Source of the DNA: Alphaproteobacteria bacterium
GTDB lineage: Bacteria; Pseudomonadota; Alphaproteobacteria; SP197
Assembly (NCBI GenBank): GCA_965116515.1
Contig: OZ220705.1
Coordinates: 4,381,113-4,445,112 of the forward strand
Length of the DNA: 64,000 nt
Direction of reading: 5' to 3'
Within the stretch, counting starts at the first letter, position 1; each line of letters opens with the position of its first letter. The notes beneath the pieces were generated by a model, which was not told the DNA's origin, did no database searches, and was given only the letters and a program-made list of their open reading frames with translations. Positions 1 through 64,000 of this stretch are shown one piece after another. The translations under genes and the position numbers were made by a program.

Positions 1-280
1 TCACGATCAGCGTCCCGTCGCCCAATTCGCAGATGCCGCAATCCCAGTTCCCCTGGGTCGCCGTCCAGGGAACAATGATCCGGGGCTCGGACCATGTCAG
101 TCCTCCATCCCGGGATCGTGTCATCAGGGTCTGACCGCTGTCGTGATGAAACGGAAACCGTTCTTCATTGAAGACCGCGAGGATATCGCCGTTCTTCAGT
201 GCGCGTTGCGCAATCTGGTTCACGCAATGTTCCGGGTGCCGGAAGATATCGTGATACGTCAGGTTTCGGATCGGCGACAC
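1..280 (-). CDS. BNR/Asp-box sialidase-fold protein, N-terminal part (gene continues beyond window start)
   Basis: Minus-strand reading from GTG 278-280 (preceded by GGAAAGGAA) gives VSPIRNLTYHDIFRHPEHCVNQIAQRALKNGDILAVFNEERFPFHHDSGQTLMTRSRDGGLTWSEP... This is colinear with the N-terminal region of the 2858-4042 protein, including the first Asp-box. It is open at the window edge, so it is absent from the ORF track. Confidence 0.6.
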   Translation of the reverse strand, partial: MSPIRNLTYHDIFRHPEHCVNQIAQRALKNGDILAVFNEERFPFHHDSGQTLMTRSRDGGLTWSEPRIIVPWTATQGNWDCGICELGDGTLIV

Positions 281-362
281 GGTCCGTTCCTTTCCTGCCA
301 GATGCGCCGGCGCTCGGTGCGAAGCCCCCCGCATCAGCGGGAACCTGAATAGTGCCCGGCCG

Positions 363-1397
363 TCATGCCTGAACGAGCCGCGGCACACCGATGGATTTCA
401 TCATCGCATGGCAGCGATCCCGGTAGAGCTCACGGATATCCCTTGTCGGTGGACGGCAGCGGCTTGAAGGAAGGCCGATGAGCTCCATGCAAAGCTTGTC
501 GAGGTATCCGTCACCGCTGGTGTGGTCGTTCTCGATCTCGACCCAGAGCTTGTAGAAGGGCATCGCCTCCTCCACGAGCATGCGGGCGATTTCTGCGTAG
601 TTGCGCGCCTTGACCTCATCGATCAGCCTGATTCCCCACTCCGGCCAGAAATTGCATTGATGGACCTCAAAGGCGCGGGCGCCGAGTGCCGGCATCGCGC
701 TCATCGAGAAAAGGAGGTTGTTGTCGATGATCGTGAAACGGTCGGAAAAGGTCGAGACAACATCCTCGAACTCCATTGAATCGGAGCGTGGGGTCGCCCA
801 TTTGAGACCGACGATGTTCGGGATCCCGGCCAGCCGTTCGATCATCGCGAAGGAGAGGTTCTGGCTCGTCCAGAACGTGTTGTAGATGATGATGCCCAGG
901 CCTGGCTCGGCGGCGGCAGCGGCGCGGATGTAGTCCTCGAAGTCGCCCTCGGTATGGGTGAAGTAGAACGGGCAGGAGACCTGGATGAACCGGGCGCCAA
1001 GCGCCTTGGCGGCCTTGGCGAGGCGCACGAGTTCGAGCGTCGATGTCGTCTGGGCCCCCATCGCGACCGGTGCCGCTCCATCCACTTCCTCGACGACGAT
1101 CGATGCCACGCGGACGCGCTCATCGAAACTCATGGTCGAGAAATCGCCGGCCGCCCCGCCGGCAAGAAATGTAGCGTAATCGCCACTCAACCCGGAATCG
1201 ACGAGGAACCGGACGTACTCCCTGAGCGCGGGCTCGTTGACTTCCATTCCGGGAGTATCCGCGAATGGCGTGGGAATGGTGACATAGCAACCCTCAAGGT
1301 TCTTTCTCAAGTCTCTGACCGACAAAGCACTCTCCCGTTCAGTCCGGAACACGACCACCGGTGACATGCCTGAAGCGACAATGTCTTCCTGCCGCAC
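363..1397 (-). CDS. DapA/NanA-family class I aldolase/lyase (dihydrodipicolinate synthase-like)
   Basis: 344-aa ORF with the family pattern YVTIPTPF...GGAAGDF..MSFDER...GLKWATP (Schiff-base Lys position). Start uncertain (GTG 1397 or ATG 1367). Confidence 0.8.
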   Translation of the reverse strand: MRQEDIVASGMSPVVVFRTERESALSVRDLRKNLEGCYVTIPTPFADTPGMEVNEPALREYVRFLVDSGLSGDYATFLAGGAAGDFSTMSFDERVRVASIVVEEVDGAAPVAMGAQTTSTLELVRLAKAAKALGARFIQVSCPFYFTHTEGDFEDYIRAAAAAEPGLGIIIYNTFWTSQNLSFAMIERLAGIPNIVGLKWATPRSDSMEFEDVVSTFSDRFTIIDNNLLFSMSAMPALGARAFEVHQCNFWPEWGIRLIDEVKARNYAEIARMLVEEAMPFYKLWVEIENDHTSGDGYLDKLCMELIGLPSSRCRPPTRDIRELYRDRCHAMMKSIGVPRLVQA

Positions 1398-1425
1398 GAA
1401 ACCGCCCGAGCGGCGGAAAGGACCG

Positions 1426-2469
1426 TCAGAAAGTCAATTCCTGCCGGAGCTCCGGCCGGTACCTCTCGAGTTCATGGCTGCTTGTCCGGCGTCGGTACTC
1501 GCGCGGTGATACACCGAAGTGAGCCTTGAAACATCTGGAAAACACTTCCGGCGAGCCAAATCCGCAGGCGAAAGCAACATCCCGAATCGCCAGATCGCTG
1601 TAAAACAGCATTCTGCGGGCAGCCTGCAGCCGTACCTTGCGATAGTAACTCATCGGCGCATCACCAAGGCTATCGTGAACAAGGCGGTTGAGGGCACGGA
1701 CAGAGACTCCCGCCTGATCAGCAAGAGCTCTGGCCGACAGCGGAGTCTGGATGTTCTCTTCCATGCCCTGCAGCACCCTGTTCAGGGGCGACTTCCCGCC
1801 CTGGCGCGGCGGCCATGGATCCAGCCTCTGGGGCTCGTCGCTGTCGCGTTGCCGGTGGGCCACAAAGGCGTTGGCGACGACCTGCGCGAGAGCCGGGCCA
1901 TTGAGCCCGCTGATGATGTCCAGCATCATATCGAGCGTGGCGTGACCGCCGGCACAGGTGATGCGGCCACGGTCAATGTTGTAGAGTTGTTCGATCACTT
2001 CGATGTCGGGATAGAGTTCCCTGAATGTGAAGAACGACTCCCAGTGCAGGGTGGCGCGCCGCCCATGCAGCAGGCCGGCTTCCGCCAGGGCAAAGGTTCC
2101 CGTGTCGATCCCTCCGACAACGCTGCCATGGCGGGCCAGCCGACGCAGCCAGCTCAGCACGCTCTTGGACAGATGCCGCGTCGGGTGATTGCCGCCGAAG
2201 ACCAGGACGATCGGGAGCCAACCGGCGTTCGCGATGGTGGTGTCCACATTCAGCGACACGCCGTTTCCCGCATGGACCGGTCCACCTGATTGTGAGATCA
2301 GTTGCCAGTCGTAGATCTTTTTTCCGTTGTTCTGATTGGCGATGCGCAGGGCCTCGATGGCAGGGACCAGGCCGTAGAGTGGAAACTCGGGAAGCAGGAG
2401 AAACCCGAAGCACACCCGTTCGGGGTTGCCGTCAGACTGCGAGGCAATGCTGAGTCCCGGCAGGTCCAT
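1426..2469 (-). CDS. GlxA/GbdR-type AraC-family transcriptional regulator (DJ-1/PfpI-like N-domain + HTH_AraC)
   Basis: C-terminus LADQAGVSVRALNRLVHDSLGDAPMSYYRKVRLQAARRMLFYSDLAIRDVAFACGFGSPEVFSRCFKAHFGVSPREYRR. N-terminal amidotransferase-like part FGFLLLPEFPLYGL...IVLVFGG. Start trimmed to ATG 2469 (MDLPG...) because the 58 upstream codons look non-coding. Confidence 0.8.
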   Translation of the reverse strand: MDLPGLSIASQSDGNPERVCFGFLLLPEFPLYGLVPAIEALRIANQNNGKKIYDWQLISQSGGPVHAGNGVSLNVDTTIANAGWLPIVLVFGGNHPTRHLSKSVLSWLRRLARHGSVVGGIDTGTFALAEAGLLHGRRATLHWESFFTFRELYPDIEVIEQLYNIDRGRITCAGGHATLDMMLDIISGLNGPALAQVVANAFVAHRQRDSDEPQRLDPWPPRQGGKSPLNRVLQGMEENIQTPLSARALADQAGVSVRALNRLVHDSLGDAPMSYYRKVRLQAARRMLFYSDLAIRDVAFACGFGSPEVFSRCFKAHFGVSPREYRRRTSSHELERYRPELRQELTF

Positions 2470-2857
2470 CAGCACAGGCCGCACCCTGCACGGGACCGCA
2501 TTTGCTTCGTGACGGCGATCACATCCGACTCGATCATTGGGGACCAGCAAGCAGGTATGAGCGGAGCAATTCCTGGCACAGCATAGGGTGAAGAATCCCG
2601 TTGCGTCCACGCCTGCAGCAAAAGGGTCGGGACATTTCGACATCGGCGTTCATGGCAGTCCATCTCAGGCAGCGCCCGTCGACCTGCACGTCATGCATGC
2701 CCTGCGGGCGGACTGCAAGGTCGGGGAGCGGGAGGCCTTCCAGCGAGTGCAGAACGAACGGTCCGGTCTGCAGGCCAAAGATAGGGAGATGGTGACGGCG
2801 CGAGGGACGTGTGACGGAGGCATGTACGCTCCGCCGTTGCTTTGGTGACAGCCGCCT

Positions 2858-4042
2858 TCAGAGAGTGAAGCGAGTCGCGAGGCAGTGCTGGAGTGGCTCG
2901 GGCGCGTCGTTCCATTCGTGGTAGGCAGCGACCACCGTTCCATCGGGAAGCTGAGCCACCGTCGGGTAGCCGATGTGTTGGAACTCGCCCGGATTGTTCC
3001 AGTCTATGGTGCCGGGACGATCAGGAACACCGCCCTTCCTGATGATGAATTCGTCCTTCTTGTCCCAGGTGACCCCATCTTCGGAGAGACATCCGAAGGT
3101 GCCGTAAGGTGGACGCCGGTATCCGTAGACGCACAGGTAGCGACCGTCCTGAAGTGCAACCGCATCCGCCGGATAACCCCAGATATTTGTCCACTTTGGT
3201 GCTGACCATGTATAGCCGTTGTCGTCGGAAACGACCACGACCATGTTCCTTGCGTCTTCACTGGGCCGGTTGTGTGTCCTCAGGAAACAGACAAGCCGGC
3301 CGTCGTGCAGGCGAAGCAACGCCGGTTCCTCGTAGTCGATGATGGTGGCGGGATCGAAGGCAAGCGTCGAGAAGTACTCCCAGTTGAAACCACCGTCATC
3401 GGATCGCATCAACGCGGACCGGGTCGATTCGTATTCGCCGCTCTCCTCGTAGCCGCGAATGCGGCCATAGAGGCCAAGCAGAAGTTCTCCACCGGGGAGC
3501 TGCCAGCAACCCAACCGACAGCCGCCATGCTTGAGTGGGCGTATGTTGACCGGAATCGGTCTCGACCAGGTCTCGCCGCCATCGCCGGACCGCACCACGT
3601 ATGTGCCCAGACAACCCCGGGTATGACGGGACCAGGTCCAGTCGCCCCATTCCCTGCCGCTGGGATGGCTTGCCCAGGATACACCCTCGGGCCTCACTCC
3701 ACGCCGGAAGAAGCCGGCAACCGTGAAGTTCACAATCAGGGTTCCGTCGTGAAGTTCGCAGATGCCGCAATCCCAGTTGCCCTCGGTCTCGGTCCATGGA
3801 ACCACGACCCTGGGCTCGGACCACGTTCTCCCGCCGTCCTTCGATCGGGAGATCAGGGTCTGTCCGCTGTCATGGTGGTAGGGATATCGCTCCTCGTTGA
3901 ACACCGCCAGAAGGTCGCCGTTCTTCAGGCACCGCATCGCGATCTGGTTCACGCAGTGTTCCGGATGGCCGAAAATGATGTTCGTTTCAAGGCCGCCTAG
4001 CGTCACCGTGTCTTCCCTCCCGGGTTCACTGCCCGGCCCCAT
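2858..4042 (-). CDS. BNR/Asp-box sialidase-fold (beta-propeller) protein, no signal peptide
   Basis: Five Asp-boxes: SRSKDGGRTW, VRSGDGGETW, MRSDDGGFNW, VSDDNGYTW, LSEDGVTW. Start set to ATG 4042 (MGPGSEP...) because the longer ORF (to 4438) would overlap the ABC ATPase gene. Confidence 0.75.
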   Translation of the reverse strand: MGPGSEPGREDTVTLGGLETNIIFGHPEHCVNQIAMRCLKNGDLLAVFNEERYPYHHDSGQTLISRSKDGGRTWSEPRVVVPWTETEGNWDCGICELHDGTLIVNFTVAGFFRRGVRPEGVSWASHPSGREWGDWTWSRHTRGCLGTYVVRSGDGGETWSRPIPVNIRPLKHGGCRLGCWQLPGGELLLGLYGRIRGYEESGEYESTRSALMRSDDGGFNWEYFSTLAFDPATIIDYEEPALLRLHDGRLVCFLRTHNRPSEDARNMVVVVSDDNGYTWSAPKWTNIWGYPADAVALQDGRYLCVYGYRRPPYGTFGCLSEDGVTWDKKDEFIIRKGGVPDRPGTIDWNNPGEFQHIGYPTVAQLPDGTVVAAYHEWNDAPEPLQHCLATRFTL

Positions 4043-4100
4043 TATGGCGCGGAAGCCGGAGTGCCGATTGACAGTTCCTGCCGCCGTCTTGACCTTTTCT

Positions 4101-5183
4101 TCACTGTGGTGTGGCAATTCTGCTTCCGGTTTCGGCGTCGAACAGGTGCAGGTCTGCAGAGTTGGCTGCGAGCCTGAGCTGGTTGCCCGGGCGCACGTCG
4201 ATTCGTTCATTGACCAGGGCGATGAAGGACTCGTCGCCGGCCGAGAGGCCGAACTGAATCTGCGAGCCCAGGGGTTCGACGACATCGACACGCATCTCCA
4301 GGGCATCCGGCAGGTCGCTGACAAAAAGGTGCTCGGGACGGATACCCACCTGAATGCGACGCGATGAGTCGAGATTGGTCGTACCGGGGAGAACGATCCG
4401 GGCACCGATATCGAGACTGGCAGTGCACGAAGCACCATCGTTCACGACGGTCGCTGCGAAGAGGTTCATTTGCGGCGAACCGATGAACTGGGCGACAAAA
4501 GTGTTTTGGGGACGGTCGAACAGTTCCAGGGGAGCGCCGATCTGCTCGATTCTCCCTTCACGCAGAACGACAATGCGATCGGCCATCGTCATCGCCTCAA
4601 CCTGGTCGTGGGTGACGTAAACCACGGTTGTGCGCAAACGCTGGTGCAGGGTCTTGATTTCGCTCCTCATCGCGACCCGCAGTTGCGCATCGAGGTTGGA
4701 GAGGGGCTCATCGAAGAGGAACACCTTGGGATCTCGCACGATGGCACGACCCATCGCCACGCGCTGGCGCTGGCCACCGGAAAGCGCCGCCGGCTTGCGT
4801 TCGAGGAGCTCCGTGAGGCTGAGTGTTTCAGCCGCCTCGCGGACGCGCTTGTCGATTGTGGCCCGCCGCTCGCCACGTATCTTGAGGGAAAAGCCCATGT
4901 TTTCCGCGACATTCATGTGCGGATAGAGGGCGTAGGACTGGAACACCATGGCGATGTCCCGGTCCTTGGCGGGCAGGTCCGTAACGTCCCTGCCATCAAT
5001 ATGGATCCGGCCGCCATTCGCGACTTCAAGGCCGGAAATCACGCGCAGAAGCGTTGACTTTCCACAACCTGAAGGCCCCACGAGGACAACGAACTCGCCT
5101 GAACTGATATCGATGTTGACGTCCTTCAACGCCGCGAACGTTCCGAAGTACTTGTGAATCTCGAGGACTCGAATGTCAGCCAT
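4101..5183 (-). CDS. ABC transporter ATP-binding protein, MalK/UgpC (sugar-importer) type
   Basis: Walker A GPSGCGKST, signature LSGGQRQRVAMGRA, Walker B FLFDEPLSNLD, long C-terminal regulatory domain. ATG 5183 is preceded by GGAGG. No permease or binding-protein gene is adjacent. Confidence 0.88.
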   Translation of the reverse strand: MADIRVLEIHKYFGTFAALKDVNIDISSGEFVVLVGPSGCGKSTLLRVISGLEVANGGRIHIDGRDVTDLPAKDRDIAMVFQSYALYPHMNVAENMGFSLKIRGERRATIDKRVREAAETLSLTELLERKPAALSGGQRQRVAMGRAIVRDPKVFLFDEPLSNLDAQLRVAMRSEIKTLHQRLRTTVVYVTHDQVEAMTMADRIVVLREGRIEQIGAPLELFDRPQNTFVAQFIGSPQMNLFAATVVNDGASCTASLDIGARIVLPGTTNLDSSRRIQVGIRPEHLFVSDLPDALEMRVDVVEPLGSQIQFGLSAGDESFIALVNERIDVRPGNQLRLAANSADLHLFDAETGSRIATPQ

Positions 5184-5327
5184 TGGTGCGCGAGCCTCCG
5201 CCGTCACATGTCGCCACCGGAGTTCGGTAGCAAAAACCGCCGCGTTTTGAAACTCGGCACGTGACATTGTAGCCTCGAAAGAGGGCACCACCTGTCACCC
5301 CGCGCCGGCCTCGTGTAGGTTGTAATC

Positions 5328-7433
5328 ATGACGCTGGCATCCGTTCAACGCGACAGTCCCTTTGCTCCCGTGACGCCGTCGCTCTTCCGCCTGGTGGCGG
5401 ATTTCGAGCCGGCCGGGGATCAGCCGGATGCGATCCGGGAACTCGTGGACGGACTCATTGCTGGGGAGCGCGACCAGGTGCTGCTCGGCGTCACCGGTTC
5501 CGGCAAGACCTTTACCATGGCTCAGGTGATCGAGCGCATGGGACGTCCCGCACTGGTGCTGGCGCCCAACAAGACCCTTGCGGCACAGCTCTACAGCGAG
5601 TTCAGGGGCTTTTTTCCGGACAACGCCGTCGAGTACTTCGTCTCCTACTACGACTACTACCAGCCGGAAGCCTACGTGGCGCGGACCGACACCTATATCG
5701 AAAAGGAGTCGAGCAGGAACGAGCAGATTGACCGCATGCGCCACTCGGCAACCCGGGCAATTCTGGAGCGTTCCGACACGATCATCGTTGCCAGTGTCTC
5801 ATGCATCTACGGCATCGGTGACGTCGAAAGCTATTCGGCGATGACGATATCCCTTCGACAGGGCATGGAGTACCGCCGCGAATCCATCGTGCGCCGCCTC
5901 GTCGAGTTGCAGTACACCCGCAACGACACCGCCTTCCAGCGTGGCGCCTTCCGGGTGCGCGGCGATTCCCTCGAGGTCTTTCCCAGCCACCTCGAGGATG
6001 GCGCATGGCGCATCTCGCTCTTCGGTGACGAAATCGAGAGTATCGAGGAATTCGACCCCCTCACCGGACAGCGCGCCGGCGAAATGCAGCAGATCGTCGT
6101 CTACCCCAACAGCCACTACATCGTTCCCAAGCCGACGCTCCACCAGGCTGCAAAGGCAATTCGCGTGGAACTCGGCGAACGACTGCAGTTCTTTCGCGAA
6201 CGCGGCCGGCTCCTCGAAGCCGAGAGACTGGAACAGCGCTGTACCTTCGATCTGGAGATGCTCGAGGCAACCGGCATGTGTGCCGGCATCGAGAACTACT
6301 CCAGATTCCTCACGGGACGCGCTCCCGGGGAGCCGCCACCCACCCTGATGGAGTACCTGCCCGACAATTCCATCATCTTCATCGATGAGAGCCACGTTGC
6401 GGTGCCCCAGGTCGGCGGCATGTTCAAGGGGGATTTCAACCGGAAGTCGACACTCGCCGAGTACGGTTTCCGGTTGCCGAGCTGTGTCGACAACCGCCCG
6501 CTCAAGTTCGAGGAGTGGGAGGCGATGCGCCCGCAATCGATCTTCGTGTCGGCGACGCCGGGACCCTGGGAACTCGAGAGGACGGGAGGAGTATTCACTG
6601 AACAGGTGATCCGTCCCACAGGACTCGTTGATCCTCCGTGTATCGTGCGTCCGGTTGCGACGCAGGTCGATGACCTGATGGCCGAATGCGCCGAGGTCAC
6701 CGCAACAGGTCATCGGGTTCTCGTGACCACGCTCACCAAGCGCATGGCCGAGGCGCTGACCGAGTATCTGACTGAGTCCGGGCTGCGTGTCCGCTATCTC
6801 CACTCCGACATCGACACCCTTGAGCGTATCGAGATCATCAGGGATCTGCGGCTGGGCGCCTTCGACATCCTGGTCGGCATCAATCTCCTGCGCGAGGGAC
6901 TCGACATTCCGGAATGCGGACTCGTTGCCATTCTCGATGCGGACAAGGAGGGCTTCCTGAGGAGTGAACGCTCCCTCATCCAGACCATCGGGCGGGCGGC
7001 ACGCAACGTGGACGGACGGGTCATCCTCTATGCCGACCACATGACCCAGTCGCTGGAACGGGCAATCGGCGAAACCGAACGCCGGCGACACAAGCAGGCG
7101 GCGTGGAACGAGGAACACGGCATCACGCCGGAATCGATACGCAAGGGCATCCCCGACTCGCTCCAGAGCATGGCTGATGCCGACCACGTCACGGTTGATA
7201 CCGGTATCGCCGGCGACAGCCTGGACGTGAGCGGCACGTTCGAGGAACGCATGGACGACCTGCGCCAGCGCATGCGCGAGGCGGCGAGCAATCTGGAGTT
7301 CGAGGAGGCCGCACGCCTGCGCGACGAGATCCGCCGTCTCGAGGCCATCGATCTCGGACTTCGCGAGGCTCCACTCGAGACCGCCCTGGCGCGTCAGCCG
7401 CGGCGGCGGCCCCGCAGGCGCAGGGGACCCTAG
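5328..7433 (+). CDS. uvrB: Excinuclease ABC subunit B
   Basis: 701 aa: PAGDQPDAI...[12 protein letters not shown] (Walker A), DESH box, helicase C motifs, C-terminal UVR motif [16 protein letters not shown]. Confidence 0.97.
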
Positions 7434-7441
7434 AGAAACCC

Positions 7442-8206
7442 ATGGGTTGCGCCCTTGTCACCGGCGCCGGACGGCGCCTTGGCCTTGCCATGGCGAGGGC
7501 GCTGGCAGCCGACGGATGGCCTGTCGCCCTGGCTGCCCGGAAATCGTTCGCCGAGGCGTGCGCCGAGGCCCGGGATATCACGGGCAGAGGCGGAAGGGCG
7601 CTGGCGATCAGGGGCGACCTCGCTGATCGCCAGACACCGGCAAGGGTGGTCAGGGAGGCCATGGAAGCACTCGGCCCGGTAACGCTTCTGGTCAACAACG
7701 CGGCCGTCTTTATCGATGACAGCGTGCGCACCGCGGGCCCGGACACCATCGACGCCAACATCCACACCAACCTCGTCGCGCCCATGCTGCTCACCAGGGC
7801 CTTTTCCAGACAGCTGCCTTCCTCGGCGCAAGGGTGCGTCATCAACCTGCTTGACCAGCGCGTGTCCAATCCGACGCCCCGCTACATGTCCTACACGGCC
7901 TCGAAGGTGGCGCTCGAGGCGATGACGCGGACATGGGCGCTGGAACTCGCCCCGGCCGTCAGGGTCAATGGAATCGCTCCGGGCATGGCCCTTCCCGACC
8001 ACCGAAGCGATGACGCCGCCATGGACCGCTGGACCGCCGGCTTTCCCCTGGGACGCGGGACGTCTCCGGAAGAAATCTGCGATACCCTGCGATTTCTCAT
8101 CCAGGCGCCGTCCGTGACGGGGCAGGTCATCCACCTCGATGGCGGCCAGCGTCTGGGCTGGCAACATCCGGCGGGCGGCTACCCGCTCGGACCCGACGTG
8201 GCATGA
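7442..8206 (+). CDS. SDR-family oxidoreductase (pteridine-reductase-like context, upstream of folB)
   Basis: VTGAGRRLGLA nucleotide-binding motif, NNAA, YTASKVAL (YxxxK). 4-nt overlap with the next gene. Confidence 0.85.
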   Translation: MGCALVTGAGRRLGLAMARALAADGWPVALAARKSFAEACAEARDITGRGGRALAIRGDLADRQTPARVVREAMEALGPVTLLVNNAAVFIDDSVRTAGPDTIDANIHTNLVAPMLLTRAFSRQLPSSAQGCVINLLDQRVSNPTPRYMSYTASKVALEAMTRTWALELAPAVRVNGIAPGMALPDHRSDDAAMDRWTAGFPLGRGTSPEEICDTLRFLIQAPSVTGQVIHLDGGQRLGWQHPAGGYPLGPDVA

Positions 8207-8610
8207 CCCGCACGCGTGTGTTCATCGAGACCCTGGAGCTCGAGGCATCGATCGGCATCCTCGATCACGAGGCCACCGTCAGGCAGCCTCTCATCGTCGA
8301 TGTCACGCTTGAACTCGAGGGAGGCTCCTGGAAGACCGGGCGCCTCGAGACCACCGTCGATTACCGGGATATCGTCCTGCGGGCACAAGGCATCATTGGC
8401 CGTGGTCACATCCGGCTGGTCGAGGACTTCGCCGAAGACCTGGCGGCAGCCTGCCTGGAGTTGCCGCATGTCACCACGGTCATCGTGCGTGCCGTCAAGC
8501 CCGATGCCGTGCCAGCGGCGCGTGCCGCCGGGGTCGAGATCACGCGGTCACGCGATCCCGACGGTGTCAGGTGGCGACCAGCTGCAGACGCGCCGTCTGC
8601 AGGTGGCTGA
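8203..8610 (+). CDS. folB: Dihydroneopterin aldolase
   Basis: VFIETLELEASIGILDHEATVRQPLIVDVTLEL...TVDYRDIV...LVEDFAEDLA...VKPDAVP..AGVEITR follows the FolB pattern (IGVxDxE..Q.L..D, Y..I, LxE..AE, K..A....VGV.I.R). Confidence 0.8.
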   Translation: MTRTRVFIETLELEASIGILDHEATVRQPLIVDVTLELEGGSWKTGRLETTVDYRDIVLRAQGIIGRGHIRLVEDFAEDLAAACLELPHVTTVIVRAVKPDAVPAARAAGVEITRSRDPDGVRWRPAADAPSAGG

Positions 8611-9283
8611 GGACGATGTCGGCAGCACGATCGGCGTCACGCACTCCAAGGGCCTCGAAGAGCTGGCGATGGTCATGGTTGTAGGAATCCATCGCCTGAC
8701 CGGTGAGCACCTTGTCCTTCATCGCGCTCCACTGGCGGTGTCCGCGAACATGATTGATCCGCCGGTAGAAGGAGCACATCAGCGGATTGTGGGTGGCATC
8801 GGCAATCAACTGGTGGAAGATGCGGTCCTGGCGCGTGAAGGATTCCGGCTCGCCCGACGATTCGAGAGCGTCCAGGGCAATGCCGATGCGGCCGAGATCG
8901 CGCATGGTGGCGTGGACCGTGGCGAGGCGCACCATGTGTGGTTCCACGGCGATCCGCACATCGATCAGTTCGAGGGGGCTGGTGATTTCGGCAATATCGG
9001 GATTCTCGGCGTCGTGGCTGAAGGTGACAAATGTCCCGCTCCCCGCCCGGCGGGAGACGAGGTTGCTGTCGCAGAGCAGGCGCAGGGCTTCACGGACGGT
9101 GGTCCGTGAACACGAGAAGGCATCGGCGAGGACACGCTCGGCAGGCAGGCGTTCACCATCGACATAGATGCCGTCGGCAATCGCCGTGCGCAGCCGGGTG
9201 GCAATGGCGACGGCGGTTCCTGTCCGCGGCAACGGAAGGGGTGTCGTGCGGACCGGGTTCATCGTTGGTCTTGACATCGGCAT
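8567..9283 (-). CDS. GntR-family (FadR/FCD subfamily) transcriptional regulator
   Basis: N-terminal wHTH ERLPAERVLADAFSCSRTTVREALRLL and a helical FCD-like C-domain. Divergent from the FAD-oxidoreductase/GS-like operon. Confidence 0.85.
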   Translation of the reverse strand: MPMSRPTMNPVRTTPLPLPRTGTAVAIATRLRTAIADGIYVDGERLPAERVLADAFSCSRTTVREALRLLCDSNLVSRRAGSGTFVTFSHDAENPDIAEITSPLELIDVRIAVEPHMVRLATVHATMRDLGRIGIALDALESSGEPESFTRQDRIFHQLIADATHNPLMCSFYRRINHVRGHRQWSAMKDKVLTGQAMDSYNHDHRQLFEALGVRDADRAADIVLSHLQTARLQLVAT

Positions 9284-9308
9284 GAAGCGCGTTCTAGGGT
9301 TTTTGGGG

Positions 9309-9334
9309 ATTGGTTGTATTGGTTCACTATTGGT
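9309..9334. promoter_or_regulatory. Candidate operator: three direct ATTGGT repeats in an AT-rich island of the gntR / FAD-oxidoreductase divergent promoter
   Basis: gATTGGTtgtATTGGTtcactATTGGTataac. Repeats start at 9309, 9318 and 9329. This is the only AT-rich patch in an otherwise GC-rich intergenic region. Confidence 0.3.
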
Positions 9335-9422
9335 ATAACTGGCGGGTCACAGATCGTCAAGCACTCTTCTTCCCGTCCTGTCGCGAGGACGGGAGTTGCG
9401 AACAACAGGGGACGAACACCGC

Positions 9423-10760
9423 ATGGCATTCCCGAAAAGCTCACCCTATGTGATCATCGGAGCCGGTATCCACGGCCTTTCGACAGCCTACCACCTTGCT
9501 TTGGAACTGAAGGCGCGAGGACGGGGCGGTGGCGAGGACATTCTCGTTCTGGACAAGACGGGGATTGCGGCCGGCGCCAGCGGCATCGCCTGTGGCGTGG
9601 TCCGCAACAACTACTACCAGCCGGCCATGCGCGAACTCATGGCGCAGAGCGTCGAGGTCTGGGAAAGCGACCCTGAAGCCTACAGCTATCACCCGGTCGG
9701 CTACATGCAGATTTCCAGCGAGTCCATGCATGAGGACGTCACGACGATCTACCAGCAGCAGCAGGCGATCGGCTACGAGTCGGCTTTCATCGAGGGCGCG
9801 GACGACTGCATGACGTACATGAAGTCGATGTTTTCCGACTGGCGGGCACAGAACATCACCTCGGTGCTGCACGAAAAGAAGGGTGGTTACGCCAACAACA
9901 CCGCGTCCATCTACGGGCTTGCCTCCAAGGCGGAAAGCGAGGGTGTCCGTATCATCACCGGCTGCAACGTCACCGGTTTCAGGCGTTCCGGCGAAGCGGT
10001 GAGCGCTGTCATCACGGACCGGGGCACCATCGAGACCGACATGGTCGTGGTGGGCGTGGGGCCGTGGGTCTCCAAGATCTGGACCATGCTCGACCTGCCC
10101 GAGAGCGTCTCCATCAAGGGCGCGGACGGCACGATGCATCACGGCATCGACATGTGGCGCTACTGGTGCCTTGAAGAGGGCACGCTCGGCGTCGATCCGA
10201 ACCTGCAGAAGACGAACGACGGCGGCATGCCTCCGGTCATCCATGTCGACACCGATGCCCCGCTCCATTCCGATATCGATGACTCCGTCATCACCGAAGA
10301 GATGTGGGGCATCTACTACAAGCCCGACTTCAACTTTGCTGGCATCCAGGGCGGTGCCATGCCCTACGAGGTCACCACACCGGTCAATGAAGTGGCGCTC
10401 GATCCCTATGGCCCGGAATCGCCGGACTTCATCGTCGGCGACGAGTTCGCCCACATGTGGTGTTCGGCCCTGGCCCATTGCCAGGAGCGTTTCTCCGGGC
10501 AGATCAGACACTGGAAGAAGGAACCGTCGGGAGGCCTTGGATGTTTCACGCCCGACAGCTTCCCGGTCTTCGATACGATGTGCGAGAATGTCCAGATCAT
10601 CGCCGACTCCAATCATGGCTACAAGATGATCGGGGTCGGCAAGCTCGTGGCCGCCGAGTGCGTTGGCGAGACCATGGCGTTGCTCGAGCCATTCCGATTT
10701 TCACGTTATGCCGAAGGACAACTGCATCCGGTGTCGAACAGCCCCTTCCCGTGGAGCTGA
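9423..10760 (+). CDS. FAD-dependent oxidoreductase, DAO / sarcosine-oxidase-beta-like
   Basis: N-terminal dinucleotide fold YVIIGAGIHGLSTAYHLA..VLDK..IAAGASGIACGVV. About 445 aa from ATG 9423. The TTG at 9396 is less likely. Confidence 0.8.
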   Translation: MAFPKSSPYVIIGAGIHGLSTAYHLALELKARGRGGGEDILVLDKTGIAAGASGIACGVVRNNYYQPAMRELMAQSVEVWESDPEAYSYHPVGYMQISSESMHEDVTTIYQQQQAIGYESAFIEGADDCMTYMKSMFSDWRAQNITSVLHEKKGGYANNTASIYGLASKAESEGVRIITGCNVTGFRRSGEAVSAVITDRGTIETDMVVVGVGPWVSKIWTMLDLPESVSIKGADGTMHHGIDMWRYWCLEEGTLGVDPNLQKTNDGGMPPVIHVDTDAPLHSDIDDSVITEEMWGIYYKPDFNFAGIQGGAMPYEVTTPVNEVALDPYGPESPDFIVGDEFAHMWCSALAHCQERFSGQIRHWKKEPSGGLGCFTPDSFPVFDTMCENVQIIADSNHGYKMIGVGKLVAAECVGETMALLEPFRFSRYAEGQLHPVSNSPFPWS

Positions 10761-10833
10761 CAAGGTTACCGGCCCCGGTAATCCAGGCAAGAAGGACAAT
10801 CCAAAGAACCGACCCTAAGGGAGAGCAGGATCC

Positions 10834-12306
10834 ATGCCGATGGACATCGAACGTTACGTTGAACAGGAAGGCCGCGCCGAAAGGGTGCGCCAGGTGCGCG
10901 AGAAGATCGATGAACTGAACATCGATTACATCTACTACCAGTTCATTTCCGTGACCGGGCGCATTGTCGGCAAGGGTGTTCCCGCCGATCACTGGGAGAC
11001 CATTGCCGAGCGGGGTTTCCAGCTGGTCTACGGTTCGGTCGCCAATCTCTATGTCGACCGTTACGGAAGCTACATCGGTTACGGGCCGGAATCATCCGAG
11101 CTTGTGGGCATCCCCGATCCGGAGACATTCGTACAGCTGCCCTGGGACAAGCGTGTGGCGCGGGTCTACTGCACCTGCTTCCGCAACCGCGAGGAACCCG
11201 TCAATCCGGGCGCCTTCTTCACGGGAGACTGCCGCGGCAACCTGCGGCGCACCCACGACGCCTTCCAGGAGAAGCACAACGGCCTGCATCTGCGCCATGG
11301 CACCGAGCCGGAGATGATGTGGCTCAAGAAGGGCGAGGACGGCCTGCCTGATGGCGGATTTTCCAAGCCGAACTGCTATCACATCGACCAGTTCGAGAGT
11401 CTGCGTCCGGTTTTCATGAAGGCGATCGAGTACAGCCGCGCCATGGGCCTCGACATGATCCAGGGCGACCATGAGGACGCACCGGGTCAGCTGGAGCTGA
11501 ACTTCCAGTTCGACGATGCCCTGCGCACCGCCGACCGCCTCACCACCTACCGGCAGATCTGTGCCCAGGTGGCGCGCGAGAACAACCTCGTGGCGTGCTT
11601 CATGTCGAAGCCCTTCATGGGTGTCTCGGCATCGGGGTGCCACCACAATGTGTCCCTGTGGACGGGCGGCGCCGACGAGATCAACCCTCTGGGCCAGGAC
11701 CAGCCGGCGGGCATGATCGAGAACTTCGTCTATCGCAAGGGCGGCACCAACACCTTCCTTCCGGACGGCTCCGATCCGCGCAAGCCCGGCAGCGTCGGCC
11801 TCAAGGCCATCGGTGGCGTCATGGCGCATCTCGGCGCCCTCACGGCCATCGGCTGCTCCACGGTCAACTCCTACCGCCGCCTGTGGGACACGGGCTTCTG
11901 GGCTCCGGTGTTTGCCGACTGGGGATACCAGAACCGGACCACCGGCATGCGCGTCTCGGCACCGGGACGTTTCGAGTACCGGGCTGTCGACTCCATGGTC
12001 AACCCCTACCTCATGGCCGGCGCTCTGCTGCAGGCTTTCGACGACGGCATCGACAACGATCTCGATCCCGGCGAGCCCGAGGAGCGCAACATCTACCAGG
12101 CCATGGAAGAGGGCAAACTGGTCAAGAAGCTGCCGATGTCGCTGGGTGATGCCCTCGATCGCCTGCGCGATGACGAGGTGATCAGATCATCGATGCCGGG
12201 CGACATGTACAAGGTCTTCATGCACTACAAGACCAACGAGTGGGAGACCTTCATGGCCACCGTCACCGGATGGGACATGGAGACCTACTGGGATTGCCTG
12301 CCCTGA
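10834..12306 (+). CDS. Glutamine-synthetase-family gamma-glutamyl ligase (GlnT/GmaS/PuuA-like)
   Basis: GS catalytic-domain pattern GTEPEMMWL...HEDAPGQLELNFQFDDALRTADRL..YRQI...FMSKPFMGVSASGCHHNVSLW...NSYRRL. GGGAGAG lies upstream of the ATG. Confidence 0.85.
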   Translation: MPMDIERYVEQEGRAERVRQVREKIDELNIDYIYYQFISVTGRIVGKGVPADHWETIAERGFQLVYGSVANLYVDRYGSYIGYGPESSELVGIPDPETFVQLPWDKRVARVYCTCFRNREEPVNPGAFFTGDCRGNLRRTHDAFQEKHNGLHLRHGTEPEMMWLKKGEDGLPDGGFSKPNCYHIDQFESLRPVFMKAIEYSRAMGLDMIQGDHEDAPGQLELNFQFDDALRTADRLTTYRQICAQVARENNLVACFMSKPFMGVSASGCHHNVSLWTGGADEINPLGQDQPAGMIENFVYRKGGTNTFLPDGSDPRKPGSVGLKAIGGVMAHLGALTAIGCSTVNSYRRLWDTGFWAPVFADWGYQNRTTGMRVSAPGRFEYRAVDSMVNPYLMAGALLQAFDDGIDNDLDPGEPEERNIYQAMEEGKLVKKLPMSLGDALDRLRDDEVIRSSMPGDMYKVFMHYKTNEWETFMATVTGWDMETYWDCLP

Positions 12307-12322
12307 CAGGCAGAGTGTCAGT

Positions 12323-12350
12323 GCGGCGGCGGGACGCGTCCCGCTGCCGC
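12323..12350 (+). other. Intercistronic GC stem-loop between the GS-like and amidotransferase-like genes
   Basis: GCGGCGGCGGGACG/CGTCCCGCTGCCGC near-perfect inverted repeat (one mismatch) inside the 70-nt gap. Confidence 0.4.
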
Positions 12351-12376
12351 CCGACGACAAGGGGAGACAACAAGGC

Positions 12377-13312
12377 ATGTGTGGCATTGCAGGCATCATT
12401 CACCGCAACAGGTCATCCGACATCGGCTCGGAAATGACCTCCATGTTGCAGTCGCTCAAGCACAGGGGACCGGACTCGACGGGATTTGCCATCTACGGCA
12501 TGCCCCGGGAGGACGAGTTTGTCCTGCGCTTCAAGGTCGCCGAACAGGAAGACGCGGCAAAGGGCTACAACATTCACCAGGAAATCCGGGACCGCCGGGC
12601 CGAAGTCGACCGCCGTCTCGCCGAACTCGGGGTGGAGGTGGTCGAGACCGTCGATGCCACGGAGTACGCCTATCGCTACCGCATCAAACATGGCGGCGAC
12701 ATGCGCAAGGTGGCCGACTACGTCGAGGACGTGACCTCCACCGAGATCCTCTCTCTCGGGAGCCGCCTTGAGCTGATCAAGGATCTTGGAGACGCATCGA
12801 CCGTGTCGGACCAGTACGCGCTCAGGGGCTTCAATGGCACCCATGCCATCGGGCACACCCGCATGGCCACGGAATCGGATGTCGACATCCGTTCTGCCCA
12901 TCCCTACTGGGCCTATCCCTACAACGACATCGCCGTGGTGCATAACGGCCAGCTCACCAACTACTGGATCATGCGCCGCGAACTCGAGCGCAAGGACTTC
13001 CGCTTCATGTCGAGCTGCGACAGCGAGCTCATCTCGGTCTACCTCGCCGACAAGCTGCAGGAAGGCGTCGATCTGGAAGAGGCCATGGTGCAGTCGGTCG
13101 ACGAATTCGACGGAGTCTTCACCTACCTCGTGGCGACGTCGGACAAACTCGGCATGGCCAAGGACGACATGGCCGCCAAGCCCATGGTGCTCTACGAGAG
13201 CGACGACCTGGTGGCCATGGCCTCCGAAGAGGTCGCCATCCGCCAGGTCCTGCCCCACGAAATCGACACGCACGATCCCTACGACCGGGAGGTTCGGGTA
13301 TGGCAGAGCTGA
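12377..13312 (+). CDS. Class-II (Ntn) glutamine-amidotransferase-like subunit (GlxB/MgsA-like)
   Basis: Starts MCGIAGI (N-terminal nucleophile Cys), ...HTRMATES...HPY...VHNGQLTNY. Confidence 0.85.
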   Translation: MCGIAGIIHRNRSSDIGSEMTSMLQSLKHRGPDSTGFAIYGMPREDEFVLRFKVAEQEDAAKGYNIHQEIRDRRAEVDRRLAELGVEVVETVDATEYAYRYRIKHGGDMRKVADYVEDVTSTEILSLGSRLELIKDLGDASTVSDQYALRGFNGTHAIGHTRMATESDVDIRSAHPYWAYPYNDIAVVHNGQLTNYWIMRRELERKDFRFMSSCDSELISVYLADKLQEGVDLEEAMVQSVDEFDGVFTYLVATSDKLGMAKDDMAAKPMVLYESDDLVAMASEEVAIRQVLPHEIDTHDPYDREVRVWQS

Positions 13313-14145
13313 ACGAGACCGCGCGCTCCCACGACATGGGGCTGCATACCGAGCAGCTCACAGGGCGCACGCAGCAGAGGTTCTTCGATGTCAGCGAAGA
13401 GGGGAACCATCTCTACCCGGAAGCGTTTGACGTCGATTACAACAAGCGCGCCATCATCGATGCCATCGACATGGATGCCCGGGGCGTGAACCGGAAGATC
13501 CGTGACCTGATGGCCGAAGGATACGGCTCCATCGTTGTCCGCAATCCCCAGGCCCGCCATTCCCTGGCCGTGGGTATCCTGCAGCGGCTCAACCTGACCT
13601 TCGAGGGAAGCCTCGGGTACTTTGGCGTCGGGCTCATTGACGGCCCCAATGTCAGGGTGACCGGCCGCGTGGGCTGGTCATGCGCCGAGAACATGATGGC
13701 CGGCACCGTGATCGTCGAAAAGAACGCCGGTTCGACCTTCGGGGCCGCCATGCGTGGCGGCGATCTCGTCTGCATGGGCGATGTCGGTTCGCGGACGGGC
13801 ATCGACCAGAAGGGCGGCACCATCATCGTCGGTGGCCGGACCGGCGCATTCTCGGCGTTCATGATGCAGCGGGGCCGCATGATCGTGCTTGGCAACGCGG
13901 GCAAGAACCTCGGTGATTCGATGTACGACGGAACCATATTCGTAGGAGGCTCGATCGAGAGTCTCGGTGTCGATGCCGTGCCAGGAGAAATGTCCGATCT
14001 CGATTGCGCCTGGCTCGAGCGCAAACTCGGCATGTATGGCCTCAGGGCGCCGGACGGTGTCGCCAACATGACCAAGATCGTCGCCGGCAAGCAGCTCTGG
14101 AACTACGACAATCTTGAACCGTCAGAGAAGAAGATCGTTCTCTAG
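13300..14145 (+). CDS. GXGXG-motif beta-helix subunit (glutamate synthase alpha C-terminal-domain-like; GlxC/MgsB-like)
   Basis: Repetitive G-rich beta-helix pattern GSLGYFGVGL..GRVGWSCAENMMAGTVIVEKNAGSTFGAAMRGGDLVCMGDVGSRTGIDQKGGTIIVGG. Overlaps the upstream gene by 13 nt. Confidence 0.8.
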   Translation: MAELNETARSHDMGLHTEQLTGRTQQRFFDVSEEGNHLYPEAFDVDYNKRAIIDAIDMDARGVNRKIRDLMAEGYGSIVVRNPQARHSLAVGILQRLNLTFEGSLGYFGVGLIDGPNVRVTGRVGWSCAENMMAGTVIVEKNAGSTFGAAMRGGDLVCMGDVGSRTGIDQKGGTIIVGGRTGAFSAFMMQRGRMIVLGNAGKNLGDSMYDGTIFVGGSIESLGVDAVPGEMSDLDCAWLERKLGMYGLRAPDGVANMTKIVAGKQLWNYDNLEPSEKKIVL

Positions 14146-14167
14146 GCCGGTGGGAGACAACCAGAAA

Positions 14168-15520
14168 ATGACCGCAGACGCTAACGGCAATGGCCGCAAC
14201 AGGGAAATCCTCGGCGAGAATTTCATGTTTCCGCCACGGGTGGTCGACGACATCCACATCAAGGCCGAACTCGGACGGTACCGCATGCGCGGCATGGCCC
14301 TGTTCAAGAAGATCCCGACCTGGGACGATCTCACCTTCCTTCCGGGTACCCTCACCCGTTTCGTGATCGAGGGATATCGCGAAAAGTGCCAGACACGGAC
14401 CGTGATCGGGCCCCGCGCCGGACGTCCCCTGGTTCTCGATATTCCGGTCTATGTCACCGGCATGAGCTTCGGCGCCCTGAGCTACGAGGCGAAGACCGCG
14501 CTGGCCCGCGGCGCCACCATGGCGGGCACGGCGACGTGTTCCGGCGAAGGCGGCATGATCCCCGATGAACGCCGCTACTCGGAAAAATGGTTCTACCAGT
14601 GCATCCAGTCGCGCTACGGCTTCAATCCGCATCACCTGCGGCTGGCCGACGGTTGCGAGTTCTTCATCGGCCAGGGCTGCAAGGTCGGCCTTGGCGGTCA
14701 TCTCATGGGCCAGAAGGTCACCGACCAGGTGGCCGAGATGCGGTCCCTGCCTGCGGGTATCGACCAGCGCTCGCCGGCACGCCATCCCGACTGGCTGGGC
14801 CCCGACGACCTGGCCCTCAAGATCCAGGAAATTCGCGAAGCCACGAACTACCAGATCCCGATCCAGCTCAAGCTTGGTGCGGCGCGGGTCTACGATGACG
14901 TGCGCATGGCCGTGAAGTGCGATCCCGACTCCATCTACATCGATGGCATGGAAGGTTCGACCGGGGCAGGCCCCCACCTTGCCACCGAGGAAACCGGCAT
15001 TCCCGGTATCGCAGCCATACGTCAGGCCAGGCGGGCGATCGATGATCTCGGCAAGCGCGGCGAAATCACGCTCATCTACGCCGGTGCGGTGAGAAACGGC
15101 GGTGATCTGGCGAAGGCGCTCGCTCTCGGCGCCGACGCGGTCGCCATCGGGACCACCGCCATGATGGCTCTCAACTGCAACAAGGACATCCCGGAGGCGG
15201 ACTTCGAGGGTACCATCGGGGTTCCTGCCGGATACTGCTACCACTGCCATACCGGCCGCTGCCCGGTCGGTGTCGCAACCCAGGATCCGGAGTTGCGCAA
15301 GCGCCTCAACCCCGATGATGCGGCCGAACGCGTCTACAACATCCTCCATACACTGACCATCGAATGCCAGATGATGGCGCGGGCCTGTGGCAAGACCAAC
15401 GTTCACAGCCTCGAACCGGAGGATCTGGCGGCACTGACCATGGAAGCCTCGGCCATGGCGGGCGTCCCCCTGGCAGGGACCAGTCACACCGTCGGCGTCG
15501 ATGACTACCACCACCTCTGA
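14168..15520 (+). CDS. FMN-dependent glutamate-synthase-domain subunit (GlxD/MgsC-like)
   Basis: Pattern MSFGALS.EAK.ALA.GA...G....SGEGG...QGAKxGxGG.L...KV..EIA..R...PG...SP..H.D...EDL (seen as VTGMSFGALSYEAKTALARGATMAGTATCSGEGG...IGQGCKVGLGGHLMGQKV). ATG 14168 is preceded by GGGAGA. Confidence 0.85.
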   Translation: MTADANGNGRNREILGENFMFPPRVVDDIHIKAELGRYRMRGMALFKKIPTWDDLTFLPGTLTRFVIEGYREKCQTRTVIGPRAGRPLVLDIPVYVTGMSFGALSYEAKTALARGATMAGTATCSGEGGMIPDERRYSEKWFYQCIQSRYGFNPHHLRLADGCEFFIGQGCKVGLGGHLMGQKVTDQVAEMRSLPAGIDQRSPARHPDWLGPDDLALKIQEIREATNYQIPIQLKLGAARVYDDVRMAVKCDPDSIYIDGMEGSTGAGPHLATEETGIPGIAAIRQARRAIDDLGKRGEITLIYAGAVRNGGDLAKALALGADAVAIGTTAMMALNCNKDIPEADFEGTIGVPAGYCYHCHTGRCPVGVATQDPELRKRLNPDDAAERVYNILHTLTIECQMMARACGKTNVHSLEPEDLAALTMEASAMAGVPLAGTSHTVGVDDYHHL

Positions 15521-15538
15521 CCCGGACAGGTAACGCAG

Positions 15539-15940
15539 ATGACAGGCACAACTGACAAAACGGCCGACGTCGACTACTTCCTCACTTCGGACGGTCTTGA
15601 CACGTCCCGCGAGAAAGAGATCGGCCAGCACATCGGCTATCGCTACGACGTCAACCTGCTTCCCGACTATGACCGGTTGACGCCGTTCCTGAAGACCTAC
15701 ATCGAACTCATGGGCTGGGACGATCTCAACTGGCTCGAGGATGTCCACATGGGCTACGAAGAAGGTCATGCCGCGGTCTTCGACCGCAATGCGAATGGCT
15801 GGATTCGCGTTCCCGAATCCTTGGACCTGCCGGACAACCAGCAGGACCGCGACATGATCGCCCGTGAGCTCCTGATCAAGTTCCAGATGTCGGATCGCCA
15901 TCCCATGCGCGATCTCTACCGCGCCTATCGCAAGTTCTGA
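15539..15940 (+). CDS. Hypothetical acidic 133-aa protein, last gene of the gamma-glutamyl module
   Basis: Uninterrupted ORF with a GC3-rich codon pattern, 18 nt after the upstream stop and followed by a hairpin. No motif recognised. Confidence 0.55.
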   Translation: MTGTTDKTADVDYFLTSDGLDTSREKEIGQHIGYRYDVNLLPDYDRLTPFLKTYIELMGWDDLNWLEDVHMGYEEGHAAVFDRNANGWIRVPESLDLPDNQQDRDMIARELLIKFQMSDRHPMRDLYRAYRKF

Positions 15941-15948
15941 TCGTCACC

Positions 15949-15969
15949 TGCCGGCGGCGACCGCCGGCA
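15949..15969 (+). terminator. Terminator-like GC hairpin after the operon (no clear U-tract)
   Basis: TGCCGGCGG-cga-CCGCCGGCA, 9-bp perfect stem beginning 9 nt after the stop codon. Confidence 0.35.
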
Positions 15970-16103
15970 CCAGTACCTGCTCTCCCATCCCGGAAAGGCA
16001 CGGACGCCTGTCGCGCCACCGGGCTGGTCGTCCCCCTCCCGATTCCTGGTGACGTTCCCGACCCATGCGGACCCGCCGGCGGCGCGGCGCTCGGGCAGAC
16101 CCG

Positions 16104-16664
16104 TCAGACCTGTGTCACAGGAGGGTTGGCGACGGCTCTCTCCCAGTCGGGAAGGAAGGCAAGCGCGCGCGGCGCTGCAGGCGGCGGGGCAAACAGGGCA
16201 TTGTGCCAGAAGAGCGCCGTGGCGAAGCGATCGTCGCCCGGCAGGTCCTGAACGTCGCATGGCAGGATCCAGGACTGGCTGAACTGCTCGAAATGGAGTG
16301 TCGCGCTGCCAGCGGCAACGAGAGCGGCGGCACCCGGTGACTGCCGGGAGAACTGAGCGAACAGCCGCGGCTCGAAATCCCGCGATGTCTGGAAGTAGGT
16401 TGCTGCCAGGTGCTTCAGCCCCTTCTCGAAGCGCTCCCGGGGATCATGGGTGCCCGAGACCGTCTGGCGAAAGAGAGCCGCCGCGTCGGCCGGCTCCCTC
16501 TCGATGAGGACCGTCCGGACGTGGCCGAGGATGCCGCCGTCGGCAAGGACGGCACGGGGTGTCATGGCGCTGGAGGGACGCCCGTTCTCCCGGCGCATGG
16601 CGTGCTGGCGAATGAGGCACTGCCAGGCCATGAACGCGTCTCGCAGGGCATTCTCCCCGGCCAT
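16104..16664 (-). CDS. Hypothetical protein (186 aa), translationally coupled to yggT-like gene
   Basis: GC3-rich ORF. Its ATG lies 6 nt after the upstream stop, with GAGGAG inside the end of the upstream gene. No motif recognised. Confidence 0.55.
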   Translation of the reverse strand: MAGENALRDAFMAWQCLIRQHAMRRENGRPSSAMTPRAVLADGGILGHVRTVLIEREPADAAALFRQTVSGTHDPRERFEKGLKHLAATYFQTSRDFEPRLFAQFSRQSPGAAALVAAGSATLHFEQFSQSWILPCDVQDLPGDDRFATALFWHNALFAPPPAAPRALAFLPDWERAVANPPVTQV

Positions 16665-16670
16665 GGCTCC

Positions 16671-17042
16671 TCAGAAACCGCCGAGCCCGCCACCGAAGAG
16701 ATCGTAGAGGATGGCGGCGATTTCTCCCTCGAGGGGGAAGGACAGCATGCCGAGCACCGAGTACCCGAGAATCCAGGGCAGGACGTAGAAGCGGAACAGG
16801 AAGAAGAACCAGGCGACGAAAAGCGGCACGATGGGGTCGATGAGAAATCCCGGCGTCACCGGCCGGAAGACCCGCAGGACCGGATCGGTCAGCATGACGA
16901 ACGCCCGCATGAAGAAAAAGTCGGATGTCACGGGAAGGAAGATGTTCATGGCCGCGCGGCCAATCAGCGTCCACATGATGGCGCCGAGGATGTAGTCGAG
17001 GCCCACCACCCACCAGGGGAGAACAGCCGCCAGGCTGGTCAT
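16671..17042 (-). CDS. YggT-family small membrane protein
   Basis: 123 aa with four hydrophobic segments. Pattern ...DPVLRVFRPVTP...DPIVPLFVAWFFF resembles YGGT repeats. Confidence 0.65.
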   Translation of the reverse strand: MTSLAAVLPWWVVGLDYILGAIMWTLIGRAAMNIFLPVTSDFFFMRAFVMLTDPVLRVFRPVTPGFLIDPIVPLFVAWFFFLFRFYVLPWILGYSVLGMLSFPLEGEIAAILYDLFGGGLGGF

Positions 17043-17075
17043 CGGATCACGGCTCCCGGGCTGTCATGAACAGAC

Positions 17076-17106
17076 AAGGGGGCGGACAAGAACTGTCCGC
17101 CCCCTT
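17076..17106 (-). terminator. Intrinsic-terminator-like hairpin downstream of the symporter gene
   Basis: AAGGGGGCGGACA-agaac-TGTCCGCCCCCTT, 13-bp perfect stem 25 nt after the stop of the 17131-18948 gene. The trailing T-run on the minus strand is weak. Confidence 0.55.
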
Positions 17107-17130
17107 GCAACAAGGGTCTTAAATGATGCG

Positions 17131-18948
17131 TCAGTGCGTTTCAGCCAGGATCGTCTTTCCTGTCGGAACGCGGGTTTCATCCACCATGGCCTGCATCTCG
17201 GCATCCGGTGCTTCGGTGATCAGCGAAACCACGACCATCGCCACCAGCGAGACCGGCATGCCGATCATGCCGAACCGGAGGTGATCGATCGACCACAGCT
17301 GGTCACCACCGTTGTAGACGTGGATGAGGTAGATCGTCCCCGCCGCAAAACCGGCAATCATGCCTGCGATCGCCCCTGGCCTGTTGGCGCGTTTCCACCA
17401 GATTCCCAGAACCAGCGGGAAGAACAGGCCCGAGCATGCGAAGCAGAAGGCCCATGCCACAGCCCCCAGAATGCCCGTGAGCTGCAACGACGCGATCAGG
17501 GCCGCAAGGACACCGATAACCACCAGGAGGACACGGGCGACAATCAGACGACGCTTCGTATCGGCCTTGGGATCGATGATCTTGTAGTAGAGATCGTGGC
17601 TCAGCGCGTTGGCGATCGCCAGCAGCAGACCGTCGGCGGTCGACATCGCTGCCGCCATGCCTCCGGCTGCCACAAGCCCCGAAATCACGTAGGGCAGACC
17701 GGCAATTTCCGGTGTTGCCAGCACGACGATGTCGGGCCTCATGAAGAACTCGTTGAGCTGGACGATGCCATCACCGTTCTGGTCGACGACCGAAAGCATG
17801 CCGACCGCTGTCCAGTTCTGGATCCACTCGAGATTGGTGACGTCGTCAATCGCCTTGCCGACCACTGCCGTTGCCAGATTCGGATCGAGAAGCTGGAGCT
17901 TTGTCAGGGTCGCCAGTGCCGGCGCCGTGAAGTAGAGCAGGAAGATGAAGAACAGGGACCAGCCCACCGACTTGCGCGCCTGACGCACCGACGGCGTCGT
18001 GAAGTAGCGCATGAGGATGTGCGGCAGGGAGGCCGTGCCCGCCATCATGCACAGGGCGAGAGTCACGAACTTCCATGAGTCGAGCCCGCCCTGCGGATCG
18101 AAGTGGGCCGTTGTCAGAACCTTCAGCCCCGCCACGCCTTGAGCCGCCGCCACAAGGCCGTATTCCGCCTCGAGTTCGGCAATACGCAATGCCGCGTCAC
18201 CATAGGTGAAGTGCGGGATGATGCCGAAGCCCTGGGCATTCGACATCCAGATCACGGGCACCAGATAGGCGATGATGAGGACGATGTACTGCGCCACCTG
18301 TGTCCAGGTCACGCCGCGCATGCCACCCAGCATCGAACACAGCAGGATGCCCAGAAGTCCGAACCACACACCGAATTCAAACGGTATGGCAAGGGCCCGG
18401 GCGGCAATCGTGCCGGTCGCGTTGATCTGTGCCGTCACATAGGTGAACGACGCGACCACGAGCACCAGCACGGCACAGAGCCGCGCCAGGTTGCCACCGT
18501 AACGTGTACCGATGAAGTCGGGCACCGTGTAGCAACCGAATTTCCTGAGATAGGGCGCCATCAGGGCGTTGACGAGCACGTATCCGCCCGTCCAGCCAAT
18601 GACAAACCCGAGATAGGGATAACCACCGAAGTAGATTCCTCCCGCCAGGGCGACAAACGACGCACCGGACATCCAGTCCGCTGCTGTCGCCATGCCGTTG
18701 TAGAATGCCGGAACTTCACGTCCGGCAACGTAGTAGGCATCGACCTGCATGGTTCGCGAGAGCCAGCCGATGGTGGCGTAGATCGCAATGGTGAACAGGA
18801 GGAAGAGGATGCCGATCAGCTGGGCGCTTGCACCAAGCTGCTCGACAATCGCCATCAGGGCAAAGAATCCCAGGAATCCAAGGGTGTAGATCCCGTAGAC
18901 CTTGCCCAGACGGTCGACAAAACGGGTTCCCTGTGTTTGATCGCTCAT
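17131..18948 (-). CDS. Sodium:solute symporter (SSS) family permease, ActP-like
   Basis: 605 aa, multi-TM, typical SSS N-terminus. Immediately preceded by a DUF4212-type small subunit. Confidence 0.9.
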   Translation of the reverse strand: MSDQTQGTRFVDRLGKVYGIYTLGFLGFFALMAIVEQLGASAQLIGILFLLFTIAIYATIGWLSRTMQVDAYYVAGREVPAFYNGMATAADWMSGASFVALAGGIYFGGYPYLGFVIGWTGGYVLVNALMAPYLRKFGCYTVPDFIGTRYGGNLARLCAVLVLVVASFTYVTAQINATGTIAARALAIPFEFGVWFGLLGILLCSMLGGMRGVTWTQVAQYIVLIIAYLVPVIWMSNAQGFGIIPHFTYGDAALRIAELEAEYGLVAAAQGVAGLKVLTTAHFDPQGGLDSWKFVTLALCMMAGTASLPHILMRYFTTPSVRQARKSVGWSLFFIFLLYFTAPALATLTKLQLLDPNLATAVVGKAIDDVTNLEWIQNWTAVGMLSVVDQNGDGIVQLNEFFMRPDIVVLATPEIAGLPYVISGLVAAGGMAAAMSTADGLLLAIANALSHDLYYKIIDPKADTKRRLIVARVLLVVIGVLAALIASLQLTGILGAVAWAFCFACSGLFFPLVLGIWWKRANRPGAIAGMIAGFAAGTIYLIHVYNGGDQLWSIDHLRFGMIGMPVSLVAMVVVSLITEAPDAEMQAMVDETRVPTGKTILAETH

Positions 18949-18958
18949 GACACCCTCC

Positions 18959-19213
18959 TCATTCGTCGCTCAGGCCGCATTCTTCATCAATGCGGTCCTG
19001 CAGGAAGTTGTGACCAACGATCAACAGAACGAACACGATGAGCGACCCCTGAACGATCATGTAGTAACCGAGCGGGAATCCCAGGAACGAACCGCCGTCG
19101 AGATCCTTGGCAAAGAACGGAAACACGTATCCGAACAGGAGCCAGATCGCGAGCACCCAGTAGGTCAGGCGCGACGTCTTGGCCCAATGTAGTCTTCTGT
19201 TATCCTGCGACAT
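18959..19213 (-). CDS. DUF4212-type small membrane subunit of solute:sodium symporter
   Basis: 84 aa with two TM helices. HWAKTSRLTYWVLAIWLLFGYVFPFFAKDL...FLGFPLGYYMIVQGSLIVFVLLI matches the family pattern. Confidence 0.8.
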   Translation of the reverse strand: MSQDNRRLHWAKTSRLTYWVLAIWLLFGYVFPFFAKDLDGGSFLGFPLGYYMIVQGSLIVFVLLIVGHNFLQDRIDEECGLSDE

Positions 19214-19308
19214 TCGCCGCCTCCTTCAACAGTTGGTGCCGTAGACCAGCCCCCGGCGCACGCGTCTATTGCCAGGAGGGGCATCTGAAACGGCTAGCGG
19301 GATTATGG

Positions 19309-20010
19309 ATGATGCTTTCACAATTTCAACAGGGAATGGTGCGCCTTTTGAAGGCCGGGGTGCCACTGGTGCCGTCGCTCCCCAGAATTCTGAAGATTCG
19401 CTTCGACCGCTCGAAGCTGCGGACAGTCGACAGCCTGGTGGAATTCATTCACACGAGGTCCTCATACATCGCGCAGACGTCGCTTCACGGATACCTCAAG
19501 ACCCGCATGGGCACGAGCTTCAGGGCATGGTTCGAGGACGAGGCCTTCTCCGACTCGATCCGAATCGCATCGGTCAGGGTTTTTCTTTCCTGCCTCGCCG
19601 ATCTCACTGTCTTTTCCGTGGCCACGGCAGCCCGGCAGACCGTCGTCGACGACGCCGTCCTGGAGGCGCTGGCGGGACACGCCTTCCGCCGGGCCGCCGT
19701 GGCAGGGCTGGCCGGTCAACCTGAACGCGACGACCTCGACGCGACATTCGATGCCTTTGACCGGCGGGCCCGCCTCGAGGACTGGCGGATCGCGGCCGAG
19801 GGTCGCAAGGCCTTCACCGGCAGCGAGGCGGACCTCGTCCGTCTTGCACCCGTCATTGACGAGTACCGGGAACTCGACCGCGAGATTGTGACCAATTCGA
19901 TCCGCTTTCGCTGGCGCGACGTCCGCGAGCAGATTCGCCGGCGCATGGATGGCGACGGGCTCTTCGAGGACTGGAAAGACCGGGTCGGGCGCGGAGCCAC
20001 CGGGTGCTGA
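19309..20010 (+). CDS. Hypothetical protein (233 aa), first gene of exonuclease/DUF294 operon
   Basis: GC3-rich ORF. Its stop overlaps the GTG start of the next gene by 7 nt. No motif recognised. Confidence 0.55.
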   Translation: MMLSQFQQGMVRLLKAGVPLVPSLPRILKIRFDRSKLRTVDSLVEFIHTRSSYIAQTSLHGYLKTRMGTSFRAWFEDEAFSDSIRIASVRVFLSCLADLTVFSVATAARQTVVDDAVLEALAGHAFRRAAVAGLAGQPERDDLDATFDAFDRRARLEDWRIAAEGRKAFTGSEADLVRLAPVIDEYRELDREIVTNSIRFRWRDVREQIRRRMDGDGLFEDWKDRVGRGATGC

Positions 20011-21359
20011 GGCAGCCGACGCGATTCTGGCAGGGCTTGACGCTGTGCCTGGTTTCAGCCTCTGGTGCGACACTGTGGCTCGCCGCACTCGCCTATTGGA
20101 CATCATGGCCACAACACGTGCCCCTGCGAGCACTCGCCATCGGTTCGGGAGTCCTGCTGGCCACAGGAGCCCTGTGGTTCGCCACCGGCCTGGTCCGCGG
20201 ACAGAGGAAGGACATCCAGCGTCTTCGCGGCAGCCTGCTGCTCGCCGGCGGGGAAGGACGGCGCTTCCTTGACCATGCCGACCGCATGGTCACCAACCGC
20301 GAACTGACGGCGCTCGCCGGCACCATCGACAGTGTTCTCGCCTCCCGGGAGCACCGGCGCCAGCTGACCGAACTGCGCCTGACAGGGATTCTGGCGGCGC
20401 TCCCCACCGGCGTGGTGGTCGTCACCCGCACCGGACTGGTCAGCCTGGTCAACAACGCCGCGCGGCACGCCTTTCCCTCCCACGCACTCAGCCCGGGAAC
20501 AAGCGTGTTCGCCGCCATCACACGCGAGAGTGTCCCGGAACCTGACCATCCGGACCCTGTCACCAGTGTCCGGTCCGTTGACGGTCGCGACATCCCCGCG
20601 CGCATCGCGACCCTTGGCGACCGGGGAGGCTGGGTGATGATTCTCGAGGCGCCGCCTGGGAATGGGGGCGTCCATGAACTCGATCACGATCTGGGGCTTC
20701 ACGACAGTCTTCCGCCATCTCCTCCGCCCGAAGAGACCACACCCCTTTCCGCACTGCCAGGCGTCGTCGTCGATTGCGAGACCACCGGACTCGATCCCGG
20801 ACAGGACCGGATCGTCTCCATCGGCGCCGTCAGGATCCATGGCGCCCGGGTCTATGCCCATGCCAATCTCGATACGCTGATCGATCCGGCAACGGCCATT
20901 CCAGGAGCCTCCACGGTCATTCACGGCATCGACGACGCCATGGTCCAGGGTGCACCCGGAATCAGGACCGGTCTTGGGTATCTGGAGGAGATCTCCGGCA
21001 GCTGCGTTGTCATCGGCCACAACATCGGTTTCGATCTCGCCGTTCTGGCTGCTGAAAGCCGGCGGTGCGGAAAGTCCTGGTCCGCCCCCTTCTCCCTGGA
21101 CACCGGCCACCTTGTCGCCGTTCTTGAGCCTGACCTCAAGACGCTGGATCTCGACTCCGTGTGCCGGCACTTTGACGTCGCCATCAGTGGCCGGCACACG
21201 GCACTCGGTGACGCGCTCTCCGCTGCCGAACTCTTCGCTCACATTGTGCCGCTGCTCGAGGACCGGGGTGTGACGACGCTGGGTGACGCCCTCGCCTTCA
21301 CCAGACGGGCGCGGCGCACCCGCTCCCGGCAGCGGTCCCTGAACTGGCAGGTTCCATGA
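20004..21359 (+). CDS. Membrane-anchored sensor-like protein with C-terminal DEDDh 3'-5' exonuclease (DnaQ/epsilon-like) domain
   Basis: Two N-terminal hydrophobic helices (LTLCLVSASGATLWLAALAYW, LAIGSGVLLATGALWFATGLV) and a PAS-like middle (LTGILAALPTGVVVVTRTGLVSLVNNAARHAF). Exo motifs VVVDCETTGLDP, GHNIGFDLAVL, HTALGDALSAAELF. Confidence 0.8.
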   Translation: MLRQPTRFWQGLTLCLVSASGATLWLAALAYWTSWPQHVPLRALAIGSGVLLATGALWFATGLVRGQRKDIQRLRGSLLLAGGEGRRFLDHADRMVTNRELTALAGTIDSVLASREHRRQLTELRLTGILAALPTGVVVVTRTGLVSLVNNAARHAFPSHALSPGTSVFAAITRESVPEPDHPDPVTSVRSVDGRDIPARIATLGDRGGWVMILEAPPGNGGVHELDHDLGLHDSLPPSPPPEETTPLSALPGVVVDCETTGLDPGQDRIVSIGAVRIHGARVYAHANLDTLIDPATAIPGASTVIHGIDDAMVQGAPGIRTGLGYLEEISGSCVVIGHNIGFDLAVLAAESRRCGKSWSAPFSLDTGHLVAVLEPDLKTLDLDSVCRHFDVAISGRHTALGDALSAAELFAHIVPLLEDRGVTTLGDALAFTRRARRTRSRQRSLNWQVP

Positions 21360-22768
21360 ACCACCGTCAGGTCGATACATGGCCCTGGCGCTTTCGCGTG
21401 CGCGACATCATGACTGTCGATCCCGTGTTCGTGGATTCCGGATGCCTGCTCGCCGACACTGCCTCGACGATGATCGACCGGCACATCTCGTCGGTCCTGG
21501 TCGACCGCGAGGGCCGGACTGGCGGCCCCGGAATCATCACTGAACGCGACGTCGTGCGGGCGGTGGCGAACCACGGTCAGGCCGCTCTCCGGCTGGCATC
21601 CGGTGACCTGATGTCAACGCCCCTGGTCTCCGTCATGGCTGACGAACCCGTCTGGGTGGCCCTTGGCCGCATGACGAGACTGTCCCTGCGCCATCTCGCC
21701 GTCACGGATTCGTCCGGTGCCGTGTGCGGCATCATGACCTCGAAGCTGCTGGTCCGGCACCAGGCGGGCGAAGCCCTTGTCATCAACGATGCACTTGAAG
21801 CCGCCTCCAGTGCGCCCGATCTTGCAGAAGTTCATGCCCGACTGGCGCCGATGGCCGGCGCTCTTCTCGACGAGGGCATGAGTGCCTCGCGCATTGCTTC
21901 TATGATCTCGAGCTTCTATCGCAAGCTCACTGCCCGCGCTGCCCGGCTCGCCTCGGCCGAAGAGCCCGAAGACGGCTGGGCCTTCTTCATTCTTGGTTCC
22001 GCAGGACGCGGTGAGTCCCTTCTCGCAGGCGATCAGGACAACGCCATCGTCAGCACCGGCGAGGTGGATGACGCCATCCTCCTGCGCATCGCGTCAAGGG
22101 CCTCGGATCTGCTGGACGCAGGAGGCCTCCCCTATTGCAAGGGCAAGGTCATGGCGTCCAATTCCGACTGGCGACGAACCATGGACGACTGGCAGAAGGC
22201 CATCGCCGGTTGGGCGACGCGCGCCGACGGGGCGAGCCTGCTCAATGTCGACATCTTCTTCGATCTGGTTCACGTGCATGGTGACCGCATGCTGACCGAC
22301 CGGCTGCGCAGTCTGGCACTGGAAACGGCCCGCACTCCGGTGCTGCCGCGAATGATGGCGGAGCAGTTGCAGACCTGGGTTTCGCCGCGCGGATTTCTGG
22401 GTGGCCTGAAGACGAAGGACGGTCGCCTCGATCTCAAGATCGGTGGCCTGTTTCCCCTGGTTGCCGGCGCCCGCGCCATGGCGCTGCGTCACGGCATAGA
22501 AGCCACCGGCACCGCCATGCGCCTGACGGCCCTGGCCGAGCTCGGCACAATCGCCAGGGCCGACCTGCTGGCATTCACTGACGCCCACGAGGTGTTTCTG
22601 GACCTCATGCTCAGACAGCAGGTCAGGGATCTCGAGGCCGGTGTAGCCGCCGGTCCGGGCATCGACGTGACGCAGCTTTCGCCCCGTCAGAAGCGCAACT
22701 TGCGACGGTGCCTTGGTGATGTCTCGCGCCTGCCAGGCCTCGTCCTCGACGTCACGGCGCGCGGCTGA
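21356..22768 (+). CDS. CBS-pair + DUF294 putative nucleotidyltransferase (with DUF294_C-like tail)
   Basis: Two CBS-like repeats (VRDIMTVDPVFV..., DLMSTPLVSV...HLAVTD) and the NTase motif FFILGSAGRGESLLAGDQDNAIV. ATGA overlap with the upstream gene. Confidence 0.85.
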   Translation: MNHRQVDTWPWRFRVRDIMTVDPVFVDSGCLLADTASTMIDRHISSVLVDREGRTGGPGIITERDVVRAVANHGQAALRLASGDLMSTPLVSVMADEPVWVALGRMTRLSLRHLAVTDSSGAVCGIMTSKLLVRHQAGEALVINDALEAASSAPDLAEVHARLAPMAGALLDEGMSASRIASMISSFYRKLTARAARLASAEEPEDGWAFFILGSAGRGESLLAGDQDNAIVSTGEVDDAILLRIASRASDLLDAGGLPYCKGKVMASNSDWRRTMDDWQKAIAGWATRADGASLLNVDIFFDLVHVHGDRMLTDRLRSLALETARTPVLPRMMAEQLQTWVSPRGFLGGLKTKDGRLDLKIGGLFPLVAGARAMALRHGIEATGTAMRLTALAELGTIARADLLAFTDAHEVFLDLMLRQQVRDLEAGVAAGPGIDVTQLSPRQKRNLRRCLGDVSRLPGLVLDVTARG

Positions 22769-22777
22769 TCCACCCGA

Positions 22778-23788
22778 TCATGGCGGTGGCCAAAGCGGGG
22801 CAAGGCGCATGACAGTGAAGGGGCCGATGGTCAATCGTCCGTGCTGCATTGAAAGGTCGACATCGAGGCGCCGCTGGCCGTCCACCGGCGGTCCGGCCAT
22901 GAAATCAAGTGCCGCAATGACGATGTCCGCCTGATCCTGACGCACCTCGCCTGCCTGCGCCAGGGCCATGATGATCTCGCGATAGCCGACGACTTCGAGA
23001 CGCAGGGCGCCAATGGGCCGATTGTCCCCGTCGAGCGCAAGGCGTCCCTCGCCCTGGGCCGCGACCGGCGGCCACTCGAGAACAAGATCACCCAGGTCCA
23101 CGTAACCGCCGGCACGCCGCCAGGCATCCACACGCTCCCTCGCGGTACCCTGGCGCGGCACGGCGCCCACCACACGCATCCGCGCCAGGCCTCTCTCCAC
23201 CCGCCCAGCGGATCCGTTCCCGATTGTCAGGTCCGTCATCTCCAGGAAGACATCCCGGTCATCCCCGTCACCACTGGGGGTCGAGACGACGTCCAGCATG
23301 CCGGCCTCGGCAAGAGCTGTTCCCTTGCCGGAGAACACCGTCACATCCTCGAGACCGATATTGATGGTGTCCACCCCACCGGAGGCAAGCCCGATTGCGG
23401 CGCGGCCATGATCCATGGAAATGCCGACGACATGACGGCGCGAAGGTGTCTCGACGACAAGATCCTGCCTGCGGGGCAGCACCAGTGACAGGCCGGCCAG
23501 GTTCAACGGATTGGTGATGATCACGAGTTCTGATGCATGCCAGGTGGCCTGTTCGCCGCCACGCCCCCAGACAACGGTCGGCTGCTGCGCGGTCATGCGC
23601 ATGGAAAAGGGAAAACCGCCCGCGTCGAGTCGTGTCCAGGAGGCGTGCCAGTCCTTCTCCGGAGACGGGGCCGCGGCCTCGTCCATGATGTCTTCAAGCC
23701 TGAGCGCGAGACCGTGCCAGGCAATCGTGTACGCGACCGCGAGAGCGACAATTGCCGCTGCGATCCACTTGATACGACGCCCGACCAC
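22778..23788 (-). CDS. DUF2125-like membrane-anchored protein
   Basis: N-terminal TM helix (WIAAAIVALAVAYTIAW) followed by ...W..LDAGGFPFSMRM..., resembling the alphaproteobacterial DUF2125 pattern. Family assignment is from memory. Confidence 0.6.
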   Translation of the reverse strand: MVGRRIKWIAAAIVALAVAYTIAWHGLALRLEDIMDEAAAPSPEKDWHASWTRLDAGGFPFSMRMTAQQPTVVWGRGGEQATWHASELVIITNPLNLAGLSLVLPRRQDLVVETPSRRHVVGISMDHGRAAIGLASGGVDTINIGLEDVTVFSGKGTALAEAGMLDVVSTPSGDGDDRDVFLEMTDLTIGNGSAGRVERGLARMRVVGAVPRQGTARERVDAWRRAGGYVDLGDLVLEWPPVAAQGEGRLALDGDNRPIGALRLEVVGYREIIMALAQAGEVRQDQADIVIAALDFMAGPPVDGQRRLDVDLSMQHGRLTIGPFTVMRLAPLWPPP

Positions 23789-23814
23789 AGATCACCGGTT
23801 CCGGTAGAGAAGGG

Positions 23815-26800
23815 TCACTCTGCCGCTTCCAGCGCTGCGCCTGCGCGACCGGAACGGCGCGCCTTGCGGGTCTGGCGCCAGGCGCCGACATTCTCGCGCA
23901 CCATCAGGGCACAGGGTGTGACAATGAGTGTCAGGATCGTGGCGAATGCCAGGCCGAACACGATGGCGCTCGCCAGCTGGACCCACCACTGGGTCGAGGG
24001 CGCTCCCACGCTGACCTCTCGGGTGACGAAATCGATGTTGACCTGCAGCACCATGGGCATGAGTCCGAGAATGGTCGTGATCATGGTGAGCAGCACCGGT
24101 CTCAGGCGCTGTGCCCCGGTCCGCAGAATGGCTTCGACGGGATCCCCGACCGTCCGGCGAAGCCTGTCAAAGGTGTCGATGAGAACGATGTTGTTGTTGA
24201 CCACGATGCCGGCGAGGGCAATGACGCCGATGCTCGACATGATCATGCCATAGGGCTTGCCGGTCACAAGGAGGCCGATCATGACCCCGACTGTCGACAT
24301 GATCACCGCGGAAAGGATGAGGAAAGCCGAATAGAAACTGTTGAACTGCGTGACGAGAATGATTGCCATCATGAAGAGAGCGACGATGAAGGCCTTGAGC
24401 AGGAACTCGGATGCCTCTTCCTGACGTTCATTGTCCCCCCGGAAATCAACTCCGACGCCGGGACCGAGTTCGACTGTGCCCAGCCATGCCTGCAGGTCAC
24501 GCACCAGGGAATCCGCCAGCACCCCTTCCTTGATATCAGCCGCGATGGTCATGACGCGTTCGCCGTCCACCCGCTGGATCCTGCCGACCCTTGGTCTGGC
24601 CGAGCGCTCCACAAAGTTCCTGATCGGCACGTGACCCAGAGGAGTCTGGATGCGGAGCTGGTCAAGCCCGTCAAGAGTGCGCATGCCTTCCGGGAACCGG
24701 ACCAGGACATCGATCTCTTCATTCGAATCATCGAGGCGCACCGTGGTGATGCGCAGCCCCCTGGTCACGAGCTGAATGATCGAGCCGACCGAGCCGATGT
24801 CCGCTCCGAACTTCGCCGCCTGGGTGCGATCGACAACGACCTCCCACTGAATTCCGGGAATCGGACGGCTGTCCTCGATTTCCTTCAGTCCATCCACCTC
24901 GTCGAGATGGTCGCGCAGGGTGGCAATCGCTTCTTCCAGCAGAACCGGATCGCTCGCGGACACCTGGATGTTGATCGGCTTCTCGGATCGCGGGCCCCGC
25001 CTCTGCCCACGTGATTCGACATGGATGCCGGCAAGGCTGGCGACTCTCTCGAGGACGTCCTCGAAAATGGACGACGCAGGACGTCTCAACGACCAGTCGA
25101 CGAGTTCCACGTTGACCGTTCCGATGGCGTCTTCGGCCCCCCGGGAATCCTCTCTTCCGCCTGAAGTCGCAAAGATCGTCTCGAACTCCTTCATGTCGAG
25201 CAAGCGGTCCTCGACTTCGCGAACCAGAACGTCCTTTTCCGCAGTGGAGAGGTTGCCCCTGGCATGAATCTGGAACGCTGCCCTTTCGGGTTCGATATCG
25301 GGAAAGAACTCGACACCCTTGCCATAGCGGGCGTAGGCGACCTGCACCCCGGCCAGCAACAGGACCGAGACAAGGAGAACCTTGACCGGGTGGCGCAGCA
25401 GGACGCGCAGGATCGCGAGATAAAGACCGGTAAAGCCACGCACACCATCGAGGCTGCTCCCCGAGTCCTCGGACAAGGCACGTGCCTGATCGCCGCCATG
25501 CCCGGTGCTCTTGCCAAACAACGATCCCAGGGTGGGCACGAAGATGAGCGCCATGGCAAGCGATGCGGAGAGAACAGCAATCAGGGTGATCGGCAGGTAC
25601 TTCATGAATTCGCCGACCATTCCCGTCCAGAACATGAGGGGAAAGAACGCCACGAGAGTTGTCAGGGTCGAAGCGGTGATCGGCCAGGCCATGCGGGAGG
25701 CGGCCGAAAAGTAGGCCTCGCGGCGACCGAGACCTTCGGACATCTTCCGGTCGGCATACTCGGTCACGACAATGGCGCCATCGACAAGCATGCCGACCGC
25801 GAGAATGAGGCTGAACAGCACGACGATGTTGAGAGTCAGGCCGGCGATCGCGAGAACCAGGATTCCGGTCAGGAACGATCCCGGTATGGCGACACCGACA
25901 AGCGCGGCCGATCGCCAGCCCAGACACCATACGATCACGATCATCACGAGAAGCACGGCTGTCAGCACATTGTTCTGCAGATCGGCCAGCATGAGCCGGA
26001 TGCCCTTCGACTGGTCCCTCGAGAAGGCGACCTTCACGCTCGACGGCCAGTCTGCGCTTGTTGCCGCCACGACAGCCCTCACCTTTTCGATGGTCTCGAT
26101 GATGTTCTCGCCGGTTCTCTTGGACACCTCGATGGTCAGCGCCGGCTCGCCCTTCACCCGTGCATGGACCCTGGCATCCTTGAATGTCCGCCTGACCTCT
26201 GCCAGCTCGCGGACACTGGTTGTCGCATCTCCCCTGATCTTGAGGGGCAGGCCCAGGAAGTCATCCACGTCGTCGATGAGCCCGGGGACCTTGATTGCGA
26301 ACTGTCCGGCGCCCGTATCCATCAGACCGACCGCCACCGGCCGGTTGGACCCACTGATGTCCCGCGCGATCTCGATGACATTGAGCCGGTAGCTCTCCAG
26401 GGTCACCGGGTCGACGATGACTTCGATCACCTCCTCGCGGTCCCCCTTGATGACGGCCTCAAGGACTTCACTCACCCCCTCGATGTTGTCCTTGAGTGTG
26501 CGGGCCAGACGCAACATGGTCCGTTCCGGCACGTTGCCCGAAAGGCTCACAACGAGTACGGGAAACAGCGACAGGTTGATCTCGTGCACGGTGGGATCGT
26601 CCGTGTCGTCAGGCAGGTCATGCCTGGCGATGTCGACCCTGGCCCGGACGTCCTCAAGGGCGGTATCGGGATCAAATCCCGCTTCGAATTCCAGAGTGAC
26701 GTTGGCGCCACCCTCAAACGCCGTCGACCTGACTTCCCTGACATTCTCGATACCGCGCAACTCCTGTTCCATGGGCTTGATCAGGAGACTGACCGCATCA

Positions 26801-26973
26801 TCCGGCGAAATTCCCTCGTGGTGCATCGACACGTAGATAATGGGGATATTGATGTCGGGATCGGACTCTTTCGGGATCGCGACGTAGACCGACACGCCGA
26901 CAACCAGGAGCAGTACGAGGGTGAGCAGGACCGTTCGGGGATGGTCGAGCGCGGTGTTGATAAGGGCGTTCAC
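23815..26973 (-). CDS. RND efflux transporter permease (AcrB/HAE family)
   Basis: 1052 aa, 12-TM architecture with two large periplasmic loops and a typical N-terminus ...HPRTVLLTLVLLLVVGVSVYVAIPKESDPDINIPIIYV. Confidence 0.95.
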   Translation of the reverse strand: MNALINTALDHPRTVLLTLVLLLVVGVSVYVAIPKESDPDINIPIIYVSMHHEGISPDDAVSLLIKPMEQELRGIENVREVRSTAFEGGANVTLEFEAGFDPDTALEDVRARVDIARHDLPDDTDDPTVHEINLSLFPVLVVSLSGNVPERTMLRLARTLKDNIEGVSEVLEAVIKGDREEVIEVIVDPVTLESYRLNVIEIARDISGSNRPVAVGLMDTGAGQFAIKVPGLIDDVDDFLGLPLKIRGDATTSVRELAEVRRTFKDARVHARVKGEPALTIEVSKRTGENIIETIEKVRAVVAATSADWPSSVKVAFSRDQSKGIRLMLADLQNNVLTAVLLVMIVIVWCLGWRSAALVGVAIPGSFLTGILVLAIAGLTLNIVVLFSLILAVGMLVDGAIVVTEYADRKMSEGLGRREAYFSAASRMAWPITASTLTTLVAFFPLMFWTGMVGEFMKYLPITLIAVLSASLAMALIFVPTLGSLFGKSTGHGGDQARALSEDSGSSLDGVRGFTGLYLAILRVLLRHPVKVLLVSVLLLAGVQVAYARYGKGVEFFPDIEPERAAFQIHARGNLSTAEKDVLVREVEDRLLDMKEFETIFATSGGREDSRGAEDAIGTVNVELVDWSLRRPASSIFEDVLERVASLAGIHVESRGQRRGPRSEKPINIQVSASDPVLLEEAIATLRDHLDEVDGLKEIEDSRPIPGIQWEVVVDRTQAAKFGADIGSVGSIIQLVTRGLRITTVRLDDSNEEIDVLVRFPEGMRTLDGLDQLRIQTPLGHVPIRNFVERSARPRVGRIQRVDGERVMTIAADIKEGVLADSLVRDLQAWLGTVELGPGVGVDFRGDNERQEEASEFLLKAFIVALFMMAIILVTQFNSFYSAFLILSAVIMSTVGVMIGLLVTGKPYGMIMSSIGVIALAGIVVNNNIVLIDTFDRLRRTVGDPVEAILRTGAQRLRPVLLTMITTILGLMPMVLQVNIDFVTREVSVGAPSTQWWVQLASAIVFGLAFATILTLIVTPCALMVRENVGAWRQTRKARRSGRAGAALEAAE

Positions 26974-28094
26974 AATGTCCCCGAGGAACCGTCGTCGTGG
27001 ACAGGCGTGACGGCTTCACCATCGGTGACGAATTCATGACCGACGGTAATGAGCGTCACCCGTTCAGGGAGCCCGGCGACGTGATATCCATCGGCTTCGG
27101 CAGAAATGATCGTCACCGGAAGAAAGCGGACCGTCGATTCCCCGTTGATGATCTTGACGCCCAGTGTGCCCGAGTCATCGAGAGACAGGATCGAGGGCGA
27201 AAGGAAGTGGCTGGGAACGGTCGCCAGCGGCAGCCTCACAAGTGTTGTCATTCCAGCCCTGATGGTGTGCTGCGGGTTGGGAATGTCCAGTTCGATCCTG
27301 TAGGTCCGGGTCTGTTCATCCGCAGTTCTGGCAATGTAGCGCACCACTCCGGCCACGGTCTCTCCCGTCGCCAGCGTCACCATGCCCCGGATCCCGGTCT
27401 CGATGCTCGCCACCCGGGTTTCGCTGACAAAGCTGACGACCGTGATCGGATCGAGATCCACGATCGTGCCGAGCGTGTCGGCTGCGCCGGTGAAGACGAC
27501 CGATCCTTCCTCGATGTCGAGTTCCTCGAGAACGCCCGATATCGGAGCCTTGATGCGTGTGCGTTCGATATCGAGACGGATGGCAGCGAGATCGGACCGC
27601 GCCCGATCGAGTTGGGCCAGCGCTTCGGCCTCTGCGGCTTCGGTCTGCCAACCGCTCTCTGCCAGCCTGGAAGCCGCCTCGTACTCGATTTCACGCAGAC
27701 GGACGCTTGACCGGGCCCTCTCCAGGCGCTCCATGCGATCGTCAGGGGCCAACCGGGCGATAAGGTCGCCAGCTTCAACGAAATCACCCTCCCGCACCTC
27801 AACCGCTTCGACACGGCCACGTGTCTGTGCGCTGAGCGCCACAATCCTCTCGGCAGCCGTCTGTCCCGTCAGGGTCAGTTCAAGCGCGTGGGGTATCGCA
27901 ACACTCGTCGCGACCCTGACGGAGGTGGCAGGCGGCGCCTCGATCACGGTTTCCGGCACCGGCTCTGCCCCGCCCTCCGACGCGGGCACATCGTCCCCGA
28001 GATTGCCGGACAGCACCCAAGCTGCAGCACCGATCGCGAAGACAACAGCGAGAATGTGGGAGAATTTCATGATGCCGGATTCATCACGGGCCAT
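26970..28094 (-). CDS. RND efflux periplasmic adaptor (MFP/HlyD_D23 family)
   Basis: LTGQTAAERIVALSAQTRGRVEAVEVREGDFVEAGDLIARL lipoyl-like hairpin, coiled-coil, beta-barrel. ATGA-type overlap with the pump gene. Alternative start ATG 28070 (MKFSHIL...). Confidence 0.9.
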   Translation of the reverse strand: MARDESGIMKFSHILAVVFAIGAAAWVLSGNLGDDVPASEGGAEPVPETVIEAPPATSVRVATSVAIPHALELTLTGQTAAERIVALSAQTRGRVEAVEVREGDFVEAGDLIARLAPDDRMERLERARSSVRLREIEYEAASRLAESGWQTEAAEAEALAQLDRARSDLAAIRLDIERTRIKAPISGVLEELDIEEGSVVFTGAADTLGTIVDLDPITVVSFVSETRVASIETGIRGMVTLATGETVAGVVRYIARTADEQTRTYRIELDIPNPQHTIRAGMTTLVRLPLATVPSHFLSPSILSLDDSGTLGVKIINGESTVRFLPVTIISAEADGYHVAGLPERVTLITVGHEFVTDGEAVTPVHDDGSSGTL

Positions 28095-28171
28095 GTGCCG
28101 GTGATGACTGTTCTCTGGAGTTTCACTATAGCGCAGAGCGACCGGGGATTGGAGTCATCCCGGCGGCCAGG

Positions 28172-28651
28172 TCATCGACGCTCGCCCCTGGCAAGTCCGA
28201 TATGGCGTGCGGCCCACACCGGCGACTCCTTCCATGCCAGCGCGGCAAGGCGTGAATCGATGTCCGGGGGGAAGGGTTTCGTTCGCCCCGCCTTGTGATC
28301 GAGATGGAGCCACATGCACTCGATGGTTCCGCACTGACGCTCACCGACACGAAAGACATGGCCGATGTGGAGGCGCTTGGCATCGTGTCCGATGACAAGG
28401 CTGTCGAAGGAAAGACATTCGCCCCTCGACACTTCGGCGAGATAGCGGACATGTGTTTCAACCGTAACCAGGGCGCATCCGGTCCTGTCGTAGTAGGCGG
28501 TGCCGATATCAAGGTGAGCCTGGAACGCCCATGAGGCGTCACTGGCCGCAACCACGAAGTATCCTTCGTTCATGTGGCCGTAGTGATCCGTCCATGAGTC
28601 GGGCACGTCCACCTGGTAGATGTCCGAAAACAGCGGATTGTCATCATTCAT
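28172..28651 (-). CDS. 4HBT/YbgC-like acyl-CoA thioesterase (hotdog fold)
   Basis: VPDSWTDHYGHMNEGYFVVAASDASW...LVTVETHVRYLAE. Start trimmed to ATG 28651 (MNDDNPLF...), preceded by AGGAGA. Confidence 0.75.
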   Translation of the reverse strand: MNDDNPLFSDIYQVDVPDSWTDHYGHMNEGYFVVAASDASWAFQAHLDIGTAYYDRTGCALVTVETHVRYLAEVSRGECLSFDSLVIGHDAKRLHIGHVFRVGERQCGTIECMWLHLDHKAGRTKPFPPDIDSRLAALAWKESPVWAARHIGLARGERR

Positions 28652-28715
28652 CTCAACTCTCCTGACCATCCGTCCGGGTCCTGCCGGCAGCCCGGATCGA
28701 TGCCGTTGTTGCAGA

Positions 28716-29474
28716 TCAGGGGTCCACCGCGTACGGATCGGGAGTCCAGCCCAGCGCCTCGAGACGTTCGATCGCCTCCGCGTGACGGAGAGCTTCGGCG
28801 GCATCCCTGCTGTCCATGCCGATGCCCCTGACCAGAAGGTTGCGGGCGTGTTCGCTCCCGTCGTCCAGGACCAGCAACCCTGTGGCACACTCCAGCATGA
28901 TGGTCTTGCTGTCGGGTCGGAGTTCCAGGGCCCGTTCGAAATGTTCCAACGCCGCGTCCTCGCTGGCATCGTAGAGCATTCCGGCCACAAAGGAGCCCAG
29001 GGCGTCGATCACACCCGCATGCCAGCGCCCCATGGCAAGGTGGGCCTCGGCCATCTCCGGGTCAAGGGCCAGGGCCTTTTCGGCGGCCTCGCGAATTCTC
29101 GTACCGTAATCCCGGTTCGATGCCTCGAAGGAACCGACCGCCTCCGCGTGCCGGCCGATGGCGGTGGCGAGTTGCACATGGGCTTCGGCGTTCTTCGGAT
29201 CGGCACGGACGGCCTCGGTTGCAAGATTGATGGCCTGCCCGAGGTACCGGTCCACCTCGTCTGTCCCGGCAATGAAGTGGCCATGGACCTGCAGGGACCT
29301 CGCCGCCAGCATGAAACCGGCAGCTGTTCCGAGACCCTCGGCAATCCCGGCGGCCTCGATGAATCTCCCCTCGGCATAGGCAGTCCGCGCAAGGTCGAGG
29401 GACCCGGCCTCGGCATCGAACGGAAGACTGAAGGCCAGCCCGAGAATCCATGCTAGGACGAGGCGTCCCCACAT
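28716..29474 (-). CDS. Secreted helical-repeat (TPR/Sel1-like) protein
   Basis: Signal-peptide-like MWGRLVLAWILGLAFSLPFDAEA, then Ala-rich helical repeats (AYAEGRFIEAA..., DPKNAEAHVQLATAIG..., ALALDPEMAEAHLAMG...). Start could also be 29519. Confidence 0.55.
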   Translation of the reverse strand: MWGRLVLAWILGLAFSLPFDAEAGSLDLARTAYAEGRFIEAAGIAEGLGTAAGFMLAARSLQVHGHFIAGTDEVDRYLGQAINLATEAVRADPKNAEAHVQLATAIGRHAEAVGSFEASNRDYGTRIREAAEKALALDPEMAEAHLAMGRWHAGVIDALGSFVAGMLYDASEDAALEHFERALELRPDSKTIMLECATGLLVLDDGSEHARNLLVRGIGMDSRDAAEALRHAEAIERLEALGWTPDPYAVDP

Positions 29475-29677
29475 CCGGCGCGGAACCGTTTCAGTAATGC
29501 AACCCTTCTCCTGATCCATGACCTTCGGGATTCCACATCGACACGTTGACAGCATAACGCCGCCTTCCTTCCATCGATTTCGCGGATCACAGGACCAACC
29601 TCCCGCGCAAGATACCCCGGTCCCCAAGGCCGGCATGACCCTCAAGAGAACTATACACCAGTAGCCATGTCGAGAGA

Positions 29678-29700
29678 GAAACCGGATGAAACCCGGTTTC
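29678..29700 (-). terminator. Intrinsic-terminator-like hairpin after the mttB-family operon
   Basis: On the minus strand: GAAACCGG-gtttcat-CCGGTTTC followed by TCTCTC. About 160 nt downstream of the HMT gene stop. Confidence 0.45.
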
Positions 29701-29859
29701 CTGCAGCGAGTTGCCCGGGATCAATCACGCCAACCCGAACGCTTCCTTACTTCCTGGATTCTCCTCGACCACCAGGCGGTCGACCGTACCTTCCGCCTGA
29801 TCAGCGTCGGCGCCCGACGAAGTCCGAGTCCAGGGACGAGCCGCAGTATTGCGACGTCG

Positions 29860-30816
29860 TCAGGACAGATGCGTCGGCAGTGCGTCGCGCAGCGGACGGA
29901 TATGCTCGATCTCGATGCCGCAGCAACCTCCCACCACCTGCACACCGGCCTCGACACAGTCCCTGGCCCATGCCGTGAATTCCTCCGGCGTGACCGGTGT
30001 CGGCCTTCCCCGGTCGCGGTAGGTGTCGACATAGTCCATGCGCTCGGCTTCGGGATAGACGCAGATCGGTCCCTGCCACCTGGCGCGCACGACGTCGAGC
30101 GCCGCGTCGGTCGCACTGATCAGCGAATGGAAGAGGCAGACCACATCGCCACCGAGCGCCATGACTTCGTCGAAGCCATCGGCGATGGTCTCGGGCGAAG
30201 AATAGCCGAGCCGGGGCATCGACTCGTGCTCGTCCTGCCTGACCTTGAAGCCGGGCCACACCGGCAAGCCGGTCGCGAGACACGCCTCGACAACCCATTT
30301 GCGATGAATGTTGCCCCCGGTCGATTCGGCGATCAGGAAATCGACCCCGGCCTCGGCCAGTATGTCGGCCTGCTGGCGGAGATTCGCCCGTGCCTGGGCC
30401 TCGGAGGTCTCGCTCCGCCGCTCCTCGTAGTCTCCCTCGCAGGCGACCCGAAGACCGAAGTTCGAGACGGAACCGGCAATCAGCGGCGGACGGTCTCCCG
30501 CCGTCCTGTCACGGGCGTCCTGTGCCAGCATGACGGCGCGCAGGTTGAGTTCGACGACCTTGTCGCCGAGACCGAGGGGCTCGAGGTTGTGGCGGGCAGA
30601 CGAATAGGTGTTGGTGGTGATGATGTCGACACCGGCCGCGACGTACTCCTCGTGCATGCGGCGCACGGTGAAGGGGTGGCTCTCCAGCGCCGCCGCCGCC
30701 CACGCCAGTCCGGACATGGGCACGCCCATGCTCTGGAGCCGGGTGCCGATGGCGCCATCGAGCAGGATGACCTCGCGCCGCGCCAGGCGCCGTTCAAGAT
30801 TTGCATATGCGCTCAC
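29860..30816 (-). CDS. Homocysteine S-methyltransferase-domain protein (Pfam S-methyl_trans-like, stand-alone)
   Basis: VILLDGAIGTRLQ...DIITTNTY...DFLIAEST...VVGGCCGIEIEHIRPL (Zn-binding CC motif). Start set to GTG 30816 (GGGGAGGG upstream), since there is no ATG near the domain start. Confidence 0.8.
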   Translation of the reverse strand: MSAYANLERRLARREVILLDGAIGTRLQSMGVPMSGLAWAAAALESHPFTVRRMHEEYVAAGVDIITTNTYSSARHNLEPLGLGDKVVELNLRAVMLAQDARDRTAGDRPPLIAGSVSNFGLRVACEGDYEERRSETSEAQARANLRQQADILAEAGVDFLIAESTGGNIHRKWVVEACLATGLPVWPGFKVRQDEHESMPRLGYSSPETIADGFDEVMALGGDVVCLFHSLISATDAALDVVRARWQGPICVYPEAERMDYVDTYRDRGRPTPVTPEEFTAWARDCVEAGVQVVGGCCGIEIEHIRPLRDALPTHLS

Positions 30817-30904
30817 GCTGCCCTCCCCAGGCCGAATTCGAGGCTCGAACCATACATCACCGAAACTTCCTGCAGAAAGTGGCGCCGCGGACGATCGCCC
30901 TGGT

Positions 30905-31945
30905 TCACTCCCGGTCGTCTCCATCCATCGGCCACGTGTCGGCAATCCGGTAGCCGGCCGGAAAGGGATCGTCGGACTCGAGGACGTAGTCGCACGCGGC
31001 GGTGATCCATGCCCGGCCGCTCATGGCGGTCACCACGGCCTCGTAGGGTCCGACCCTGACGAGCTCAGTGATTTCCGAGGAGAAGGCAGAGTCGATCAGG
31101 GAGCGGTGCAGGAACGGCTCGCCAACGGAAATCCGCCCGCGTGCATGCAGCACGGCGAGCCGGGCCGATGTTCCCGTACCACACGGACAACGGTCGATTC
31201 GACCGGGCGAAACGACCACCGCATTCCTGGAGTGGAGGCCGCCTTGCGCACGCACGGCCGGAGACCGGAAGAGGGTCTGCGTTATGCCTGCGATCTCCGG
31301 ATTCTCCGGATGGCTGACCGGAATCTGCTCGGCCGCAGCCCGCTTGACCGCCTGACCCACTTCGCAGAGTGTCCGCCCCTCGGACGGCACCAGTTCGAAA
31401 CCAAAGTGAGCCGCATCCACCAACACATAGGTCATGCCACCGAAGGCCACGTCGACCGGCAATGGTGCCAGGCCCGGAACCTCGATCACACGATCGAGGC
31501 AATAGACGAAGGCGGGCCGGTTGACGAGCCGGACCGCGCCGATCCTGCCATTGGCCGTGTCGCATTCGATTCCAATCAGGCCGGCCGGCGCTTCGAGGGT
31601 GAATCGTGTGACCGGTTCCGTAATGGGAACCATGCCGGTCTTCAACAGCACCGTGGCCACGCTCATCGTGTTTCCGCCGGACATGACCGGATACTCCTCG
31701 CTCTCCGCGATGATGAAGCCGGCAACGGCTTGCGGGTGCTCCGAGGCAACGATGAAATTGACGCTCCTGACGACACTGCCACGCGGCTCGTTCAGAAAAA
31801 ACCTGCGGATATCGTCATGGTGCCGACGCAGGTACGTCATCTTCTGGAACACCGGTCCGGCCGGCAGTTCAGGCAGACCGGACGTGACGACCGTCTCGAC
31901 ATCGCCCTCGCAATGACAATCGTAAGCGGTGAAGCGCGCCTTCAT
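30905..31945 (-). CDS. Proline racemase / hydroxyproline epimerase-dehydratase superfamily protein
   Basis: MKARFTAYDCHCEGDVETVV..., ...EYPVMSGGNTMSVA..., ...SPGRIDRCPCGTGTSARLA... The first catalytic position reads Ser and the second Cys. Confidence 0.85.
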   Translation of the reverse strand: MKARFTAYDCHCEGDVETVVTSGLPELPAGPVFQKMTYLRRHHDDIRRFFLNEPRGSVVRSVNFIVASEHPQAVAGFIIAESEEYPVMSGGNTMSVATVLLKTGMVPITEPVTRFTLEAPAGLIGIECDTANGRIGAVRLVNRPAFVYCLDRVIEVPGLAPLPVDVAFGGMTYVLVDAAHFGFELVPSEGRTLCEVGQAVKRAAAEQIPVSHPENPEIAGITQTLFRSPAVRAQGGLHSRNAVVVSPGRIDRCPCGTGTSARLAVLHARGRISVGEPFLHRSLIDSAFSSEITELVRVGPYEAVVTAMSGRAWITAACDYVLESDDPFPAGYRIADTWPMDGDDRE

Positions 31946-32030
31946 GCGGACTCGCCGGTCAAGCTGGCCCGGCATCGTGCTGATCACGCCGTTCGACACA
32001 TGTCAGGTTCGGGGCGGCGGGCAGCCCCGA

Positions 32031-33575
32031 CTACCTCACATCGTCAGGCAGCTCCCGCTCGCGGCGGGTGACGAAATCACGCAATTCCTCGTCTACGGCC
32101 TCGTCCAGCGGGGGCGGCACGTACGTTTCGAGCATCTGCCGCACGCGGGCGGCGGCGCGCCGGTCTGCATCCAGGCCGCCTTCCGCCTCCCATTGCTCGA
32201 AGCTGTCGTGGTTCATCAGCTCGGGCATCATGAAAGCCCGCTCGAAGTTGTCGAGCGTGTGTTTCGTGCCAAGGAAATGTCCGCCGGCCTCGACCTCGCC
32301 GATCGCCTCGAGGGCGTCGTCGAGTTCGCCGAAGTCAACGCCCTGGCCAAGCCTGTAGAACATCTCCATCTGTTCGGCGTCGAGCACGAACTTCGCATAG
32401 CTCTGGGTCAGCGCACCCTCCATGTAGCCCGTCGTCGAAAGAACGAAGTTTGCGCCGGCCATCATCACGCCGTACATGTTGCGCGCCGCCTCGTAGCCGG
32501 CCTGGGCATCAACGATCTTGGCGCTCGAGCAGCCGCCGCTGCACCGCCAGGGCAGACGATAATGGCGGGCCATCTGGCCGACCAGCATGTTCATGTGGCA
32601 GATCTCAGGCGTTCCCGCCATGGGAGCGCCGGACTTCATGGAAACCGTCGCCAGCCACTGGCCGTAGACGGCGGGCGCGCCGCGCCGGACCAATTGCGAG
32701 AAGGCGATTCCTGCCAAGGCCTCGGCGTTGATCTGGACCAGCGAACCGACAGTGCTCGCCGGCGTGCTGGCGCCGCCCAGCACGAAGGGAGTATAGAGCA
32801 TGGCCTGGTTGGCGGACGCATAGACCTTGGCCGCATCGAGCATGGTCTGGTCCCACACCAGCGGCGAGTTGCAGTTGGCGATGGACGTCATGACGGTATT
32901 GTTCTCGACGAATTCGCTACCAAACAGGATCTTCGCCATGGCGACGGTGTCTTCGGCCCGCTCGCGGGCTGTCACCATGCCCATGAAGGGCTTGTCCGAG
33001 TGCCTGATGAGGCTGTAGACCATGTGGAGATGGCGCTTCGGGACGGGCACGTCCATCGGCTCGCACAACACGCCGCCGGAAAGGTGCATGGCCGGCGACA
33101 TGTGAGCCAGTTTCGCGAAGGCGTCGAAATCGGCGAGGGTGCCGTAACGGCGCCGGCCGTCGAGATCGAGAACGTTGGGCGAGCCGTAAGCCGGCGTGAA
33201 AATCTGCTTCAACCCACCCAGTGTGACCGAGCGCGCCCGATTGCGGGCAACCATGGTGTAGCTCTCGGGCACCGTGGCGATCAGTTCCAGCAACTGGCCC
33301 CGGTCGATGCGCACCCTGTAGCCCTCGACCAGCGCTCCGGCGGCCTTCCACAGGGCCACGCTTTCATCGTCCCGGAACTCGATCCCCTTGTTCTCGAGCA
33401 GCGTCATAGTCGCATCGTGGATGTGCTTGACCTGGTCCGGCGACATGAGGTCGATCACTGGAATCCTGCGGTCGAGTTCGGGCAGGAAGCGGACCGGCCG
33501 CTCGGTGCGGGCCTGCTTGCGCGCGTCCCGTCCGCGGCGCCTGCGCGGTTTGTCGACAGCGTCGATGACGGTCAT
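32031..33575 (-). CDS. MttB-superfamily methyltransferase, non-pyrrolysine type (quaternary-amine:corrinoid methyltransferase-like)
   Basis: 514 aa, uninterrupted (no in-frame UAG). Family-typical N-terminus RRRRGRDARK...IHDATMTLLENKGIEF and a TIM-barrel-length body ...NSPLVWD...GGASTPAS... Confidence 0.88.
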   Translation of the reverse strand: MTVIDAVDKPRRRRGRDARKQARTERPVRFLPELDRRIPVIDLMSPDQVKHIHDATMTLLENKGIEFRDDESVALWKAAGALVEGYRVRIDRGQLLELIATVPESYTMVARNRARSVTLGGLKQIFTPAYGSPNVLDLDGRRRYGTLADFDAFAKLAHMSPAMHLSGGVLCEPMDVPVPKRHLHMVYSLIRHSDKPFMGMVTARERAEDTVAMAKILFGSEFVENNTVMTSIANCNSPLVWDQTMLDAAKVYASANQAMLYTPFVLGGASTPASTVGSLVQINAEALAGIAFSQLVRRGAPAVYGQWLATVSMKSGAPMAGTPEICHMNMLVGQMARHYRLPWRCSGGCSSAKIVDAQAGYEAARNMYGVMMAGANFVLSTTGYMEGALTQSYAKFVLDAEQMEMFYRLGQGVDFGELDDALEAIGEVEAGGHFLGTKHTLDNFERAFMMPELMNHDSFEQWEAEGGLDADRRAAARVRQMLETYVPPPLDEAVDEELRDFVTRRERELPDDVR

Positions 33576-33759
33576 CGGCGGAACTCCCTGCGTGAGGCCA
33601 GATTACCTGCTTTCGGCCGGTTGGTCATACAATCGCCTCTCGTCGCCGAACCGGCAGTGAGCATTACTCGTTGACGTCGATTCCGGTTGCCGAATAGGCT
33701 TCCTGGTGCATTGTTGCACAGTCGTGACGATGCCGTTCCGGTGTCGAGGGAGGCAAGAG

Positions 33760-34746
33760 ATGATCAAGAAAGCTGTTTGGATAGCGGCGGGCATGCTTCT
33801 GGCTGTCCAGCTGACGCCGAATACGGTGGCCGCGGATTCAGTCAAGCCGATTTATCAGGGTGTCTCGGAGGAGCTCTTCCAGACCTACATTGTCGGCATG
33901 GGCCTGGAAGAACTCGGCTACGAGGTCGATGAGCCAACGGTCGCCCAGATGCAGGCTAGTTTCGTGGCTGTGGTGAACGGCGACGCCTCGTTCTATCCGG
34001 CGTTCTGGTGGCCGCTTCACAAGACGTTCTGGGAACAGCAGGGTGGCGATGCTGTCTGGCAGCGGGTCGGAACCCTGGTCGAGAATTCACTGCAGGGATA
34101 CCTCATCGACAAGGCGACCGCGGAGGCCCAGGGAATCACGACGCTCGACCAGCTGCAGGATCCGGAACTCGCGAAGCTGTTCGATATCGACGGCAACGGC
34201 AAGGCCGACCTCTATGGCTGCGAGACGGGTTGGGGTTGCGAGCGTGTCATCGAGCACCAACTCGATGCCTACGAGTTGCGCGACACGGTGGAGCACCGTC
34301 AAGGCGGCTATTTTGCCATCATTCCCGATGCCGTGGAACGTATCAGGAGCGGTCAGCCCACGCTCTACTACACCTGGACCCCGCTCTGGCTCAGCGGCGT
34401 TCTGCGTCCCGGACACGAGGTGGTGTGGCTCAACGTCCCCTTCACGTCCCTGCCCGATGGCCGGACCGAAGAGGACAGTACGACCGTGGAGGGCATCGGC
34501 AATCTGGGGTTTGCCGTCAACACGCAGCATGTCATCGCGAACACGGCGTGGCTCGAAGCCAATCCGGTCGCAGGGAAATGGTTCGAGCTGCTGCAGGTCC
34601 CCATCGACGCCATCAATGCCCAGAACATGCTCGTGAACGAGGGCGAGAAGTCGGACGAGCAGATACACCAGCACGCCCGCGACTGGATCGAAGCGAACCA
34701 GGCGCAATGGGACAGCTGGATCGCTGAGGCGCAGGCCGCGCAGTAG
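33760..34746 (+). CDS. proX: Glycine betaine/proline betaine-type ABC substrate-binding protein
   Basis: Signal peptide MIKKAVWIAAGMLLAVQL. The ProX-like body has Trp-rich motifs (FYPAFWWPLH, GCETGWGCE, YYTWTPLW). GGAGG lies before ATG 33760. Confidence 0.85.
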   Translation: MIKKAVWIAAGMLLAVQLTPNTVAADSVKPIYQGVSEELFQTYIVGMGLEELGYEVDEPTVAQMQASFVAVVNGDASFYPAFWWPLHKTFWEQQGGDAVWQRVGTLVENSLQGYLIDKATAEAQGITTLDQLQDPELAKLFDIDGNGKADLYGCETGWGCERVIEHQLDAYELRDTVEHRQGGYFAIIPDAVERIRSGQPTLYYTWTPLWLSGVLRPGHEVVWLNVPFTSLPDGRTEEDSTTVEGIGNLGFAVNTQHVIANTAWLEANPVAGKWFELLQVPIDAINAQNMLVNEGEKSDEQIHQHARDWIEANQAQWDSWIAEAQAAQ

Positions 34747-34831
34747 CGCGCCTGCTCTTTCTGTACGGCCTGGATACAGCGGGTGCATGGTTCGCCATGC
34801 ACCCGTTTTGATTCGATCGCTCGGAGACGGC

Positions 34832-35905
34832 ATGCCGAACGCCACCATTGAATGCCGCGGCGTCTGGAAAATCTTCGGCGACCGCGAGAAGGAGGCGCTG
34901 GCCGCGGTCAGGTCGCGCGGAATCGGAAAGAGCCAGGTTCTGGACGAATTCGGATGCGTCGTCGGCGTGCGGGATGTCAGCTTCGACGTCGCCGAGGGCG
35001 AGATCTTCTGCATCATGGGCCTCTCGGGCTCCGGCAAGTCCACGCTTATCCGTCATGTGAACCGGCTCATCGATCCCAGTGCGGGCGAAATTCTGGTCGA
35101 GGGTGTCGCGGTCAACACGCTTGCGCCGGAGGCCCTGCGCGAGCTCCGGTCGAGGAAGATCGGAATGGTGTTTCAGAACATGGCTCTTCTGCCCCACCGG
35201 ACGGTGCTGGACAATGTCGCGCTCGGTCTCGAGTTGCGCGGCGTCGACAGGACCGAGCGCAACGCAACCGCCGTGAACACACTTGAGCGGGTCGAACTCG
35301 CCGGTTGGGGCGACCGTTATCCCGACGAGCTTTCGGGCGGCATGAAGCAGCGTGTCGGCCTGGCCCGGGCGCTGGCGGCCGATCCGCACATTCTCCTGAT
35401 GGACGAGCCCTTCTCGGCGCTCGATCCTCTGATTCGCCGGGAACTCCAGGGCGAGTTCATGACGCTGGCTTCCCAGATGAACAAGACCACCCTGTTCATC
35501 ACCCACGACCTCGATGAAGCGATCCGGATCGGTCACCGCATCGCCGTCATGAAGGACGGGGCACTGGTGCAGATCGGCACTCCCGAAGATATCGTTACCA
35601 ACCCGAAGGACGACTATGTGGCGGATTTCGTTGCCGGGATTTCCAGACTCAACCTGGTGACGGCGCAAAAAATCATGGAACCGCCCGAGGCTTTTGTCAC
35701 GCAGCACGGTGCGATCGACGAGAAGGTCTGCCCTCGGGCCTCGCCGGACGACAGCCTGGACCGCCTGACCGACCTTGCAGTCGGAAGCCCGCATCCCATT
35801 CTCGTCATCGCGGACGGCAGGACCGTCGGTATCGTGACCGGCCGGACCCTGCTTCGAGGTATTCAAGGCAACCGGTCGGGAGACGGATCCCAGGCAACGA
35901 CCTGA
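34832..35905 (+). CDS. proV: Betaine-type ABC transporter ATP-binding protein with C-terminal CBS pair
   Basis: GLSGSGKST, LSGGMKQRVGLARA, LLMDEPFSALD, then a CBS-like tail (AQKIMEPPEAFV...PILVIADGRTVGIVT). Confidence 0.9.
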   Translation: MPNATIECRGVWKIFGDREKEALAAVRSRGIGKSQVLDEFGCVVGVRDVSFDVAEGEIFCIMGLSGSGKSTLIRHVNRLIDPSAGEILVEGVAVNTLAPEALRELRSRKIGMVFQNMALLPHRTVLDNVALGLELRGVDRTERNATAVNTLERVELAGWGDRYPDELSGGMKQRVGLARALAADPHILLMDEPFSALDPLIRRELQGEFMTLASQMNKTTLFITHDLDEAIRIGHRIAVMKDGALVQIGTPEDIVTNPKDDYVADFVAGISRLNLVTAQKIMEPPEAFVTQHGAIDEKVCPRASPDDSLDRLTDLAVGSPHPILVIADGRTVGIVTGRTLLRGIQGNRSGDGSQATT

Positions 35906-35927
35906 GAGGGTCAGGGAGTGACGGCTC

Positions 35928-36863
35928 ATGGATGAATGCGGCCTGCTGAACGTCTTCGAATGCGGCACGATTCCGATTGAGATCTGGGTCTCGGACGGCC
36001 TGCGTTGGCTGGTCGCCAACTACCGTCCCTTCTTCCAGGCCCTGAAATGGCCCGTGGAGCTGGTGCTGCGCAACTTCGAATGGGCACTTGGCAGCGTGCC
36101 GCCGACGCTCATGCTGGCCGTCTTCGCCTTGGCGGCCTGGCAGATCGCGGGAGTCAGGCTGATGCTCGGCGTCGCCGGATCGCTGCTCTTTATCGGTTTC
36201 CTCGGGGTCTGGCCGGAGACCATGACGACACTTTCGGTCGTCTTCACATCCCTGGTCCTGTGCCTCGTCATCGGCTTGCCGTTGGGTATCTGGGCTGCCA
36301 GGAGCAACCGCTTCTATGCTCTCGCGCGGCCCGTTCTTGACGGAATGCAGACCATTCCGGCCTTCGTCTACCTGGTGCCGATCGTCATGTTGTTCGGCAT
36401 CGGCAATGTTCCTGGCGTCATCGTCACCATCGTCTTCGCGCTGCCTCCCGTCATCCGCCTGACCAATCTCGGAATCCGGCAGGTGCCGAACGACGTGATC
36501 GAAGCCATGCTGGCCTTCGGCGCGTCCGAACGCCAGTTGTTGTGGAAGGCGCAGCTGCCACTCGCCATGCCCTCCATCATGGCGGGCATCAACCAGACAC
36601 TCATGATGTCGCTGTCGATGGTTGTCATCGCCTCCATGATCGCGGTGGGAGGGCTCGGCCAGATGGTGCTTCGCGGAATTGGACGGCTGGACATGGGAAT
36701 TGCGACCGTCGGAGGGCTCGGCATCGTGATGCTGGCCATCGTGCTGGACCGGCTGACACAGTCCATCGCGCAGAGCAGCCAGCGCCGAAGGGGAGCATCG
36801 TGGAAGGAACGCGGTCCCGCCGGCCTCTTCCTGAAATGGATGCGGAAATCCGGAACACGTTGA
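35928..36863 (+). CDS. proW: Betaine-type ABC transporter permease
   Basis: Multi-TM protein with the binding-protein-dependent permease loop (EAMLAFGASERQLLWKAQLPLAMPSIMAGINQ). Confidence 0.9.
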   Translation: MDECGLLNVFECGTIPIEIWVSDGLRWLVANYRPFFQALKWPVELVLRNFEWALGSVPPTLMLAVFALAAWQIAGVRLMLGVAGSLLFIGFLGVWPETMTTLSVVFTSLVLCLVIGLPLGIWAARSNRFYALARPVLDGMQTIPAFVYLVPIVMLFGIGNVPGVIVTIVFALPPVIRLTNLGIRQVPNDVIEAMLAFGASERQLLWKAQLPLAMPSIMAGINQTLMMSLSMVVIASMIAVGGLGQMVLRGIGRLDMGIATVGGLGIVMLAIVLDRLTQSIAQSSQRRRGASWKERGPAGLFLKWMRKSGTR

Positions 36864-37123
36864 CCGCGGAACTGCCGACCGGGCGTTGACGAGTTCAGCC
36901 GTTCATTATGAAAGCGGATGTGCTCCAGGTCCTGCGCGGCGCTATTGCCTGCACCGGATCCACGGTCGATCTCGTGCCGGTCGCTCAGACGTAGCGACCC
37001 CTTGTCCGTCGTCTTCCCGGACATTCGTTCTCTGTCGGTCGCATCCACAGTCGAAGTGTGCAATGCGTTCGCCTTCAACGATGAATTGGGTATACGACTT
37101 CACAATTTTCTGCCGGGGATGCG

Positions 37124-37381
37124 ATGGGTCTGAACATAAGGAACAAAGAGACCTGCAGGCTGGCGCGCGAGGTGGCCCGATTGACCGGCGATACCATGAC
37201 CGGTGCGATTACCGCCGCGTTGCGCGAGCGTCTGGAGCGGGAGCGGCAACGCCGACATGAGAGTGCCCTGGCTCAGGAACTTCACGCGATAGGACAGCGC
37301 TGTGCAGGTCTTCTGAAACCCGCACCGTCCGCGGTCGAACATGGCAACCTGCTCTGTGACGAGCGAGGCCTGCCCAAGTGA
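37124..37381 (+). CDS. vapB: Type II antitoxin, VapB (Rv0623/PSK-like) family
   Basis: MGLNIRNKETCRLAREVARLTGDTMTGAITAALRERLERER... is the characteristic N-terminus of this antitoxin family. The stop overlaps a GTG by 4 nt (GTGA), as in vapBC operons. Confidence 0.7.
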   Translation: MGLNIRNKETCRLAREVARLTGDTMTGAITAALRERLERERQRRHESALAQELHAIGQRCAGLLKPAPSAVEHGNLLCDERGLPK

Positions 37382-37431
37382 TCATCGATGTCAGGGTCGC
37401 ATTGCCGCGGCTCGCGGATGAAGATTCGTGA
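37378..37431 (+). pseudogene. Truncated vapC (PIN toxin) remnant
   Basis: GTG-ATC-ATC-GAT... encodes VIIDVRVALPRLADEDS then TGA. This matches the PIN N-terminus pattern (M)VIDTSAL..L.DEP.. but stops after 17 codons. Only about 155 bp remain before the next gene. Confidence 0.45.
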
Positions 37432-37587
37432 ACAACAGCTTGACGTGGCCGTGAATCCGGTTCGAGGGGCTGTGTGCCCCGCCCGCACATGACGGGAAGC
37501 GACCACGGTGCGGCCTCCCCGGAACGACTTTCGCACCAGGTTCCACACCGGTAGGCTGATTCTCAATCCAACCTTGGCCGCTGCCAC

Positions 37588-38694
37588 GTGAAGATCTCCG
37601 AACTGCACGTCCACCGGATCGACCTGCGGATCCGGACCGGACCCTACGTCATGTCGGGCGCCAGCCTCGAAGCGGTGGACTCCACCGTCGTCGAACTCGT
37701 CACGGATGCGGGCCTCAAGGCCTACGGCGAGACCTGCCCCGTCGGCCCGACCTATCAGCCCGAGCACGCGCTCGGCGCCCGGGCCGCGCTTGCCGAAATG
37801 GCCCCTCACCTGATCGGCGAGGATCCGCTGAACGCCAACGCCCTTCACCGGAACATGAACGAACACCTCAACGGTCACAACTACGCGAAGGCCGTGGTCG
37901 ACATGGCGCACTGGGATCTCATGGGAAAGGTTCACGGCGCGAGAGTCTGCGATCTTCTCGGCGGCGCGGTCTTCGAGGAGGTTCCGTCATACTATGCCAT
38001 CAGCGTTGGCGAACCTGACGAGGTCGCCCGCCTTGCCCTGGAAAAGAGCAGGCAGGGTTTCCCCCGCCTGCAGCTCAAGGTGGGCGGACGCACCGTCGAC
38101 GCCGACATCGCAACGATCCGCAAGGTCTGGGAGACCGTCGGGAGGACGGTCAGGCTCGTCGCCGATGCCAACCGGTCCTGGACGACCCGTGACGCCCTGC
38201 ATCTGTCGAAGGCCTGTGCCGATATCCCGGTTGTCCTCGAACAGCCCTGCAACACCATGGCGGAAATTGCCCGCATCCGTCCGCAACTCGAACACCCCGT
38301 CTACCTCGACGAGAGCACGGAAAGCCTCGCCGATGTCCTGAACGCCGTCGGTTCCGGCCTCTGTGACGGTTTCGGACTCAAGGTCGGACGGCTCGGCGGC
38401 CTCAGTCACCTGCGCACGGCTCGCGATGTCTGCAGGGTGTGGTCCCTTCCCCATACCTGCGACGACAGCTTCGGCGGCGACATTACAGCAGCCGCCTGCG
38501 TTCATGCCGGAGCGACGGTGGAGGCGCATCTCAACGAGGGTGTGTGGATCTCCGAGCCCTATACCGGCGTTCACTACGATCCCGAAGGCGGCATCGAGGT
38601 TTCGAACGGCCGGATCTCCCTGCCCAGAGGACCGGGCCTGGGGGTTACGCCATCACCGGAGCGACTCGGTCCTCCTGTCGCGTCCTACGGTTGA
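37588..38694 (+). CDS. Enolase-superfamily enzyme, MR/MLE subgroup (possible betaine/hydroxyproline-betaine epimerase-like)
   Basis: Capping domain VDSTVVELVTDAGLKAYGE. Barrel with LQLKVGG, metal ligands in VADANRSW / VLEQP / YLDES, second Lys in GFGLKVGRLGG. GTG start. Confidence 0.85.
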   Translation: MKISELHVHRIDLRIRTGPYVMSGASLEAVDSTVVELVTDAGLKAYGETCPVGPTYQPEHALGARAALAEMAPHLIGEDPLNANALHRNMNEHLNGHNYAKAVVDMAHWDLMGKVHGARVCDLLGGAVFEEVPSYYAISVGEPDEVARLALEKSRQGFPRLQLKVGGRTVDADIATIRKVWETVGRTVRLVADANRSWTTRDALHLSKACADIPVVLEQPCNTMAEIARIRPQLEHPVYLDESTESLADVLNAVGSGLCDGFGLKVGRLGGLSHLRTARDVCRVWSLPHTCDDSFGGDITAAACVHAGATVEAHLNEGVWISEPYTGVHYDPEGGIEVSNGRISLPRGPGLGVTPSPERLGPPVASYG

Positions 38695-39258
38695 GTCGAT
38701 CGGTTCGACATCCGCCTCGACGGCTCCGGCGCCTCGCCATGAAAGGAGCCGAACCACTGGTCGCACGGGATTCCGGGGCTTCCTGGTTGCCTTCGACGTA
38801 GCGGTCGTGGCGCTGGTGGGGGAGGTCACCGGCCCTGATGCCCCTGTCGCTCGCCGGTCAGGCTGTCACTCTCTCGATTCCCCTTGTGGGAGGCGACCGC
38901 GATCAACACCTTCCGCTGCGGGCGAAAGAGCTGAATGTCCCGGAGCGCGCCGATTTCGTTGTTGACGGCCATGACCGAACTGCTTGCCGGGTGCCGAAAG
39001 CCTCTTGACTGTTTCGGCACTCGGCTGAGCCTCTCCACCGGAACACCTTTCACAGTACCGGGAAATCCGGAATTGACGATGATCATCGACCAACGGATCC
39101 CGACATTCCTTGGCATCACATCAGCAGCCTCGAAGTGCCACGGTGCCGCCCCGGGCGTGAGAAGTTCCCGCGCCCGAACGCCCGCGCTTCAAACCGCCTC
39201 ATTCTACCGATGGCGCACCAAGGACAACACAGGTCGGGATACCTTGGAGGCGGCCCCC

Positions 39259-40404
39259 TCAGAAGCCTGACTTCACCTCGTCGAACATGTTGACGACCTT
39301 TGGCTGGCTTTCGATCGAGAACGGGATCAGCAAGACACCGGCATCGGCGATGGCATCGGCGTTGTCGAGGCCGAGGTCACGAACCATCTCCATATCGACG
39401 AGCTCGTAGGCTTTTCGATTGGGGGAGGCGACCGCCCATTCGCCAAGCAGAAACGCGCCGCTCTCCGGTGAGATCATGGCGTCGATGATATCGTACTTCT
39501 TGTCCTCCGGCCCGCTTCCGCCGGCACACAGGGACAGGAAGTCGATCCAGACAATCATGCCTTCCACGGGCACCATGAAATCGACCGGAATTCCCTGTTC
39601 CCTCAGAATCGCCATCGTGCTCGTCCAGCCATAGGAGGCGACGACCTCGCCCGCTGCCATCGATTGCTCCAGCGACGTCGGATCACTCCAGTAGTAACGC
39701 AGAAGGGGACGCTGCTCGGTCAACAGTTCGCGGACCCTGGCAATGTCGTCGTCGCTCATGTTGAACGGATCATCGACGCCTGCGACGATAGCCGCCGCCA
39801 CCACGCTGTCAGTCGAATCGTCCCGCATCGCGAGGCGACCCTCGTACTTCGGATCCCAGAGGATATCCCAGGTGGGATTCTCGGCGTACTCGGGTGCCAG
39901 ATCCGTGCGGTAGACAATCGCCGAGCCACCCCAGGCAAAGGGAACCGCCCATTGCTTGCCATCCTCAAAGGCCGGTTTCTGCGACTTGAGGCCATCGAAG
40001 AGGTCGGGCCAATTGCTCAGTCTCGACGTGTCCGTCGGCACGATGATACCGGCGTCGCGCCAACGCTCGATGGATTCCGCACCCGGCGTGGTGATGTCCG
40101 GTACGAAGCCGGACAGATGCTTTGCGAAGGCCTCGTCCAGACCCCCGAACAATGAGAAATTCGGAGATTCGCCGTGCTTCGCCGTGTAGGGGCTGTGAAG
40201 GGCCGCTTCGTTGTAGCCATCCCAGGTGAACACCACCGGATGGTCATCCGCGGCATGGCCACGCCTGACGAAAGGCAGCGTGGAGGTGACAATGCCTGCC
40301 GAGGCGAGTGTCCCCAGGAAGCGGCGTCGGCTGGAATTCCACCTCGGCGCCGGAAACCCGGCTTCACGCGAAGGTACTCTGGTCTTGTTCGAAGACGTAC
40401 CCAT
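39259..40404 (-). CDS. ABC substrate-binding protein, PotD/PotF-like family, Tat-type signal
   Basis: SRRRFLGTLASAGIVTS twin-arginine signal, then a family-1 SBP body (VVFTWDGYNE...WDILWDPKYEGRLAMRDD...). GGGAGG lies before ATG 40404. No cognate permease or ATPase genes are adjacent. Confidence 0.8.
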   Translation of the reverse strand: MGTSSNKTRVPSREAGFPAPRWNSSRRRFLGTLASAGIVTSTLPFVRRGHAADDHPVVFTWDGYNEAALHSPYTAKHGESPNFSLFGGLDEAFAKHLSGFVPDITTPGAESIERWRDAGIIVPTDTSRLSNWPDLFDGLKSQKPAFEDGKQWAVPFAWGGSAIVYRTDLAPEYAENPTWDILWDPKYEGRLAMRDDSTDSVVAAAIVAGVDDPFNMSDDDIARVRELLTEQRPLLRYYWSDPTSLEQSMAAGEVVASYGWTSTMAILREQGIPVDFMVPVEGMIVWIDFLSLCAGGSGPEDKKYDIIDAMISPESGAFLLGEWAVASPNRKAYELVDMEMVRDLGLDNADAIADAGVLLIPFSIESQPKVVNMFDEVKSGF

Positions 40405-40553
40405 GACTGAGGCCTCCCTCATGCGCGGCATGCGTTCTTGATTGTGGGAGCAGTATACCAATTGTTAACCGGATATCGATGTCCATCAAAGATCATTTCG
40501 CATTGCCGGACATGAGTCCCGGTCGTGCCAGGGAGCTCCGGACACGCGAACTT

Positions 40554-40925
40554 TCAATGCAATGGAGTTTCGGGCTGTCGCGATCCAGGACGTGTAGTCA
40601 TCTCGTGCTGGGACTTTGTTTGGGCCATCCTGTAGAGATGCGGTCGCGGTTGGTCGCGAATCTCAAGAACGTCGCGAAATCCATCGGTCACGACGAATGC
40701 AACCCTTGCTCCAGACCGGGTGAGATAGGCGTTGGTCGCTACGGTTGAGCCATGCACCAGAACGCCGGCCAACCTGTCGTCTCGATCAGTTTCCCGATGC
40801 CGTCGGCGACGCTCCTGGCACTGCCAGGCGTGGATGGAACCTTGTCGAACCGGATCGTGCGTCCCTTGTCGTCGACGAAGATGACGTCGGCGTACGTGCC
40901 CCCCACGTCGACACCAATCCGCCAT
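40554..40925 (-). pseudogene. Frameshifted, truncated hydantoinase/oxoprolinase A (hyuA-like) N-terminal fragment
   Basis: The ATG frame gives nonsense. The adjacent frame reads [47 protein letters not shown]. The signal then returns to the first frame as [49 protein letters not shown], and the gene ends after about 125 codons. Confidence 0.6.
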
Positions 40926-41372
40926 CGAGTTGGTGAATGGACCCTGTCGGCTCAATAACAGCATGCCTTCCGAGGCATGTGACTTCGACAGGATTGCCGG
41001 GTTCCACGTGAATTCCCGGAATTCGGGAGGGAGATTCCTGCGACACGTTGTGTCGTACGGGGCAACCCTGACCGGCGGCGGTCCACGGCGTCCGGGTTTC
41101 GACCGAACCCTGTTCGGGGAAACGGTCAGCGCCCCAGAACGGTTCCGTCTGGCTGTCCATCATCGTCTTGCGGTCAATTGGTCCTCGTCACAATGTCGAT
41201 GCGATGATGCGTTCGAAGGACTCGCTTGTGTCGAACATCACGCCCGCCGGAACCCGCTGTCTCGTCGTCGATCAGGTCGCCCATGGCATCCTTCTTGATT
41301 CCGCGTCCTGTGCCATAATCAAGGGGGTTCGCCATTCCCGTGCGATCCAGTTGAAGTCCAAGGAGCGAAGCC

Positions 41373-41735
41373 ATGGCTACCGACGATACCTGTTGCACCA
41401 TCGTCCCGTACTTCGAGGTGCAGTCCGGCAAGATGGAAGAATTCAAGGCACTGTGCGAGCGGTTCGTCGCGAAGACCGGGGAGGAGTCCGATTGTCTGTA
41501 CTACGGGTTCAGCTTTGACGGTGATGTCGCGCACTGCCGCGAGGGATACGTGAATGCGGAGGGGTTGCTTGCGCACATCGAGAATGTTGGCCCACTTCTC
41601 GCAGAGGCGTCCAGGATCTCCGAGATCATCAGGCTCGAAGTGCATGGACCCCGATCGGAACTCGACAAGTTGCGCGAGCCGCTCGCTGCAATCAACCCGC
41701 AGTTCTTCACGTTGGAGCTTGGATTCAGGCGGTAG
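41373..41735 (+). CDS. ABM-domain (antibiotic biosynthesis monooxygenase-like) small protein
   Basis: 120 aa. CCTIVPYFEVQSGKMEEFKALCERFVAKTGEE..CLYYGFSFDGDVAHCREGYVNAEGLLAHIEN fits the ferredoxin-like ABM pattern. Confidence 0.6.
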   Translation: MATDDTCCTIVPYFEVQSGKMEEFKALCERFVAKTGEESDCLYYGFSFDGDVAHCREGYVNAEGLLAHIENVGPLLAEASRISEIIRLEVHGPRSELDKLREPLAAINPQFFTLELGFRR

Positions 41736-41792
41736 CGGCGCATGGTGAAAAGGCACCTGCCATCCGGCGGTGCGGAACGGGTTCCGGCGCCG

Positions 41793-42974
41793 TCACTGCG
41801 CGGCCGGCACCGGTAATGCGACGCGGTCCGGCGCCAGTGTACGGGCGAGGTACTTGTAGAACTGGGCGACAGTGCCCTCGCGCACGTTGAGAGGACCGGG
41901 CTCGGCCCTGGATGAGCGCATCACAGCCTGCAGGCGCCATGTCGCCTGCGCGTCTTCTTCGTTGACCCGGTAGATCAGTTCGTTGCGCTGTTGGACTCCT
42001 TGAGGATCCTCATCACACGACCAGGGCGCGACGATGTACCCCCCCATGACGCGTGTCCGCTCCGGACCCAGCGGAAGGAACGACAACCAGTTGTTGCTGT
42101 CGGTCGTCATGGCAAGTGAGATATTGGGAAAGAGACCGATCGCATAAACCGTGGATAACTCCTGTTCCGTGAAGCCACGGCCCTGGGGCAGAAGGCGCGA
42201 GAAGCCTCCATCGGCGGGGTCGGACGCGTCCGAGAAAGGACAGCGGGTGTGGGTGAATCGCCCGCTCTTCGGTGCGGAATCGACGGTGGCACCCTTCGCC
42301 GGTACGGATGCCTCCAGCGTCTCTGCATGAAGCCCCATGTGATGGTAGAACTCCATGCCGTTCTCGGTGGCGAGCTTCCAGTTGCCCTCCCACACCGCGT
42401 CATAGGTGAAGCCGGTCAGAAGGTCACCGGTCCTGTAGTTGGCGAGCATGGCGTCGGCTTCATGAAGCTGCGGCGCCAGCGGTGGTGCGTCATCGTCAAG
42501 GTTGATGAAGATGAAGCCCTGCCAGACTTCAAGCCTGATTTCGGGAAGACGGCATTTATCTTTTTCGAATCCGAGCGAGCCCTCCATCAAAGGCGCCGTC
42601 ACGAGTCTTCCGTCGGTGCCGTAGACCCAGCCATGATAGGGACAGACGAACCGCTTGACATTGCCGCGCTCAGCGAGCGCGACCGGCATGTAGCGGTGGC
42701 GGCAGATGTTCGAGAACCCGCGGATCACGCCGTCGGTGCCGTGAACCACGAGAATGGGTTCGTCGAGAATTCGGGCCGTGAACCAGTCGCCCCGCTCCGC
42801 CATGTCGTTGGCGCGGCCGATCAGAAGCCATTCATGCTTGAAGATCGTCTCGACCTCAAGAGCGTAGAGATCGGGATCGGTATAGGCATCCGGCGGCAAT
42901 GTCCTGCAGGCCGCATCTTCGGTAGCCGGATAGGCGGCCAGTGTGTCGAGGAGCCGATCGAGGGTGGCCGTCAC
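41793..42974 (-). CDS. Rieske [2Fe-2S] non-heme-iron oxygenase, alpha-subunit type (GbcA/Stc2/HpbB-like)
   Basis: CRHRYMP...CPYHGWVY Rieske motif and a catalytic domain with HMGLH. Start set to GTG 42974 (GGAG upstream) because the extension to 43055 has low GC3 and an R/S/H-rich sequence. Confidence 0.85.
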   Translation of the reverse strand: MTATLDRLLDTLAAYPATEDAACRTLPPDAYTDPDLYALEVETIFKHEWLLIGRANDMAERGDWFTARILDEPILVVHGTDGVIRGFSNICRHRYMPVALAERGNVKRFVCPYHGWVYGTDGRLVTAPLMEGSLGFEKDKCRLPEIRLEVWQGFIFINLDDDAPPLAPQLHEADAMLANYRTGDLLTGFTYDAVWEGNWKLATENGMEFYHHMGLHAETLEASVPAKGATVDSAPKSGRFTHTRCPFSDASDPADGGFSRLLPQGRGFTEQELSTVYAIGLFPNISLAMTTDSNNWLSFLPLGPERTRVMGGYIVAPWSCDEDPQGVQQRNELIYRVNEEDAQATWRLQAVMRSSRAEPGPLNVREGTVAQFYKYLARTLAPDRVALPVPAAQ

Positions 42975-43231
42975 CGGACCCGCTCCACTGTCGGAATGTG
43001 ACCGCCGGTCACGATACGGGGAATGGACCTGTGGAACCCGGTGACGGAATGGCATTCCGTGCGGATACTCCGCCCGCTTGCGCTGGCATCATGCTCTCGC
43101 GCCCAACCATTTCGGGCGACGGCTTCGATGAAGTCGCGCTCTTCCCCGGAAAGATACGTGGCAAACTGTTGCTTCGCGGTGCAGACCATCCCTCGTCCTG
43201 GACCGTGTACCGTGCGGGCAATTCCCGACAA
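42971..43231 (-). CDS. Possible small ORF translationally coupled (GTGA overlap) to the Rieske oxygenase gene
   Basis: This frame has higher GC3 than the alternative 5' extension of the Rieske ORF. It contains KQQFATYLSGEERDFIEAVARNGW (strand-helix, RHH-like). Start unclear (TTG 43231 or ATG 43189). Confidence 0.3.
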   Translation of the reverse strand: MSGIARTVHGPGRGMVCTAKQQFATYLSGEERDFIEAVARNGWAREHDASASGRSIRTECHSVTGFHRSIPRIVTGGHIPTVERVR

Positions 43232-43560
43232 CTTACAGCATAGACCATCTCAACGCTGCGTGCGCACCACTGTCCCTGCTCAACTTTGTTGAGGACACCG
43301 ACTTGAGGATCGTCTGACAGAGGCAGATGGCAATGGCCCGCTTTCAACGCGGGACACGCGTGTTCAAGACCTTGGCGCTTTGGGAGGTAGCCAGGGCGGG
43401 TGCTGATTGTTGAAGTTCAGGCTGCGGATTTGAGCGCGTCCTCCAGGACGGCTTTTCCGATGTAGGACGTCGACGGGTTGGCAACAAAGTGATCCATTCG
43501 CAGTCTTGTCGTCAGCCACGCCGCGGGCGGGATGTAGCACACCGACCAGCCGGATCCATC

Positions 43561-43808
43561 AGTAGACTGTTTCTGATCCCGCCCTCGTCGGCTGCCACCT
43601 GAAGATCGCGAAACTGCATGTCCACCGGATCGACTTGCCGATCCGGACGGAACCCCGCGTCATGTCGGGCGTCAGCTTCGAAGTGGTGGACTCCACCGTC
43701 GTCGGATTCATCACGGATACGGGTCTCAAGGTCTACGGTGAAACCTGTCCCGTCTGCCCGACCTATCGGCCCGAGCACGCGCTCGGCGCCCGAGTCGCGC
43801 TTGGCGAA
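43561..43808 (+). pseudogene. Degraded duplicate of the 5' end (about 40 nt upstream plus the first 70 codons) of the 37588 enolase-superfamily gene
   Basis: Colinear with no indels and roughly 85% identical by eye. The GTG start has become CTG (43599). Encodes LKIAKLHVHRIDLPIRTEPRVMSGVSFEVVDSTVVGFITDTGLKVYGETCPVCPTYRPEHALGARVAL versus VKISELHVHRIDLRIRTGPYVMSGASLEAVDSTVVELVTDAGLKAYGETCPVGPTYQPEHALGARAAL. Confidence 0.8.
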
Positions 43809-43815
43809 CAGAATG

Positions 43816-43977
43816 GGTGTCACGCGCATGGCGCTATGGGCCAATCTGCTGCCGGTTGCCGCCATCGTGCTCGCCATGTGGTTCGGCGTGCTGCCGCAGA
43901 CTGTGCAGATCGTCGGCGGTCTCGTCGTCCTCGCAGGCGTGATCCATGCCCAGATCGCCTCGCTGCGGATTGGGTGA
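43816..43977 (+). pseudogene. C-terminal fragment of a DMT/EamA-family transporter
   Basis: GVTRMALWANLLPVAAIVLAMWFGVLPQTVQIVGGLVVLAGVIHAQIASLRIG* is a typical last-two-helix EamA tail. It has no upstream body and abuts the enolase fragment in a different frame. Confidence 0.5.
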
Positions 43978-43980
43978 CGG

Positions 43981-45162
43981 CTACCAGCCGAGCATGGGCA
44001 GGTTGGTGAGGCTCTCGTTACGCTCGGGAGCGACGATGAAATTCTCCTCGATTCCCGCCGTCCCGACTCCGGGGCGCGACAGAAAGTACTCCACGCCCAT
44101 CACCATGCCGGCCTCGATCGGCTCATCAGTGTTGTCGCCGGCGAGGTTGATGAACGGAGGCTCCCAGAAAAGCCCGGTACCGTGGGCAACCACGGAATAG
44201 ATCTGGCTGGTGGTTCCGTCGTCGCCTCCCGCCGCCTCGACCGCGGCGCGGGCTGACGCCGCAATTTCGTCTCCCGTGGCACCCGGGCGCACCGATTCCT
44301 GAATGGTTTCGACGATCGAGGCGCAGTCGCCAATAAGCTGGCGTTGTTCCGCCGTCGGCGCGGATCCCGCCACAGCCGTCCGGCCATGGTCGAACCAGTA
44401 GCCCTGAAAGGTCGTATCCATCCAGCCGCGCACGAGGTCGCCGTCCCGGGGCGCGTCGCCACCGCGGCCCAGCAGGGGATCGCGGCACCAGTATCCGATG
44501 GTGTCACCGTGGTTGACCGAAATGTACGAGCCGCCGTTGCCGCGCCGGCAGAGTTCGCGGAGCGCCTCTGCAACCGCCTCGCGTTCCGACGTTCCGCGGA
44601 CCATTTCCTTCATGAGGATATCGAGCGCGGCAGCCCCGTTGGCCCCGCCTTCGCGCATGCAGTCGAGTTCCCGAGGGCTCTTGATGCGGCGCAACGCGAG
44701 CACCAGGTCCTCGTCCTCGCGCCAGTCGATGTCCGGAGTCCGACCGAGCATTTCGCGGCCGTAGCGATAGGGCAGCACGGTCGCTCCCGTGAAGGCGACC
44801 GCTCCCTCGAGCCGCCTGGCCTCGAGCCGCCGCACCACGCCGTCGACGACATCGCGGTGGCGCGACACGCGGTCCGTGGCAAGGAACTCGTTTCGCACAT
44901 CGGCCGCTTCGGCCACAAGCTCGGGCATCTCGCCTGGTTGCAGGATGACGGCATAGTATCCCCAGGCATGGCGGCCGTGGGTGTCAGGCGATGCTTCGGG
45001 GGCATAGTAGTTGGTGAGGTAGAGGACATCGCCGGCCCTGTCCTGGCTCTGCATGGACCGGCTCCACACCACCGCGGCCTCCAGGCCGCGCCGTTCCATC
45101 TCCCGGTGAACGCGGGTCCAGCGATCCTCGTATTCTTCCTGCGGAAAGTAGCCCCTGACCAT
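43981..45162 (-). CDS. M24-family metallohydrolase (Xaa-Pro peptidase / creatinase / ectoine-hydrolase-like)
   Basis: Creatinase-type N-domain plus pita-bread domain (RRIKSPRELDCMREG..., GYWFDHGRT, AHGTGLFWEPPFI, GMVMGVEYF, ENFIV). ATG 45162 is preceded by AAGGGGGA. Confidence 0.85.
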   Translation of the reverse strand: MVRGYFPQEEYEDRWTRVHREMERRGLEAAVVWSRSMQSQDRAGDVLYLTNYYAPEASPDTHGRHAWGYYAVILQPGEMPELVAEAADVRNEFLATDRVSRHRDVVDGVVRRLEARRLEGAVAFTGATVLPYRYGREMLGRTPDIDWREDEDLVLALRRIKSPRELDCMREGGANGAAALDILMKEMVRGTSEREAVAEALRELCRRGNGGSYISVNHGDTIGYWCRDPLLGRGGDAPRDGDLVRGWMDTTFQGYWFDHGRTAVAGSAPTAEQRQLIGDCASIVETIQESVRPGATGDEIAASARAAVEAAGGDDGTTSQIYSVVAHGTGLFWEPPFINLAGDNTDEPIEAGMVMGVEYFLSRPGVGTAGIEENFIVAPERNESLTNLPMLGW

Positions 45163-45175
45163 GGAAGTCCCCCTT

Positions 45176-46240
45176 CTATTTCGCGAGCAGGACAATGCGG
45201 CGGCGGCGGACATGCACCTCGGCCCTCTCGCCGATGGCCGCTCCATGCTCGACAGGAACATACACGAGGAGCTCCTGGCCGTCGTGCCCAACGCTCCTCG
45301 CGCGGCACCGGTAATGAGCCCCCTGGAAGACACTGTCGGTAAAGACAACCGCTCCCAGGCTCTCGGTGTCGCGGGCGGGCTCGAACAGGACATGTTCGGG
45401 CCGGATCGAGACGCGGACATCGTCTCCCGGCGGCGCCGAACCGCGGACCCGGATCCCGCCCAGCGGTGTCGAGAGCTTCAGGTACCCGTCACAAGCCTCC
45501 TCCACCCGGCCCGCCACGATGTTGGTTTCGCCCATGAACGTGGCCGCGAACAGTGTCGCCGGTTCGAGATAGACCCGGTCCGGAGTGCCGCAGTCCTCGA
45601 CGCGGCCGTTGTTCAGAACCACGATCCTGTCGGCGATGCTCATTCCCTCTTCCTGGTCATGGGTGACATGGACGAAGGTCGTGCCCAGGCTTCGCTGCAG
45701 GCCGGCCAGTTCATCCTGCATCTGGCGCCGCAGGTTGAGATCGAGCGCGCCGAGCGGCTCGTCGAGGAGCAGCACTTCGGGCCGAACCGCGATAGCCCTG
45801 GCGAGCGCCACCCTCTGTCGTTGCCCGCCGGAGAGCTCGCCCACCGGCCGCCGCTCGAAACCGGTGAGTCCAACCATCGCCAGCACGTCCGACACGCGGA
45901 CAAGCCGTTCCTTTCTCCCCAGTCCCTGCATCTCGAGGCCGAAGGCGATGTTGCCGGCGACGTTCATGTGCGGAAAGAGGGCATAGTCCTGGAAGACCGT
46001 GGAGGTGGGCCGCCGGGCCGGCGGTGTGCGAGTCACGTCATTCCCGCCGATTGCGACACGTCCCGAGGTCGGATCGACAAACCCTCCCAGAATTGAGAGG
46101 AGCGTCGTCTTGCCGCTTCCGGAAGGCCCCAGGAGGACGACGAACTCACCTCGTTCGATCGAGAGGTTCACGTCGCAAACTGCGGGTATTCCCGCATAGT
46201 GCTTGGTTACTCCCTCAAGCATGACGTGGGACCCGTTCAT
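45176..46240 (-). CDS. ABC transporter ATP-binding protein, PotA-like
   Basis: GPSGSGKTT, LSGGQRQRVALARA, LLLDEPLGALD, TOBE-like tail. ATGA overlap with the upstream permease gene. Confidence 0.9.
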   Translation of the reverse strand: MNGSHVMLEGVTKHYAGIPAVCDVNLSIERGEFVVLLGPSGSGKTTLLSILGGFVDPTSGRVAIGGNDVTRTPPARRPTSTVFQDYALFPHMNVAGNIAFGLEMQGLGRKERLVRVSDVLAMVGLTGFERRPVGELSGGQRQRVALARAIAVRPEVLLLDEPLGALDLNLRRQMQDELAGLQRSLGTTFVHVTHDQEEGMSIADRIVVLNNGRVEDCGTPDRVYLEPATLFAATFMGETNIVAGRVEEACDGYLKLSTPLGGIRVRGSAPPGDDVRVSIRPEHVLFEPARDTESLGAVVFTDSVFQGAHYRCRARSVGHDGQELLVYVPVEHGAAIGERAEVHVRRRRIVLLAK

Positions 46241-47049
46241 CGGCCTGTGCCTCCCGCGTCTTTCCTGCGATGGAGGCGGTAGGCCAGAAGGGCGAGGATC
46301 AGGACCGCAATCGTCACGGTGAAGACGAGGGATCCCGCTGCGTTGGCCTGCGGGTTGAGGCCCCTGCGCAGGAGACTCCACAGCTCCACGGGCAAGGTGA
46401 CGTCGAAGACGCTGAGCAGGAAGGCGATGATGAATTCGTCCCAAGAGAAAGTGAACGTGAGCGCGAACGCGGCGAACAGGGCGGGCCACAGCATTGGCAC
46501 CGTGATTCGCCGCAGGACGGTGGCCTCGCCAGCCCCTAGGTCCCTGGCGGCTCTTTCGGCATACACCTGATGATCGCCCATCTGGCCATAGATCAACGCG
46601 AAGGCCAGGGGCAGGTTGATCACGAGGTGGCCCATGCCGACCGTCAGCAGCGACTTGGAGATCCCGAGTTCCCTCAGCATCAGCAGGAGCCCCATGCCGA
46701 TGACGAGATAGGAAACGAACAGCGGCAGGACGAGGAGCCACCGGATCATCGGAGCACCGGCAGGACGATGCCGCGCCAGACCGTAGGCGGCGAGAAACCC
46801 GAGGACCGTGGACACCGCGCCCGACCCGAGAGCAACCACGACCGAGTTCGCAAGGCTGTCCATGAGGCGTCTGTTGGCAAACAGCGCGTCGTACCACTTC
46901 AGCGTGAACCCGCGGAAGGGAGGCACCGGAAGCTTGCCGTCCTGGAAGGAGAAGACGATGAGGACCAGCACGGGAAGGAAGATGAATCCGTAGATCAGCG
47001 CGACATAGGCGACGACGGCCAGCCGGGCGAAGGACCTGCGTGATATCAT
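46237..47049 (-). CDS. ABC transporter permease, PotC-like
   Basis: 271 aa, 6 TM, permease loop (ERAARDLGAGEATVLRRITVPMLWPAL). ATGA overlaps on both sides. The ORF-track 5' extension was rejected. Confidence 0.9.
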   Translation of the reverse strand: MISRRSFARLAVVAYVALIYGFIFLPVLVLIVFSFQDGKLPVPPFRGFTLKWYDALFANRRLMDSLANSVVVALGSGAVSTVLGFLAAYGLARHRPAGAPMIRWLLVLPLFVSYLVIGMGLLLMLRELGISKSLLTVGMGHLVINLPLAFALIYGQMGDHQVYAERAARDLGAGEATVLRRITVPMLWPALFAAFALTFTFSWDEFIIAFLLSVFDVTLPVELWSLLRRGLNPQANAAGSLVFTVTIAVLILALLAYRLHRRKDAGGTGR

Positions 47050-47900
47050 GGCGACGCTTGGCTCCGGACCCTCAGCCAGCGCGCGCATGCGAAGAAAACC
47101 AGCGACACGACGGCCATGAGAACGAGACTCATCGCCGACGCCATGGGCAGGTTCACGTAGCGGCTGATCTGGAGCATGATCGCCTGGGGCATCAGCAATT
47201 CGGTGCCTCCTCCGAGGATCTGCGGCGTGACGAAGTCTCCGACGGCGACGACGAAGGTCAGGAAGGCCCCGACAACGACTCCGGGAAGGCTCAGCGGAAG
47301 GGTGATCCTGAGGAAGATCCTGAGGCGCGATGCCCCGAGATCCGCGGCGGCCGCGTGGTAGTGAGGATTGATCTGGACCAGGCTGGCGAAGATGGTCAGT
47401 GTCAGCAGCATGGTGAAGAAGTGCGTGAACCCCAGAACGGTCGCGCCACGGTTGTGGGCGAGTTCCAAGGGTGTCTCGACGATACCGGCCGCGAGCAGCA
47501 CACTGTTGACGATTCCCCTGTCCGAGAGGACGAGAAGCCAGCTGTAGGAGCGGACGAGATAGGATGTCCAGAACGGCAGGACCGCGAGCACCAGCGCGAT
47601 CTTCTGCAGGTGTCCAGGCACCCGGAACGCCAGGATCCAGGCCAGCGGATAGGCCAACAGGACGCTCAAGACCACGGTCAGCGCCGTCACCTCGAGCGAA
47701 TTGACGAGCGCTTGAAGGAAATGGGGCCTCGCGATGAACGCTTCGTAGTTCTCGTAGGTCCAGACATGCTGGACCTTGCCCGCGTCGAAGCGCCACAGGC
47801 TGTAGCAGGCCATCAGGAGGAACGGCAGCACGAAGAAGGCAAGCGTCCATGCCAAAGCCGGGAGGACGTACCCCCAGCCCCTGGAATCACGCCCCGGCAT
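47046..47900 (-). CDS. ABC transporter permease, PotB-like
   Basis: 284 aa, 6 TM, loop AAADLGASRLRIFLRITLPLSLPG. Confidence 0.9.
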   Translation of the reverse strand: MPGRDSRGWGYVLPALAWTLAFFVLPFLLMACYSLWRFDAGKVQHVWTYENYEAFIARPHFLQALVNSLEVTALTVVLSVLLAYPLAWILAFRVPGHLQKIALVLAVLPFWTSYLVRSYSWLLVLSDRGIVNSVLLAAGIVETPLELAHNRGATVLGFTHFFTMLLTLTIFASLVQINPHYHAAAADLGASRLRIFLRITLPLSLPGVVVGAFLTFVVAVGDFVTPQILGGGTELLMPQAIMLQISRYVNLPMASAMSLVLMAVVSLVFFACARWLRVRSQASP

Positions 47901-47959
47901 CGGGTCCGGTGTGAACGGTGGACGGCATGCCGGAACGGACCGGTCCGGCGCCGGGCCGC

Positions 47960-49039
47960 CTAGTGCTGAAGGAACCGCGCCCAGGCGTCGATCATCGCCA
48001 TATCAAGTTCCTGGTCATAGTAGTGGTTGATGTGGGAATCCTCGAGGAATGCGTCCTTGAGGTCCCAGCGAAGGAGGGCTCTTTCCTCGTCGGTCAGTTC
48101 AGCCTTTGAATTCGCCGGCATCGCCATGCCGCATGAATTCATGGCGAACCGCCCCTGCCCTGCGGCGCCGATAAGATACTTGACGTATTCGTTGGCAAGC
48201 TCCTTCTTCTCCGAAGACGCCACGATGCCGACGCTTTCGAGGTAGAAGATTCCGCCCTCTTCGGGAACGATCCAGTCGAGCGCCGGATTCTCCTCCTGCA
48301 GGCCGGTCACGATCCACTGCCCCCCTCCCAGGACGATATCCGCATCGCCGGTTGCAAGGGCCGTCTGGATGGTCGCGATGTCGCCGATGACGCCGACATT
48401 CTGCTTCATGGCGAGCAGCCTAGCCTCGACGTCCGCAAGATTGTCCATGGTGATCTCGTCGGGAGCCAGTCCCATGGCGAGCCCCACATTCTGCACAATC
48501 TGCACGTAGAAATCCCAAACGGCGATGCGGCCTTCGTATTTCGGGTTCCAGACGATGTCGTAGCTTGCGATATCCTCCGCATCGACACGCTCGCTGTTGT
48601 AGGCAACGGTGTTCCAGCCGAAGACGTCCGGCACCGCGTAGAGCTTGCCGTCCACGAAGTGGAGGTCACGCCTGAGAACCTGCGGAAAGATGTCGTCGAG
48701 CGGGAAGTCCGCCGGGTCGAGCTCGGCGAGCAGGCCGGCTTCCACGTGGGTCGCCACGAGTGTCGCGTCGGTGTGGAAGACGTCCCAATCCCCGGGCGCC
48801 GACTGCTCGATGATGGTCTGCGCGACCGCCGGATCCTCGTGGGTCTTGATGTTGATGCGCACGTCGAAGGCCTCTTCGAACGGACCGTTCAGTTCCGGAT
48901 CCGTGATGTCGCACCAGCCGATGACATTGAGATCTTCCGCCGCGCTGGCGGTGAACGCGAAGACCGAAACCGCGATGGCGGCGAGAACGGGTCCAGTCGC
49001 CCGCAAGGCAGCGCCCCGTGAAGCTAACGATGTCTTCAT
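47960..49039 (-). CDS. ABC substrate-binding protein, PotD/PotF-like
   Basis: Signal peptide MKTSLASRGAALRATGPVLAAIAVSVFAFTASA and a family-1 SBP body. GGAGGA lies 6 nt before ATG 49039. Confidence 0.85.
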   Translation of the reverse strand: MKTSLASRGAALRATGPVLAAIAVSVFAFTASAAEDLNVIGWCDITDPELNGPFEEAFDVRINIKTHEDPAVAQTIIEQSAPGDWDVFHTDATLVATHVEAGLLAELDPADFPLDDIFPQVLRRDLHFVDGKLYAVPDVFGWNTVAYNSERVDAEDIASYDIVWNPKYEGRIAVWDFYVQIVQNVGLAMGLAPDEITMDNLADVEARLLAMKQNVGVIGDIATIQTALATGDADIVLGGGQWIVTGLQEENPALDWIVPEEGGIFYLESVGIVASSEKKELANEYVKYLIGAAGQGRFAMNSCGMAMPANSKAELTDEERALLRWDLKDAFLEDSHINHYYDQELDMAMIDAWARFLQH

Positions 49040-49149
49040 GGCCATTCCTCCCCTTGCGGCACGTTGCAGTTCGTGCCGGTTTTCCGTCATTCTACCATCT
49101 TCGCAGTTGCGCCACCAATCGGGGCACAGCGGTCTTCTTGTCCGCCGGG

Positions 49150-49810
49150 TGGTCGCGAGAGAGCGTCATGGAGCGCATGCTTGACGTGTTGCCCGCCCTC
49201 GCGCGTCGCCTGTCGGGGCGCCCGGTTCACCCCACCGCGAGGTGGTCGACAGTCGGCGTGTGAAGACCACGGAATGTGGCAGTCCTGCGTATTATGGTGT
49301 GGGCAAGAAGATCAGGGGCCGCATGCTTCGCCTGACGGTGGACACCGAGAGGTCGCCGATTTCCCTTGCGGTCCACACGGTCGACATTCAGGCCTTCACA
49401 GGCTTACGTCCGTCCCGGCGGCCGAAACCGAACGATTTCGCCGGAGATCGCGCCTGGTATGCGGAGCCCGAAAGACCCATTCCACTCGGTGCGGAAGTTT
49501 CGGATTGGAACCGTCCATGGCCGGACATTCCGGATCGCCCGAATTGGCGGAGCCGAGGGAATCGACGGGCGCGTCCGGCAAAGTGCCATGGAGGGATCTC
49601 CGCCGACCCAGGGACCCCGGATTTTCATGTGTTTCTTCGTCATGTCCCGGACCCGGTTTCGCCGAGAGTTCGGATCTGAAGGACCGTTGCGATCAAGGCT
49701 GGTGGCTTCCATGCCATATCCGCCGTCATTCTGCAGTACGCGACCGGACGCTCGGCCGCCAGGACCAGACGGGCGACATCACTGGGCGGTCTGTCGCGAG
49801 GCTGTTGAAG
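49150..49810 (+). mobile_element. Highly degraded IS5-family transposase remnant
   Basis: Frame fragments resemble the IS5/IS427-type N-terminus (MERMLDVLPALARRLSGRPVHPT) and the DDE-region signature GYDAGKK(I/V)KGRKRHxLVDT...VH.A.IQ (here YYGVGKKIRGRMLRLTVDTERSPISLAVHTVDIQ). Frames are broken and the segment is much too short for an intact gene. Confidence 0.45.
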
Positions 49811-49816
49811 CGCAGT

Positions 49817-51211
49817 TCAATTGCCGTACACGAGGCGGGGCAACCACAGGATGATCTGGGGAAATGCGACGCAAATGAACAGACCGAGTGCCTGGAGCAG
49901 CAGGAACGGAACCGCGGACCGGAATATCGTGCCCATTCCGATCTCCGGCGGCGCGACGCTCTTGAGATAAAACAGGGCGTAGCCGAATGGCGGAGACAAG
50001 AAGGACATTTGCATGTTGACAATGTAGACGACACCGAACCACAGGCGCAGAGCTTCCTGCGCCTTGTCGGGATCCGTGATTCCGGCAGTCGGACCTGGCA
50101 GACCCAGCAGACCGTTGAACTCCATCTGCAACAGGATTGGCATGAATATCGGCACCGCAAGCAGGAGAATTCCGACCCAGTCAAGGAACATTCCGAGGAT
50201 GACCAGGATGATCATCATGATCAGCAGGATTCCATAGGGTCCAAGACCCGTTCCGATCAGCGCGTCGGCTACAAACTGCTGACCGCCTTGCAGGATGTAG
50301 AAGCCTACGAAAATGCTGGCACCGAAAATGATCCACAACACCATGGCCGAAGCCTTGAGCGTGACAAGCGCACCCTCCCGGATGTTCTCCCAGGAAAGAC
50401 GACGGTGCATCGCGGCAACGTAAAGGGCTCCGAAGGTGCCTATTCCCGCCGCTTCGACAGGTGTGGCAACACCGGTGAATATCACGCCGAGAACCAGCAA
50501 GATCAGGAGTATCGGGGTAATGATGTTGCGCAGGAGAACGAGCTTCTCCCGGAAGCTGATTCTCTCCTCCACCGGCAAGGCCGGTCCCGCGGCGGGATTT
50601 ATGTAACAGCGTGCGGTGACGTAGATGACGTAGAGGCCGGACAGGAGAAGTCCGGGGAATATTGCGCCAATGAAAAGATCTCCTACCGACTGCTGGGCCA
50701 CCACTGCAAACAGGATGGCAAGGATCGATGGGGGAATGAGAATGCCGAGCGTGCCGCCGGCCAGAATGGATCCGCAGGCAAGATGGGGGTCGTAACGCCG
50801 TCTCAGCATGGCCGGAAGTGCGAGGATCCCCATGGCGACCTCTGCCGCGCCGATCACGCCGACCATGGCGGCGAGTATCGTCGAAGAAACAATCGTCGCG
50901 GACGCAAGGCCGCCTCTCAAGCCTCCGAGAATCTTGTAAACGACGTCGAAGAGTTCCTGGATGATACCGGCACGCTCCAGCATCACGGCCATGAATATGA
51001 ACAACGGGATGGCGCTCAGCTGGTAGTCCGTCATGAACGGAAAGATGCGGGACGGGAGGATGTTGAGTTCGCTCACCGAACCGAAGAGGAACAGGAAAAT
51101 GCAGCCCAGGCCGCCGGTTACAAACGCCAGGGGGAGCCCTGCCATCAGAAGGACGCCGAGCGAACCGAACATGAGAACGGTCAACCACAGAAGATCGATC
51201 TCCTGACCCAT
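49817..51211 (-). CDS. dctM: TRAP transporter large permease
   Basis: 464 aa multi-TM protein with a DctM-type sequence throughout (…LPLAFVTGGLGCIFLF…, …GGTLGILIPPSI…). Confidence 0.92.
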   Translation of the reverse strand: MGQEIDLLWLTVLMFGSLGVLLMAGLPLAFVTGGLGCIFLFLFGSVSELNILPSRIFPFMTDYQLSAIPLFIFMAVMLERAGIIQELFDVVYKILGGLRGGLASATIVSSTILAAMVGVIGAAEVAMGILALPAMLRRRYDPHLACGSILAGGTLGILIPPSILAILFAVVAQQSVGDLFIGAIFPGLLLSGLYVIYVTARCYINPAAGPALPVEERISFREKLVLLRNIITPILLILLVLGVIFTGVATPVEAAGIGTFGALYVAAMHRRLSWENIREGALVTLKASAMVLWIIFGASIFVGFYILQGGQQFVADALIGTGLGPYGILLIMMIILVILGMFLDWVGILLLAVPIFMPILLQMEFNGLLGLPGPTAGITDPDKAQEALRLWFGVVYIVNMQMSFLSPPFGYALFYLKSVAPPEIGMGTIFRSAVPFLLLQALGLFICVAFPQIILWLPRLVYGN

Positions 51212-51214
51212 GGG

Positions 51215-52384
51215 TCAACCTGTCCGGCTTCGAGAAAGAAAGATGATGTTGCGCATGAGCCCGGCAACGCCCTGAAGCAGGATCAGGATTCCGCCGATCA
51301 TGATGGCGAACTTCACCGGCCAGTACTGAATGGCCCATTCCGTAAAGGACACTTCCATCACCTCGACGGCGTCCATGGCGAATAGGGCACCCGTCATGAT
51401 CAGTGTCACGATAAAGATGAAGAAGGCCACGGAAGTCGCGATATCGAGCCTGGCCCGGTTACGTACTGAAAGCTGCGCGTAGATCACATCGACCTTGACG
51501 TGCTTGCCATCACGCAGTGTGCAGGCGCCAGAGAGCAGGTACTGCATGCCGAACATCAGGAACATGGCCTCGTGGGCCCAGTTTGTCGGAGAGTTGAAGA
51601 CGTATCGCGCGATCACCTCGTAGTAGTAGACGAACACCGCCAGCACGATCCAGTAGGACACGAAACTGCCGGACCAGTCGCTGATCTTCTCGATCACCCT
51701 TATGAACGGGTTCGTGATCGAGTCACGCTCATCGGGAGTGACGTCCCGTTGCAGGATGTCGATCTCTCTCGAGTCGGCGGCGTCGCGCGCTTCGCTATCG
51801 CGGGCAAGCTTGGGAAGGCGCCACGCATCGAAGAGGAGAAGTACGACGATCAGATAGAAGACGGTGCCGACAAAGGCCCGCCATTCATCCTCGGTCTGCG
51901 CCGCCGCTCTCGCTTTCGCCTGAACCGCATCGCGCTCCTCGAGGGCCGATGCGAGGCGTTCCTGCGCCCCTTCGGACTCTCGATCGACATCTTTCTGATG
52001 CTTGGTGACGTTGAACTCCGTAATTCGGAGTTCGTTGTCGAACGCGGACCGCACATTCCGGGCATCCGAGGAATAGCGTTCGCCCAGCAAAAGCAGCGCG
52101 AAAAGCAGGATGAAGATGGTCCCCACCTGTCTCGAGCGGAGGTAGAACCGGTGCAAGCCGACGAATCCGCCCCAGAACCAGAACATCCAGGCTATCGCCG
52201 CCGAAGCGCTCCGCCGCGGCATCTGCCTGGCCCGGCGCACAAGGTACATCGCGAACAGGGGGAACAGCAGCAAGCCGGCCCAGTACACCACGTGGGGCAG
52301 CGTCAACGTCAGACTTGGCAGGGCGAGCCATTCTGGCACGATGCTGTGCAGCACCGTCGCTATTGGACCCAGCACCCACTCCAT
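51215..52384 (-). CDS. dctQ: TRAP small permease (DctQ) fused to an N-terminal TM2 domain and charged linker
   Basis: N-terminus has the TM2 signature AIAWMFWFWGGFVGLHRFYLRS between two TM helices. Then a roughly 110-aa charged helical linker (…ESEGAQERLASALEERDAVQAKARAAAQTEDEW…). Then a DctQ-like 4-TM C-terminal half (…YYYEVIARYVFNSPTNWAHE…). Confidence 0.8.
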   Translation of the reverse strand: MEWVLGPIATVLHSIVPEWLALPSLTLTLPHVVYWAGLLLFPLFAMYLVRRARQMPRRSASAAIAWMFWFWGGFVGLHRFYLRSRQVGTIFILLFALLLLGERYSSDARNVRSAFDNELRITEFNVTKHQKDVDRESEGAQERLASALEERDAVQAKARAAAQTEDEWRAFVGTVFYLIVVLLLFDAWRLPKLARDSEARDAADSREIDILQRDVTPDERDSITNPFIRVIEKISDWSGSFVSYWIVLAVFVYYYEVIARYVFNSPTNWAHEAMFLMFGMQYLLSGACTLRDGKHVKVDVIYAQLSVRNRARLDIATSVAFFIFIVTLIMTGALFAMDAVEVMEVSFTEWAIQYWPVKFAIMIGGILILLQGVAGLMRNIIFLSRSRTG

Positions 52385-52488
52385 GGCAATGAGGGCGTCC
52401 GGAACGTTCTTATGGCGCCTGGGTAAAGGCCGGGCAGGAAGAGACCCTGGTCCACCCCACCCGGCGTTGCCTGACTTTCATCGTGATT

Positions 52489-53637
52489 TCAGAAGTCCAG
52501 GACCTGGCCATCGATCATGTCAGGCGTCACGTATCCAAGACTTCCCGACATCATGTAGTCCAGCTGGATCTTGAAGACCCGGGCAGCGTCCTTGTCCTTG
52601 TTGGCCCACTGGAACCAGCGTGGCACGGCATAATTGGTGAACTCCTCGACGTCGTCCTGGGAAAGCCTGGTCACCACCGTTCCGGCCTCCTCGAACTTGG
52701 CCCAGGCTTCCTGGTCGGCCTTCTGAATCAGGGCGTGATGGTGGTCGGAATAGACGCAAACCTCCATCTCGACGAACTGCCTCATCTGGTCGGAGAGCGC
52801 GTTCCAGTGCTCCATGCCGACGGTGAGGTCCATAAGGTCGACCGGTTGGTAAATCGACATGAAGCCCGGAGGTCCCATCGAGATGTAATTCGTCGCCTTG
52901 TGGAATCCCAGCGCGTAGTTGATGGCCGGGCCAACGTAATCTGCGACATCGATCGTTCCCTTGTCCAGGGCGGGGAAGATCTCCGAGCCGGGAAGGAGCG
53001 TCGTCTTGGCGCCCACGTCCTGGAATACCTCCGCCACCATGCCTCCAGGGAGCCGCATCTTGCGATCCCTGAAATCGTCGATCGACAGGATCGGGACCTT
53101 GGAATGGATAATGTTGGGACCATGATGAATGTGGCCGACGTAGAACATGTCGTGCTGGGCGAAGATCTCGCGGGCGATCTCCCGGCCGCCAAGCGAGAGA
53201 AAGAACACATCCCACTCATGGGGATTGCGCAGGCCGAGCGGATAGGAACTCAGGAACACCGAAGCCGGGATGCGGCCTGCCCAATAGAGCGTGAACGGGT
53301 TCATCGCCTCGATCACACCGTTCTTCACAGCGTCGAACAGCTGGAAGTCACCGACGACATCCTTGGCGCCGAACGCCTGGAAGGCGAGTTCTCCACCTGT
53401 CTTCTCGACGATGGTGGCGCACCAGTTCTTGAAAATATCGAGGCCGATGCCACCTGGCCACGAAGTCTGGATACGCCATGTCGCTGTCTCAGCTGCATGC
53501 GCATCTCGAATATAGGGCGCAGCAAGGCCGCCAGCACTCGCCGCTGCAACTCCGGCCGCGAGGGCGCCATGTTTGAGGAATGCACGTCGTTCTTCAACGA
53601 CACTGTCCGTTTTCGGATGATGTTTGGATTTGGTCAT
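52489..53637 (-). CDS. TRAP transporter substrate-binding protein (COG4663-like type), Tat-type signal
   Basis: ERRAFLKHGALAAGVAAASAGGLAAPYIRDAHA signal, then WRIQTSWPGG...FQLFDAVKNGVIEA... ATG 53637 is preceded by GAGAGG. Confidence 0.85.
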   Translation of the reverse strand: MTKSKHHPKTDSVVEERRAFLKHGALAAGVAAASAGGLAAPYIRDAHAAETATWRIQTSWPGGIGLDIFKNWCATIVEKTGGELAFQAFGAKDVVGDFQLFDAVKNGVIEAMNPFTLYWAGRIPASVFLSSYPLGLRNPHEWDVFFLSLGGREIAREIFAQHDMFYVGHIHHGPNIIHSKVPILSIDDFRDRKMRLPGGMVAEVFQDVGAKTTLLPGSEIFPALDKGTIDVADYVGPAINYALGFHKATNYISMGPPGFMSIYQPVDLMDLTVGMEHWNALSDQMRQFVEMEVCVYSDHHHALIQKADQEAWAKFEEAGTVVTRLSQDDVEEFTNYAVPRWFQWANKDKDAARVFKIQLDYMMSGSLGYVTPDMIDGQVLDF

Positions 53638-53757
53638 GGGAACAACCTCTCGTTCAGGAAGGTGGGGGTTCTCCAATCTCGGCTCGGTATTCCACTCTCC
53701 AGTGCACAAAGCGCCGCAGAACTATCGCCATCATGGTATCAGCAAAGCCGATAAGTC

Positions 53758-53786
53758 ACTTAACCAGCAGCGAATCTGAATGTCAA
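53758..53786 (-). promoter_or_regulatory. Candidate sigma70-type promoter for the TRAP operon
   Basis: Minus strand: TTGACA - 17 nt - TTAAGT, about 120 nt upstream of the binding-protein ATG. Confidence 0.35.
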
Positions 53787-54465
53787 CGCGAGCCGGGGTG
53801 GGGGTGCCGAGGCCGGTCGGCACGACCCGTGGTTCCATTCCTGTTGCATCGTGGCAACGGACCCTTCAGCCGCGAGTTTTCTCCCTAAAATCACCAGCGG
53901 ATTGTCCGCGTTGAGCGGACACGGCGCTCGTTGTCGAGAGCATCCAGCGCCGTGTAACGATCATCGAAGCTCACAGGCATGGCAAGCCTCCAACATGGGA
54001 TCATGCTGTCACCAGTGTTCCCTTCCGGCACGACCAGCGCAGCTGTCGCGAAGCATGGCAAACAACGCAAGAGTGGGCCTTGCCTTGCGAACGGGTCACC
54101 CGCACAGTCAAGTACGCGCCGGGAAGACCCGCTCGGAACTGTTGTTGCCGGTCAGGTCTCGCAGTCCGGCGTCTTCAGGCGAAGACCGGTCGACGCAGAG
54201 GTCGTGCAGGACTCGCAAACGGGCGCTCCACGCGCAATCCCGGTATCACCCGGAGCGAAACAGGTGCAAGGCCCGAAAGCGCCGGCTGCATCCCGCCTGA
54301 AGCATGCATCGGTCTCGGCAGTCCGCGGATGCCGGGCATGCGACACCTGCCTTCGCGATGGGCCGGCAGACCGGGACGATTCGCTTCTTGTTGACACCAC
54401 GGGCCCTGACTATCATCGCCGGGCTCCGGCACACCTGCTGCCCCCAGTGATGGCGAGAACAGGAC

Positions 54466-55428
54466 ATGACCCAACTGCGCGGCATTTTCGCGGCCATGTG
54501 CACACCCTTCGAGGACGACGGCGAGACGGTCGATCCAGGGCTCTACAGGGCCCACATTGACGACATGATCGAGGCTGGCCTGCATGGCCTCGTGCTGTGC
54601 TCGGGAACCGGCGAATACGCCTACCTGAGGGACGAAGAGCGCGCCTTTCTCATCCGGGAGGGCGCCAGGCACGTCGATGGCCGCGTGCCTACGATCGCGC
54701 AGACCACGGCGCTGAGCACGGCCGACTGCATTGCCAAGGCGAGGGCGGCAGAAGACTGCGGTGTCACCGCCGTCATGGTCATGCCTCCCTTTCTCGAGCC
54801 TCCCGGCGAACGCGGAGTGCTCTACCACTACGAGGCGATCGCCCGGGCGATCAGCATTCCGGTGGTCATGTACAACGTGCCGCAACAGGCCGCGCCTCTG
54901 ACTGTCGATCTCTACCGCCGCCTGATCGCGGTGGAGAACCTCGACTACGTCAAGGACAGCTCCGGCGACCTTCCTGAATTGCAGAAACTCGTTGCCTGCG
55001 GCGGCGGCGTCTTCAACGGCGCCGATCCCTATGCGCCCTACGCTCTGATGGCTGGCTGTGTCGGGATGATCTGGGGCGCGGCGAACTTCATGCCCCAGGA
55101 GTGCGCCAGGCTCTACGACCTGATCGCTGCCGGCGAACATGCCGAGGCGCTGGCCCTGTGGGATGCGATGCGTGACGTCTGCCTGTGGCTGTGGGACAAT
55201 CGCCACGAAGTCGACTACCTGAGCGGTGTCAAGGCAGCCGCGCGGCTCTCGGGCCGCGACATGGGCCCGCCGCGCAAGCCTCTGCCCTTCGTGCCGGGCC
55301 CGGCGCGGCACGACCTGCGCATGGCGCTTTCCAGACTGCCGGTCAACCGAAGCAAGGCGGAACGGCTGGTCTGGCGGGACTGGCAGGAAGAGCGCGACTG
55401 GCTCGTGCAGTCCTACCGCCGGGCCTGA
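54466..55428 (+). CDS. DapA-family class I aldolase/deaminase-like enzyme (e.g. pyrroline-4-hydroxy-2-carboxylate deaminase-like)
   Basis: GIFAAMCTPF...GSGTGEYAYL...VMVMPPF...YNVPQ...YVKDSSG (Schiff-base Lys). Confidence 0.85.
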   Translation: MTQLRGIFAAMCTPFEDDGETVDPGLYRAHIDDMIEAGLHGLVLCSGTGEYAYLRDEERAFLIREGARHVDGRVPTIAQTTALSTADCIAKARAAEDCGVTAVMVMPPFLEPPGERGVLYHYEAIARAISIPVVMYNVPQQAAPLTVDLYRRLIAVENLDYVKDSSGDLPELQKLVACGGGVFNGADPYAPYALMAGCVGMIWGAANFMPQECARLYDLIAAGEHAEALALWDAMRDVCLWLWDNRHEVDYLSGVKAAARLSGRDMGPPRKPLPFVPGPARHDLRMALSRLPVNRSKAERLVWRDWQEERDWLVQSYRRA

Positions 55429-55449
55429 CGCAAGACGAAACGGGACCCG

Positions 55450-56934
55450 ATGGCAAGGAGCCACCCGGCGGACACTCCCGCCTTCTCGACCAGGGCCGTC
55501 ATCGGCGGGCGCAGTGTCGAGGCCGCAAGCGGCAGGACCTTCGAAACCCTCAATCCCGCCAATGGAACGGTACTCGCCCGGATCGCGGAATGCGGGGAGG
55601 AAGATGTCGACCGTGCCGTCGCGTCCGCCCGCGCGGCATTCGATGACGGCCCGTGGCCGCGCATGACGCCTGGCGAGCGCAAGACCGCTCTGCAGCGTTT
55701 CGCCACCCTTGTCGAGGCCAACGCCGACGAACTGGCGATGATGGAAGCGCTCGAAGCGGGCAAGCCCATCACGGATTGCCTCGGAATCGATCTTCCGGAG
55801 ACGGTCAACACCCTTCGCTGGCACGCAGAGGCCGCCGACAAGATCTACGATCAGCTCGCTCCTTCGGGCGGCGGCGTGGTCTCGATGATCGTGCGCGAAC
55901 CCGTCGGTGTCGTGGGCGCCGTGCTGCCATGGAATTTTCCACTCATGATGGCGTCATGGAAGCTCGGCCCCATTCTCGCCAGCGGCAACTGCGTCATTCT
56001 CAAGCCAGCCGAGCAGACCTCTCTTTCGACCATCCGGATTGGCGAGATGGCAACCGAAGCGGGCATTCCCGACGGTGTGCTCAACGTCCTGCCGGGCTTC
56101 GGGGAAACCGCGGGCAAGGCAATAGGCCTCCATCCCGGCGTTGACTGCATAGGCTTCACGGGCTCGACGGAGACCGGACGCATGTTCCTGCGCTATGCGG
56201 CCGACTCCAACCTCAAGCGGGTGCTGCTGGAGTGCGGCGGCAAGAATCCCTTCATCGTCATGGGCGATGTCGAGGATCTCGATACGGTGGCCGAGCATGC
56301 CACCCAGTCCATCTTCTGGAACATGGGAGAGAACTGCTCCTCGAATTCGCGCCTCCTCGTCGACCGGACGATCAAGGAGGCCCTGATGGAGCGCATCCTG
56401 GAACGCACGCACGACTGGGTGGTGGGAGACCCCCTCGACAGCGCGACCCGCATCGGCCCGATGATCGAAGCCGCGCACATGGACAAGGTGCTCCATGACA
56501 TCGAAGCGGCGCAGGACGAGGGAGCCCGCCTCGTGCGGGGCGGCAAGCGCGTGCTGACGGAATCCGGGGGCTGGTTCGTGGAGCCGACGATCTTCGAGGA
56601 CGTGGCGCCCGACATGCGCCTGGCACGCGAGGAGGTCTTCGGACCTGTTCTCGCGGTGATGACCTTCGATACGCCCGAACAGGCGATCGCCATGGCCAAC
56701 GACACCGACTACGGCCTGGCGGCCTCCCTCTTCACCACATCGAACAAGACCGCCCACAACGCCGCGCGGGCCATCAGGGCCGGCACCGTGAGTGTCAACT
56801 GCTACGGTGAAGGCGATGCGACGACACCATTCGGCGGCTTCAAGCTGTCCGGCTTCAGCGGCCGTGACAAGTCCCTGGCCGCCCATGACCAGTATTGCGA
56901 GACCAAGACCATCTGGATGGATCTCTCCTCGTGA
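55450..56934 (+). CDS. NAD(P)-dependent aldehyde dehydrogenase (PuuC / alpha-ketoglutarate-semialdehyde-dehydrogenase-like)
   Basis: VLPWNFPL, ILKPAEQTS, FTGSTETG, LECGGKNP (catalytic Cys), EEVFGPV. Confidence 0.92.
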   Translation: MARSHPADTPAFSTRAVIGGRSVEAASGRTFETLNPANGTVLARIAECGEEDVDRAVASARAAFDDGPWPRMTPGERKTALQRFATLVEANADELAMMEALEAGKPITDCLGIDLPETVNTLRWHAEAADKIYDQLAPSGGGVVSMIVREPVGVVGAVLPWNFPLMMASWKLGPILASGNCVILKPAEQTSLSTIRIGEMATEAGIPDGVLNVLPGFGETAGKAIGLHPGVDCIGFTGSTETGRMFLRYAADSNLKRVLLECGGKNPFIVMGDVEDLDTVAEHATQSIFWNMGENCSSNSRLLVDRTIKEALMERILERTHDWVVGDPLDSATRIGPMIEAAHMDKVLHDIEAAQDEGARLVRGGKRVLTESGGWFVEPTIFEDVAPDMRLAREEVFGPVLAVMTFDTPEQAIAMANDTDYGLAASLFTTSNKTAHNAARAIRAGTVSVNCYGEGDATTPFGGFKLSGFSGRDKSLAAHDQYCETKTIWMDLSS

Positions 56935-58247
56935 AGATCGAGGTCCTGCCCAAGTCCGACAACAGAAACGGATGGCTGCAGACCCTGCCCCCGCAGCCCG
57001 CTGCGAACCGGGCGGCCGGCACGATCTGCGTCGACTACGCGGTCGTCGGCGGTGGATACACCGGTCTGGCGGCCGCACGGCGCCTCGGCGAACTCGACCC
57101 GCAGGCGCGGGTCGCCCTGATCGACGCCGAGCGGATCGGCAACAACGCTGCCGGTCGATGCTCGGGCTTTGCCATCGACCAGGCCCACAATATCCGCGCC
57201 AGGAACTTTGCCGGCTCCCTGGACGCGGAAAGGCGGCAGATCGCCCTGAACCGCGCGGGACAGGACTATCTGCGCGACATCGTGACGGAACAGGAGATCG
57301 ATTGCGACTGGCGCGAGGAAGGCAAGATCCACGGAGCCGCAACGGAGCGCGGCCGGGCGCTCGCCAAGGCCTACAGCGGCAACCTGGATCTGCTCGGCGC
57401 GGATTACCGCTGGATCGATGCTGCCGGGATGAAGGCGATCACCGGCACGGATTTCTATATTCAGGGACTTCACACGCCCGGCACAATTCAGGTCCAGCCG
57501 GCCGCCCTGGTGACCGGCATGGCGCGATCGATGCCTGAGAACGTCACGGTCTACGAGGATTCGCCGGTGACAGGGATCGCCCATGGTCCCCGACACCGCC
57601 TCGAGCTGGCAGACGGCACGATTTCCTGCGCAACGCTGGCGCTGGCAAACAACGGTTTCGCGCCCCAGTTCGGTTACTATCGCAAGTCCCTCATTCCGGT
57701 TGCGACATGGGCGAGCCTTTCCCGCAGGCTCGAGCCGGACGAAGTCGAGACCCTGGGCGGCAGGGCCGCCTGGGGCATCATTCCGGCCGATCCCTTCGGC
57801 AGCACGGTCCGGCGCACTGTCGATAACCGTATCCTGGTCCGCAACATCTACAGCTACGCCAGGCGCCTCAACTGCGAGGAAGCGATGAGGCGCCGGGTTC
57901 GCAAGGCACACCGACGATCCTTTGCCAACCGCTTCGTCATGCTGCCCGGCGTCGACCTGGAGTACACCTGGGGTGGTGCTCTCGCCCTGTCGCGCAATGC
58001 GGAACCGGTCTTCGGCGAGCTGGCCGAGAGAGTCTACGGCAGCTTCTGTCACAATGGCGTCGGCGTGGCCCGCGGGACCATCTGCGGCAAGCTGTTGGCG
58101 GAGATGATTCTCGGGCGCGAATCCGAACTCCTGTCGTACATGCTGGCAGCCGGACGGCCCGACCGGCTGCCTCCTGAACCCTTTCTCGGCTGGGGTGTCA
58201 GGAGCAACTTCGCCATTCGCCGCCACAGGGCTGGACTCGAACTGTGA
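56931..58247 (+). CDS. FAD-dependent oxidoreductase, PuuB/OrdL / D-amino-acid(hydroxyproline) dehydrogenase-like
   Basis: DYAVVGGGYTGLAAARRL dinucleotide fold. GTG 56931 overlaps the ALDH stop (GTGA). Confidence 0.85.
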   Translation: MKIEVLPKSDNRNGWLQTLPPQPAANRAAGTICVDYAVVGGGYTGLAAARRLGELDPQARVALIDAERIGNNAAGRCSGFAIDQAHNIRARNFAGSLDAERRQIALNRAGQDYLRDIVTEQEIDCDWREEGKIHGAATERGRALAKAYSGNLDLLGADYRWIDAAGMKAITGTDFYIQGLHTPGTIQVQPAALVTGMARSMPENVTVYEDSPVTGIAHGPRHRLELADGTISCATLALANNGFAPQFGYYRKSLIPVATWASLSRRLEPDEVETLGGRAAWGIIPADPFGSTVRRTVDNRILVRNIYSYARRLNCEEAMRRRVRKAHRRSFANRFVMLPGVDLEYTWGGALALSRNAEPVFGELAERVYGSFCHNGVGVARGTICGKLLAEMILGRESELLSYMLAAGRPDRLPPEPFLGWGVRSNFAIRRHRAGLEL

Positions 58248-59014
58248 GCGGGGCGCTGGATGGCAGGGTCGCGCTGGTGACCGGTGCGACATCGGGAATT
58301 GGCGAGGCAACCGCAGTCGCCGCCGCTGCCGCGGGCGCCAGGGTCATGCTGACCGGCAGAGACGGCGCCAAGGCCTCGGCGGTATTGCGCCGGATCGAGG
58401 AGACTGGCGGTACCGGCGCCGTCATCCTTGGAGATGTCGCCATCTCCTCCTTCTGCGAAGATGCCGTCGCCCGCACCGTGTCGACCTACGGCCGGCTCGA
58501 CGTGCTGGCCAATATCGCCGGCACCATGTGGCGTGGCGACGCGCTCGACACCAGCGACGAGGCCTGGCGCCGGGTCATGGCAACCAACCTCGATGGCACC
58601 TTCTTCATGGCGCGGGCGGCGATCCGCACGATGCAGGGAAACGGCGGCGGCGCCATAATCAACCTGGCATCCACTGTCGGCCTGGTCGGTACGCCCGGCA
58701 TGCCGGCCTACTGTGCCTCGAAGGGTGCCGTGGTGAACCTGACCCGCGCCCTGGCGCTGGATCACGCCACCGACGGGATCAGGGTGAATGCGGTCTGCCC
58801 CGGCGCCGTCGACACACCGATGCTGGTCTCGGGGCACCGCGGCTCCGGCAGTTCGCCGGAAGAGGTGCTGGCACGCAGCCGCGCGGGAATCCCGCAAGGG
58901 CGGATTCCGATGCCTGAGGAAGTCGCCCGGTTGATCATCTTCCTCGCCACCGACGACAGCCTGCACATCACGGGAGCCGCCATTTCCATCGACGGCGGCT
59001 ATACGGCGAGATGA
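58244..59014 (+). CDS. SDR-family oxidoreductase
   Basis: TGATSGIGEA, NIAG, YCASKGAV. 4-nt overlaps on both sides. Confidence 0.9.
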   Translation: MSGALDGRVALVTGATSGIGEATAVAAAAAGARVMLTGRDGAKASAVLRRIEETGGTGAVILGDVAISSFCEDAVARTVSTYGRLDVLANIAGTMWRGDALDTSDEAWRRVMATNLDGTFFMARAAIRTMQGNGGGAIINLASTVGLVGTPGMPAYCASKGAVVNLTRALALDHATDGIRVNAVCPGAVDTPMLVSGHRGSGSSPEEVLARSRAGIPQGRIPMPEEVARLIIFLATDDSLHITGAAISIDGGYTAR

Positions 59015-59775
59015 CCGGACGCCTGGCAGGCAAGAGTGCCGTGGTGACTGGTGGCGCGCAGGGGATCGGCCTGGCGATCTGCCGACGTCTTGCCGAAGCC
59101 GGCGCGCATGTCGTGGCGGGCGATCTGCGAAGTCCGCAGGACGGCAACCTGGCCTGGAAGCCGCTGGACGTGACCGACGAGGACTCGGTTACTGGTTTCA
59201 TCGAGGCCGTCGCGGCAGAACAGGGCGGCATCGACATCCTGGTCAACAACGCGGGCATCATGTTCGAAAGGTCCCTGGCCGGGCAGAGCGCGAACGACTG
59301 GGACCGCATGATGGCGGTGAACTTGAGGGGCCCCTTCCTGATGGCCAGGCATGTCGCGGAGCAGATGGCGGCGCGCGGCGGCGGCGCGATCGTCAACATC
59401 GGGTCCCTTGAAGGCATAGCGTGCAATCCCGGGCATACCGCCTATGCCGCCTCCAAGGCCGGAGTCCATGGACTGACCGTTGCGCTGGCCGTCGATCTCG
59501 GTCCCGTGGGCATCCGCTGCAACGCGGTGGCGCCTGGATGGATCGACACCGATCTCAACAAGGCCTACGTCGAGTCGCACCCCGACCGGGACCTTGTGAT
59601 GGCCGAACTGGGCAGGCTGCACCCGGTGGGCCATGTCGGCGATCCTCTCGATGTGGCGGACGTCGTCGTCTGGCTGGCCAGCGAGGAATCGCGTTTCGTC
59701 ACCGGTCAGGTGATCACGATCGACGGCGGACGCCACGCGCGCCTGTCCTTGCCGTCGATCATGAACCGTGCCTGA
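59011..59775 (+). CDS. SDR-family oxidoreductase
   Basis: VTGGAQGIGLA, NNAG, YAASKAGV. Confidence 0.9.
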   Translation: MTGRLAGKSAVVTGGAQGIGLAICRRLAEAGAHVVAGDLRSPQDGNLAWKPLDVTDEDSVTGFIEAVAAEQGGIDILVNNAGIMFERSLAGQSANDWDRMMAVNLRGPFLMARHVAEQMAARGGGAIVNIGSLEGIACNPGHTAYAASKAGVHGLTVALAVDLGPVGIRCNAVAPGWIDTDLNKAYVESHPDRDLVMAELGRLHPVGHVGDPLDVADVVVWLASEESRFVTGQVITIDGGRHARLSLPSIMNRA

Positions 59776-59828
59776 CACAGGCGCGACCAATCCCGGGAAT
59801 TGCCCGGTTCGCCCGGAATTGGTGCCCA

Positions 59829-61013
59829 TCAGTCGGCGAGAGCCTGCGCGAGATCGTTTTCGATGTCGCAAACGTCCTCCAGACCGACATGCAGGCGCAC
59901 CAGGCCTTCCGTGATTCCCAGGTGCTCCCGTTCTTCCGGGGACAGTTTGGAATGGGTCGTGGTGGCGGGATGCGTGACGAGACTCTTCGAGTCGCCGAGA
60001 TTGTTCGAGATGTCGATCAGCTTCAGGGCGTTGAGGAACCTGAAGGCGCGCCCGCGGCCACCATCGACCTCGAAGGCGATGATGCTGCCCCCTCCGAGCA
60101 TCATGCGCCGGGCGAGTTCCGCCTGGGGGTGGGCCGGGTGCCAGGGATAGAGCATGCGCCGAACGCCATGCCGCGAAGCCAGCCAGCCAGCGACGGCTTC
60201 GGCGCTCGCCGAGTGGCGTGCAATCCTGAGGTCGAGGGTCTCCAGCCCCTTCAGCAGCACCCACGCATTGAAGGGGGACAGTGCGGGACCGGTGTGCTTG
60301 AGGAAGGTGAACAGCGGCCCGTCCACGAATGTCGCAGGCCCCAGCACCGCACCACCGAGGCAGCGGCCCTGGCCGTCGATGTGCTTCGTGGCGGAATAGA
60401 CGACGATGTCAGCGCCGAGTTCCAGGGGCTTCTGCAGCAGGGGCGAGGCGAAGACATTGTCGACCACGACCGTCGCGCCCGCCGCGTGCGCCAACGAGCA
60501 GACCTCGGGAAGATCGATGATCTCGAGCGTGGGGTTCGAGGGTGATTCGACGAAGACGGCCCTGGTCCCGCCCTTGAGAGCATCGCGCCACTGTTCGATA
60601 TCGGTGCCGTCCACGAGACACGTCTCGATACCGAAGCGTGGCAGGATCTTTGCGACAACATGCAGGCACGAACCGAACAGCGCGCGCGACGCCACGAGCC
60701 TGTCGCCAGCCTCGAGGATCGAGGAAAGCGCGGCGAAGACTGCCGCCATGCCCGAAGACGTGGCGCGGCATGCTTCAGCTCCCTCGAGCATGCGCAACCG
60801 TTCCTCGAACATGGAGACCGTGGGGTTCCCATAGCGGGAATAGATGTAGCGCGGGTTCTCGTCCGCGAAGGCCGCCTCCGCTTCCTCGGCCGTGTCGTAG
60901 ACATAGCCCGAGGTCAGGTAGAGAGCTTCGCTGGTTTCGCTGTGGGGGCTTCGCGTCAGGCCGCCACGCACCAGGCGTGTCGGCAGGCGCCATTCGACAG
61001 GAGGCTGTTCCAT
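59829..61013 (-). CDS. metZ: O-succinylhomoserine sulfhydrylase / Cys-Met-metabolism PLP enzyme
   Basis: RLVRGG...YSRYGNPT...SSGMAA...YSATKHIDGQGR (PLP-Lys)...LGDSKSLVTHPATTTH. Start trimmed to ATG 61013 (GGAAGGAAG upstream). Confidence 0.85.
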   Translation of the reverse strand: MEQPPVEWRLPTRLVRGGLTRSPHSETSEALYLTSGYVYDTAEEAEAAFADENPRYIYSRYGNPTVSMFEERLRMLEGAEACRATSSGMAAVFAALSSILEAGDRLVASRALFGSCLHVVAKILPRFGIETCLVDGTDIEQWRDALKGGTRAVFVESPSNPTLEIIDLPEVCSLAHAAGATVVVDNVFASPLLQKPLELGADIVVYSATKHIDGQGRCLGGAVLGPATFVDGPLFTFLKHTGPALSPFNAWVLLKGLETLDLRIARHSASAEAVAGWLASRHGVRRMLYPWHPAHPQAELARRMMLGGGSIIAFEVDGGRGRAFRFLNALKLIDISNNLGDSKSLVTHPATTTHSKLSPEEREHLGITEGLVRLHVGLEDVCDIENDLAQALAD

Positions 61014-61140
61014 CGCGTGATCTTCCTTCCCGAAACCCACCTCGGGGCCCGGCCTCACCCGGAAGATCGACCGCAACCTTTTAGCGGGTTGTTTTTCGTG
61101 GCCGCAAGCCGGTTGGCACAAATCACCACGTCGTACAAAC
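61014..61140 (-). ncRNA. Structured metZ leader: possible SAM-II-like aptamer (about 61077-61129) plus SD-sequestering helix (61019-61026 / 61061-61068)
   Basis: Minus strand reads GUGGUGAUUUGUGCCAACCGGCUUGCGGCCACGAAAAACAACCCGCUAAAAGG. GAUCUUCC then pairs with the GGAAGAUC that forms the ribosome-binding region. Resemblance to the SAM-II consensus (GAUUU..GGCUU..AAAGCU) is partial. Confidence 0.3.
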
Positions 61141-61335
61141 CTGGAAGGAATGTGTCCGCAAGTCAAGCGAAAACGCTGGAAAGCACCGGACTCCGGTCGC
61201 ACTCGTCATGGGCCGGGGTCTCGATGAGACCCTTGCGCGCAGGGGGCCATCCAGGGAAGATATGCAGCCGTCTTGCCTCCTGATGGAACGCGCTGACAAC
61301 GTTGGCAACTGCCTCACGGTGTCTTCGACAGAGGC

Positions 61336-62469
61336 TCAACCGTTAGCCTCGTTCAACTGTTCTCTCACCCAGTCGTGAAAATCGCGCACGAAGATCTCCT
61401 GCGGCACAAGCACGCCGGCCTTGTGCCGGTTGGAGCGCAACCCCTTCTGGTTGATCTCGCTTGCCCTGCCATCCTCGCGAACCACGGTTTCGGCGAGCTC
61501 GATCAGCTTTTCTACCGAAAACCCGGGGTGCTCCACCGTCTTGGGCGGAACGAGCCACGACACCTCAAGCCGCGTGTGCTCAGGCCCGGTGGGAAGCATG
61601 TGCACCAACCTGGCGTAATCCACGTGCACGACCACATAGCCGCTCGGCGGGAATACGCCGAACGTCGCGCCGGCCCGCTGCTCACGCTCGGTGAGTCCTT
61701 CGAACCACGGCAGACTTGTCGCGCCACCGACGCTCCATGTGACTGCGCCCTCGATGAGGGGCGAAGAGGTGTCCCCGTCACTGCGCATGACATTGCCGGT
61801 TGCCAGCCCTTCGCGGAATTGTGGCACGATACGGCACAGTTCCGGGTGCACCATGGGACAGTGCAGACACTCGTTGAAGTTGTCCCAGAACGCCTTCCAG
61901 TTGCACTCGAGATCCAGTGTCATCGTGTGGACGGTGACGGTCTCTCCCAGATTCCAGTTCGCCAGGAGAGCAGGCGTGTCACCGAGTGTCCGGTCGTCGA
62001 ACGGCGCCGCGCTTTCATCAAGATTGATGAAGATGAACCCCGCCCATTCTCCGACAGCAACATTGTAGAGCGGGTATCTTGCGGTATCGAAGCCGCCACC
62101 CTCAAGACGCCAGGGTGTTGCTGTCAGTTCGCCTTCAAGCGAGTAGGTCCATGCGTGATAGGGGCACACGATCCGTCTGGCGCGAAAACTGCCACGCGAT
62201 TGCTGGCAGAGTACCGAACCGCGGTGCCGGCAGGTGTTGTGAAAGGCACGCAACCGGTGATTCCCGTCACGCGTGATGATGACGCTCTGGTCACCGACTT
62301 CCACAACCTGATAGTCGCCGACCGCTGCCAACCCGTCAGACCGGCCTACCAGCAACCACTGTCTGTACCAGATCTGCCTGAGTTCCCGTTCGTGGTGATC
62401 ACGGTCGTAATAGAAGACGCTCGGTAACGTTTCCGAGACCTCGTCAAGGCGAACGTAGGTGGTCGACAT
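61336..62469 (-). CDS. Rieske [2Fe-2S] non-heme-iron oxygenase, alpha-subunit type
   Basis: CRHRGSV...CPYHAWTY. Paralogous in layout to the 41793 gene (…WAGFIFINLDESAAPF…). Start trimmed to ATG 62469. Confidence 0.85.
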   Translation of the reverse strand: MSTTYVRLDEVSETLPSVFYYDRDHHERELRQIWYRQWLLVGRSDGLAAVGDYQVVEVGDQSVIITRDGNHRLRAFHNTCRHRGSVLCQQSRGSFRARRIVCPYHAWTYSLEGELTATPWRLEGGGFDTARYPLYNVAVGEWAGFIFINLDESAAPFDDRTLGDTPALLANWNLGETVTVHTMTLDLECNWKAFWDNFNECLHCPMVHPELCRIVPQFREGLATGNVMRSDGDTSSPLIEGAVTWSVGGATSLPWFEGLTEREQRAGATFGVFPPSGYVVVHVDYARLVHMLPTGPEHTRLEVSWLVPPKTVEHPGFSVEKLIELAETVVREDGRASEINQKGLRSNRHKAGVLVPQEIFVRDFHDWVREQLNEANG

Positions 62470-62756
62470 GGAGGCGGACCGTCCGCTGGAGGGGCAAGAT
62501 CGACGACATGCTATCGGCCGGTCGAATGGATAACAAGGCACGCTCGGCAGGCGAGATTGCCAAGAACTCACCTGGCCTCAGTCCCGCGGAATTTCTTGTC
62601 GACGTGGCAACATCAGCCTGAGGGCACGTTGACGAGATCGAGCGTGCTCGATGAGCAACGTGTGTGGCACGAACACCGCAAGTGGGCTATGTTTCTGACA
62701 CAAGTCGAAAGGGCGATTCAGATCAGCACCGTGCCCGGCGGCGACCCGGAGGTACC

Positions 62757-63710
62757 ATGTTCAAGTTGATACTGCGCCGGTTGGCACTAGGCGTGTTGAC
62801 GCTCGTCATGGTCACAATCATCGTCTTTGTCGGCGTGGAAGCACTGCCCGGCGATGCCTGTACCGCCTATCTGGGACGTGACACAGCCCTGGAGACCAAG
62901 CTCGCCAAGTGCCGCGACGACTTCGGACTCAACCAGCCGGCCCACGAGCGGTTCTTTGTCTGGGCGGGCGGCGCCCTCCAGGGTGATCTGGGTATTTCGA
63001 CCCGGCGTAACAAACCGATTTCCGATCTGGTGCAAATCCGTCTGCGCAACACCCTTCTTCTTGGTGCGGCAGCCTCTGCGGTCGGGATCCCGATTGCGAT
63101 TCTGCTCGGTGTCATCGCCGCGCTGACACGCGACCGCGCGGCGGACCTCTGGATATCCACGAGCGCGATCTTTGCCATGACCCTGCCGGAGTTCATCAGC
63201 GCGACACTGTTGATTCTCTTCTTCAGCGTGTGGCTGGGCTGGTTGCCGGGAATTGTCATCACCAGGCCCGATGCCCCTGTCTTCGAGTTTCTCCAGGACA
63301 TCATCCTGCCGATCATTGCGCTCGCCTTCGTCATGACAGCGCACATCCTGCGCATGGTGAGAACCTGCGTGATCGACGTCATGGCAAGCGATTACGTGCA
63401 GATGGCAATCCTCAAGGGTGTCCCTTACTGGCAGGTGGTGTTCAGGCACGTGCTGCCCAATGCACTCCTTCCCACCATCAACCTGGTGGCGCTGACACTC
63501 GCATGGTTGCTTGGCGGTACCGTGGTCATCGAAGTCGTCTTCAACTATCCGGGATTGGGGCGATTGATGCTCGATTCGGTGTCTGACCGAGACTTGGCAC
63601 TGGTCCAGGCGATCGCACTGATCCTCGCGGTGCTCTACGTCGGGCTGAACCTGGTCGCCGACCTGCTGTCCCTGGTCGCCAATCCCAGACTCAGGACCAT
63701 GAAGGTCTGA
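62757..63710 (+). CDS. ABC transporter permease, DppB/OppB-like
   Basis: MFKLILRRLALGVLTLVMVTIIVF... is a typical N-terminus, plus a permease loop. GGAGG lies before ATG 62757. Confidence 0.85.
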   Translation: MFKLILRRLALGVLTLVMVTIIVFVGVEALPGDACTAYLGRDTALETKLAKCRDDFGLNQPAHERFFVWAGGALQGDLGISTRRNKPISDLVQIRLRNTLLLGAAASAVGIPIAILLGVIAALTRDRAADLWISTSAIFAMTLPEFISATLLILFFSVWLGWLPGIVITRPDAPVFEFLQDIILPIIALAFVMTAHILRMVRTCVIDVMASDYVQMAILKGVPYWQVVFRHVLPNALLPTINLVALTLAWLLGGTVVIEVVFNYPGLGRLMLDSVSDRDLALVQAIALILAVLYVGLNLVADLLSLVANPRLRTMKV

Positions 63711-63714
63711 CACC

Positions 63715-64000
63715 ATGGCGGTGGCGAATCCAGCGAACGAGGCTCCCGGCAACAGGGCTTTCCGGGTCGGCGCGGTAATCCGCGAGATGGCCAGACGTCC
63801 CTCCGGTCTGGTGGGCCTCGCAATCGTCGGCGGCCATGTCCTCCTTGCCGTCATCTCGCCGTGGATCGTGCCTTATGACTATACAACCCAGGATTCACGC
63901 TTGGTTCTCGCTAGCCCGAGCCCGGAGCATTGGCTCGGCGGCGATCATCTCGGCCGCGACGTCCTTACCCGCACCATGCTGGGCGGGCGGCAAGCGTTGG
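63715..64000 (+). CDS. ABC transporter permease, DppC/OppC-like (5' part, runs off window end)
   Basis: ATG 63715 gives MAVANPANEAPGNRAFRVGAVIREMARRPSGLVGLAIVGGHVLLAVISPWIVPYDY...HWLGGDHLGRDVLTR, the typical DppC N-terminal region. Open at the window edge. Confidence 0.7.
   Translation, partial: MAVANPANEAPGNRAFRVGAVIREMARRPSGLVGLAIVGGHVLLAVISPWIVPYDYTTQDSRLVLASPSPEHWLGGDHLGRDVLTRTMLGGRQAL

Follow-up and report, generated by a model that had tools for sequence, protein, structure and literature searches.

In a sponge-associated alphaproteobacterium, a module of eight genes was found at positions 8567-16664 of the window, i.e., the whole stretch of 64,000 nucleotides analyzed here. The genes and features of the locus are as follows:

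8567-9283, minus strand: GntR/FCD-family transcription regulator (Pfam GntR and FCD), divergent from the operon
9309-9334, no strand: three ATTGGT direct repeats (starting at 9309, 9318, and 9329), candidate operator
9423-10760, plus strand: stand-alone SoxB-like FAD oxidoreductase of 445 aa (Pfam DAO, residues 18-233 only)
10834-12306, plus strand: GmaS-like gamma-glutamyl-amine ligase of 490 aa (Pfam Gln-synt_C)
12377-13312, plus strand: GlxB/MgsA-like Ntn amidotransferase subunit (MCGIAG, Cys1 kept; Pfam GATase_6/7)
13300-14145, plus strand: GlxC/MgsB-like GXGXG beta-helix subunit (Pfam GXGXG)
14168-15520, plus strand: GlxD/MgsC-like FMN subunit (Pfam Glu_synthase)
15539-15940, plus strand: 133-aa orphan protein (zero matches in Pfam and NCBIfam)
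15949-15969, no strand: perfect 9-bp GC hairpin between convergent genes (read from the sequence)
16104-16664, minus strand: 186-aa accessory protein, predicted PNPOx-like split barrel (structure model)

A sequence-only reading of this DNA had described seven of these genes as tightly spaced and closed by a hairpin. Indeed, Pfam/NCBIfam searches and the translations recovered all seven in the order described, the spacers within the operon are 18-73 nt with a 13-nt overlap of glxB and glxC, and the hairpin (TGCCGGCGG-CGA-CCGCCGGCA) was confirmed. The open frame of glxD begins at a TTG (14114) upstream of the gene start at 14168. The convergent gene for the 186-aa protein, which lies beyond the region covered by that reading, is the eighth member of the module. 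The hairpin after the 133-aa gene was not called in a terminator scan because it lacks a T-run, and an Rfam search of positions 8000-17500 with E values up to 1 gave zero matches. Furthermore, positions 9322-16043 are covered by contigs from the RNA libraries of three sponge metatranscriptome studies, which is in-situ RNA evidence for the operon in sponge symbionts. In these contigs, gntR and the 186-aa gene are nearly uncovered, and we draw nothing from this gap. Upstream of the module, uvrB, an SDR gene, and folB are housekeeping genes, the synteny of which is seen in close relatives only.

The arrangement of the genes is conserved far beyond chance. Among 80 loci fetched via the flavoenzyme, 47 carry the module, and the ligase gene is immediately downstream of the flavoenzyme gene in 41 of these 47. 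Across Alpha- and Gammaproteobacteria, Acidobacteriota, Latescibacterota, Binatia, and others, including phyla of soil and freshwater, the module is 65-95% identical. Cultured strains with the module include Dongia mobilis CGMCC 1.7660 (L076) and Taklimakanibacter lacteus SYSU D60012 (L041). In 33 of the 47 module loci, a gntR homologue and the flavoenzyme gene are transcribed divergently, while a GbdR/TmaR-like AraC regulator is found instead at some loci. The regulator is composed of an N-terminal GntR winged helix (PF00392, 67.7 bits) and a C-terminal FCD domain (PF07729, 81.5 bits), namely the architecture of the FadR/FCD subfamily, and among 39 intergenic regions between gntR and the flavoenzyme gene, taken from several phyla, 38 contain ATTGGT/ACCAAT, usually as two to four direct repeats. 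The GntR/FCD protein would bind the candidate ATTGGT operator and control the operon. For counts per genome, we used a sample of 301 Alphaproteobacteria (24 holders of the module and 277 others), in which related genomes are non-independent samples.

The N-methylglutamate pathway is composed of GmaS and MgsABC (plus MgdABCD) and is known in Methyloversatilis, Methylocella, and Ruegeria pomeroyi; the gmaS-mgsABC genes originally received the name glnT-glxBCD from work on rhizobia and SAR11. As the sequence-only reading had proposed, the family matches bear out a gamma-glutamyl-amine/N-alkylglutamate-type module akin to gmaS-mgsABC, and the two systems share a ligase followed by three synthase-like subunits in identical order, the amine-pocket residues and Trp flap of the ligase, and the genomic company of Tdm, Amt, and mgd-like genes. 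The module nonetheless differs in its more distant ligase and GlxD (see below), in two additional conserved proteins (the orphan of 133 aa and the predicted split barrel of 186 aa), in the single SoxB-like flavoenzyme that is usually its first gene, and in having its own GntR regulator and ATTGGT repeats. By sequence, it appears to be a distinct sister of the gmaS-mgsABC/glnT-glxBCD locus in a separate lineage. Canonical MgsC accompanies the module in 11 of the 24 genomes and is missing from the other 13, including the source genome. No study of the module was found in the literature on glxBCD/glnT, on clusters of GS-like and glutamate-synthase-like genes, and on mgs/gma/mgd.

The ligase matches Gln-synt_C with 260 bits. 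Its relation to GmaS, which the sequence-only reading had supposed, is borne out by the family matches, but the score against TIGR03105 is 294.6 bits in two stretches, below the cut-off of 469.6, whereas two other proteins in the source genome exceed it (656 and 516 bits). Compared with GmaS, the ligase has two conserved extra segments, namely about 10 aa in the region of the Asp50' loop and an insert of about 25 aa. In alignments to 7cql and 9qur, Tyr147, Gln175, Asp177, Glu179, Glu186, Asn188, and Lys30' in the amine site of RhGmaS (numbering from PMC7948447) are all kept, and Trp takes the place of the Glu flap in GS, as it does in RhGmaS; the group consensus of 45 ligases of the module and 11 canonical ones likewise retains all of these. 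Retention of these residues and the Trp flap suggests an amine ligase and not a glutamine synthetase. An assimilatory GS/GOGAT-like system for ammonia, in which the flavoenzyme would be an electron donor partner, is therefore very improbable. While its domain set is that of a split glutamate synthase with a GS-family ligase, the ligase has no GS Glu flap but a GmaS-type Asp in that place, a GltD-like NAD(P)H subunit is absent from the cluster, and ordinary GS and GOGAT homologues are present elsewhere in the source genome. The pair of a GS-family ligase and a DAO-family flavoenzyme also resembles PuuA/PuuB; however, the ligase scores 210 bits against the gamma-glutamylputrescine synthetase model (PuuA; cut-off, 650), and the cluster has the glutamate-synthase-like trio but neither an aldehyde dehydrogenase nor PuuD.

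In the synthase trio, the Ntn amidotransferase with Cys1, the GXGXG protein, and the FMN glutamate-synthase domain are separate and in the order of MgsABC/GlxBCD. Among the module loci, the GlxB-like subunit is 61-99% identical, and the GlxC-like subunit (GXGXG, 59 bits) is syntenic. GlxD (Glu_synthase, 293 bits) is 80-95% identical among the module orthologues but only 50-54% identical to the MgsC-type proteins beside canonical gmaS and about 43% identical to the fused types, which points to a lineage of the module synthase paralogous to the canonical subunits. The 133-aa gene travels with the synthase genes and not with the flavoenzyme: among 37 loci surveyed for neighborhoods, 36 have it less than 400 nt downstream of glxD, and it keeps this place both when the flavoenzyme is located elsewhere (L029, L035, L043, and L055) and in a genome missing the flavoenzyme (G069). 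While the family has 55 invariant residues among 27 sequences, the structure model (pLDDT 76) had no match in the PDB by Foldseek with an E cut-off of 0.001, and a wide VIA-align search gave a best Z of 3.1; given the middling confidence of the model, a new fold cannot be claimed. The 133-aa protein is probably an extra subunit of the synthase.

The family of the 186-aa protein is present in 23 of the 24 module genomes, adjacent to the module in 19, and in none of the 277 others. Zero Pfam matches were obtained for three members even at E = 1, and the sequence is absent from the ESM Atlas. The structure model (pLDDT 95.5) nonetheless predicts a PNPOx-like FMN-binding split barrel; in VIA-align, it was superimposed on 3db0_B with a Z of 12.5 and an rmsd of 2.2 A over 116 of 124 residues, and among Foldseek's top matches, 159 chains had a Z of at least 8, with the split-barrel fold in all matches listed. 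The predicted fold is hence common to the PNPOx-like superfamily (e.g., 3db0, Rv2074, and general stress protein 26), but the 186-aa protein differs in having no sequence-family match and in carrying extra helices (186 versus about 125-160 aa). It might serve as a flavin-binding helper.

The flavoenzyme is 69-96% identical across the 80 loci. It is far below the cut-offs of both the SoxB model TIGR01373 (76.4 versus 529.45 bits) and the monomeric sarcosine oxidase model TIGR01377 (44.6 versus 479.65 bits). In a profile search of the PDB, SoxB and 1y56_B, the beta subunit of P. horikoshii proline dehydrogenase, were the best matches, and MSOX chains matched weakly. These closest relatives are aligned only at residues 3-235 and 375-435, i.e., in the FAD-binding portion and at the C terminus, leaving about 140 residues of a divergent middle part unaligned. 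In contrast to SoxB/MgdA, the partner genes for the alpha, gamma, and delta subunits are absent here; indeed, no soxA/D/G-like genes were found in the cluster or the window.

The sequence-only reading had proposed that this FAD enzyme, together with the small protein, replaces the four-subunit dehydrogenase MgdABCD. Absence of mgdABCD from the window and its flanks holds, with the nearest SoxB-family genes in the source genome more than 180 kb away, but the replacement itself is unsupported. True SoxB/MgdA-type genes are retained in 23 of the 24 module genomes (three in the source genome), the flavoenzyme is missing from four of the 24, and the small protein follows glxD as described above. 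Also, the flavoenzyme adjoins heterotetramer genes at several loci, is in one row with them on the same strand at L021 and L070, and in a SAR11-like genome has a complete canonical gmaS-mgsABC-mgd set next to it. The flavoenzyme thus appears to be an addition to the usual four-subunit dehydrogenase and not a substitute. These observations also bear on the main rival to our interpretation, namely a second stand-alone pathway for methylamine (MMA), in which gamma-glutamylmethylamide is converted to N-methylglutamate and the flavoenzyme then yields glutamate and free formaldehyde, as in the simplified variant of the earlier reading. A SoxB-like flavoenzyme as the usual first gene of the operon would be consistent with such a pathway, as would the first shell of the amine pocket, which is identical to that of the methylamine enzyme and does not demand a second methyl group; furthermore, the module could be the MMA route in the 13 genomes without canonical MgsC. 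Retention of the heterotetramers and loss of the flavoenzyme in four genomes, however, argue against it. The canonical system is present as well in 11 genomes, and such redundancy is unexpected in a SAR11-like genome of 1.4 Mb, where the module and the canonical system are side by side with mgd-like genes. The extra conserved parts (the 133-aa and 186-aa proteins and the inserts in the ligase) also suggest a different job, and a second MMA pathway is, on the whole, unlikely.

What the module would act on is suggested by its co-occurrence with the TMAO demethylase, Tdm, which is present in 15 of the 24 module genomes versus five of the 277 others; in other words, 15 of the 20 Tdm genomes carry the module. 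The module is missing from the other five, three of which have DmmA (PF11927), located 7-8 kb from canonical mgsC in two of them; one genome, 75% complete, belongs to the same genus as a genome with the module. PF11927, the haem-dependent oxidative N-demethylase family, has one weak match among the 24 module genomes and none in the source genome (99.5% complete), where a search for canonical mgsC also found nothing. Given that PF11927 was found in 32 of the 301 genomes, the search itself works; nonetheless, its overlap with the module (one observed and about 2.6 expected), in which PF11927 is a mere proxy for Dmm, is not significantly below chance in the full sample. With MMA as the substrate of the module, 14 of the 15 genomes with both Tdm and the module would be left without a route from dimethylamine (DMA) to MMA. 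Tdm is less than 10 kb from the module in five genomes of the sample and near it in eight of the 47 loci, including those of Latescibacterota and Terriglobia. On the other hand, some observations speak against DMA: Tdm is missing from nine of the 24 module genomes, that of the source genome (DUF1989 and GCV_T) is 2.4 Mb from the module, and the commonest neighbor, an Amt-family transporter (15 of the 47 loci), fits ammonium/methylammonium better and so favors MMA.

From the gene content, conservation, co-occurrence, folds, and ligase pocket residues, we infer both the substrate and every chemical step: a self-contained module would gamma-glutamylate DMA, transfer it to 2-oxoglutarate, and remove the methyl groups one after the other, a reading to which we give slightly less than an even chance. 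The GmaS-like ligase would form an amide between the amine and the gamma-carboxyl group of glutamate at the expense of ATP. The GlxBCD/MgsABC-like enzyme, in which the 133-aa protein is probably the fourth subunit, would then cleave the amide at the Cys1 amidotransferase site, and the freed amine would pass to the FMN subunit and be fixed on 2-oxoglutarate to give N,N-dimethylglutamate (N-methylglutamate if methylamine were the substrate). One methyl would be taken off as formaldehyde by the SoxB-like flavoenzyme, and the last by one of the heterotetrameric SoxB/MgdA-type dehydrogenases of the genome or again by the flavoenzyme. The sequence-only reading had alternatively suggested a different primary amine; a non-classical substrate does seem likely, but DMA is a secondary amine. 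In favor of DMA as the substrate of the module, canonical GmaS is poor with DMA (Km of 16 mM versus 27 uM for methylamine; PMC7948447).

Methylated amines are a large nitrogen pool in the sea and soil and precursors of climate-active aerosols. Disposal of DMA in the route from TMAO to ammonia would be the job of the module as well as of DmmDABC, the latter being found where Tdm genomes lack the module. The two systems are nonetheless unrelated in their proteins and chemistry: Dmm is an NADPH/O2 monooxygenase yielding methylamine, while the module would be ATP-dependent and proceed via glutamate with no need to release methylamine. A complete Dmm-independent route for DMA via N,N-dimethylglutamate, with two demethylations on a glutamate scaffold and two undescribed protein families, is a tentative proposal that we hold at somewhat below even odds. 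SAR11 has tdm but not dmmDABC, and Tdm bacteria without dimethylamine monooxygenase, including SAR11, are held to be unable to dispose of DMA (PMC5520151). If the proposal is true, this “DMA bottleneck” in SAR11 and many Tdm-positive, Dmm-negative bacteria would be closed, and the module may be the missing DMA route in many bacteria. A widespread module that tracks Tdm and appears instead of DmmA makes the question of DMA disposal directly testable, and two protein families with no known function are placed in a defined biochemical setting.

Alternatively, the substrate might be another small nitrogen compound, such as ethylamine, ethanolamine, hydroxylamine, or an unknown metabolite of sponge or soil, and the link to Tdm would then reflect a shared regulon for methylated osmolytes. 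GmaS-type ligases are promiscuous and accept ethylamine, hydroxylamine, and propylamine (PMC7948447), and the module is found in phyla of soil and freshwater and in genomes without Tdm. However, the genes that recur nearby, namely Tdm, Amt, canonical gmaS/mgs, and mgd-like genes, are specific to methylated amines, and no gene for an aldehyde dehydrogenase or a longer chain was noticed among them in a search not targeted at such genes; we thus regard this alternative as quite unlikely, albeit one that the varied osmolyte clusters around the flavoenzyme would suit. Of the 20 genomes holding both the flavoenzyme and the module, 19 have the two no more than about 7.5 kb apart. The flavoenzyme also occurs without the module in Pelagibius, Hellea, Leucothrix, and Thalassovita; its module-free neighborhoods include mixed clusters for methylated osmolytes (a GbdR-like regulator, a Rieske oxygenase, BCCT, and a DmdA-type protein), and its substrate is hence possibly not an N-methylglutamate at all. 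We had read these neighborhoods as a pathway from betaine through dimethylglycine to sarcosine but dropped this reading after NCBIfam naming, in which the stand-alone GcvT-like neighbor in Hellea is a DmdA-type DMSP demethylase and the Rieske protein is only a distant relative of GbcA; these contexts therefore indicate catabolism of methylated osmolytes and nothing finer. At about 41% identity, a sister family of the flavoenzyme adjoins a gene resembling a fatty-acid desaturase, a neighborhood that yielded no further clue.

All seven genes that the sequence-only reading had described were found as such in the window, the G+C content of which is 62%; together with upstream repeats and an eighth gene, the locus (here called the module) is arranged as follows.

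8567-9283, minus strand: GntR/FCD regulator
9309-9334: three ATTGGT repeats (9309, 9318 and 9329) between gntR and the operon, a candidate operator
9423-10760, plus strand: DAO-family flavoenzyme
10834-12306, plus strand: GS-family ligase
12377-13312, plus strand: Ntn amidotransferase, starting MCGIAG
13300-14145, plus strand: GXGXG protein
14168-15520, plus strand: FMN glutamate-synthase-domain protein
15539-15940, plus strand: 133-aa ORF without family match
16104-16664, convergent: 186-aa gene

The six plus-strand genes (9423-15940) are tightly packed, and the 133-aa ORF is followed by a perfect 9-bp GC hairpin (15949-15969), which has no T-run and was absent from the terminator-scan listing. 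The 5' neighbours of the cluster, uvrB, SDR and folB, are unrelated to it; the folB-like gene (8203-8610, plus strand) and gntR are convergent, and their 3' ends share 44 nt (8567-8610).

The module is a variant of a known pathway type, that of gmaS-mgsABC (glnT-glxBCD) with the four-subunit MgdABCD, and is distinct from this canonical locus. In model scoring, the cluster proteins all fell well short of the curated thresholds set for their closest named families; namely, the ligase scored 295 bits against TIGR03105 (cut-off 470) and the flavoenzyme 76 bits against the SoxB model (cut-off 529). Elsewhere in the host genome (4.71 Mb, one contig, 99.5% complete) are two further ligases above the TIGR03105 cut-off, and three true SoxB-family genes lie far from the module; a canonical three-subunit mgsABC was not found in this genome. 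Furthermore, GlxD-type homologues form three classes: module orthologues (80-95% identical), canonical MgsC-type proteins (50-54%) and fused proteins (~43%). The fused type recurs in many module genomes, and the host genome has one such GXGXG-FMN protein at 0.51 Mb (657 aa, 43% identity with the module GlxD). There it belongs, with a GlxB-like gene and an 859-aa GltD-like/FMN protein, to a split glutamate-synthase-like set of a third kind (~506-511 kb; locus L104, G000:C1).

A scan with the flavoenzyme as the query, one genome per species, gave more than 596 loci, of which 80 were kept. The module was present in 47 of these 80, with 61-99% identity per protein, and its hosts were Alpha- and Gammaproteobacteria, Burkholderiaceae, Acidobacteriota, Latescibacterota, Gemmatimonas, Binatia and Candidatus Cybelea. 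The ligase gene lies directly 3' of the flavoenzyme gene in 41 of the 47 module loci, gntR is divergent in 33, and the gap from glxD to the 133-aa gene is below 400 nt in 36/37 loci.

The 133-aa protein belongs with the synthase genes: it stays beside them where the flavoenzyme has moved (loci L029, L035, L043, L055 and L087) and also in genome G069, from which the flavoenzyme is absent. Across 27 sequences it has 55 invariant residues, and fold searches with its structure model, of middling confidence (pLDDT 76), found no match among solved folds. In some orthologues (L031:6876-7397, L072:9504-10004, L086:16129-16614 and L014:16247-16696) the N terminus is extended by 20-45 Lys/Ala/Pro-rich residues, a tail with a histone-H1-like look; the window copy has no such tail. 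The 186-aa gene also recurs beside the module across loci. When a profile of 21 members was searched against 301 Alphaproteobacteria (the class sample, with 24 module holders), the family was found in 23 genomes, every one a module holder, and in 0 of the 277 genomes without the module; in 19 of the 23, the gene adjoins the 133-aa gene. Since both small genes track the module, the module is an eight-gene unit. The 186-aa protein, unmatched in Pfam, is predicted by a very confident model (pLDDT 95.5) to adopt a PNPOx-like FMN-binding split barrel; the model matched 3db0_B with a Z of 12.5 (rmsd 2.2 Å over 116 residues), and among Foldseek's top matches 159 chains had Z of at least 8, every listed chain being a split barrel. 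Upstream of this gene, a YggT-like gene (16671-17042) and an SSS symporter gene (17131-18948) are syntenic in the closest relatives only (L009-L012). A functional pair of the YggT-like and 186-aa proteins looks unlikely, because outside those relatives the 186-aa gene accompanies the module and not the YggT-like/SSS genes.

The flavoenzyme resembles SoxB and the beta subunit of P. horikoshii proline dehydrogenase in the FAD domain and the C-terminal end, and ~140 central residues aligned to no solved structure. In the class sample, an orthologue was found in 28/301 genomes, eight of which have no module, and in 20 of the 24 module genomes, within ~7.5 kb of the module in 19; the four module genomes without it include a closed one. 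Among ten loci in which the flavoenzyme stood alone, the module lies elsewhere in six genomes and is absent from four (Pelagibius marinus, Hellea balneolensis, Leucothrix pacifica and Thalassovita mangrovi), and copies inside and outside the cluster are interleaved in the flavoenzyme tree. Neighbours of the flavoenzyme outside the module include GbdR/TmaR-like AraC regulators, Rieske oxygenases, BCCT transporters, a DmdA-type protein, and Amt with canonical gmaS/mgsABC. True SoxB/SoxA-family genes also adjoin it, and in L021 and L070 they share its strand and form one gene row with it. Of the 24 module genomes, 23 keep strong SoxB-family genes, which in four are no more than 10 kb away from the module. 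The flavoenzyme therefore acts alongside the heterotetrameric enzyme and not as its replacement. The proposal that the flavoenzyme and the small protein stand in for MgdABCD is thus to be abandoned, given the SoxB-family genes in nearly all module genomes, the 133-aa gene that follows the synthase and the four module genomes that lack the flavoenzyme.

In Hellea balneolensis (L074:10001-12600) and its relatives L073 and L083, a DmdA-type (DMSP demethylase) protein is encoded behind the flavoenzyme orthologue, which faces a BCCT transporter, and a Rieske oxygenase and a NuoF-like protein are encoded upstream. Sun et al. reported a like trio in Pelagibacter (SAR11_1304, 1303 and 1302), the flavoenzyme of which is annotated as monomeric sarcosine oxidase (PMC3160333). 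A sister family of the flavoenzyme, ~41% identical over the full length, was seen at L137-L141 (genomes G044, G160, G084, G275 and G068), adjoining a fatty-acid-desaturase-like membrane protein in three of the five loci.

When compared with the solved Rhodovulum GmaS (PMC7948447), the module ligase retains Tyr147, Gln175, Asp177, Glu179, Glu186, Asn188 and Lys30', and has Trp at the position of the catalytic Glu flap of true GS; these residues point to an amine ligase with a small amine as its substrate. The enzyme also has ~10 additional, conserved residues in the part matching the Asp50' loop of the neighbouring subunit and an insert of ~25 residues after SLW(R)GG. A second copy (G000:C1:4652807-4654273, L103:12789-14276; 495 aa, 65% identical) lies outside the window without GlxBCD, between a 5' amino-acid ABC transporter and a 3' PhyH-family Fe/2OG dioxygenase. 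The neighbourhood also includes two DMGDH-like genes, another GS-like gene and what appear, from N-terminal sequences only, to be genes for glutathione-dependent formaldehyde detoxification. This set may be a second way to treat a gamma-glutamyl amide. PhyH homologues adjoin gntR in 10 of the 47 module loci fetched through the flavoenzyme.

The module very probably serves to break down a small methylated amine via glutamate. The pathway type proposed by the sequence-only reading stands, and so, probably, does its suggestion of a different substrate, for which we tentatively propose dimethylamine (DMA). For canonical GmaS, the Km is 16 mM with DMA and 27 uM with methylamine (PMC7948447), and a dedicated DMA ligase would hence make sense. 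With the Tdm-type protein (TMAO demethylase; DUF1989 + GCV_T) of the host genome as the query, Tdm was found in 20/301 class genomes, 15 of which also hold the module, and in all four module genomes without the flavoenzyme. As for the five without the module, three have DmmA (PF11927, a proxy for dimethylamine monooxygenase), 7-8 kb from canonical mgsC in two; of the others, one is a congener of a module holder and 75% complete, and one has neither DmmA nor module. Among the module genomes, PF11927 had one match, a weak one, and canonical MgsC is missing in 10 of the 15 Tdm-plus-module genomes, including the host genome. If the module took methylamine only, which we consider less likely, the route would stop at DMA in 14 of these 15; with DMA as the substrate, the route is complete in all 15. 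SAR11 is reported to have tdm and gmaS but no dmmDABC (PMC5520151). In five class-sample genomes, Tdm and the module are no more than 10 kb apart, and in 8 of the 47 loci, Latescibacterota and Terriglobia included, at most 10 kb separate Tdm from the flavoenzyme gene. Counting against DMA, however, are the unchanged first-shell ligase pocket, Amt as the commonest neighbour (15/47 loci), the nine module genomes without Tdm, the distance of 2.4 Mb between Tdm and the module in the host genome, and the relatedness of the sampled genomes, which are hence not independent samples. The tightest physical link of Tdm with the module among the loci seen is in a Latescibacterota MAG (L055:615-12761), where the ligase, GlxBCD, 133-aa gene, Tdm, flavoenzyme and Amt genes follow on one strand.

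The word ATTGG(T), mostly as two to four direct repeats, occurs in 38 of 39 gntR-flavoenzyme intergenic regions across phyla, with a CGTCAAGC box downstream in ~25 of the 39. TmoR, a GntR regulator of R. pomeroyi, was reported to be responsive to DMA (PMC13390433). In the leader, just 5' of the flavoenzyme ribosome-binding site, is an 8-bp hairpin, CCCGTCCT...AGGACGGG (9372-9394), which was unmatched in Rfam, is kept in the closest relatives with both arms changed in L009, and was not seen in distant loci. The window stretch was found in sponge metagenomes and in runs from four coded host organisms. Three sponge metatranscriptome studies gave RNA-library contigs that matched 9322-16043 at 90-99% identity; as contigs of close relatives, they document presence in RNA libraries and carry no information on expression level. 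One contig spans the flavoenzyme-ligase junction, and two runs from a single study each gave a contig beginning at 9322, within the ATTGGT repeats, which is only a weak hint at a transcription start site.

Follow-up and report, generated by a model that had tools for sequence, protein, structure and literature searches.

What do an exonuclease and a nucleotidyltransferase (NTase) do together beside a symporter operon, and do they act on the transporter? This question is raised by a gene cluster in a 64,000-nt stretch of DNA, here called the window, from Alphaproteobacteria bacterium (SP197; assembly GCA_965116515.1, contig OZ220705.1, positions 4,381,113–4,445,112 of the forward strand). All gene coordinates are positions in that window. 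A sequence-only reading had proposed that the two enzymes are a writer/eraser pair, either for a nucleotide-based signal or for a nucleotidylation switch governing the transporter. The locus is best explained as a four-gene transporter cassette that occurs in many Alphaproteobacteria, in which ORF1 is divergent from the DUF4212, SSS and YGGT-like genes, with a two-enzyme module downstream of ORF1 (Table 1). On the same explanation, the module is an addition whose translation is coupled to that of ORF1.

Gene layout of the locus

ORF calling reproduced the positions of the five ORFs reported earlier, along with the 95-bp divergent gap between DUF4212 and ORF1 and the overlaps of 7 nt (ORF1/ORF2) and 4 nt (ORF2/ORF3, ATGA). 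On the minus strand, the small-subunit gene lies directly upstream of the SSS gene, with a gap of 10 bp. Pfam/NCBIfam searches confirmed the domain calls (SSS, DUF4212, RNase_T, CBS pair, DUF294), and the motifs DCETTG, HNIGFD, HTALGD and GSAGRGE...DQD were all found, with catalytic residues invariant across the family alignments. Since homologues are plentiful for every gene, none is a chance ORF.

Table 1. Features of the symporter cassette and the adjoining two-enzyme module (window positions).
Feature	Position	Strand	Basis or remark
YGGT-like small membrane protein, 123 aa	16671-17042	-	weak Pfam YGGT match; last gene of symporter cassette
GC-rich hairpin	17074-17108	-	16-bp stem, 3-nt loop, 22 nt past SSS stop
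SSS large subunit, VC_2705 family, 605 aa	17131-18948	-	TIGR03648, Pfam SSF
DUF4212 small subunit, 84 aa	18959-19213	-	PF13937 2.3e-21, TIGR03647
Sigma-70-like promoter, DUF4212-SSS operon	19302-19329	-	TTGAAA, 16 nt, CATAAT
ORF1, all-alpha, 233 aa (224 aa if start is 19336)	19309-20010	+	ORF call, homologues, AF2
ORF2, DEDDh exonuclease, 451 aa, GTG start	20004-21359	+	RNase_T 9.8e-27
ORF2, TM1	20034-20093	+	
ORF2, TM2	20130-20195	+	
ORF2, PAS-like	~20376-20669	+	
ORF2, exonuclease domain	20763-21236	+	
ORF3, CBS-DUF294-DUF294_C nucleotidyltransferase, 470 aa	21356-22768	+	Pfam
ORF3, CBS pair	21398-21760	+	
ORF3, NTase	21839-22228	+	
ORF3, helical substrate-binding domain	22349-22732	+	

The symporter operon extends past a conserved hairpin

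The transporter belongs to the VC_2705 family, with full-length matches for both subunits: the SSS protein scored 679 bits against TIGR03648 (large subunit; cut-off 320.75) and the DUF4212 protein 74 bits against TIGR03647 (small subunit; cut-off 26), with the small-subunit gene immediately upstream. Identity of the SSS protein was 76–97% to the SSS of ORF1-linked loci, but dropped to ~39% for SSS proteins linked to DUF4212 elsewhere and to ~27% for ActP; it belongs to a separate orthologue group. In other species, DUF4212 is genetically needed for transporter function in the uptake of D-alanine or lactate (Price et al.).

The operon had been read as ending in a 13-bp hairpin. A hairpin does exist 3′ of the SSS stop, but its stem is 14–16 bp and it does not end the cassette: beyond it lies the YGGT-like gene, whose position downstream of SSS is shared by ~76 of 80 related loci (~95%). 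The symporter operon extends past the hairpin and takes in this gene. Its product has TM-like segments and matched Pfam YGGT (PF02325) at 2.1e-4 and 22.1 bits, below the gathering score of 27; all 15 orthologues tested likewise matched weakly (best 4.8e-5), none of them at the cut-off.

Of 76 loci, 73 had a stem of at least 9 bp with at least 6 G-C pairs at the corresponding position, compared to 8 of 380 shuffles, and the stems comprised 67 different sequences. A U-rich tail followed in 48 of the 76; the tail in the window lacks this U-richness. Conservation was equal in loci without the exonuclease/DUF294 module. The hairpin is a conserved intercistronic element, terminator- or attenuator-like.

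For the operon's promoter, the scan found one site where one was expected by chance, so the scan by itself lacks significance; when the divergent intergenic regions are aligned, the –10 TAT and –35 TTGAAA prove to be retained. This conserved minus-strand promoter-like element overlaps ORF1 codons 1–9, and ORF1 may start instead at M10.

ORF1 is the closest partner of the symporter

The first plus-strand gene had been described as lacking a recognisable motif, and indeed ORF1 had no match in Pfam, NCBIfam or PADLOC. We found 438 homologues and 667 cluster representatives, in at least 576 species genomes. The AF2 model is all-alpha (pLDDT 88.9, pTM 0.84), and a Foldseek search of the PDB with it returned no match (best E 0.8). 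ORF1 represents a new all-alpha protein family. It had also been regarded as an "extra" gene, a description that has to be reversed: in ~76 of 80 loci, with or without the module, ORF1 is the divergent neighbour of DUF4212-SSS, and it is the gene most tightly linked to the symporter and a conserved core partner.

Such linkage irrespective of the module speaks for another account, in which ORF1 alone is a dedicated regulator or accessory of the symporter (for example, a new-fold transcription factor or a cytoplasmic partner) and the module is independent, often lying near carboxylate transporters and having no direct interaction with ORF1. The divergent gene order is the classic layout of a local regulator, and the protein is basic (pI 9.05), with many invariant arginines. 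In addition, a close relative (L001) has lost the module by deletion and retains ORF1 and the intact cassette, which also shows that the module is dispensable for keeping the cassette. However, sequence and fold searches detected no HTH or other DNA-binding domain in ORF1, and no shared operator motif was obtained from 59 intergenic regions. Moreover, in 20 of 57 loci the module follows directly after ORF1, this order recurs in several families, and in the window the genes overlap by the 7 nt noted above; this arrangement also counts in favour of the writer/eraser model. We consider it unlikely that ORF1 acts alone.

The exonuclease carries intact catalytic motifs

ORF2 matched RNase_T (PF00929) over aa 254–411 (9.8e-27, 94.9 bits against a gathering score of 24). 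Residues D257, E259, D344, H398 and D403 (Exo I D-x-E, Exo II D and Exo III H-x4-D) were invariant in 46 homologues and in the 19 fusion proteins described below, so the Exo I/II/III motifs seen earlier are complete on proper alignment. By these criteria, ORF2 is classed in the DEDDh 3′-5′ exonuclease family, with predicted activity.

The two TM helices reported in its N-terminal part correspond to TM-like segments at aa 11–30 and 43–64. The window protein itself gave no PAS match at E ≤ 0.01; PF00989 was matched by 26 and PAS_8 by 19 of the 46 aligned homologues in the homologous segment. This membrane/PAS-like extension had been taken as a departure from the usual form of the enzyme. It is instead a common alphaproteobacterial variant, as hundreds of TM-PAS-exonucleases of ~450 aa were found. 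By sequence, the exonuclease domain is nearest to DNA proofreading/exonuclease domains (PolC, DnaQ, DinG), with the PolC exonuclease domain 2p1j as its best PDB sequence relative, an observation that weighs against a writer/eraser role. The membrane anchor suits a membrane-proximal target better than DNA proofreading.

Exonuclease and DUF294 form a pair that recurs near symporters

The exonuclease and DUF294 genes were adjacent wherever either occurred among the loci surveyed (L001–L095). In 19 ORF1-linked loci outside the window's clade, the two are fused in one ORF of 695–777 aa (~700 aa), and they are also fused in Phreatobacter; among the top 120 DUF294 homologues, ~25 carry the exonuclease as a fusion. 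The ORF1-linked fusions align colinearly with ORF2 plus ORF3 across the gene boundary, and the DEDDh and NTase catalytic residues were all retained in 20 of 20 sequences, the fusions in this set being the 19 ORF1-linked ones. Adjacency in every locus with either gene, together with the fused forms, supports the view that the NTase and the exonuclease are a functional pair. We propose that the module in the window is a split version of a bifunctional enzyme.

Of 57 evaluable loci, 28 had the module at a distance of no more than 8 kb from ORF1 and the symporter, and at least four different gene arrangements were seen. The exonuclease and DUF294 are thus facultative neighbours of ORF1 and the symporter, and the half of the loci that have no module within this distance count against the writer/eraser model, as does the deletion in L001. 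The linkage is ~100 times the chance expectation, calculated for an interval of 16 kb and a genome of ~4 Mb. In an independent sample of 10 annotated loci anchored on DUF294, a symporter was immediately upstream of DUF294 in 7, from Alpha- and Gammaproteobacteria. Modules without any symporter were seen in Phreatobacter, where a PAS hybrid kinase gene precedes the module, and in Vibrio pelagius, Cytobacillus, Pelagibius and Paracoccus aminovorans, which is a further point against that model.

A link of DUF294/exonuclease genes to symporters is already published: COG2905 shows cofitness with DUF4212/SSS (Price et al.), and PA3232-PA3235 are co-induced in P. aeruginosa. Together with the two locus counts above, these data show a strong linkage to SSS symporters and bear out the recurrence near symporters that the sequence-only reading had described.

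The exonuclease could in principle be a DNA repair or proofreading paralogue that happens to lie near a symporter, as its best sequence matches (PolC, DnaQ and DinG) would suggest. Fusions and synteny already contradict this reading: the exonuclease is fused to CBS-DUF294, its adjacency to DUF294 is conserved across phyla, including in a Bacillota member, and the symporter linkage far exceeds chance. The N-terminal TM and PAS-like segments also argue against it, and we regard the absence of any functional link as very improbable.

The DUF294 protein resembles protein AMPylases

ORF3 matched DUF294 (PF03445) and DUF294_C (PF10335), preceded by two CBS domains, in Pfam (115.5, 105.6 and 64.5 bits, above gathering score). 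The catalytic motif of Pol-beta NTases, G-x11-[DE]-x-[DE] together with a third carboxylate, is present as G214-x11-D226-x-D228 with D299 and D303, all invariant in the family alignments. A start directly with CBS had been thought atypical, but the N-terminal cNMP_binding domain of the usual COG2905 architecture is absent from ORF3 and from all of its top 120 DUF294 homologues, so this too is a common alphaproteobacterial variant; a Skermanella relative has the cNMP-binding domain.

In Foldseek searches with the AF2 model (pLDDT 90.9), the nearest structures of the NTase plus helical domain were the GlnE adenylylation/deadenylylation domains (3k7d, E 3.8e-8; 1v4a, E 5.5e-8; 370–393 columns) and DrrA (6yx5, E 3e-6, TMt 0.67, 337 columns), all protein AMPylases. 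DUF294_C is classed with the C-terminal domains of GlnD/GlnE (Pfam; Anantharaman et al.). ORF3 and ORF1 had no PADLOC match and ORF2 had only generic DEDDh matches; the NTase thus matched no model of CBASS/CD-NTase or another known defence system there.

These results bear on two other ways in which the pair might work. In the first, the NTase would make a linear or cyclic oligonucleotide second messenger and the exonuclease would degrade it, with ORF1 or the transporter as possible receptor. DEDDh enzymes such as Orn clear dinucleotides (pGpG, for example), the fused forms would put synthase and degrader in one polypeptide like GGDEF-EAL enzymes, and both enzymes carry sensor domains (CBS, PAS-like; cNMP-binding in relatives). 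However, neither CD-NTase models nor those of other defence NTases resemble ORF3, its nearest folds (GlnE and DrrA) belong to protein modifiers, no known receptor domain is encoded nearby, and ORF1 is absent from most DUF294 loci. We judge a second messenger improbable.

In the second, control would be exerted on RNA: the NTase would tail an RNA 3′ end (the symporter mRNA at the hairpin, or a small RNA), the DEDDh enzyme would trim it, and stability or read-through would set symporter expression. Pol-beta NTases include RNA-tailing enzymes (poly(A) polymerases and CCA-adding enzymes), and DEDDh enzymes normally work on nucleic-acid 3′ ends. A conserved hairpin lies where the SSS cistron ends, and COG2905 has been speculated to be necessary for symporter expression, its effect being guessed to be on expression rather than activity (Price et al.), a guess that tells against the writer/eraser model. 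Yet the nearest folds are not those of RNA NTases, the DUF294_C helical domain groups with GlnD/GlnE, and domain searches detected no RNA-binding domain. The hairpin is as well conserved in module-less loci, and tailing usually destabilises transcripts, in contrast to the positive role suggested by the fitness data. RNA-level control therefore seems rather doubtful to us.

A proposed writer/eraser model for tuning of the symporter

Because the DUF294 part is structurally nearest to GlnE and DrrA, the best model is a GlnD/GlnE-like writer and eraser of protein nucleotidylylation that tunes the symporter. We hold it tentatively, at somewhat short of an even chance. Of the earlier proposal, the pairing of NTase and exonuclease is upheld by adjacency and fusions, and its "nucleotidylation switch" is favoured by the GlnE/DrrA folds over its "nucleotide-based signal", which the lack of CD-NTase similarity makes less attractive.

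In the nucleotidylylation model, the CBS-DUF294 protein would attach an NMP to a target protein through a hydroxyl group, and its CBS pair would sense the adenine-nucleotide (energy) state. The DEDDh enzyme would hydrolyse the protein-O-P-5′-nucleoside phosphodiester and free the 5′-NMP, the same bond chemistry as taking off a 3′-terminal nucleotide; in the window's lineage this eraser would be membrane-tethered and gated by the PAS-like domain. The modification state would then tune how active the neighbouring symporter is or how much of it is made. The likeliest target or adaptor would be ORF1, in a PII/GlnK-like role as between GlnD and AmtB. It cannot be a universal target, since most DUF294 loci do not have it, and its absence there also speaks against the model.

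We infer a protein as substrate of the NTase, the exonuclease as eraser, ORF1 or the transporter as target, and the direction of the modification's effect on transport; published fitness data suggest that the NTase is needed for transporter function. The full version, in which the DEDDh enzyme erases GlnE-like nucleotidylylation by DUF294 and ORF1 is a PII-like adaptor gating the Na+/solute symporter, is distinctly unlikely. Literature searches found no biochemistry for any DUF294 protein or for a DEDDh enzyme on a protein-nucleotide adduct.

DUF294 (COG2905) plus exonuclease is among the most widespread uncharacterised signalling-type pairs, found by acetate/lactate/alanine-type symporters in many Proteobacteria, including P. 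aeruginosa. The fused polypeptides of many species, the GlnE/DrrA AMPylase fold and the dedicated ORF1 partner of one symporter lineage give a concrete, testable model with candidate substrates. If true, it would give the DEDDh fold a new catalytic role and tie solute uptake to energy state in a new way, and would mean, with ORF1 as PII-like adaptor, a new post-translational control of transport parallel to GlnD-GlnK-AmtB. If it is wrong, a new family (ORF1), a larger VC_2705-type subunit set and a conserved intercistronic hairpin still stand.

Comparison with known systems

The window's symporter pair passes both curated models, as members of the VC_2705/DUF4212 family do, but its orthologue group has ORF1, the YGGT-like gene and the hairpin as extra conserved elements, which are unrecorded for this family in Price et al., the P. 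aeruginosa PA3232-PA3235 study and NCBIfam/Pfam scans.

The nearest counterparts of the module are the COG2905 and DnaQ-like exonuclease pairs by ActP/DUF485 or DUF4212/SSS (PA3232-PA3235; Sama_1522-1525, Shewanella; Psest_0346-0349, P. stutzeri), in which the same two enzyme families are adjacent and SSS-linked. Those pairs are co-directional with the symporter, whereas the window module is divergent from it. The window also differs in its Exo-to-NTase order, in an NTase without cNMP-binding domain, in the 2-TM and PAS-like extension of the exonuclease, and in a transporter of a separate SSS orthologue group that is accompanied by ORF1 and a YGGT-like gene.

GlnD/GlnE appear, from the predicted structure, to have the NTase plus helical substrate-binding fold and the G-x11-D-x-D motif in common with ORF3. 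They combine opposing activities in one polypeptide, as proposed for the fused relatives of the window pair, and a small-molecule sensor is attached in both cases, although it is CBS or PAS-like rather than ACT in the window. The proposed logic likewise runs from enzyme through small adaptor to membrane transporter, as in GlnD-GlnK-AmtB. In contrast to the HD domain of GlnD and the second NTase domain of GlnE, the partner or fused domain here is RNase_T/DEDDh and so matches neither removal domain, and all-alpha ORF1 is unrelated to PII. The AMPylase domain of DrrA/SidM, the Legionella Rab1 AMPylase, resembles the DUF294 model, and with SidD as de-AMPylase, writing and erasing are divided between two proteins, as proposed for the window pair. 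DrrA, however, is secreted as an effector and also carries GEF and P4M domains, its eraser is PP2C-like, and homology to the window pair is confined to the NTase module.

Gene organization around the symporter

All five ORFs proposed in an earlier sequence-only reading reappeared with identical coordinates in a six-frame ORF list, and a Pfam and NCBIfam scan, with RNase_T, CBS-pair, DUF294, DUF294_C, DUF4212 and SSF matches, confirmed the annotation given there. The catalytic motifs quoted for the exonuclease (ORF2) and the nucleotidyltransferase (NTase, ORF3) were found, and their catalytic residues were invariant in the family alignments (D257, E259, D344, H398 and D403 of the exonuclease; G214-x11-D226-x-D228, D299 and D303 of the NTase). 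Hydrophobic segments of ORF2 spanned aa 11-30 and 43-64. The window ORF2 gave no PAS match of its own for the segment described as PAS-like, and the equivalent segment matched PF00989 in 26 of 46 aligned homologues. The YGGT-like membrane gene 3' of the symporter gene (SSS) was absent from the earlier account. The gene run at 10834-15520 (+), upstream of the cassette, presumably resembles the N-methylglutamate pathway of methylamine use, with a gmaS-like first gene.

Features of the window around the symporter and the exonuclease-NTase genes
Feature	Position	Strand	Description
DAO-family FAD oxidoreductase	9396-10760		near the gene run at 10834-15520; domain scan
Glutamine-synthetase-like gene	10834-12306	+	domain scan
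Class-II amidotransferase	12377-13312	+	domain scan
GXGXG-type subunit (presumed)	13300-14145	+	from reading its translation
Glutamate-synthase FMN-domain protein (presumed)	14114-15520	+	from reading its translation
133-aa ORF	15539-15940	+	no family
186-aa ORF	16104-16664	-	downstream of YGGT-like gene; no family; conservation limited to the window's own clade
YGGT-like membrane gene	16671-17042		123 aa; 3' of SSS
Hairpin	17074-17108		3' of SSS stop; stem 14-16 bp
SSS	17131-18948	-	605 aa; Pfam SSF and TIGR03648 (VC_2705-family large subunit), 679 bits
DUF4212	18959-19213	-	84 aa; Pfam DUF4212 and NCBIfam TIGR03647
Promoter-like element	19329-19302	-	TTGAAA-16-CATAAT
ORF1	19309-20010	+	233 aa; 95-bp gap from DUF4212; no Pfam/NCBIfam match
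ORF2 (exonuclease)	20004-21359	+	451 aa, GTG start; 7-nt overlap with ORF1; RNase_T at aa 254-411
ORF3 (CBS-DUF294 NTase)	21356-22768	+	470 aa; ATGA overlap with ORF2; CBS pair, DUF294, DUF294_C (Pfam)
DUF2125 protein	22778-23788	-	convergent with DUF294 gene
RND efflux pump genes	23815-28094	-	1052-aa ORF (taken to be AcrB-like from reading its translation alone) and HlyD-type adaptor

ORF1 and the symporter cassette

An ORF1-anchored search recovered the family in at least 576 species-representative genomes, and every window protein was compared by tblastn with 80 of these loci. ORF1 divergently adjoined DUF4212-SSS in ~76 of the 80, and in the same ~76 loci the YGGT-like gene came after SSS. 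Within the ORF1-linked loci SSS was 76-97% identical (41-85% for ORF1), compared to ~39% against other DUF4212-linked SSS proteins and ~27% against ActP; by these identities the window SSS belongs to a distinct orthologue group. Among Paracoccaceae, Hyphomicrobiales and Rhodospirillales-like MAGs (L013-L079), identities were 76-91% for SSS, 41-60% for ORF1 and 51-79% for DUF4212. The transporter may be under unusually strong constraint or may have spread by recent horizontal transfer. Price et al. (bioRxiv 10.1101/072470) found that DUF4212 proteins and their SSS partners are cofit and are required for using D-alanine or lactate.

ORF1, for which we collected 438 homologues, is basic (pI 9.05) and carries two near-invariant motifs, AQTSLYGYLKTRMGT and EIVxNSIRFRWRDVR. 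Searched against 1.84 billion cluster representatives, its profile gave 667 matches. Every one was a single-domain protein of ~200-265 aa, and none was an informative fusion. Conserved Tyr, Thr and Ser residues of ORF1 include Y62, T57, S172 and S197. The AlphaFold model was all-alpha (pLDDT 88.9, pTM 0.84) and had no PDB match in Foldseek (best E 0.8, TM ≤0.3), and the ORF1 profile likewise found no match in the PDB. Searches against Pfam at E≤10, against PADLOC and, by tblastn, against plasmids returned no match, and hhalign found no relationship to the DUF294 or exonuclease families. Judged from these searches, ORF1 represents a new, uncharacterised protein family.

The hairpin behind the SSS gene had been read as the end of the operon. 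In 73 of 76 loci the SSS-YGGT gap contained a GC-rich hairpin, with a stem of at least 9 bp and ~20-26 nt past the SSS stop, compared to 8 of 380 shuffled gaps. The stems came in 67 different sequences, and 48 of the 76 loci had a U-rich tail behind the hairpin. This recurrence, the diversity of the stems and the YGGT-like gene lying beyond indicate a conserved intercistronic terminator or attenuator; the hairpin thus exists, but does not end the operon. The promoter/terminator consensus scan did not pick up the window hairpin, because it is without a U-run. In the SSS-YGGT gaps of L001-L080, the 5' arm nearly always contained GGGGCGG or GGGGCAG as a G-rich core, at a fixed distance (~20-26 nt) from the SSS stop, even where the remaining spacer was unrelated. 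This core may reflect either sequence-specific recognition or just a local terminator style.

The promoter-like element on the minus strand was conserved across the divergent ORF1/DUF4212 intergenic regions. The consensus scan gave one promoter-like site versus one expected by chance, and the element carries weight only through its conservation. The element covers the first ORF1 codons, and ORF1 may therefore start at M10 (19336), which matches the 224-aa database form of the protein. A shared operator was sought by k-mer enrichment in 59 non-redundant ORF1/DUF4212 intergenic regions; no palindrome emerged, and the analysis, confounded by relatedness, yielded only Shine-Dalgarno, start-codon and clade-specific words. 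No Rfam family matched 15500-24000 at E≤1, indicating no known riboswitch or leader in this interval.

Linkage and fusion of the exonuclease and NTase

In 28 of the 57 loci with sufficient flank, the exonuclease and CBS-DUF294 gene pair (hereafter the module) lay no more than 8 kb from ORF1, compared to a chance expectation of ~0.4% if the pair occurs once in a ~4-Mb genome. The synteny with the symporter proposed in the sequence-only reading was borne out. The pair was directly downstream of ORF1 in 20 loci, past the YGGT-like gene on either strand in 5 and at 4-8 kb in 3, and 29 loci had no module in range. With linkage of this order, we consider it very improbable that the genes have no functional link.

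In 19 loci outside the window's clade, the exonuclease and NTase formed one ORF of 695-777 aa, in the order RNase_T, linker, CBS, DUF294, DUF294_C, which retained every catalytic residue of both domains. The linker aligned colinearly with the C-terminus of the window exonuclease and the N-terminus of the window NTase. A natural fusion is encoded, for instance, by the cultured isolate Pacificispira spongiicola KN72 (L038). Such fusions made up ~25 of the best 120 DUF294 homologues, and the cNMP-binding domain was absent from all 120. The split form, with a two-TM and PAS extension on the exonuclease, occurred in the window clade, in locus L065 and in other Rhodospirillales; a 688-aa PAS and RNase_T protein is another of these recurring sensor-extended exonucleases. 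Since cNMP-less DUF294 proteins and extended split exonucleases recur in Alphaproteobacteria, the three features previously thought to set this locus apart are contradicted as atypical and are ordinary alphaproteobacterial variants.

A close relative of the window (L001, chromosome OZ243917.1; 8696-9340 versus window 20004-22768) carried a ~2.4-kb deletion that removed most of both module genes. What remains is ~330 nt from the start of the exonuclease gene, where there is a frameshifting gap, and ~25 nt from the end of the DUF294 gene. ORF1, DUF4212, the YGGT-like gene and SSS, the last at 97% identity, were intact, which makes this locus a natural knockout of the module.

The module at other DUF294 loci

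As an independent sample, we searched annotated plasmids and chromids with DUF294 by tblastn and inspected ten diverse loci. An SSS-family symporter was directly upstream and co-directional in seven, of the DUF485-ActP type in four (P. aeruginosa, Microvirga, Methylocella and Rhodovulum) and of the DUF4212-SSS type in three (Skermanella, Marivivens and Shinella), with acs also present in Microvirga and Marivivens. These results agree with the proximity of the module to acetate/solute symporters and acs named in the sequence-only reading, an association already on record. The DUF294 operon included an annotated exonuclease in nine of the ten loci, one from a member of the Bacillota. P. aeruginosa PA3232-PA3235 are induced ~16-fold by propionate (PMC9765439).

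The module occurred without a symporter in Phreatobacter, Vibrio pelagius, Cytobacillus, Pelagibius and Paracoccus aminovorans. In Phreatobacter (L083-L085; L083 ~4250-9128) the fused gene lay 38 bp 3' of a 906-aa PAS-HisKA-HATPase-receiver hybrid kinase and adjoined flagellar export genes. No symporter was close by, and this context points to roles of the module beyond transport.

Between DUF294 and the exonuclease, the Skermanella, Marivivens and Shinella loci encoded mutually related hypothetical proteins of 162-193 aa (L089 7437-8018, L090 6406-6894 and L091 6413-6943) with no Pfam match and, by eye, N-terminal hydrophobic segments; the Marivivens operon had a response regulator inserted as well. 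In two loci from Rhodospirillales (L081 4662-6335 and L082 5990-7761), the split PAS-exonuclease/CBS-DUF294 pair was accompanied by a common set of neighbours: one protein of ~165 aa, two membrane products (a 67-aa peptide and a ~79-aa protein) and a TPR protein of ~203 aa. These had no functional annotation besides TPR and no kinship with window genes. Comparison of the hypotheticals and of these small proteins with ORF1, the exonuclease N-terminus and the 186-aa ORF found no relationship.

Fold similarity and a proposed mechanism

The N-terminus of the ORF3 AF2 model (pLDDT 90.9) matched CBS pairs, and its NTase and helical part matched the adenylylation domain (3k7d, E 3.8e-8, 370 columns) and the deadenylylation domain (1v4a, E 5.5e-8, 393 columns) of GlnE, as well as DrrA (6yx5, TMt 0.67). 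Against PDB sequences the DUF294 profile matched CBS domains only, with no solved sequence relative for the NTase part. The NTase had no match to a defence or CD-NTase model in PADLOC, and on this ground a CBASS-like reading of NTase and exonuclease was rejected. That the pair synthesizes and degrades a nucleotide messenger seems to us improbable.

Given the GlnE/DrrA fold match and the fusions, the most economical reading, which we hold tentatively, is that the module may be a bifunctional writer/eraser in the style of GlnD/GlnE. The earlier proposal of such a pair is plausible and is now better grounded. What the data show is gene anatomy, conservation, synteny and likeness of fold; the mechanism that we infer would have the sensor-regulated NTase nucleotidylylate a hydroxyl on a protein and the DEDDh domain hydrolyse the resulting phosphodiester, releasing 5'-NMP by the chemistry of 3'-terminal nucleotide removal. 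A pair that tails and trims RNA 3' ends, and so sets expression, is a rather unlikely alternative. For the writer/eraser, the membrane tether of the exonuclease in the window lineage would be consistent with a membrane-proximal target.

In the window lineage, a reasonable candidate for the target or adaptor is ORF1, because it is the conserved neighbour of the transporter, often directly precedes the module and here is coupled to it in translation. It cannot be a universal target, since it is absent from most DUF294 loci. We think it unlikely that ORF1 is an independent regulator or accessory and that the module works separately.

New here are the ORF1 family, whose coupling to a single, highly conserved DUF4212-SSS-YGGT cassette is near-obligate, the conservation of the hairpin, the fusion/fission relationship made explicit, and the assignment of the GlnE/DrrA fold. 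No biochemical study of DUF294, COG2905, PF03445 or DUF4212 was found in the literature, most text matches to "DUF294" being to DUF2946. DUF294_C has been grouped with the C-terminal domains of GlnD/GlnE (Anantharaman et al., PMC3710099), and the structures nearest to the NTase part of ORF3, the GlnE domains and DrrA, are protein AMPylases.

Follow-up and report, generated by a model that had tools for sequence, protein, structure and literature searches.

A non-pyrrolysine MttB homologue recently juxtaposed with a stand-alone homocysteine S-methyltransferase in a putative hydroxyproline betaine catabolic island of an alphaproteobacterium

Introduction

In the aerobic bacterium Ruegeria pomeroyi, demethylation of glycine betaine is coupled to methionine synthesis by a split system, MtgBCDE, consisting of the methyltransferase MtgB (pfam06253), the cobalamin protein MtgC, the pterin protein MtgD and the homocysteine module MtgE (Mausz et al., PNAS 2025, PMC12478193). 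In the published model, any MtgB supplies MtgE via the shared MtgC, so that dedicated pairing of an MttB homologue with a particular homocysteine S-methyltransferase is unnecessary. The MtgB, MtgC and MtgD genes of R. pomeroyi are dispersed, one genome can hold as many as seven pfam06253 paralogues, and such dispersal of corrinoid genes is normal in aerobes; at the Sinorhizobium meliloti locus, the same MtgBCDE set is clustered. All characterised enzymes of the MttB superfamily use Co(I) as the methyl acceptor (PMC13080624, PMC12478193), and the residues of MtgB that bind glycine betaine include H348 and F356 (Picking, 2026, PMC13080624).

For proline-type betaines, the first demethylation of proline betaine in P. 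denitrificans has been genetically assigned to the Rieske proteins HpbB/C (PMC3950512). Downstream, a Ser/Cys dyad is the mark of a 4HypE cluster within the proline racemase superfamily, and DAAO, DHDPS and Aldedh constitute the established triad that converts cis-4-hydroxy-D-proline into 2-oxoglutarate (Zhao et al., 2014, eLife, PMC4113996).

Results and discussion

Gene content of the locus

The window analysed here is a 64-kb stretch of an alphaproteobacterial genome, the host of which is probably sponge-associated. The features relevant to betaine metabolism are as follows:

29668–29697, minus strand: hairpin 3' of the SMT gene, weak terminator candidate (RNA fold)
29860–30816, minus strand: stand-alone homocysteine S-methyltransferase-fold protein (SMT), 318 aa (PF02574, E 4e-45)
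30905–31999, minus strand: proline-racemase-superfamily enzyme (ProRac; PF05544, E 5e-109; Ser/Cys dyad MSGGN ... DRCPCGTG)
32031–33575, minus strand: non-pyrrolysine MttB-superfamily methyltransferase (PF06253 over the full length, E 7e-201; clade signature Y130/R344/S380/Y384/A388)
33576–33705, no strand: mttB/proX divergent intergenic region, presumed from sequence to hold promoters/operator
33706–36863, plus strand: proX-proV-proW betaine/proline ABC importer (NCBIfam ProX 400 > 215, ProW 440 > 439, ProV subfamily 359 > 327)
37588–38694, plus strand: HpbD orthologue, enolase superfamily, 4R-hydroxyproline betaine 2-epimerase/proline betaine racemase (E 3e-147 to P. denitrificans HpbD)
54451–59775, plus strand: DHDPS-like protein, aldehyde dehydrogenase, FAD (DAO-family) oxidase and two SDRs (Pfam)
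59829–61205, minus strand: metZ, O-succinylhomoserine sulfhydrylase, which makes homocysteine (TIGR01325, 576 > 510)

The genes named in the preliminary description, namely, mttB, the ProRac gene, the SMT gene and the divergently transcribed proXVW, are all present, as is the aerobic-type alphaproteobacterial context, and this observation itself is confirmed, whereas its interpretation is only partly supported. Both ProX and ProW score above their NCBIfam equivalog cut-offs, and ProV above that of its subfamily. HpbD matches its counterparts from P. denitrificans (4e8g/4izg/4j1o) and P. bermudensis (2pmq/4h2h; E 6e-120), and the alignment shows conservation of the catalytic and metal-binding residues K164, D194, E219, D242, K266 and D293. 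No sigma-70 consensus match was returned by the promoter scan of the mttB/proX intergenic region.

The likely start of ProRac is the ATG at 31975, yielding a protein of 356 aa that matches the calls in relatives. Aligned to 4K7G, ProRac retains the Ser and carries Cys in place of Thr, and is accordingly predicted from its sequence to be a 4-hydroxyproline 2-epimerase. The GTG start of the SMT gene is backed by ~120 homologues of 317–326 aa, with alignments that cover 100% of the length. The terminator-like hairpin reported earlier downstream of this gene does exist (GGAAACCGG...CCGGUUUCU, ~165–195 nt past the stop codon), but it lacks a clean U-tract, the consensus terminator scan made no call there, and the spacer folds with a z-score of -0.5.

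A widespread MttB clade with conserved neighbours

The 514-aa MttB ORF is uninterrupted and scores 289 bits against the pyrrolysine MttB equivalog, under the cut-off of 525, as expected of a non-pyrrolysine member and in line with the preliminary description. Against structural entries, it scores 523 bits to 4yyc from S. meliloti and 381 bits to MtgB (2qne/9yce). The clade signature is kept in 120 of the 120 best matches. All of these retain Y97 and R312 of MtgB, so that the clade shares with MtgB one cation-pi Tyr and the carboxylate-binding Arg, but H348 and F356 are not retained, with Ser, Tyr and Ala occupying the positions of MtgB His348, Ile352 and Phe356. Judging from these residues, the clade, which is widespread, appears distinct from MtgB.

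Comparison of clade members at 63–96% identity revealed a recurrent gene set. The clade directly adjoins DHDPS-Aldedh-DAO-SDR-SDR in loci L001, L002, L094–L105 and L139; as a case in point, in L139, a LysR gene is followed by MttB and these five partners, packed closely into one operon of six genes. Linkage to HpbD is found in L002, L009 and L139, and the ProXVW importer lies beside the clade in L044, L089, L138, L140, L144 and L145. In Mesorhizobium amorphae (pM0123d), MttB is linked both to ProXVW and to a ProRac orthologue that is 66% identical to that of the window and has the same Ser/Cys dyad. The earlier proposal that ProRac belongs to the same metabolism as MttB is supported. Overall, the five-gene set is a conserved operon partner of the MttB clade, to which HpbD, ProXVW and the Ser/Cys ProRac are often linked, and MttB is part of a widespread gene set, probably for the breakdown of hydroxyproline/proline betaine. 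From the identity of these neighbours, the MttB homologue is predicted to be a (hydroxy)proline betaine:corrinoid methyltransferase.

No corrinoid genes near the MttB clade

The preliminary description had found no corrinoid protein in the cluster, and this absence extends to the whole 64-kb window. The ORFs of 50 aa or more in all six frames were searched by phmmer with the cobalamin, pterin and activation domains of E. coli MetH and with S. meliloti MtgC, MtgD, DUF1638, ferredoxin and MetF2. No cobalamin-binding, pterin-binding, DUF1638 or RamA-type proteins were detected in the window; the sole match was SMT, through its homocysteine domain. Identical searches recovered all these proteins beside other MttB homologues (L106–L110, L115, L128, L130), with corrinoid/pterin genes found beside H-W-A-G-type MttB genes, and none within 10 kb of the ~22 loci of the window's own MttB clade.

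Recent juxtaposition of SMT with ProRac and MttB

On the minus strand, MttB, ProRac and SMT are separated by gaps of ~55 and 88 nt, with no terminator between them predicted by the scan, and had been described as one operon. This single-operon reading does not hold up across genomes. Contiguity of the trio is limited to the window and two assemblies that are 99% identical (L089, L144); in relatives that are 91–93% identical (L044, L145), ~4.3 kb, including a gene on the opposite strand, lies between ProRac and SMT. L001 and L002 carry MttB in the absence of SMT, and in L004–L007 and L011, metZ is directly followed by SMT and MttB is absent. Any MttB within 10 kb of an SMT-subfamily homologue was found at only 2 of 79 loci, both from the window's genus and both with the opposite-strand gene intervening, plus one distant case. 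Conversely, among the ~22 loci of the MttB clade, none outside the genus has SMT. The co-occurrence of the two families is not conserved, and a dedicated betaine-to-methionine pair, as had been suggested, is not supported. The juxtaposition is recent: SMT belongs to the flanking metZ locus rather than being a conserved partner of MttB, and its place beside ProRac-MttB in the window's lineage is probably due solely to insertion of the island and a subsequent deletion of ~4.3 kb. The site of the island, with metZ on one side and a thioesterase/RND-pump block on the other, is hypervariable.

SMT itself is a member of an uncharacterised subfamily. It is 29% identical to both the MtgE/Bmt type and MmuM, and scores under the respective NCBIfam cut-offs (98 < 338 for Bmt and 126 < 215 for MmuM), as well as under that of MetH. 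An assignment to the MtgE/Bmt type was rejected on the basis of this score and identity. The AlphaFold2 model (pLDDT 91.9) yielded Foldseek matches by which the fold is equally close to BHMT, to MmuM and to the homocysteine domain of MetH. Throughout the subfamily, the first zinc cysteine (GINC) is missing and a conserved His is found there instead. Given its position beside metZ in relatives, SMT is probably a methionine-forming enzyme.

Proposed pathway and alternatives

We consider it reasonably probable that the 29.8–59.8 kb region is a catabolic island for hydroxyproline betaine/proline betaine and hydroxyproline, in which MttB acts via a corrinoid protein encoded elsewhere and SMT is not a specific acceptor. 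Betaines would be taken up through ProXVW, and HpbD would interconvert trans-4-Hyp-betaine and cis-4-D-Hyp-betaine, or L- and D-proline betaine. The MttB homologue would then remove the first N-methyl group and pass it to Co(I) of an MtgC-type corrinoid protein whose gene lies outside the window; this carrier would also serve in methionine synthesis and in the loading of tetrahydrofolate (THF), following the precedent of Ruegeria/Sinorhizobium MtgBCDE. The Ser/Cys ProRac would epimerise 4-hydroxyproline, and the DAO-family oxidase, the DHDPS-family deaminase and the aldehyde dehydrogenase would convert cis-4-hydroxy-D-proline into 2-oxoglutarate. In the window's genus, SMT would serve as the methionine-forming partner of metZ.

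Alternatively, MttB might load a corrinoid protein encoded elsewhere, with the adjacent SMT as the homocysteine module of this lineage, analogous to MtgE, so that the betaine methyl group ends up in methionine and contiguity reflects selection for co-expression. The co-directional, closely spaced genes, the homocysteine-binding fold of SMT, its probable role in methionine formation next to metZ and the MtgBCDE precedent are consistent with this scenario. The publication of MtgBCDE also renders outdated the earlier remark that such a route had not been described. However, we regard the scenario as unlikely: the linkage is not conserved, close relatives have either MttB or SMT alone, SMT falls outside the MtgE/Bmt type, corrinoid proteins are absent within 10 kb of all 79 SMT-subfamily loci, and a shared MtgC needs no dedicated pairing. 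A complex of MttB and SMT that transfers the betaine methyl straight to zinc-activated homocysteine, the direct route also entertained in the preliminary description, is barely credible. The absence of corrinoid genes from the window and around the ~22 clade loci would also be expected of a corrinoid-independent enzyme, but dispersed corrinoid genes are usual in aerobes, the characterised enzymes of the superfamily all methylate Co(I), and most loci of the MttB clade lack SMT, so that such a complex cannot be the mechanism of the clade.

Other explanations concern SMT itself. It might be an ordinary SMM/SAM:homocysteine methyltransferase involved in MmuM-like salvage and unrelated to the island, a possible, if doubtful, assignment that is compatible with the catabolic role favoured above for MttB. 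MmuM is its best NCBIfam/PDB match (126 bits; 5dml, E 4e-22) and is likewise a stand-alone protein, and SMT adjoins metZ in relatives, with importers as frequent neighbours; yet the score falls short of the equivalog cut-off, identity is low, the GINC cysteine is replaced, and an MmuP-type permease is absent nearby. It appears quite improbable that SMT is a BHMT-like direct demethylase, for which an N-methylated proline derivative, another betaine or a sulfonium compound would be the methyl donor to homocysteine without a corrinoid, either in parallel to MttB or at a later step (with N-methyl-hydroxyproline, for example, as the substrate). Aromatic residues are invariant at many positions of the family, and W39, equivalent to a Trp conserved in MmuM and Bmt, is kept. 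Furthermore, a Ser/Cys ProRac is encoded directly downstream of SMT homologues (65–66% identical) in two distant genomes (L008 and L019), which hints at some functional tie between the two families, and recurrent neighbours, namely, DAO-family oxidases (L012, L013), creatinase/M24-like proteins (7 loci) and SBP_bac_5 ABC importers (17 loci), suggest small, N-methylated, amino acid-like substrates. Nevertheless, these neighbourhoods are heterogeneous, without a dominant partner, metZ precedes the gene in the closest relatives, and proline-type betaines lack biochemical precedent as donors for the BHMT family.

Returning to the putative catabolic island, the window also encodes two GbcA-like Rieske oxygenases, which could act as the first proline betaine demethylase. 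The canonical Hyp-betaine pathway assigns no function to the two SDRs, which suggests that a different but related N-methylated compound may be the true substrate. In Cereibacter sphaeroides 2.4.1, a different MttB clade is encoded immediately upstream of the characterised rsHpbD (RSP_4007), to which the HpbD of the window is 60% identical, alongside SDR-SDR, DAO-Aldedh-DHDPS and ProVWX. Since two different MttB clades are thus found in HpbD clusters, MttB genes joined such clusters at least twice.

Gene content of the locus and its island

The non-pyrrolysine methyltransferase gene (hereafter MttB), the proline-racemase-family gene (ProRac) and the homocysteine-S-methyltransferase-fold gene (SMT) form the left edge of an island of ~30 kb, which was delineated by scanning the window with Pfam and NCBIfam. 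All genes named in the preliminary description of the cluster, including the divergent proXVW genes, are present.

Features of the locus and of the island borders
23815-28990: thioesterase/RND-pump block, one border of the island
29860-30816, minus strand: SMT, PF02574 (positions 2-283 of 283)
30905-31999, minus strand: ProRac, PF05544
32031-33575, minus strand: MttB, uninterrupted ORF of 514 aa, PF06253 (MTTB; positions 1-500 of 500, E 7e-201)
33706-36863, plus strand: proX, proV and proW, divergent from MttB; ProX and ProW above the NCBIfam equivalog cut-offs
37588-38694: HpbD-like gene of the enolase superfamily (MR_MLE)
54451-59775: DHDPS-like, aldehyde dehydrogenase, DAO-family FAD oxidase and two SDR genes
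59829-61205: metZ, O-succinylhomoserine sulfhydrylase (TIGR01325, 576 against a cut-off of 510), the other border of the island

The MttB ORF contains no in-frame UAG and scores below the cut-off of the equivalog for the pyrrolysine trimethylamine methyltransferase, and the start that yields an SMT of 318 aa is backed by ~120 homologues of equal length. Transport functions of the island include solute-binding proteins as well as ABC and TRAP transporters, and further genes encode two GbcA-like Rieske oxygenases and an M24/creatinase-like protein. The TRAP small subunit (DctQ; 51215-52477, minus strand) is apparently fused to an N-terminal TM2 domain within an ORF of 420 aa, and a small Rv0623-like (PSK_trans_fac) antitoxin-type ORF (37124-37381, plus strand) lies between proW and hpbD, with a homologue likewise placed in L009, one of the homologous loci of other genomes, metagenomes and plasmids (L-numbers) used for the comparison. 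A TPR-like ORF (28716-29645) was considered as a member of the system and rejected, given that it yields only weak TPR matches and is missing or considerably shortened in several of the close relatives. As for the terminator-like hairpin previously noted downstream of SMT, a modest hairpin does lie ~165-195 nt past the stop codon, but it was not called by the consensus scan. Promoter and terminator consensus scans found nothing over shuffled expectation, and speak neither for nor against co-transcription.

MttB, ProRac and SMT are not a conserved unit

The contiguity of the three genes breaks down in close relatives of the window.

Arrangement of MttB, ProRac and SMT in related loci
L089, L144 (99% identity to the window): contiguous trio, as in the window
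L044, L145 (SMT 91-93%; MttB 96% in L044): MttB-ProRac, ~4.3 kb, then SMT
L009 (MttB 96%): 5.7 kb between MttB and SMT, ProRac lacking
L001 (MttB 93%): MttB adjoins the thioesterase gene, SMT and ProRac lacking
L002 (MttB 83%): HpbD and hydroxyproline (Hyp) genes, SMT lacking
L004-L007, L011 (SMT 83-92%): metZ followed directly by SMT, MttB lacking

The ~4.3-kb spacer of L044 and L145 comprises two to three genes on the same strand and an SBP_bac_5 gene on the opposite strand. Given these differing arrangements, the stretch from metZ to the thioesterase gene is a hypervariable slot; a group II intron reverse transcriptase, IS66 or DruA occupies it in different relatives, a content consistent with a recombination hot spot. 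The mobile genes are located at 8299-9786 in L004, 16224-17459 in L005, 4423-7217 in L007 and 1-2173 in L002. SMT is a resident gene of this slot, and the trio of the window became contiguous recently, at the level of the species.

The same picture emerges from a survey of 79 genome loci with homologues of the SMT subfamily (34-92% identity), nearly all of them from MAGs, many sponge-associated. An MttB gene of any kind lies within 10 kb of SMT at only three of the 79 loci, namely, L009, L044 and one distant case. Thus, the original suggestion of a functional pairing mistook adjacency in one lineage for a conserved association.

MttB genes are associated with the HpbD gene set

The genomic contexts of MttB were collected by a metagenome scan combined with tblastn searches with the proteins of the window. 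In L094-L105, on contigs of 45-70% G+C, MttB homologues with 64-83% identity adjoin DHDPS-Aldedh-DAO-SDR-SDR genes, and in L139, those five genes and MttB are packed into one tight operon of six genes that follows a LysR gene and has an MR_MLE gene in its neighbourhood. On plasmid pM0123d of Mesorhizobium amorphae, a 68%-identical MttB is placed after proW-proX-proV, and two SDRs, DAO, a DHDPS-like protein, an aldehyde dehydrogenase, MR_MLE and a 66%-identical ProRac are encoded nearby. The M. amorphae cluster also carries an M24/creatinase-like protein (Xaa-Pro peptidase family).

A plasmid of Cereibacter sphaeroides 2.4.1 carries, directly upstream of the gene for rsHpbD (RSP_4007; the characterised HpbD of this organism), an MttB gene from another clade, with 48% identity and the signature T-R-H-W-A-G (L141, plasmid NZ_CP015291.1; 11917-16150 of the locus, 53637-57870 of the record). 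Two SDR genes come next, with DAO-Aldedh-DHDPS-GntR and proVWX alongside. Given that both the window-type clade and the C. sphaeroides clade occur in HpbD clusters, two clades of MttB have been recruited to this context. In the 2014 mBio paper on the rsHpbD locus, demethylation was assigned to unlinked Rieske proteins and a methyltransferase is not mentioned. In the literature that we could search, no paper links MttB/pfam06253 to hydroxyproline or its betaine, and the systematic co-occurrence of this family with the HpbD/hydroxyproline gene set appears not to have been described there.

Aerobic marine and soil bacteria encode several MttB/MtgB paralogues each, with substrates not yet assigned, and the roles of these paralogues were explicitly left open in the 2025 work on the MtgBCDE system (PMC12478193). 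One large and one smaller paralogue clade are embedded in the hydroxyproline/proline-betaine gene set of HpbD, and the position of MttB beside the characterised rsHpbD offers a concrete substrate assignment, open to testing in organisms amenable to genetics (C. sphaeroides, Mesorhizobium).

Predicted substrate and proposed pathway

HpbD is a 4R-hydroxyproline betaine 2-epimerase/proline betaine racemase (PMC3950512). The MR_MLE protein of the window is 60% identical to rsHpbD, matches the HpbD proteins of P. denitrificans (4e8g; E 3e-147) and P. bermudensis (E 6e-120), and retains the catalytic lysine pair and metal ligands (K164, D194, E219, D242, K266, D293); to judge from its sequence, it is an HpbD orthologue. 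DAAO-, DHDPS- and aldehyde-dehydrogenase-family enzymes constitute an established route from cis-4-hydroxy-D-proline to 2-oxoglutarate (PMC4113996). The families of all three enzymes, that is, cis-4-Hyp oxidase (DAAO), Pyr4H2C deaminase (DHDPS) and 2-oxoglutarate-semialdehyde dehydrogenase, are represented at 54451-58247, as they are beside MttB in the relatives, with the triad assigned at the family level, no equivalog cut-off being reached.

The 4-hydroxyproline 2-epimerases carry Cys/Cys or Ser/Cys dyads and the trans-3-Hyp dehydratases Ser/Thr or Cys/Thr dyads (PMC4113996). When aligned to 4K7G (Ser/Thr), ProRac displays Ser within MSGGN and Cys within DRCPCGTG, a pair that matches a cluster of 4-hydroxyproline epimerases and predicts this activity; its closest solved structure is that of a trans-3-Hyp dehydratase, and the best NCBIfam model is likewise a dehydratase (367, below the cut-off of 550).

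Taken with this gene set, the most economical reading is that the MttB clades would carry out the first demethylation of hydroxyproline betaine or proline betaine. The layout of the island resembles the surroundings of rsHpbD and shares with the published HpbD pathway the HpbD orthologue, a betaine importer of the ProX type and the enzyme families of cis-4-Hyp oxidase, deaminase and 2-oxoglutarate-semialdehyde dehydrogenase. However, the published pathway demethylates by means of the Rieske proteins HpbB/C and the flavoprotein HpbA, whereas in both the window and C. sphaeroides the clustered candidate demethylase is an MttB-family gene, and two SDRs are conserved additions around MttB/HpbD. 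Oxidative demethylation has its own candidates in the window: two GbcA-like (glycine betaine monooxygenase) Rieske alpha subunits, encoded on the minus strand at 41793-43055 and 61336-62577, 8 and 28 kb away, with no reductase partner noted, could possibly act as oxidative betaine demethylases within the island. Their scores for GbcA (158 and 199 bits) fall far below the cut-off of 670, and no HpbA-like large flavoprotein was found among the Pfam-scanned ORFs of the window (all of them outside 1426-5291). Should demethylation by MttB hold true, it would represent a cobalamin-dependent alternative to Rieske demethylases in a well-studied pathway and would imply a wider cobalamin demand of osmolyte turnover, including that in sponge symbionts.

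Farther from MttB, at 8567-15940, the window encodes a GntR regulator, a soxB-like FAD oxidase, and glutamine-synthetase-like, class-II amidotransferase and glutamate-synthase-like proteins; this set (genes at 10819-15940) looks like the N-methylglutamate pathway for methylamine use. Speculatively, the DAO/DHDPS pair might process an N-methyl intermediate with release of methylamine, which could then be used by the N-methylglutamate-pathway genes.

The residue signature separates MttB from glycine betaine MtgB

Signature residues were mapped on the MtgB structure with glycine betaine bound (Picking et al. 2026, PMC13080624), in which the binding set consists of Y97, R312, H348 and F356, with Y97 being the cation-pi tyrosine and R312 the carboxylate-binding arginine. 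MttB is 41% identical to MtgB, and the counterparts of Y97 and R312, which are Y130 and R344, are invariant in the best 120 database matches, all of which have a residue signature in common. The full set is not conserved in MttB, as His348 is replaced with Ser380 (120 of the 120 best matches) and Phe356 with Ala388 (118 of 120); in addition, Ile352 is replaced with Tyr384. MttB homologues encoded beside MtgC, MtgD, DUF1638 and MetF2 carry H-W-A-G, and the Sinorhizobium meliloti protein 4yyc carries H-W-G-G. Compared with these signatures, S380/Y384/A388 thus marks the MttB of the window as a predicted separate specificity clade, distinct from the glycine betaine MtgB.

MtpB (proline betaine:corrinoid methyltransferase of Eubacterium limosum), MtgB, MtcB, MtyB and MthB belong to the same superfamily and share the proposed chemistry, that is, transfer from a quaternary amine to Co(I). 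Unlike the window, which derives from an aerobic-type host, these enzymes come from anaerobes and are accompanied by the cognate corrinoid protein, MT2 and RamA. For MtpB, MtcB, MtyB and MthB, there are no solved structures.

Corrinoid proteins are lacking in the vicinity of MttB

Cobalamin, pterin and activation domains of Escherichia coli MetH and MtgC, MtgD, DUF1638, RamA-like ferredoxin and MetF2 of S. meliloti were used as phmmer queries against all six-frame ORFs of the window. SMT was the sole match; no corrinoid, pterin, activation, DUF1638, ferredoxin or MetF2 protein was found in the 64 kb. Hence, the observation that no corrinoid protein is visible in the cluster extends to the entire window. 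Near MttB homologues of greater divergence (L106-L110, L115, L128, L130), the identical queries did recover all of these proteins, and the negative result for the window is therefore meaningful. At the ~22 loci of the MttB clade of the window, no protein that binds cobalamin or pterin is encoded within 10 kb; nor was a cognate corrinoid protein, a methylcorrinoid:THF/thiol methyltransferase or a reductive activase found in the window or within 10 kb at these loci. MtgC is 77-92% identical across Alphaproteobacteria, and searches of the M. amorphae and C. sphaeroides plasmids did not detect it.

Every characterised member of the MttB superfamily methylates Co(I) of a corrinoid protein (PMC13080624, PMC12478193). 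In the aerobic Ruegeria pomeroyi, the substrate-specific MtgB, the common MtgC and the bidirectional MtgD are encoded at scattered positions, and pfam06253 paralogues number up to seven per genome (PMC12478193). Given this chemistry and the dispersal of the mtg genes, we propose that the MttB of the window would use an MtgC-type protein encoded outside the window.

Comparison with MtgBCDE

The preliminary description proposed a relay in which an aerobic MttB, a stand-alone homocysteine module and a distant corrinoid carrier pass methyl groups from betaine to methionine. As a concept, this essentially equals MtgBCDE, the split cobalamin-dependent glycine betaine methyltransferase/methionine synthase of R. 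pomeroyi, Phaeobacter inhibens and S. meliloti (Mausz et al. 2025, PMC12478193), but the window does not conform to that system as defined. The two share an aerobic alphaproteobacterial host, a non-pyrrolysine pfam06253 methyltransferase, a stand-alone S-methyl_trans-fold protein and a nearby betaine importer. Furthermore, linkage of MtgB genes to the corrinoid gene is not obligatory, and paralogues have been proposed to act on other methylated substrates (PMC12478193). In S. meliloti, where the MtgBCDE ORFs are colocalised and bhmt was named mtgE (Mausz 2025, PMC12478193), the locus L142 (CP090106.1) encodes Bmt, MttB, a cobalamin-binding protein, DUF1638, MetF2 and a methyl-THF:cobalamin methyltransferase together. 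By contrast, MtgC, MtgD, DUF1638, RamA/ferredoxin and MetF2, all of which are clustered in L142, are lacking in the window. The MttB of the window shares 50% identity with the protein from S. meliloti, and its S/Y/A residues stand in place of the H/W/G of the glycine betaine type; SMT is 29% identical to MtgE/Bmt and lacks the first zinc cysteine. Because MtgC and MtgD are locally absent, SMT is not of the MtgE type and MttB is not of the glycine betaine type, the window does not encode MtgBCDE as defined. CP090106.1 is labelled as plasmid pSymB, yet at 3.72 Mb it is chromosome-sized, and the replicon label is probably wrong.

A distinct subfamily of homocysteine-S-methyltransferase-fold proteins

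SMT shares with MmuM, BHMT and the MetH domain (PF02574) the TIM barrel as well as the motifs LDGAxGT and GGCCG (zinc). It scores below the NCBIfam equivalog cut-offs for MmuM (126 against 215), Bmt (PRK07534; 98 against 338), MetH (65 against 1011) and YitJ (128 against 453), and is ~29% identical to both E. coli MmuM and S. meliloti Bmt. In Foldseek comparisons, its AF2 model (pLDDT 91.9) matches MetH, BHMT and MmuM with TMq of 0.70-0.79 and is structurally equidistant from the homocysteine domain of MetH, BHMT and MmuM. The GGCC zinc motif is retained (C298, C299), but the first zinc cysteine (GINC/GLNC/GANC) is missing throughout the subfamily, down to 35% identity, so that the canonical three-cysteine motif is incomplete. 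Where this cysteine is expected, the subfamily displays the motif (F/M/I)-H-(S/T), with the invariant H230 at the C-terminal end of the strand 226-232, and the site could be a His-Cys-Cys site.

The subfamily spans MAGs of Alpha- and Gammaproteobacteria, Chloroflexota, Rokubacteria, Poribacteria and Acidobacteriota. SMT adjoins metZ in the relatives of the window, a position suggestive of a methionine-forming role. A dominant conserved neighbour from which function could be read was sought in the 79 loci and not found: the contexts are mixed (SBP_bac_5 ABC, M24/creatinase-like, GS-like, DAO, MFS), the commonest being SBP_bac_5 ABC systems (17) and M24/creatinase-like proteins (7).

A joint reading of MttB and SMT can be formulated, although we regard it as improbable. 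The His-Cys-Cys subfamily, widespread in sponge-associated as well as marine and soil MAGs, would be a new kind of methionine-forming methyltransferase, which in the lineage of the window would take hydroxyproline- or proline-betaine methyl groups either from a corrinoid protein loaded by MttB or directly from an N-methylated proline intermediate, with the S380/Y384/A388 clade of MttB being the missing cobalamin-dependent (hydroxy)proline-betaine demethylase of aerobes. Were this the case, osmolyte catabolism would feed methionine synthesis independently of canonical MetH or MtgE.

M24/creatinase-like genes, of which the island of the window holds one at 43981-45420 (minus strand), adjoin SMT-subfamily genes (position +1) in L029, L031, L032 and L040. 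Finally, in two distant genomes, one of which is labelled Dehalococcoidia, a homologue of SMT (65-66% identity) is directly followed by a Ser/Cys ProRac (46%) in loci lacking MttB (L008, 10001-12061; L019, 10001-12050), an unexplained hint at a ProRac-SMT pairing, which is also seen in the window.
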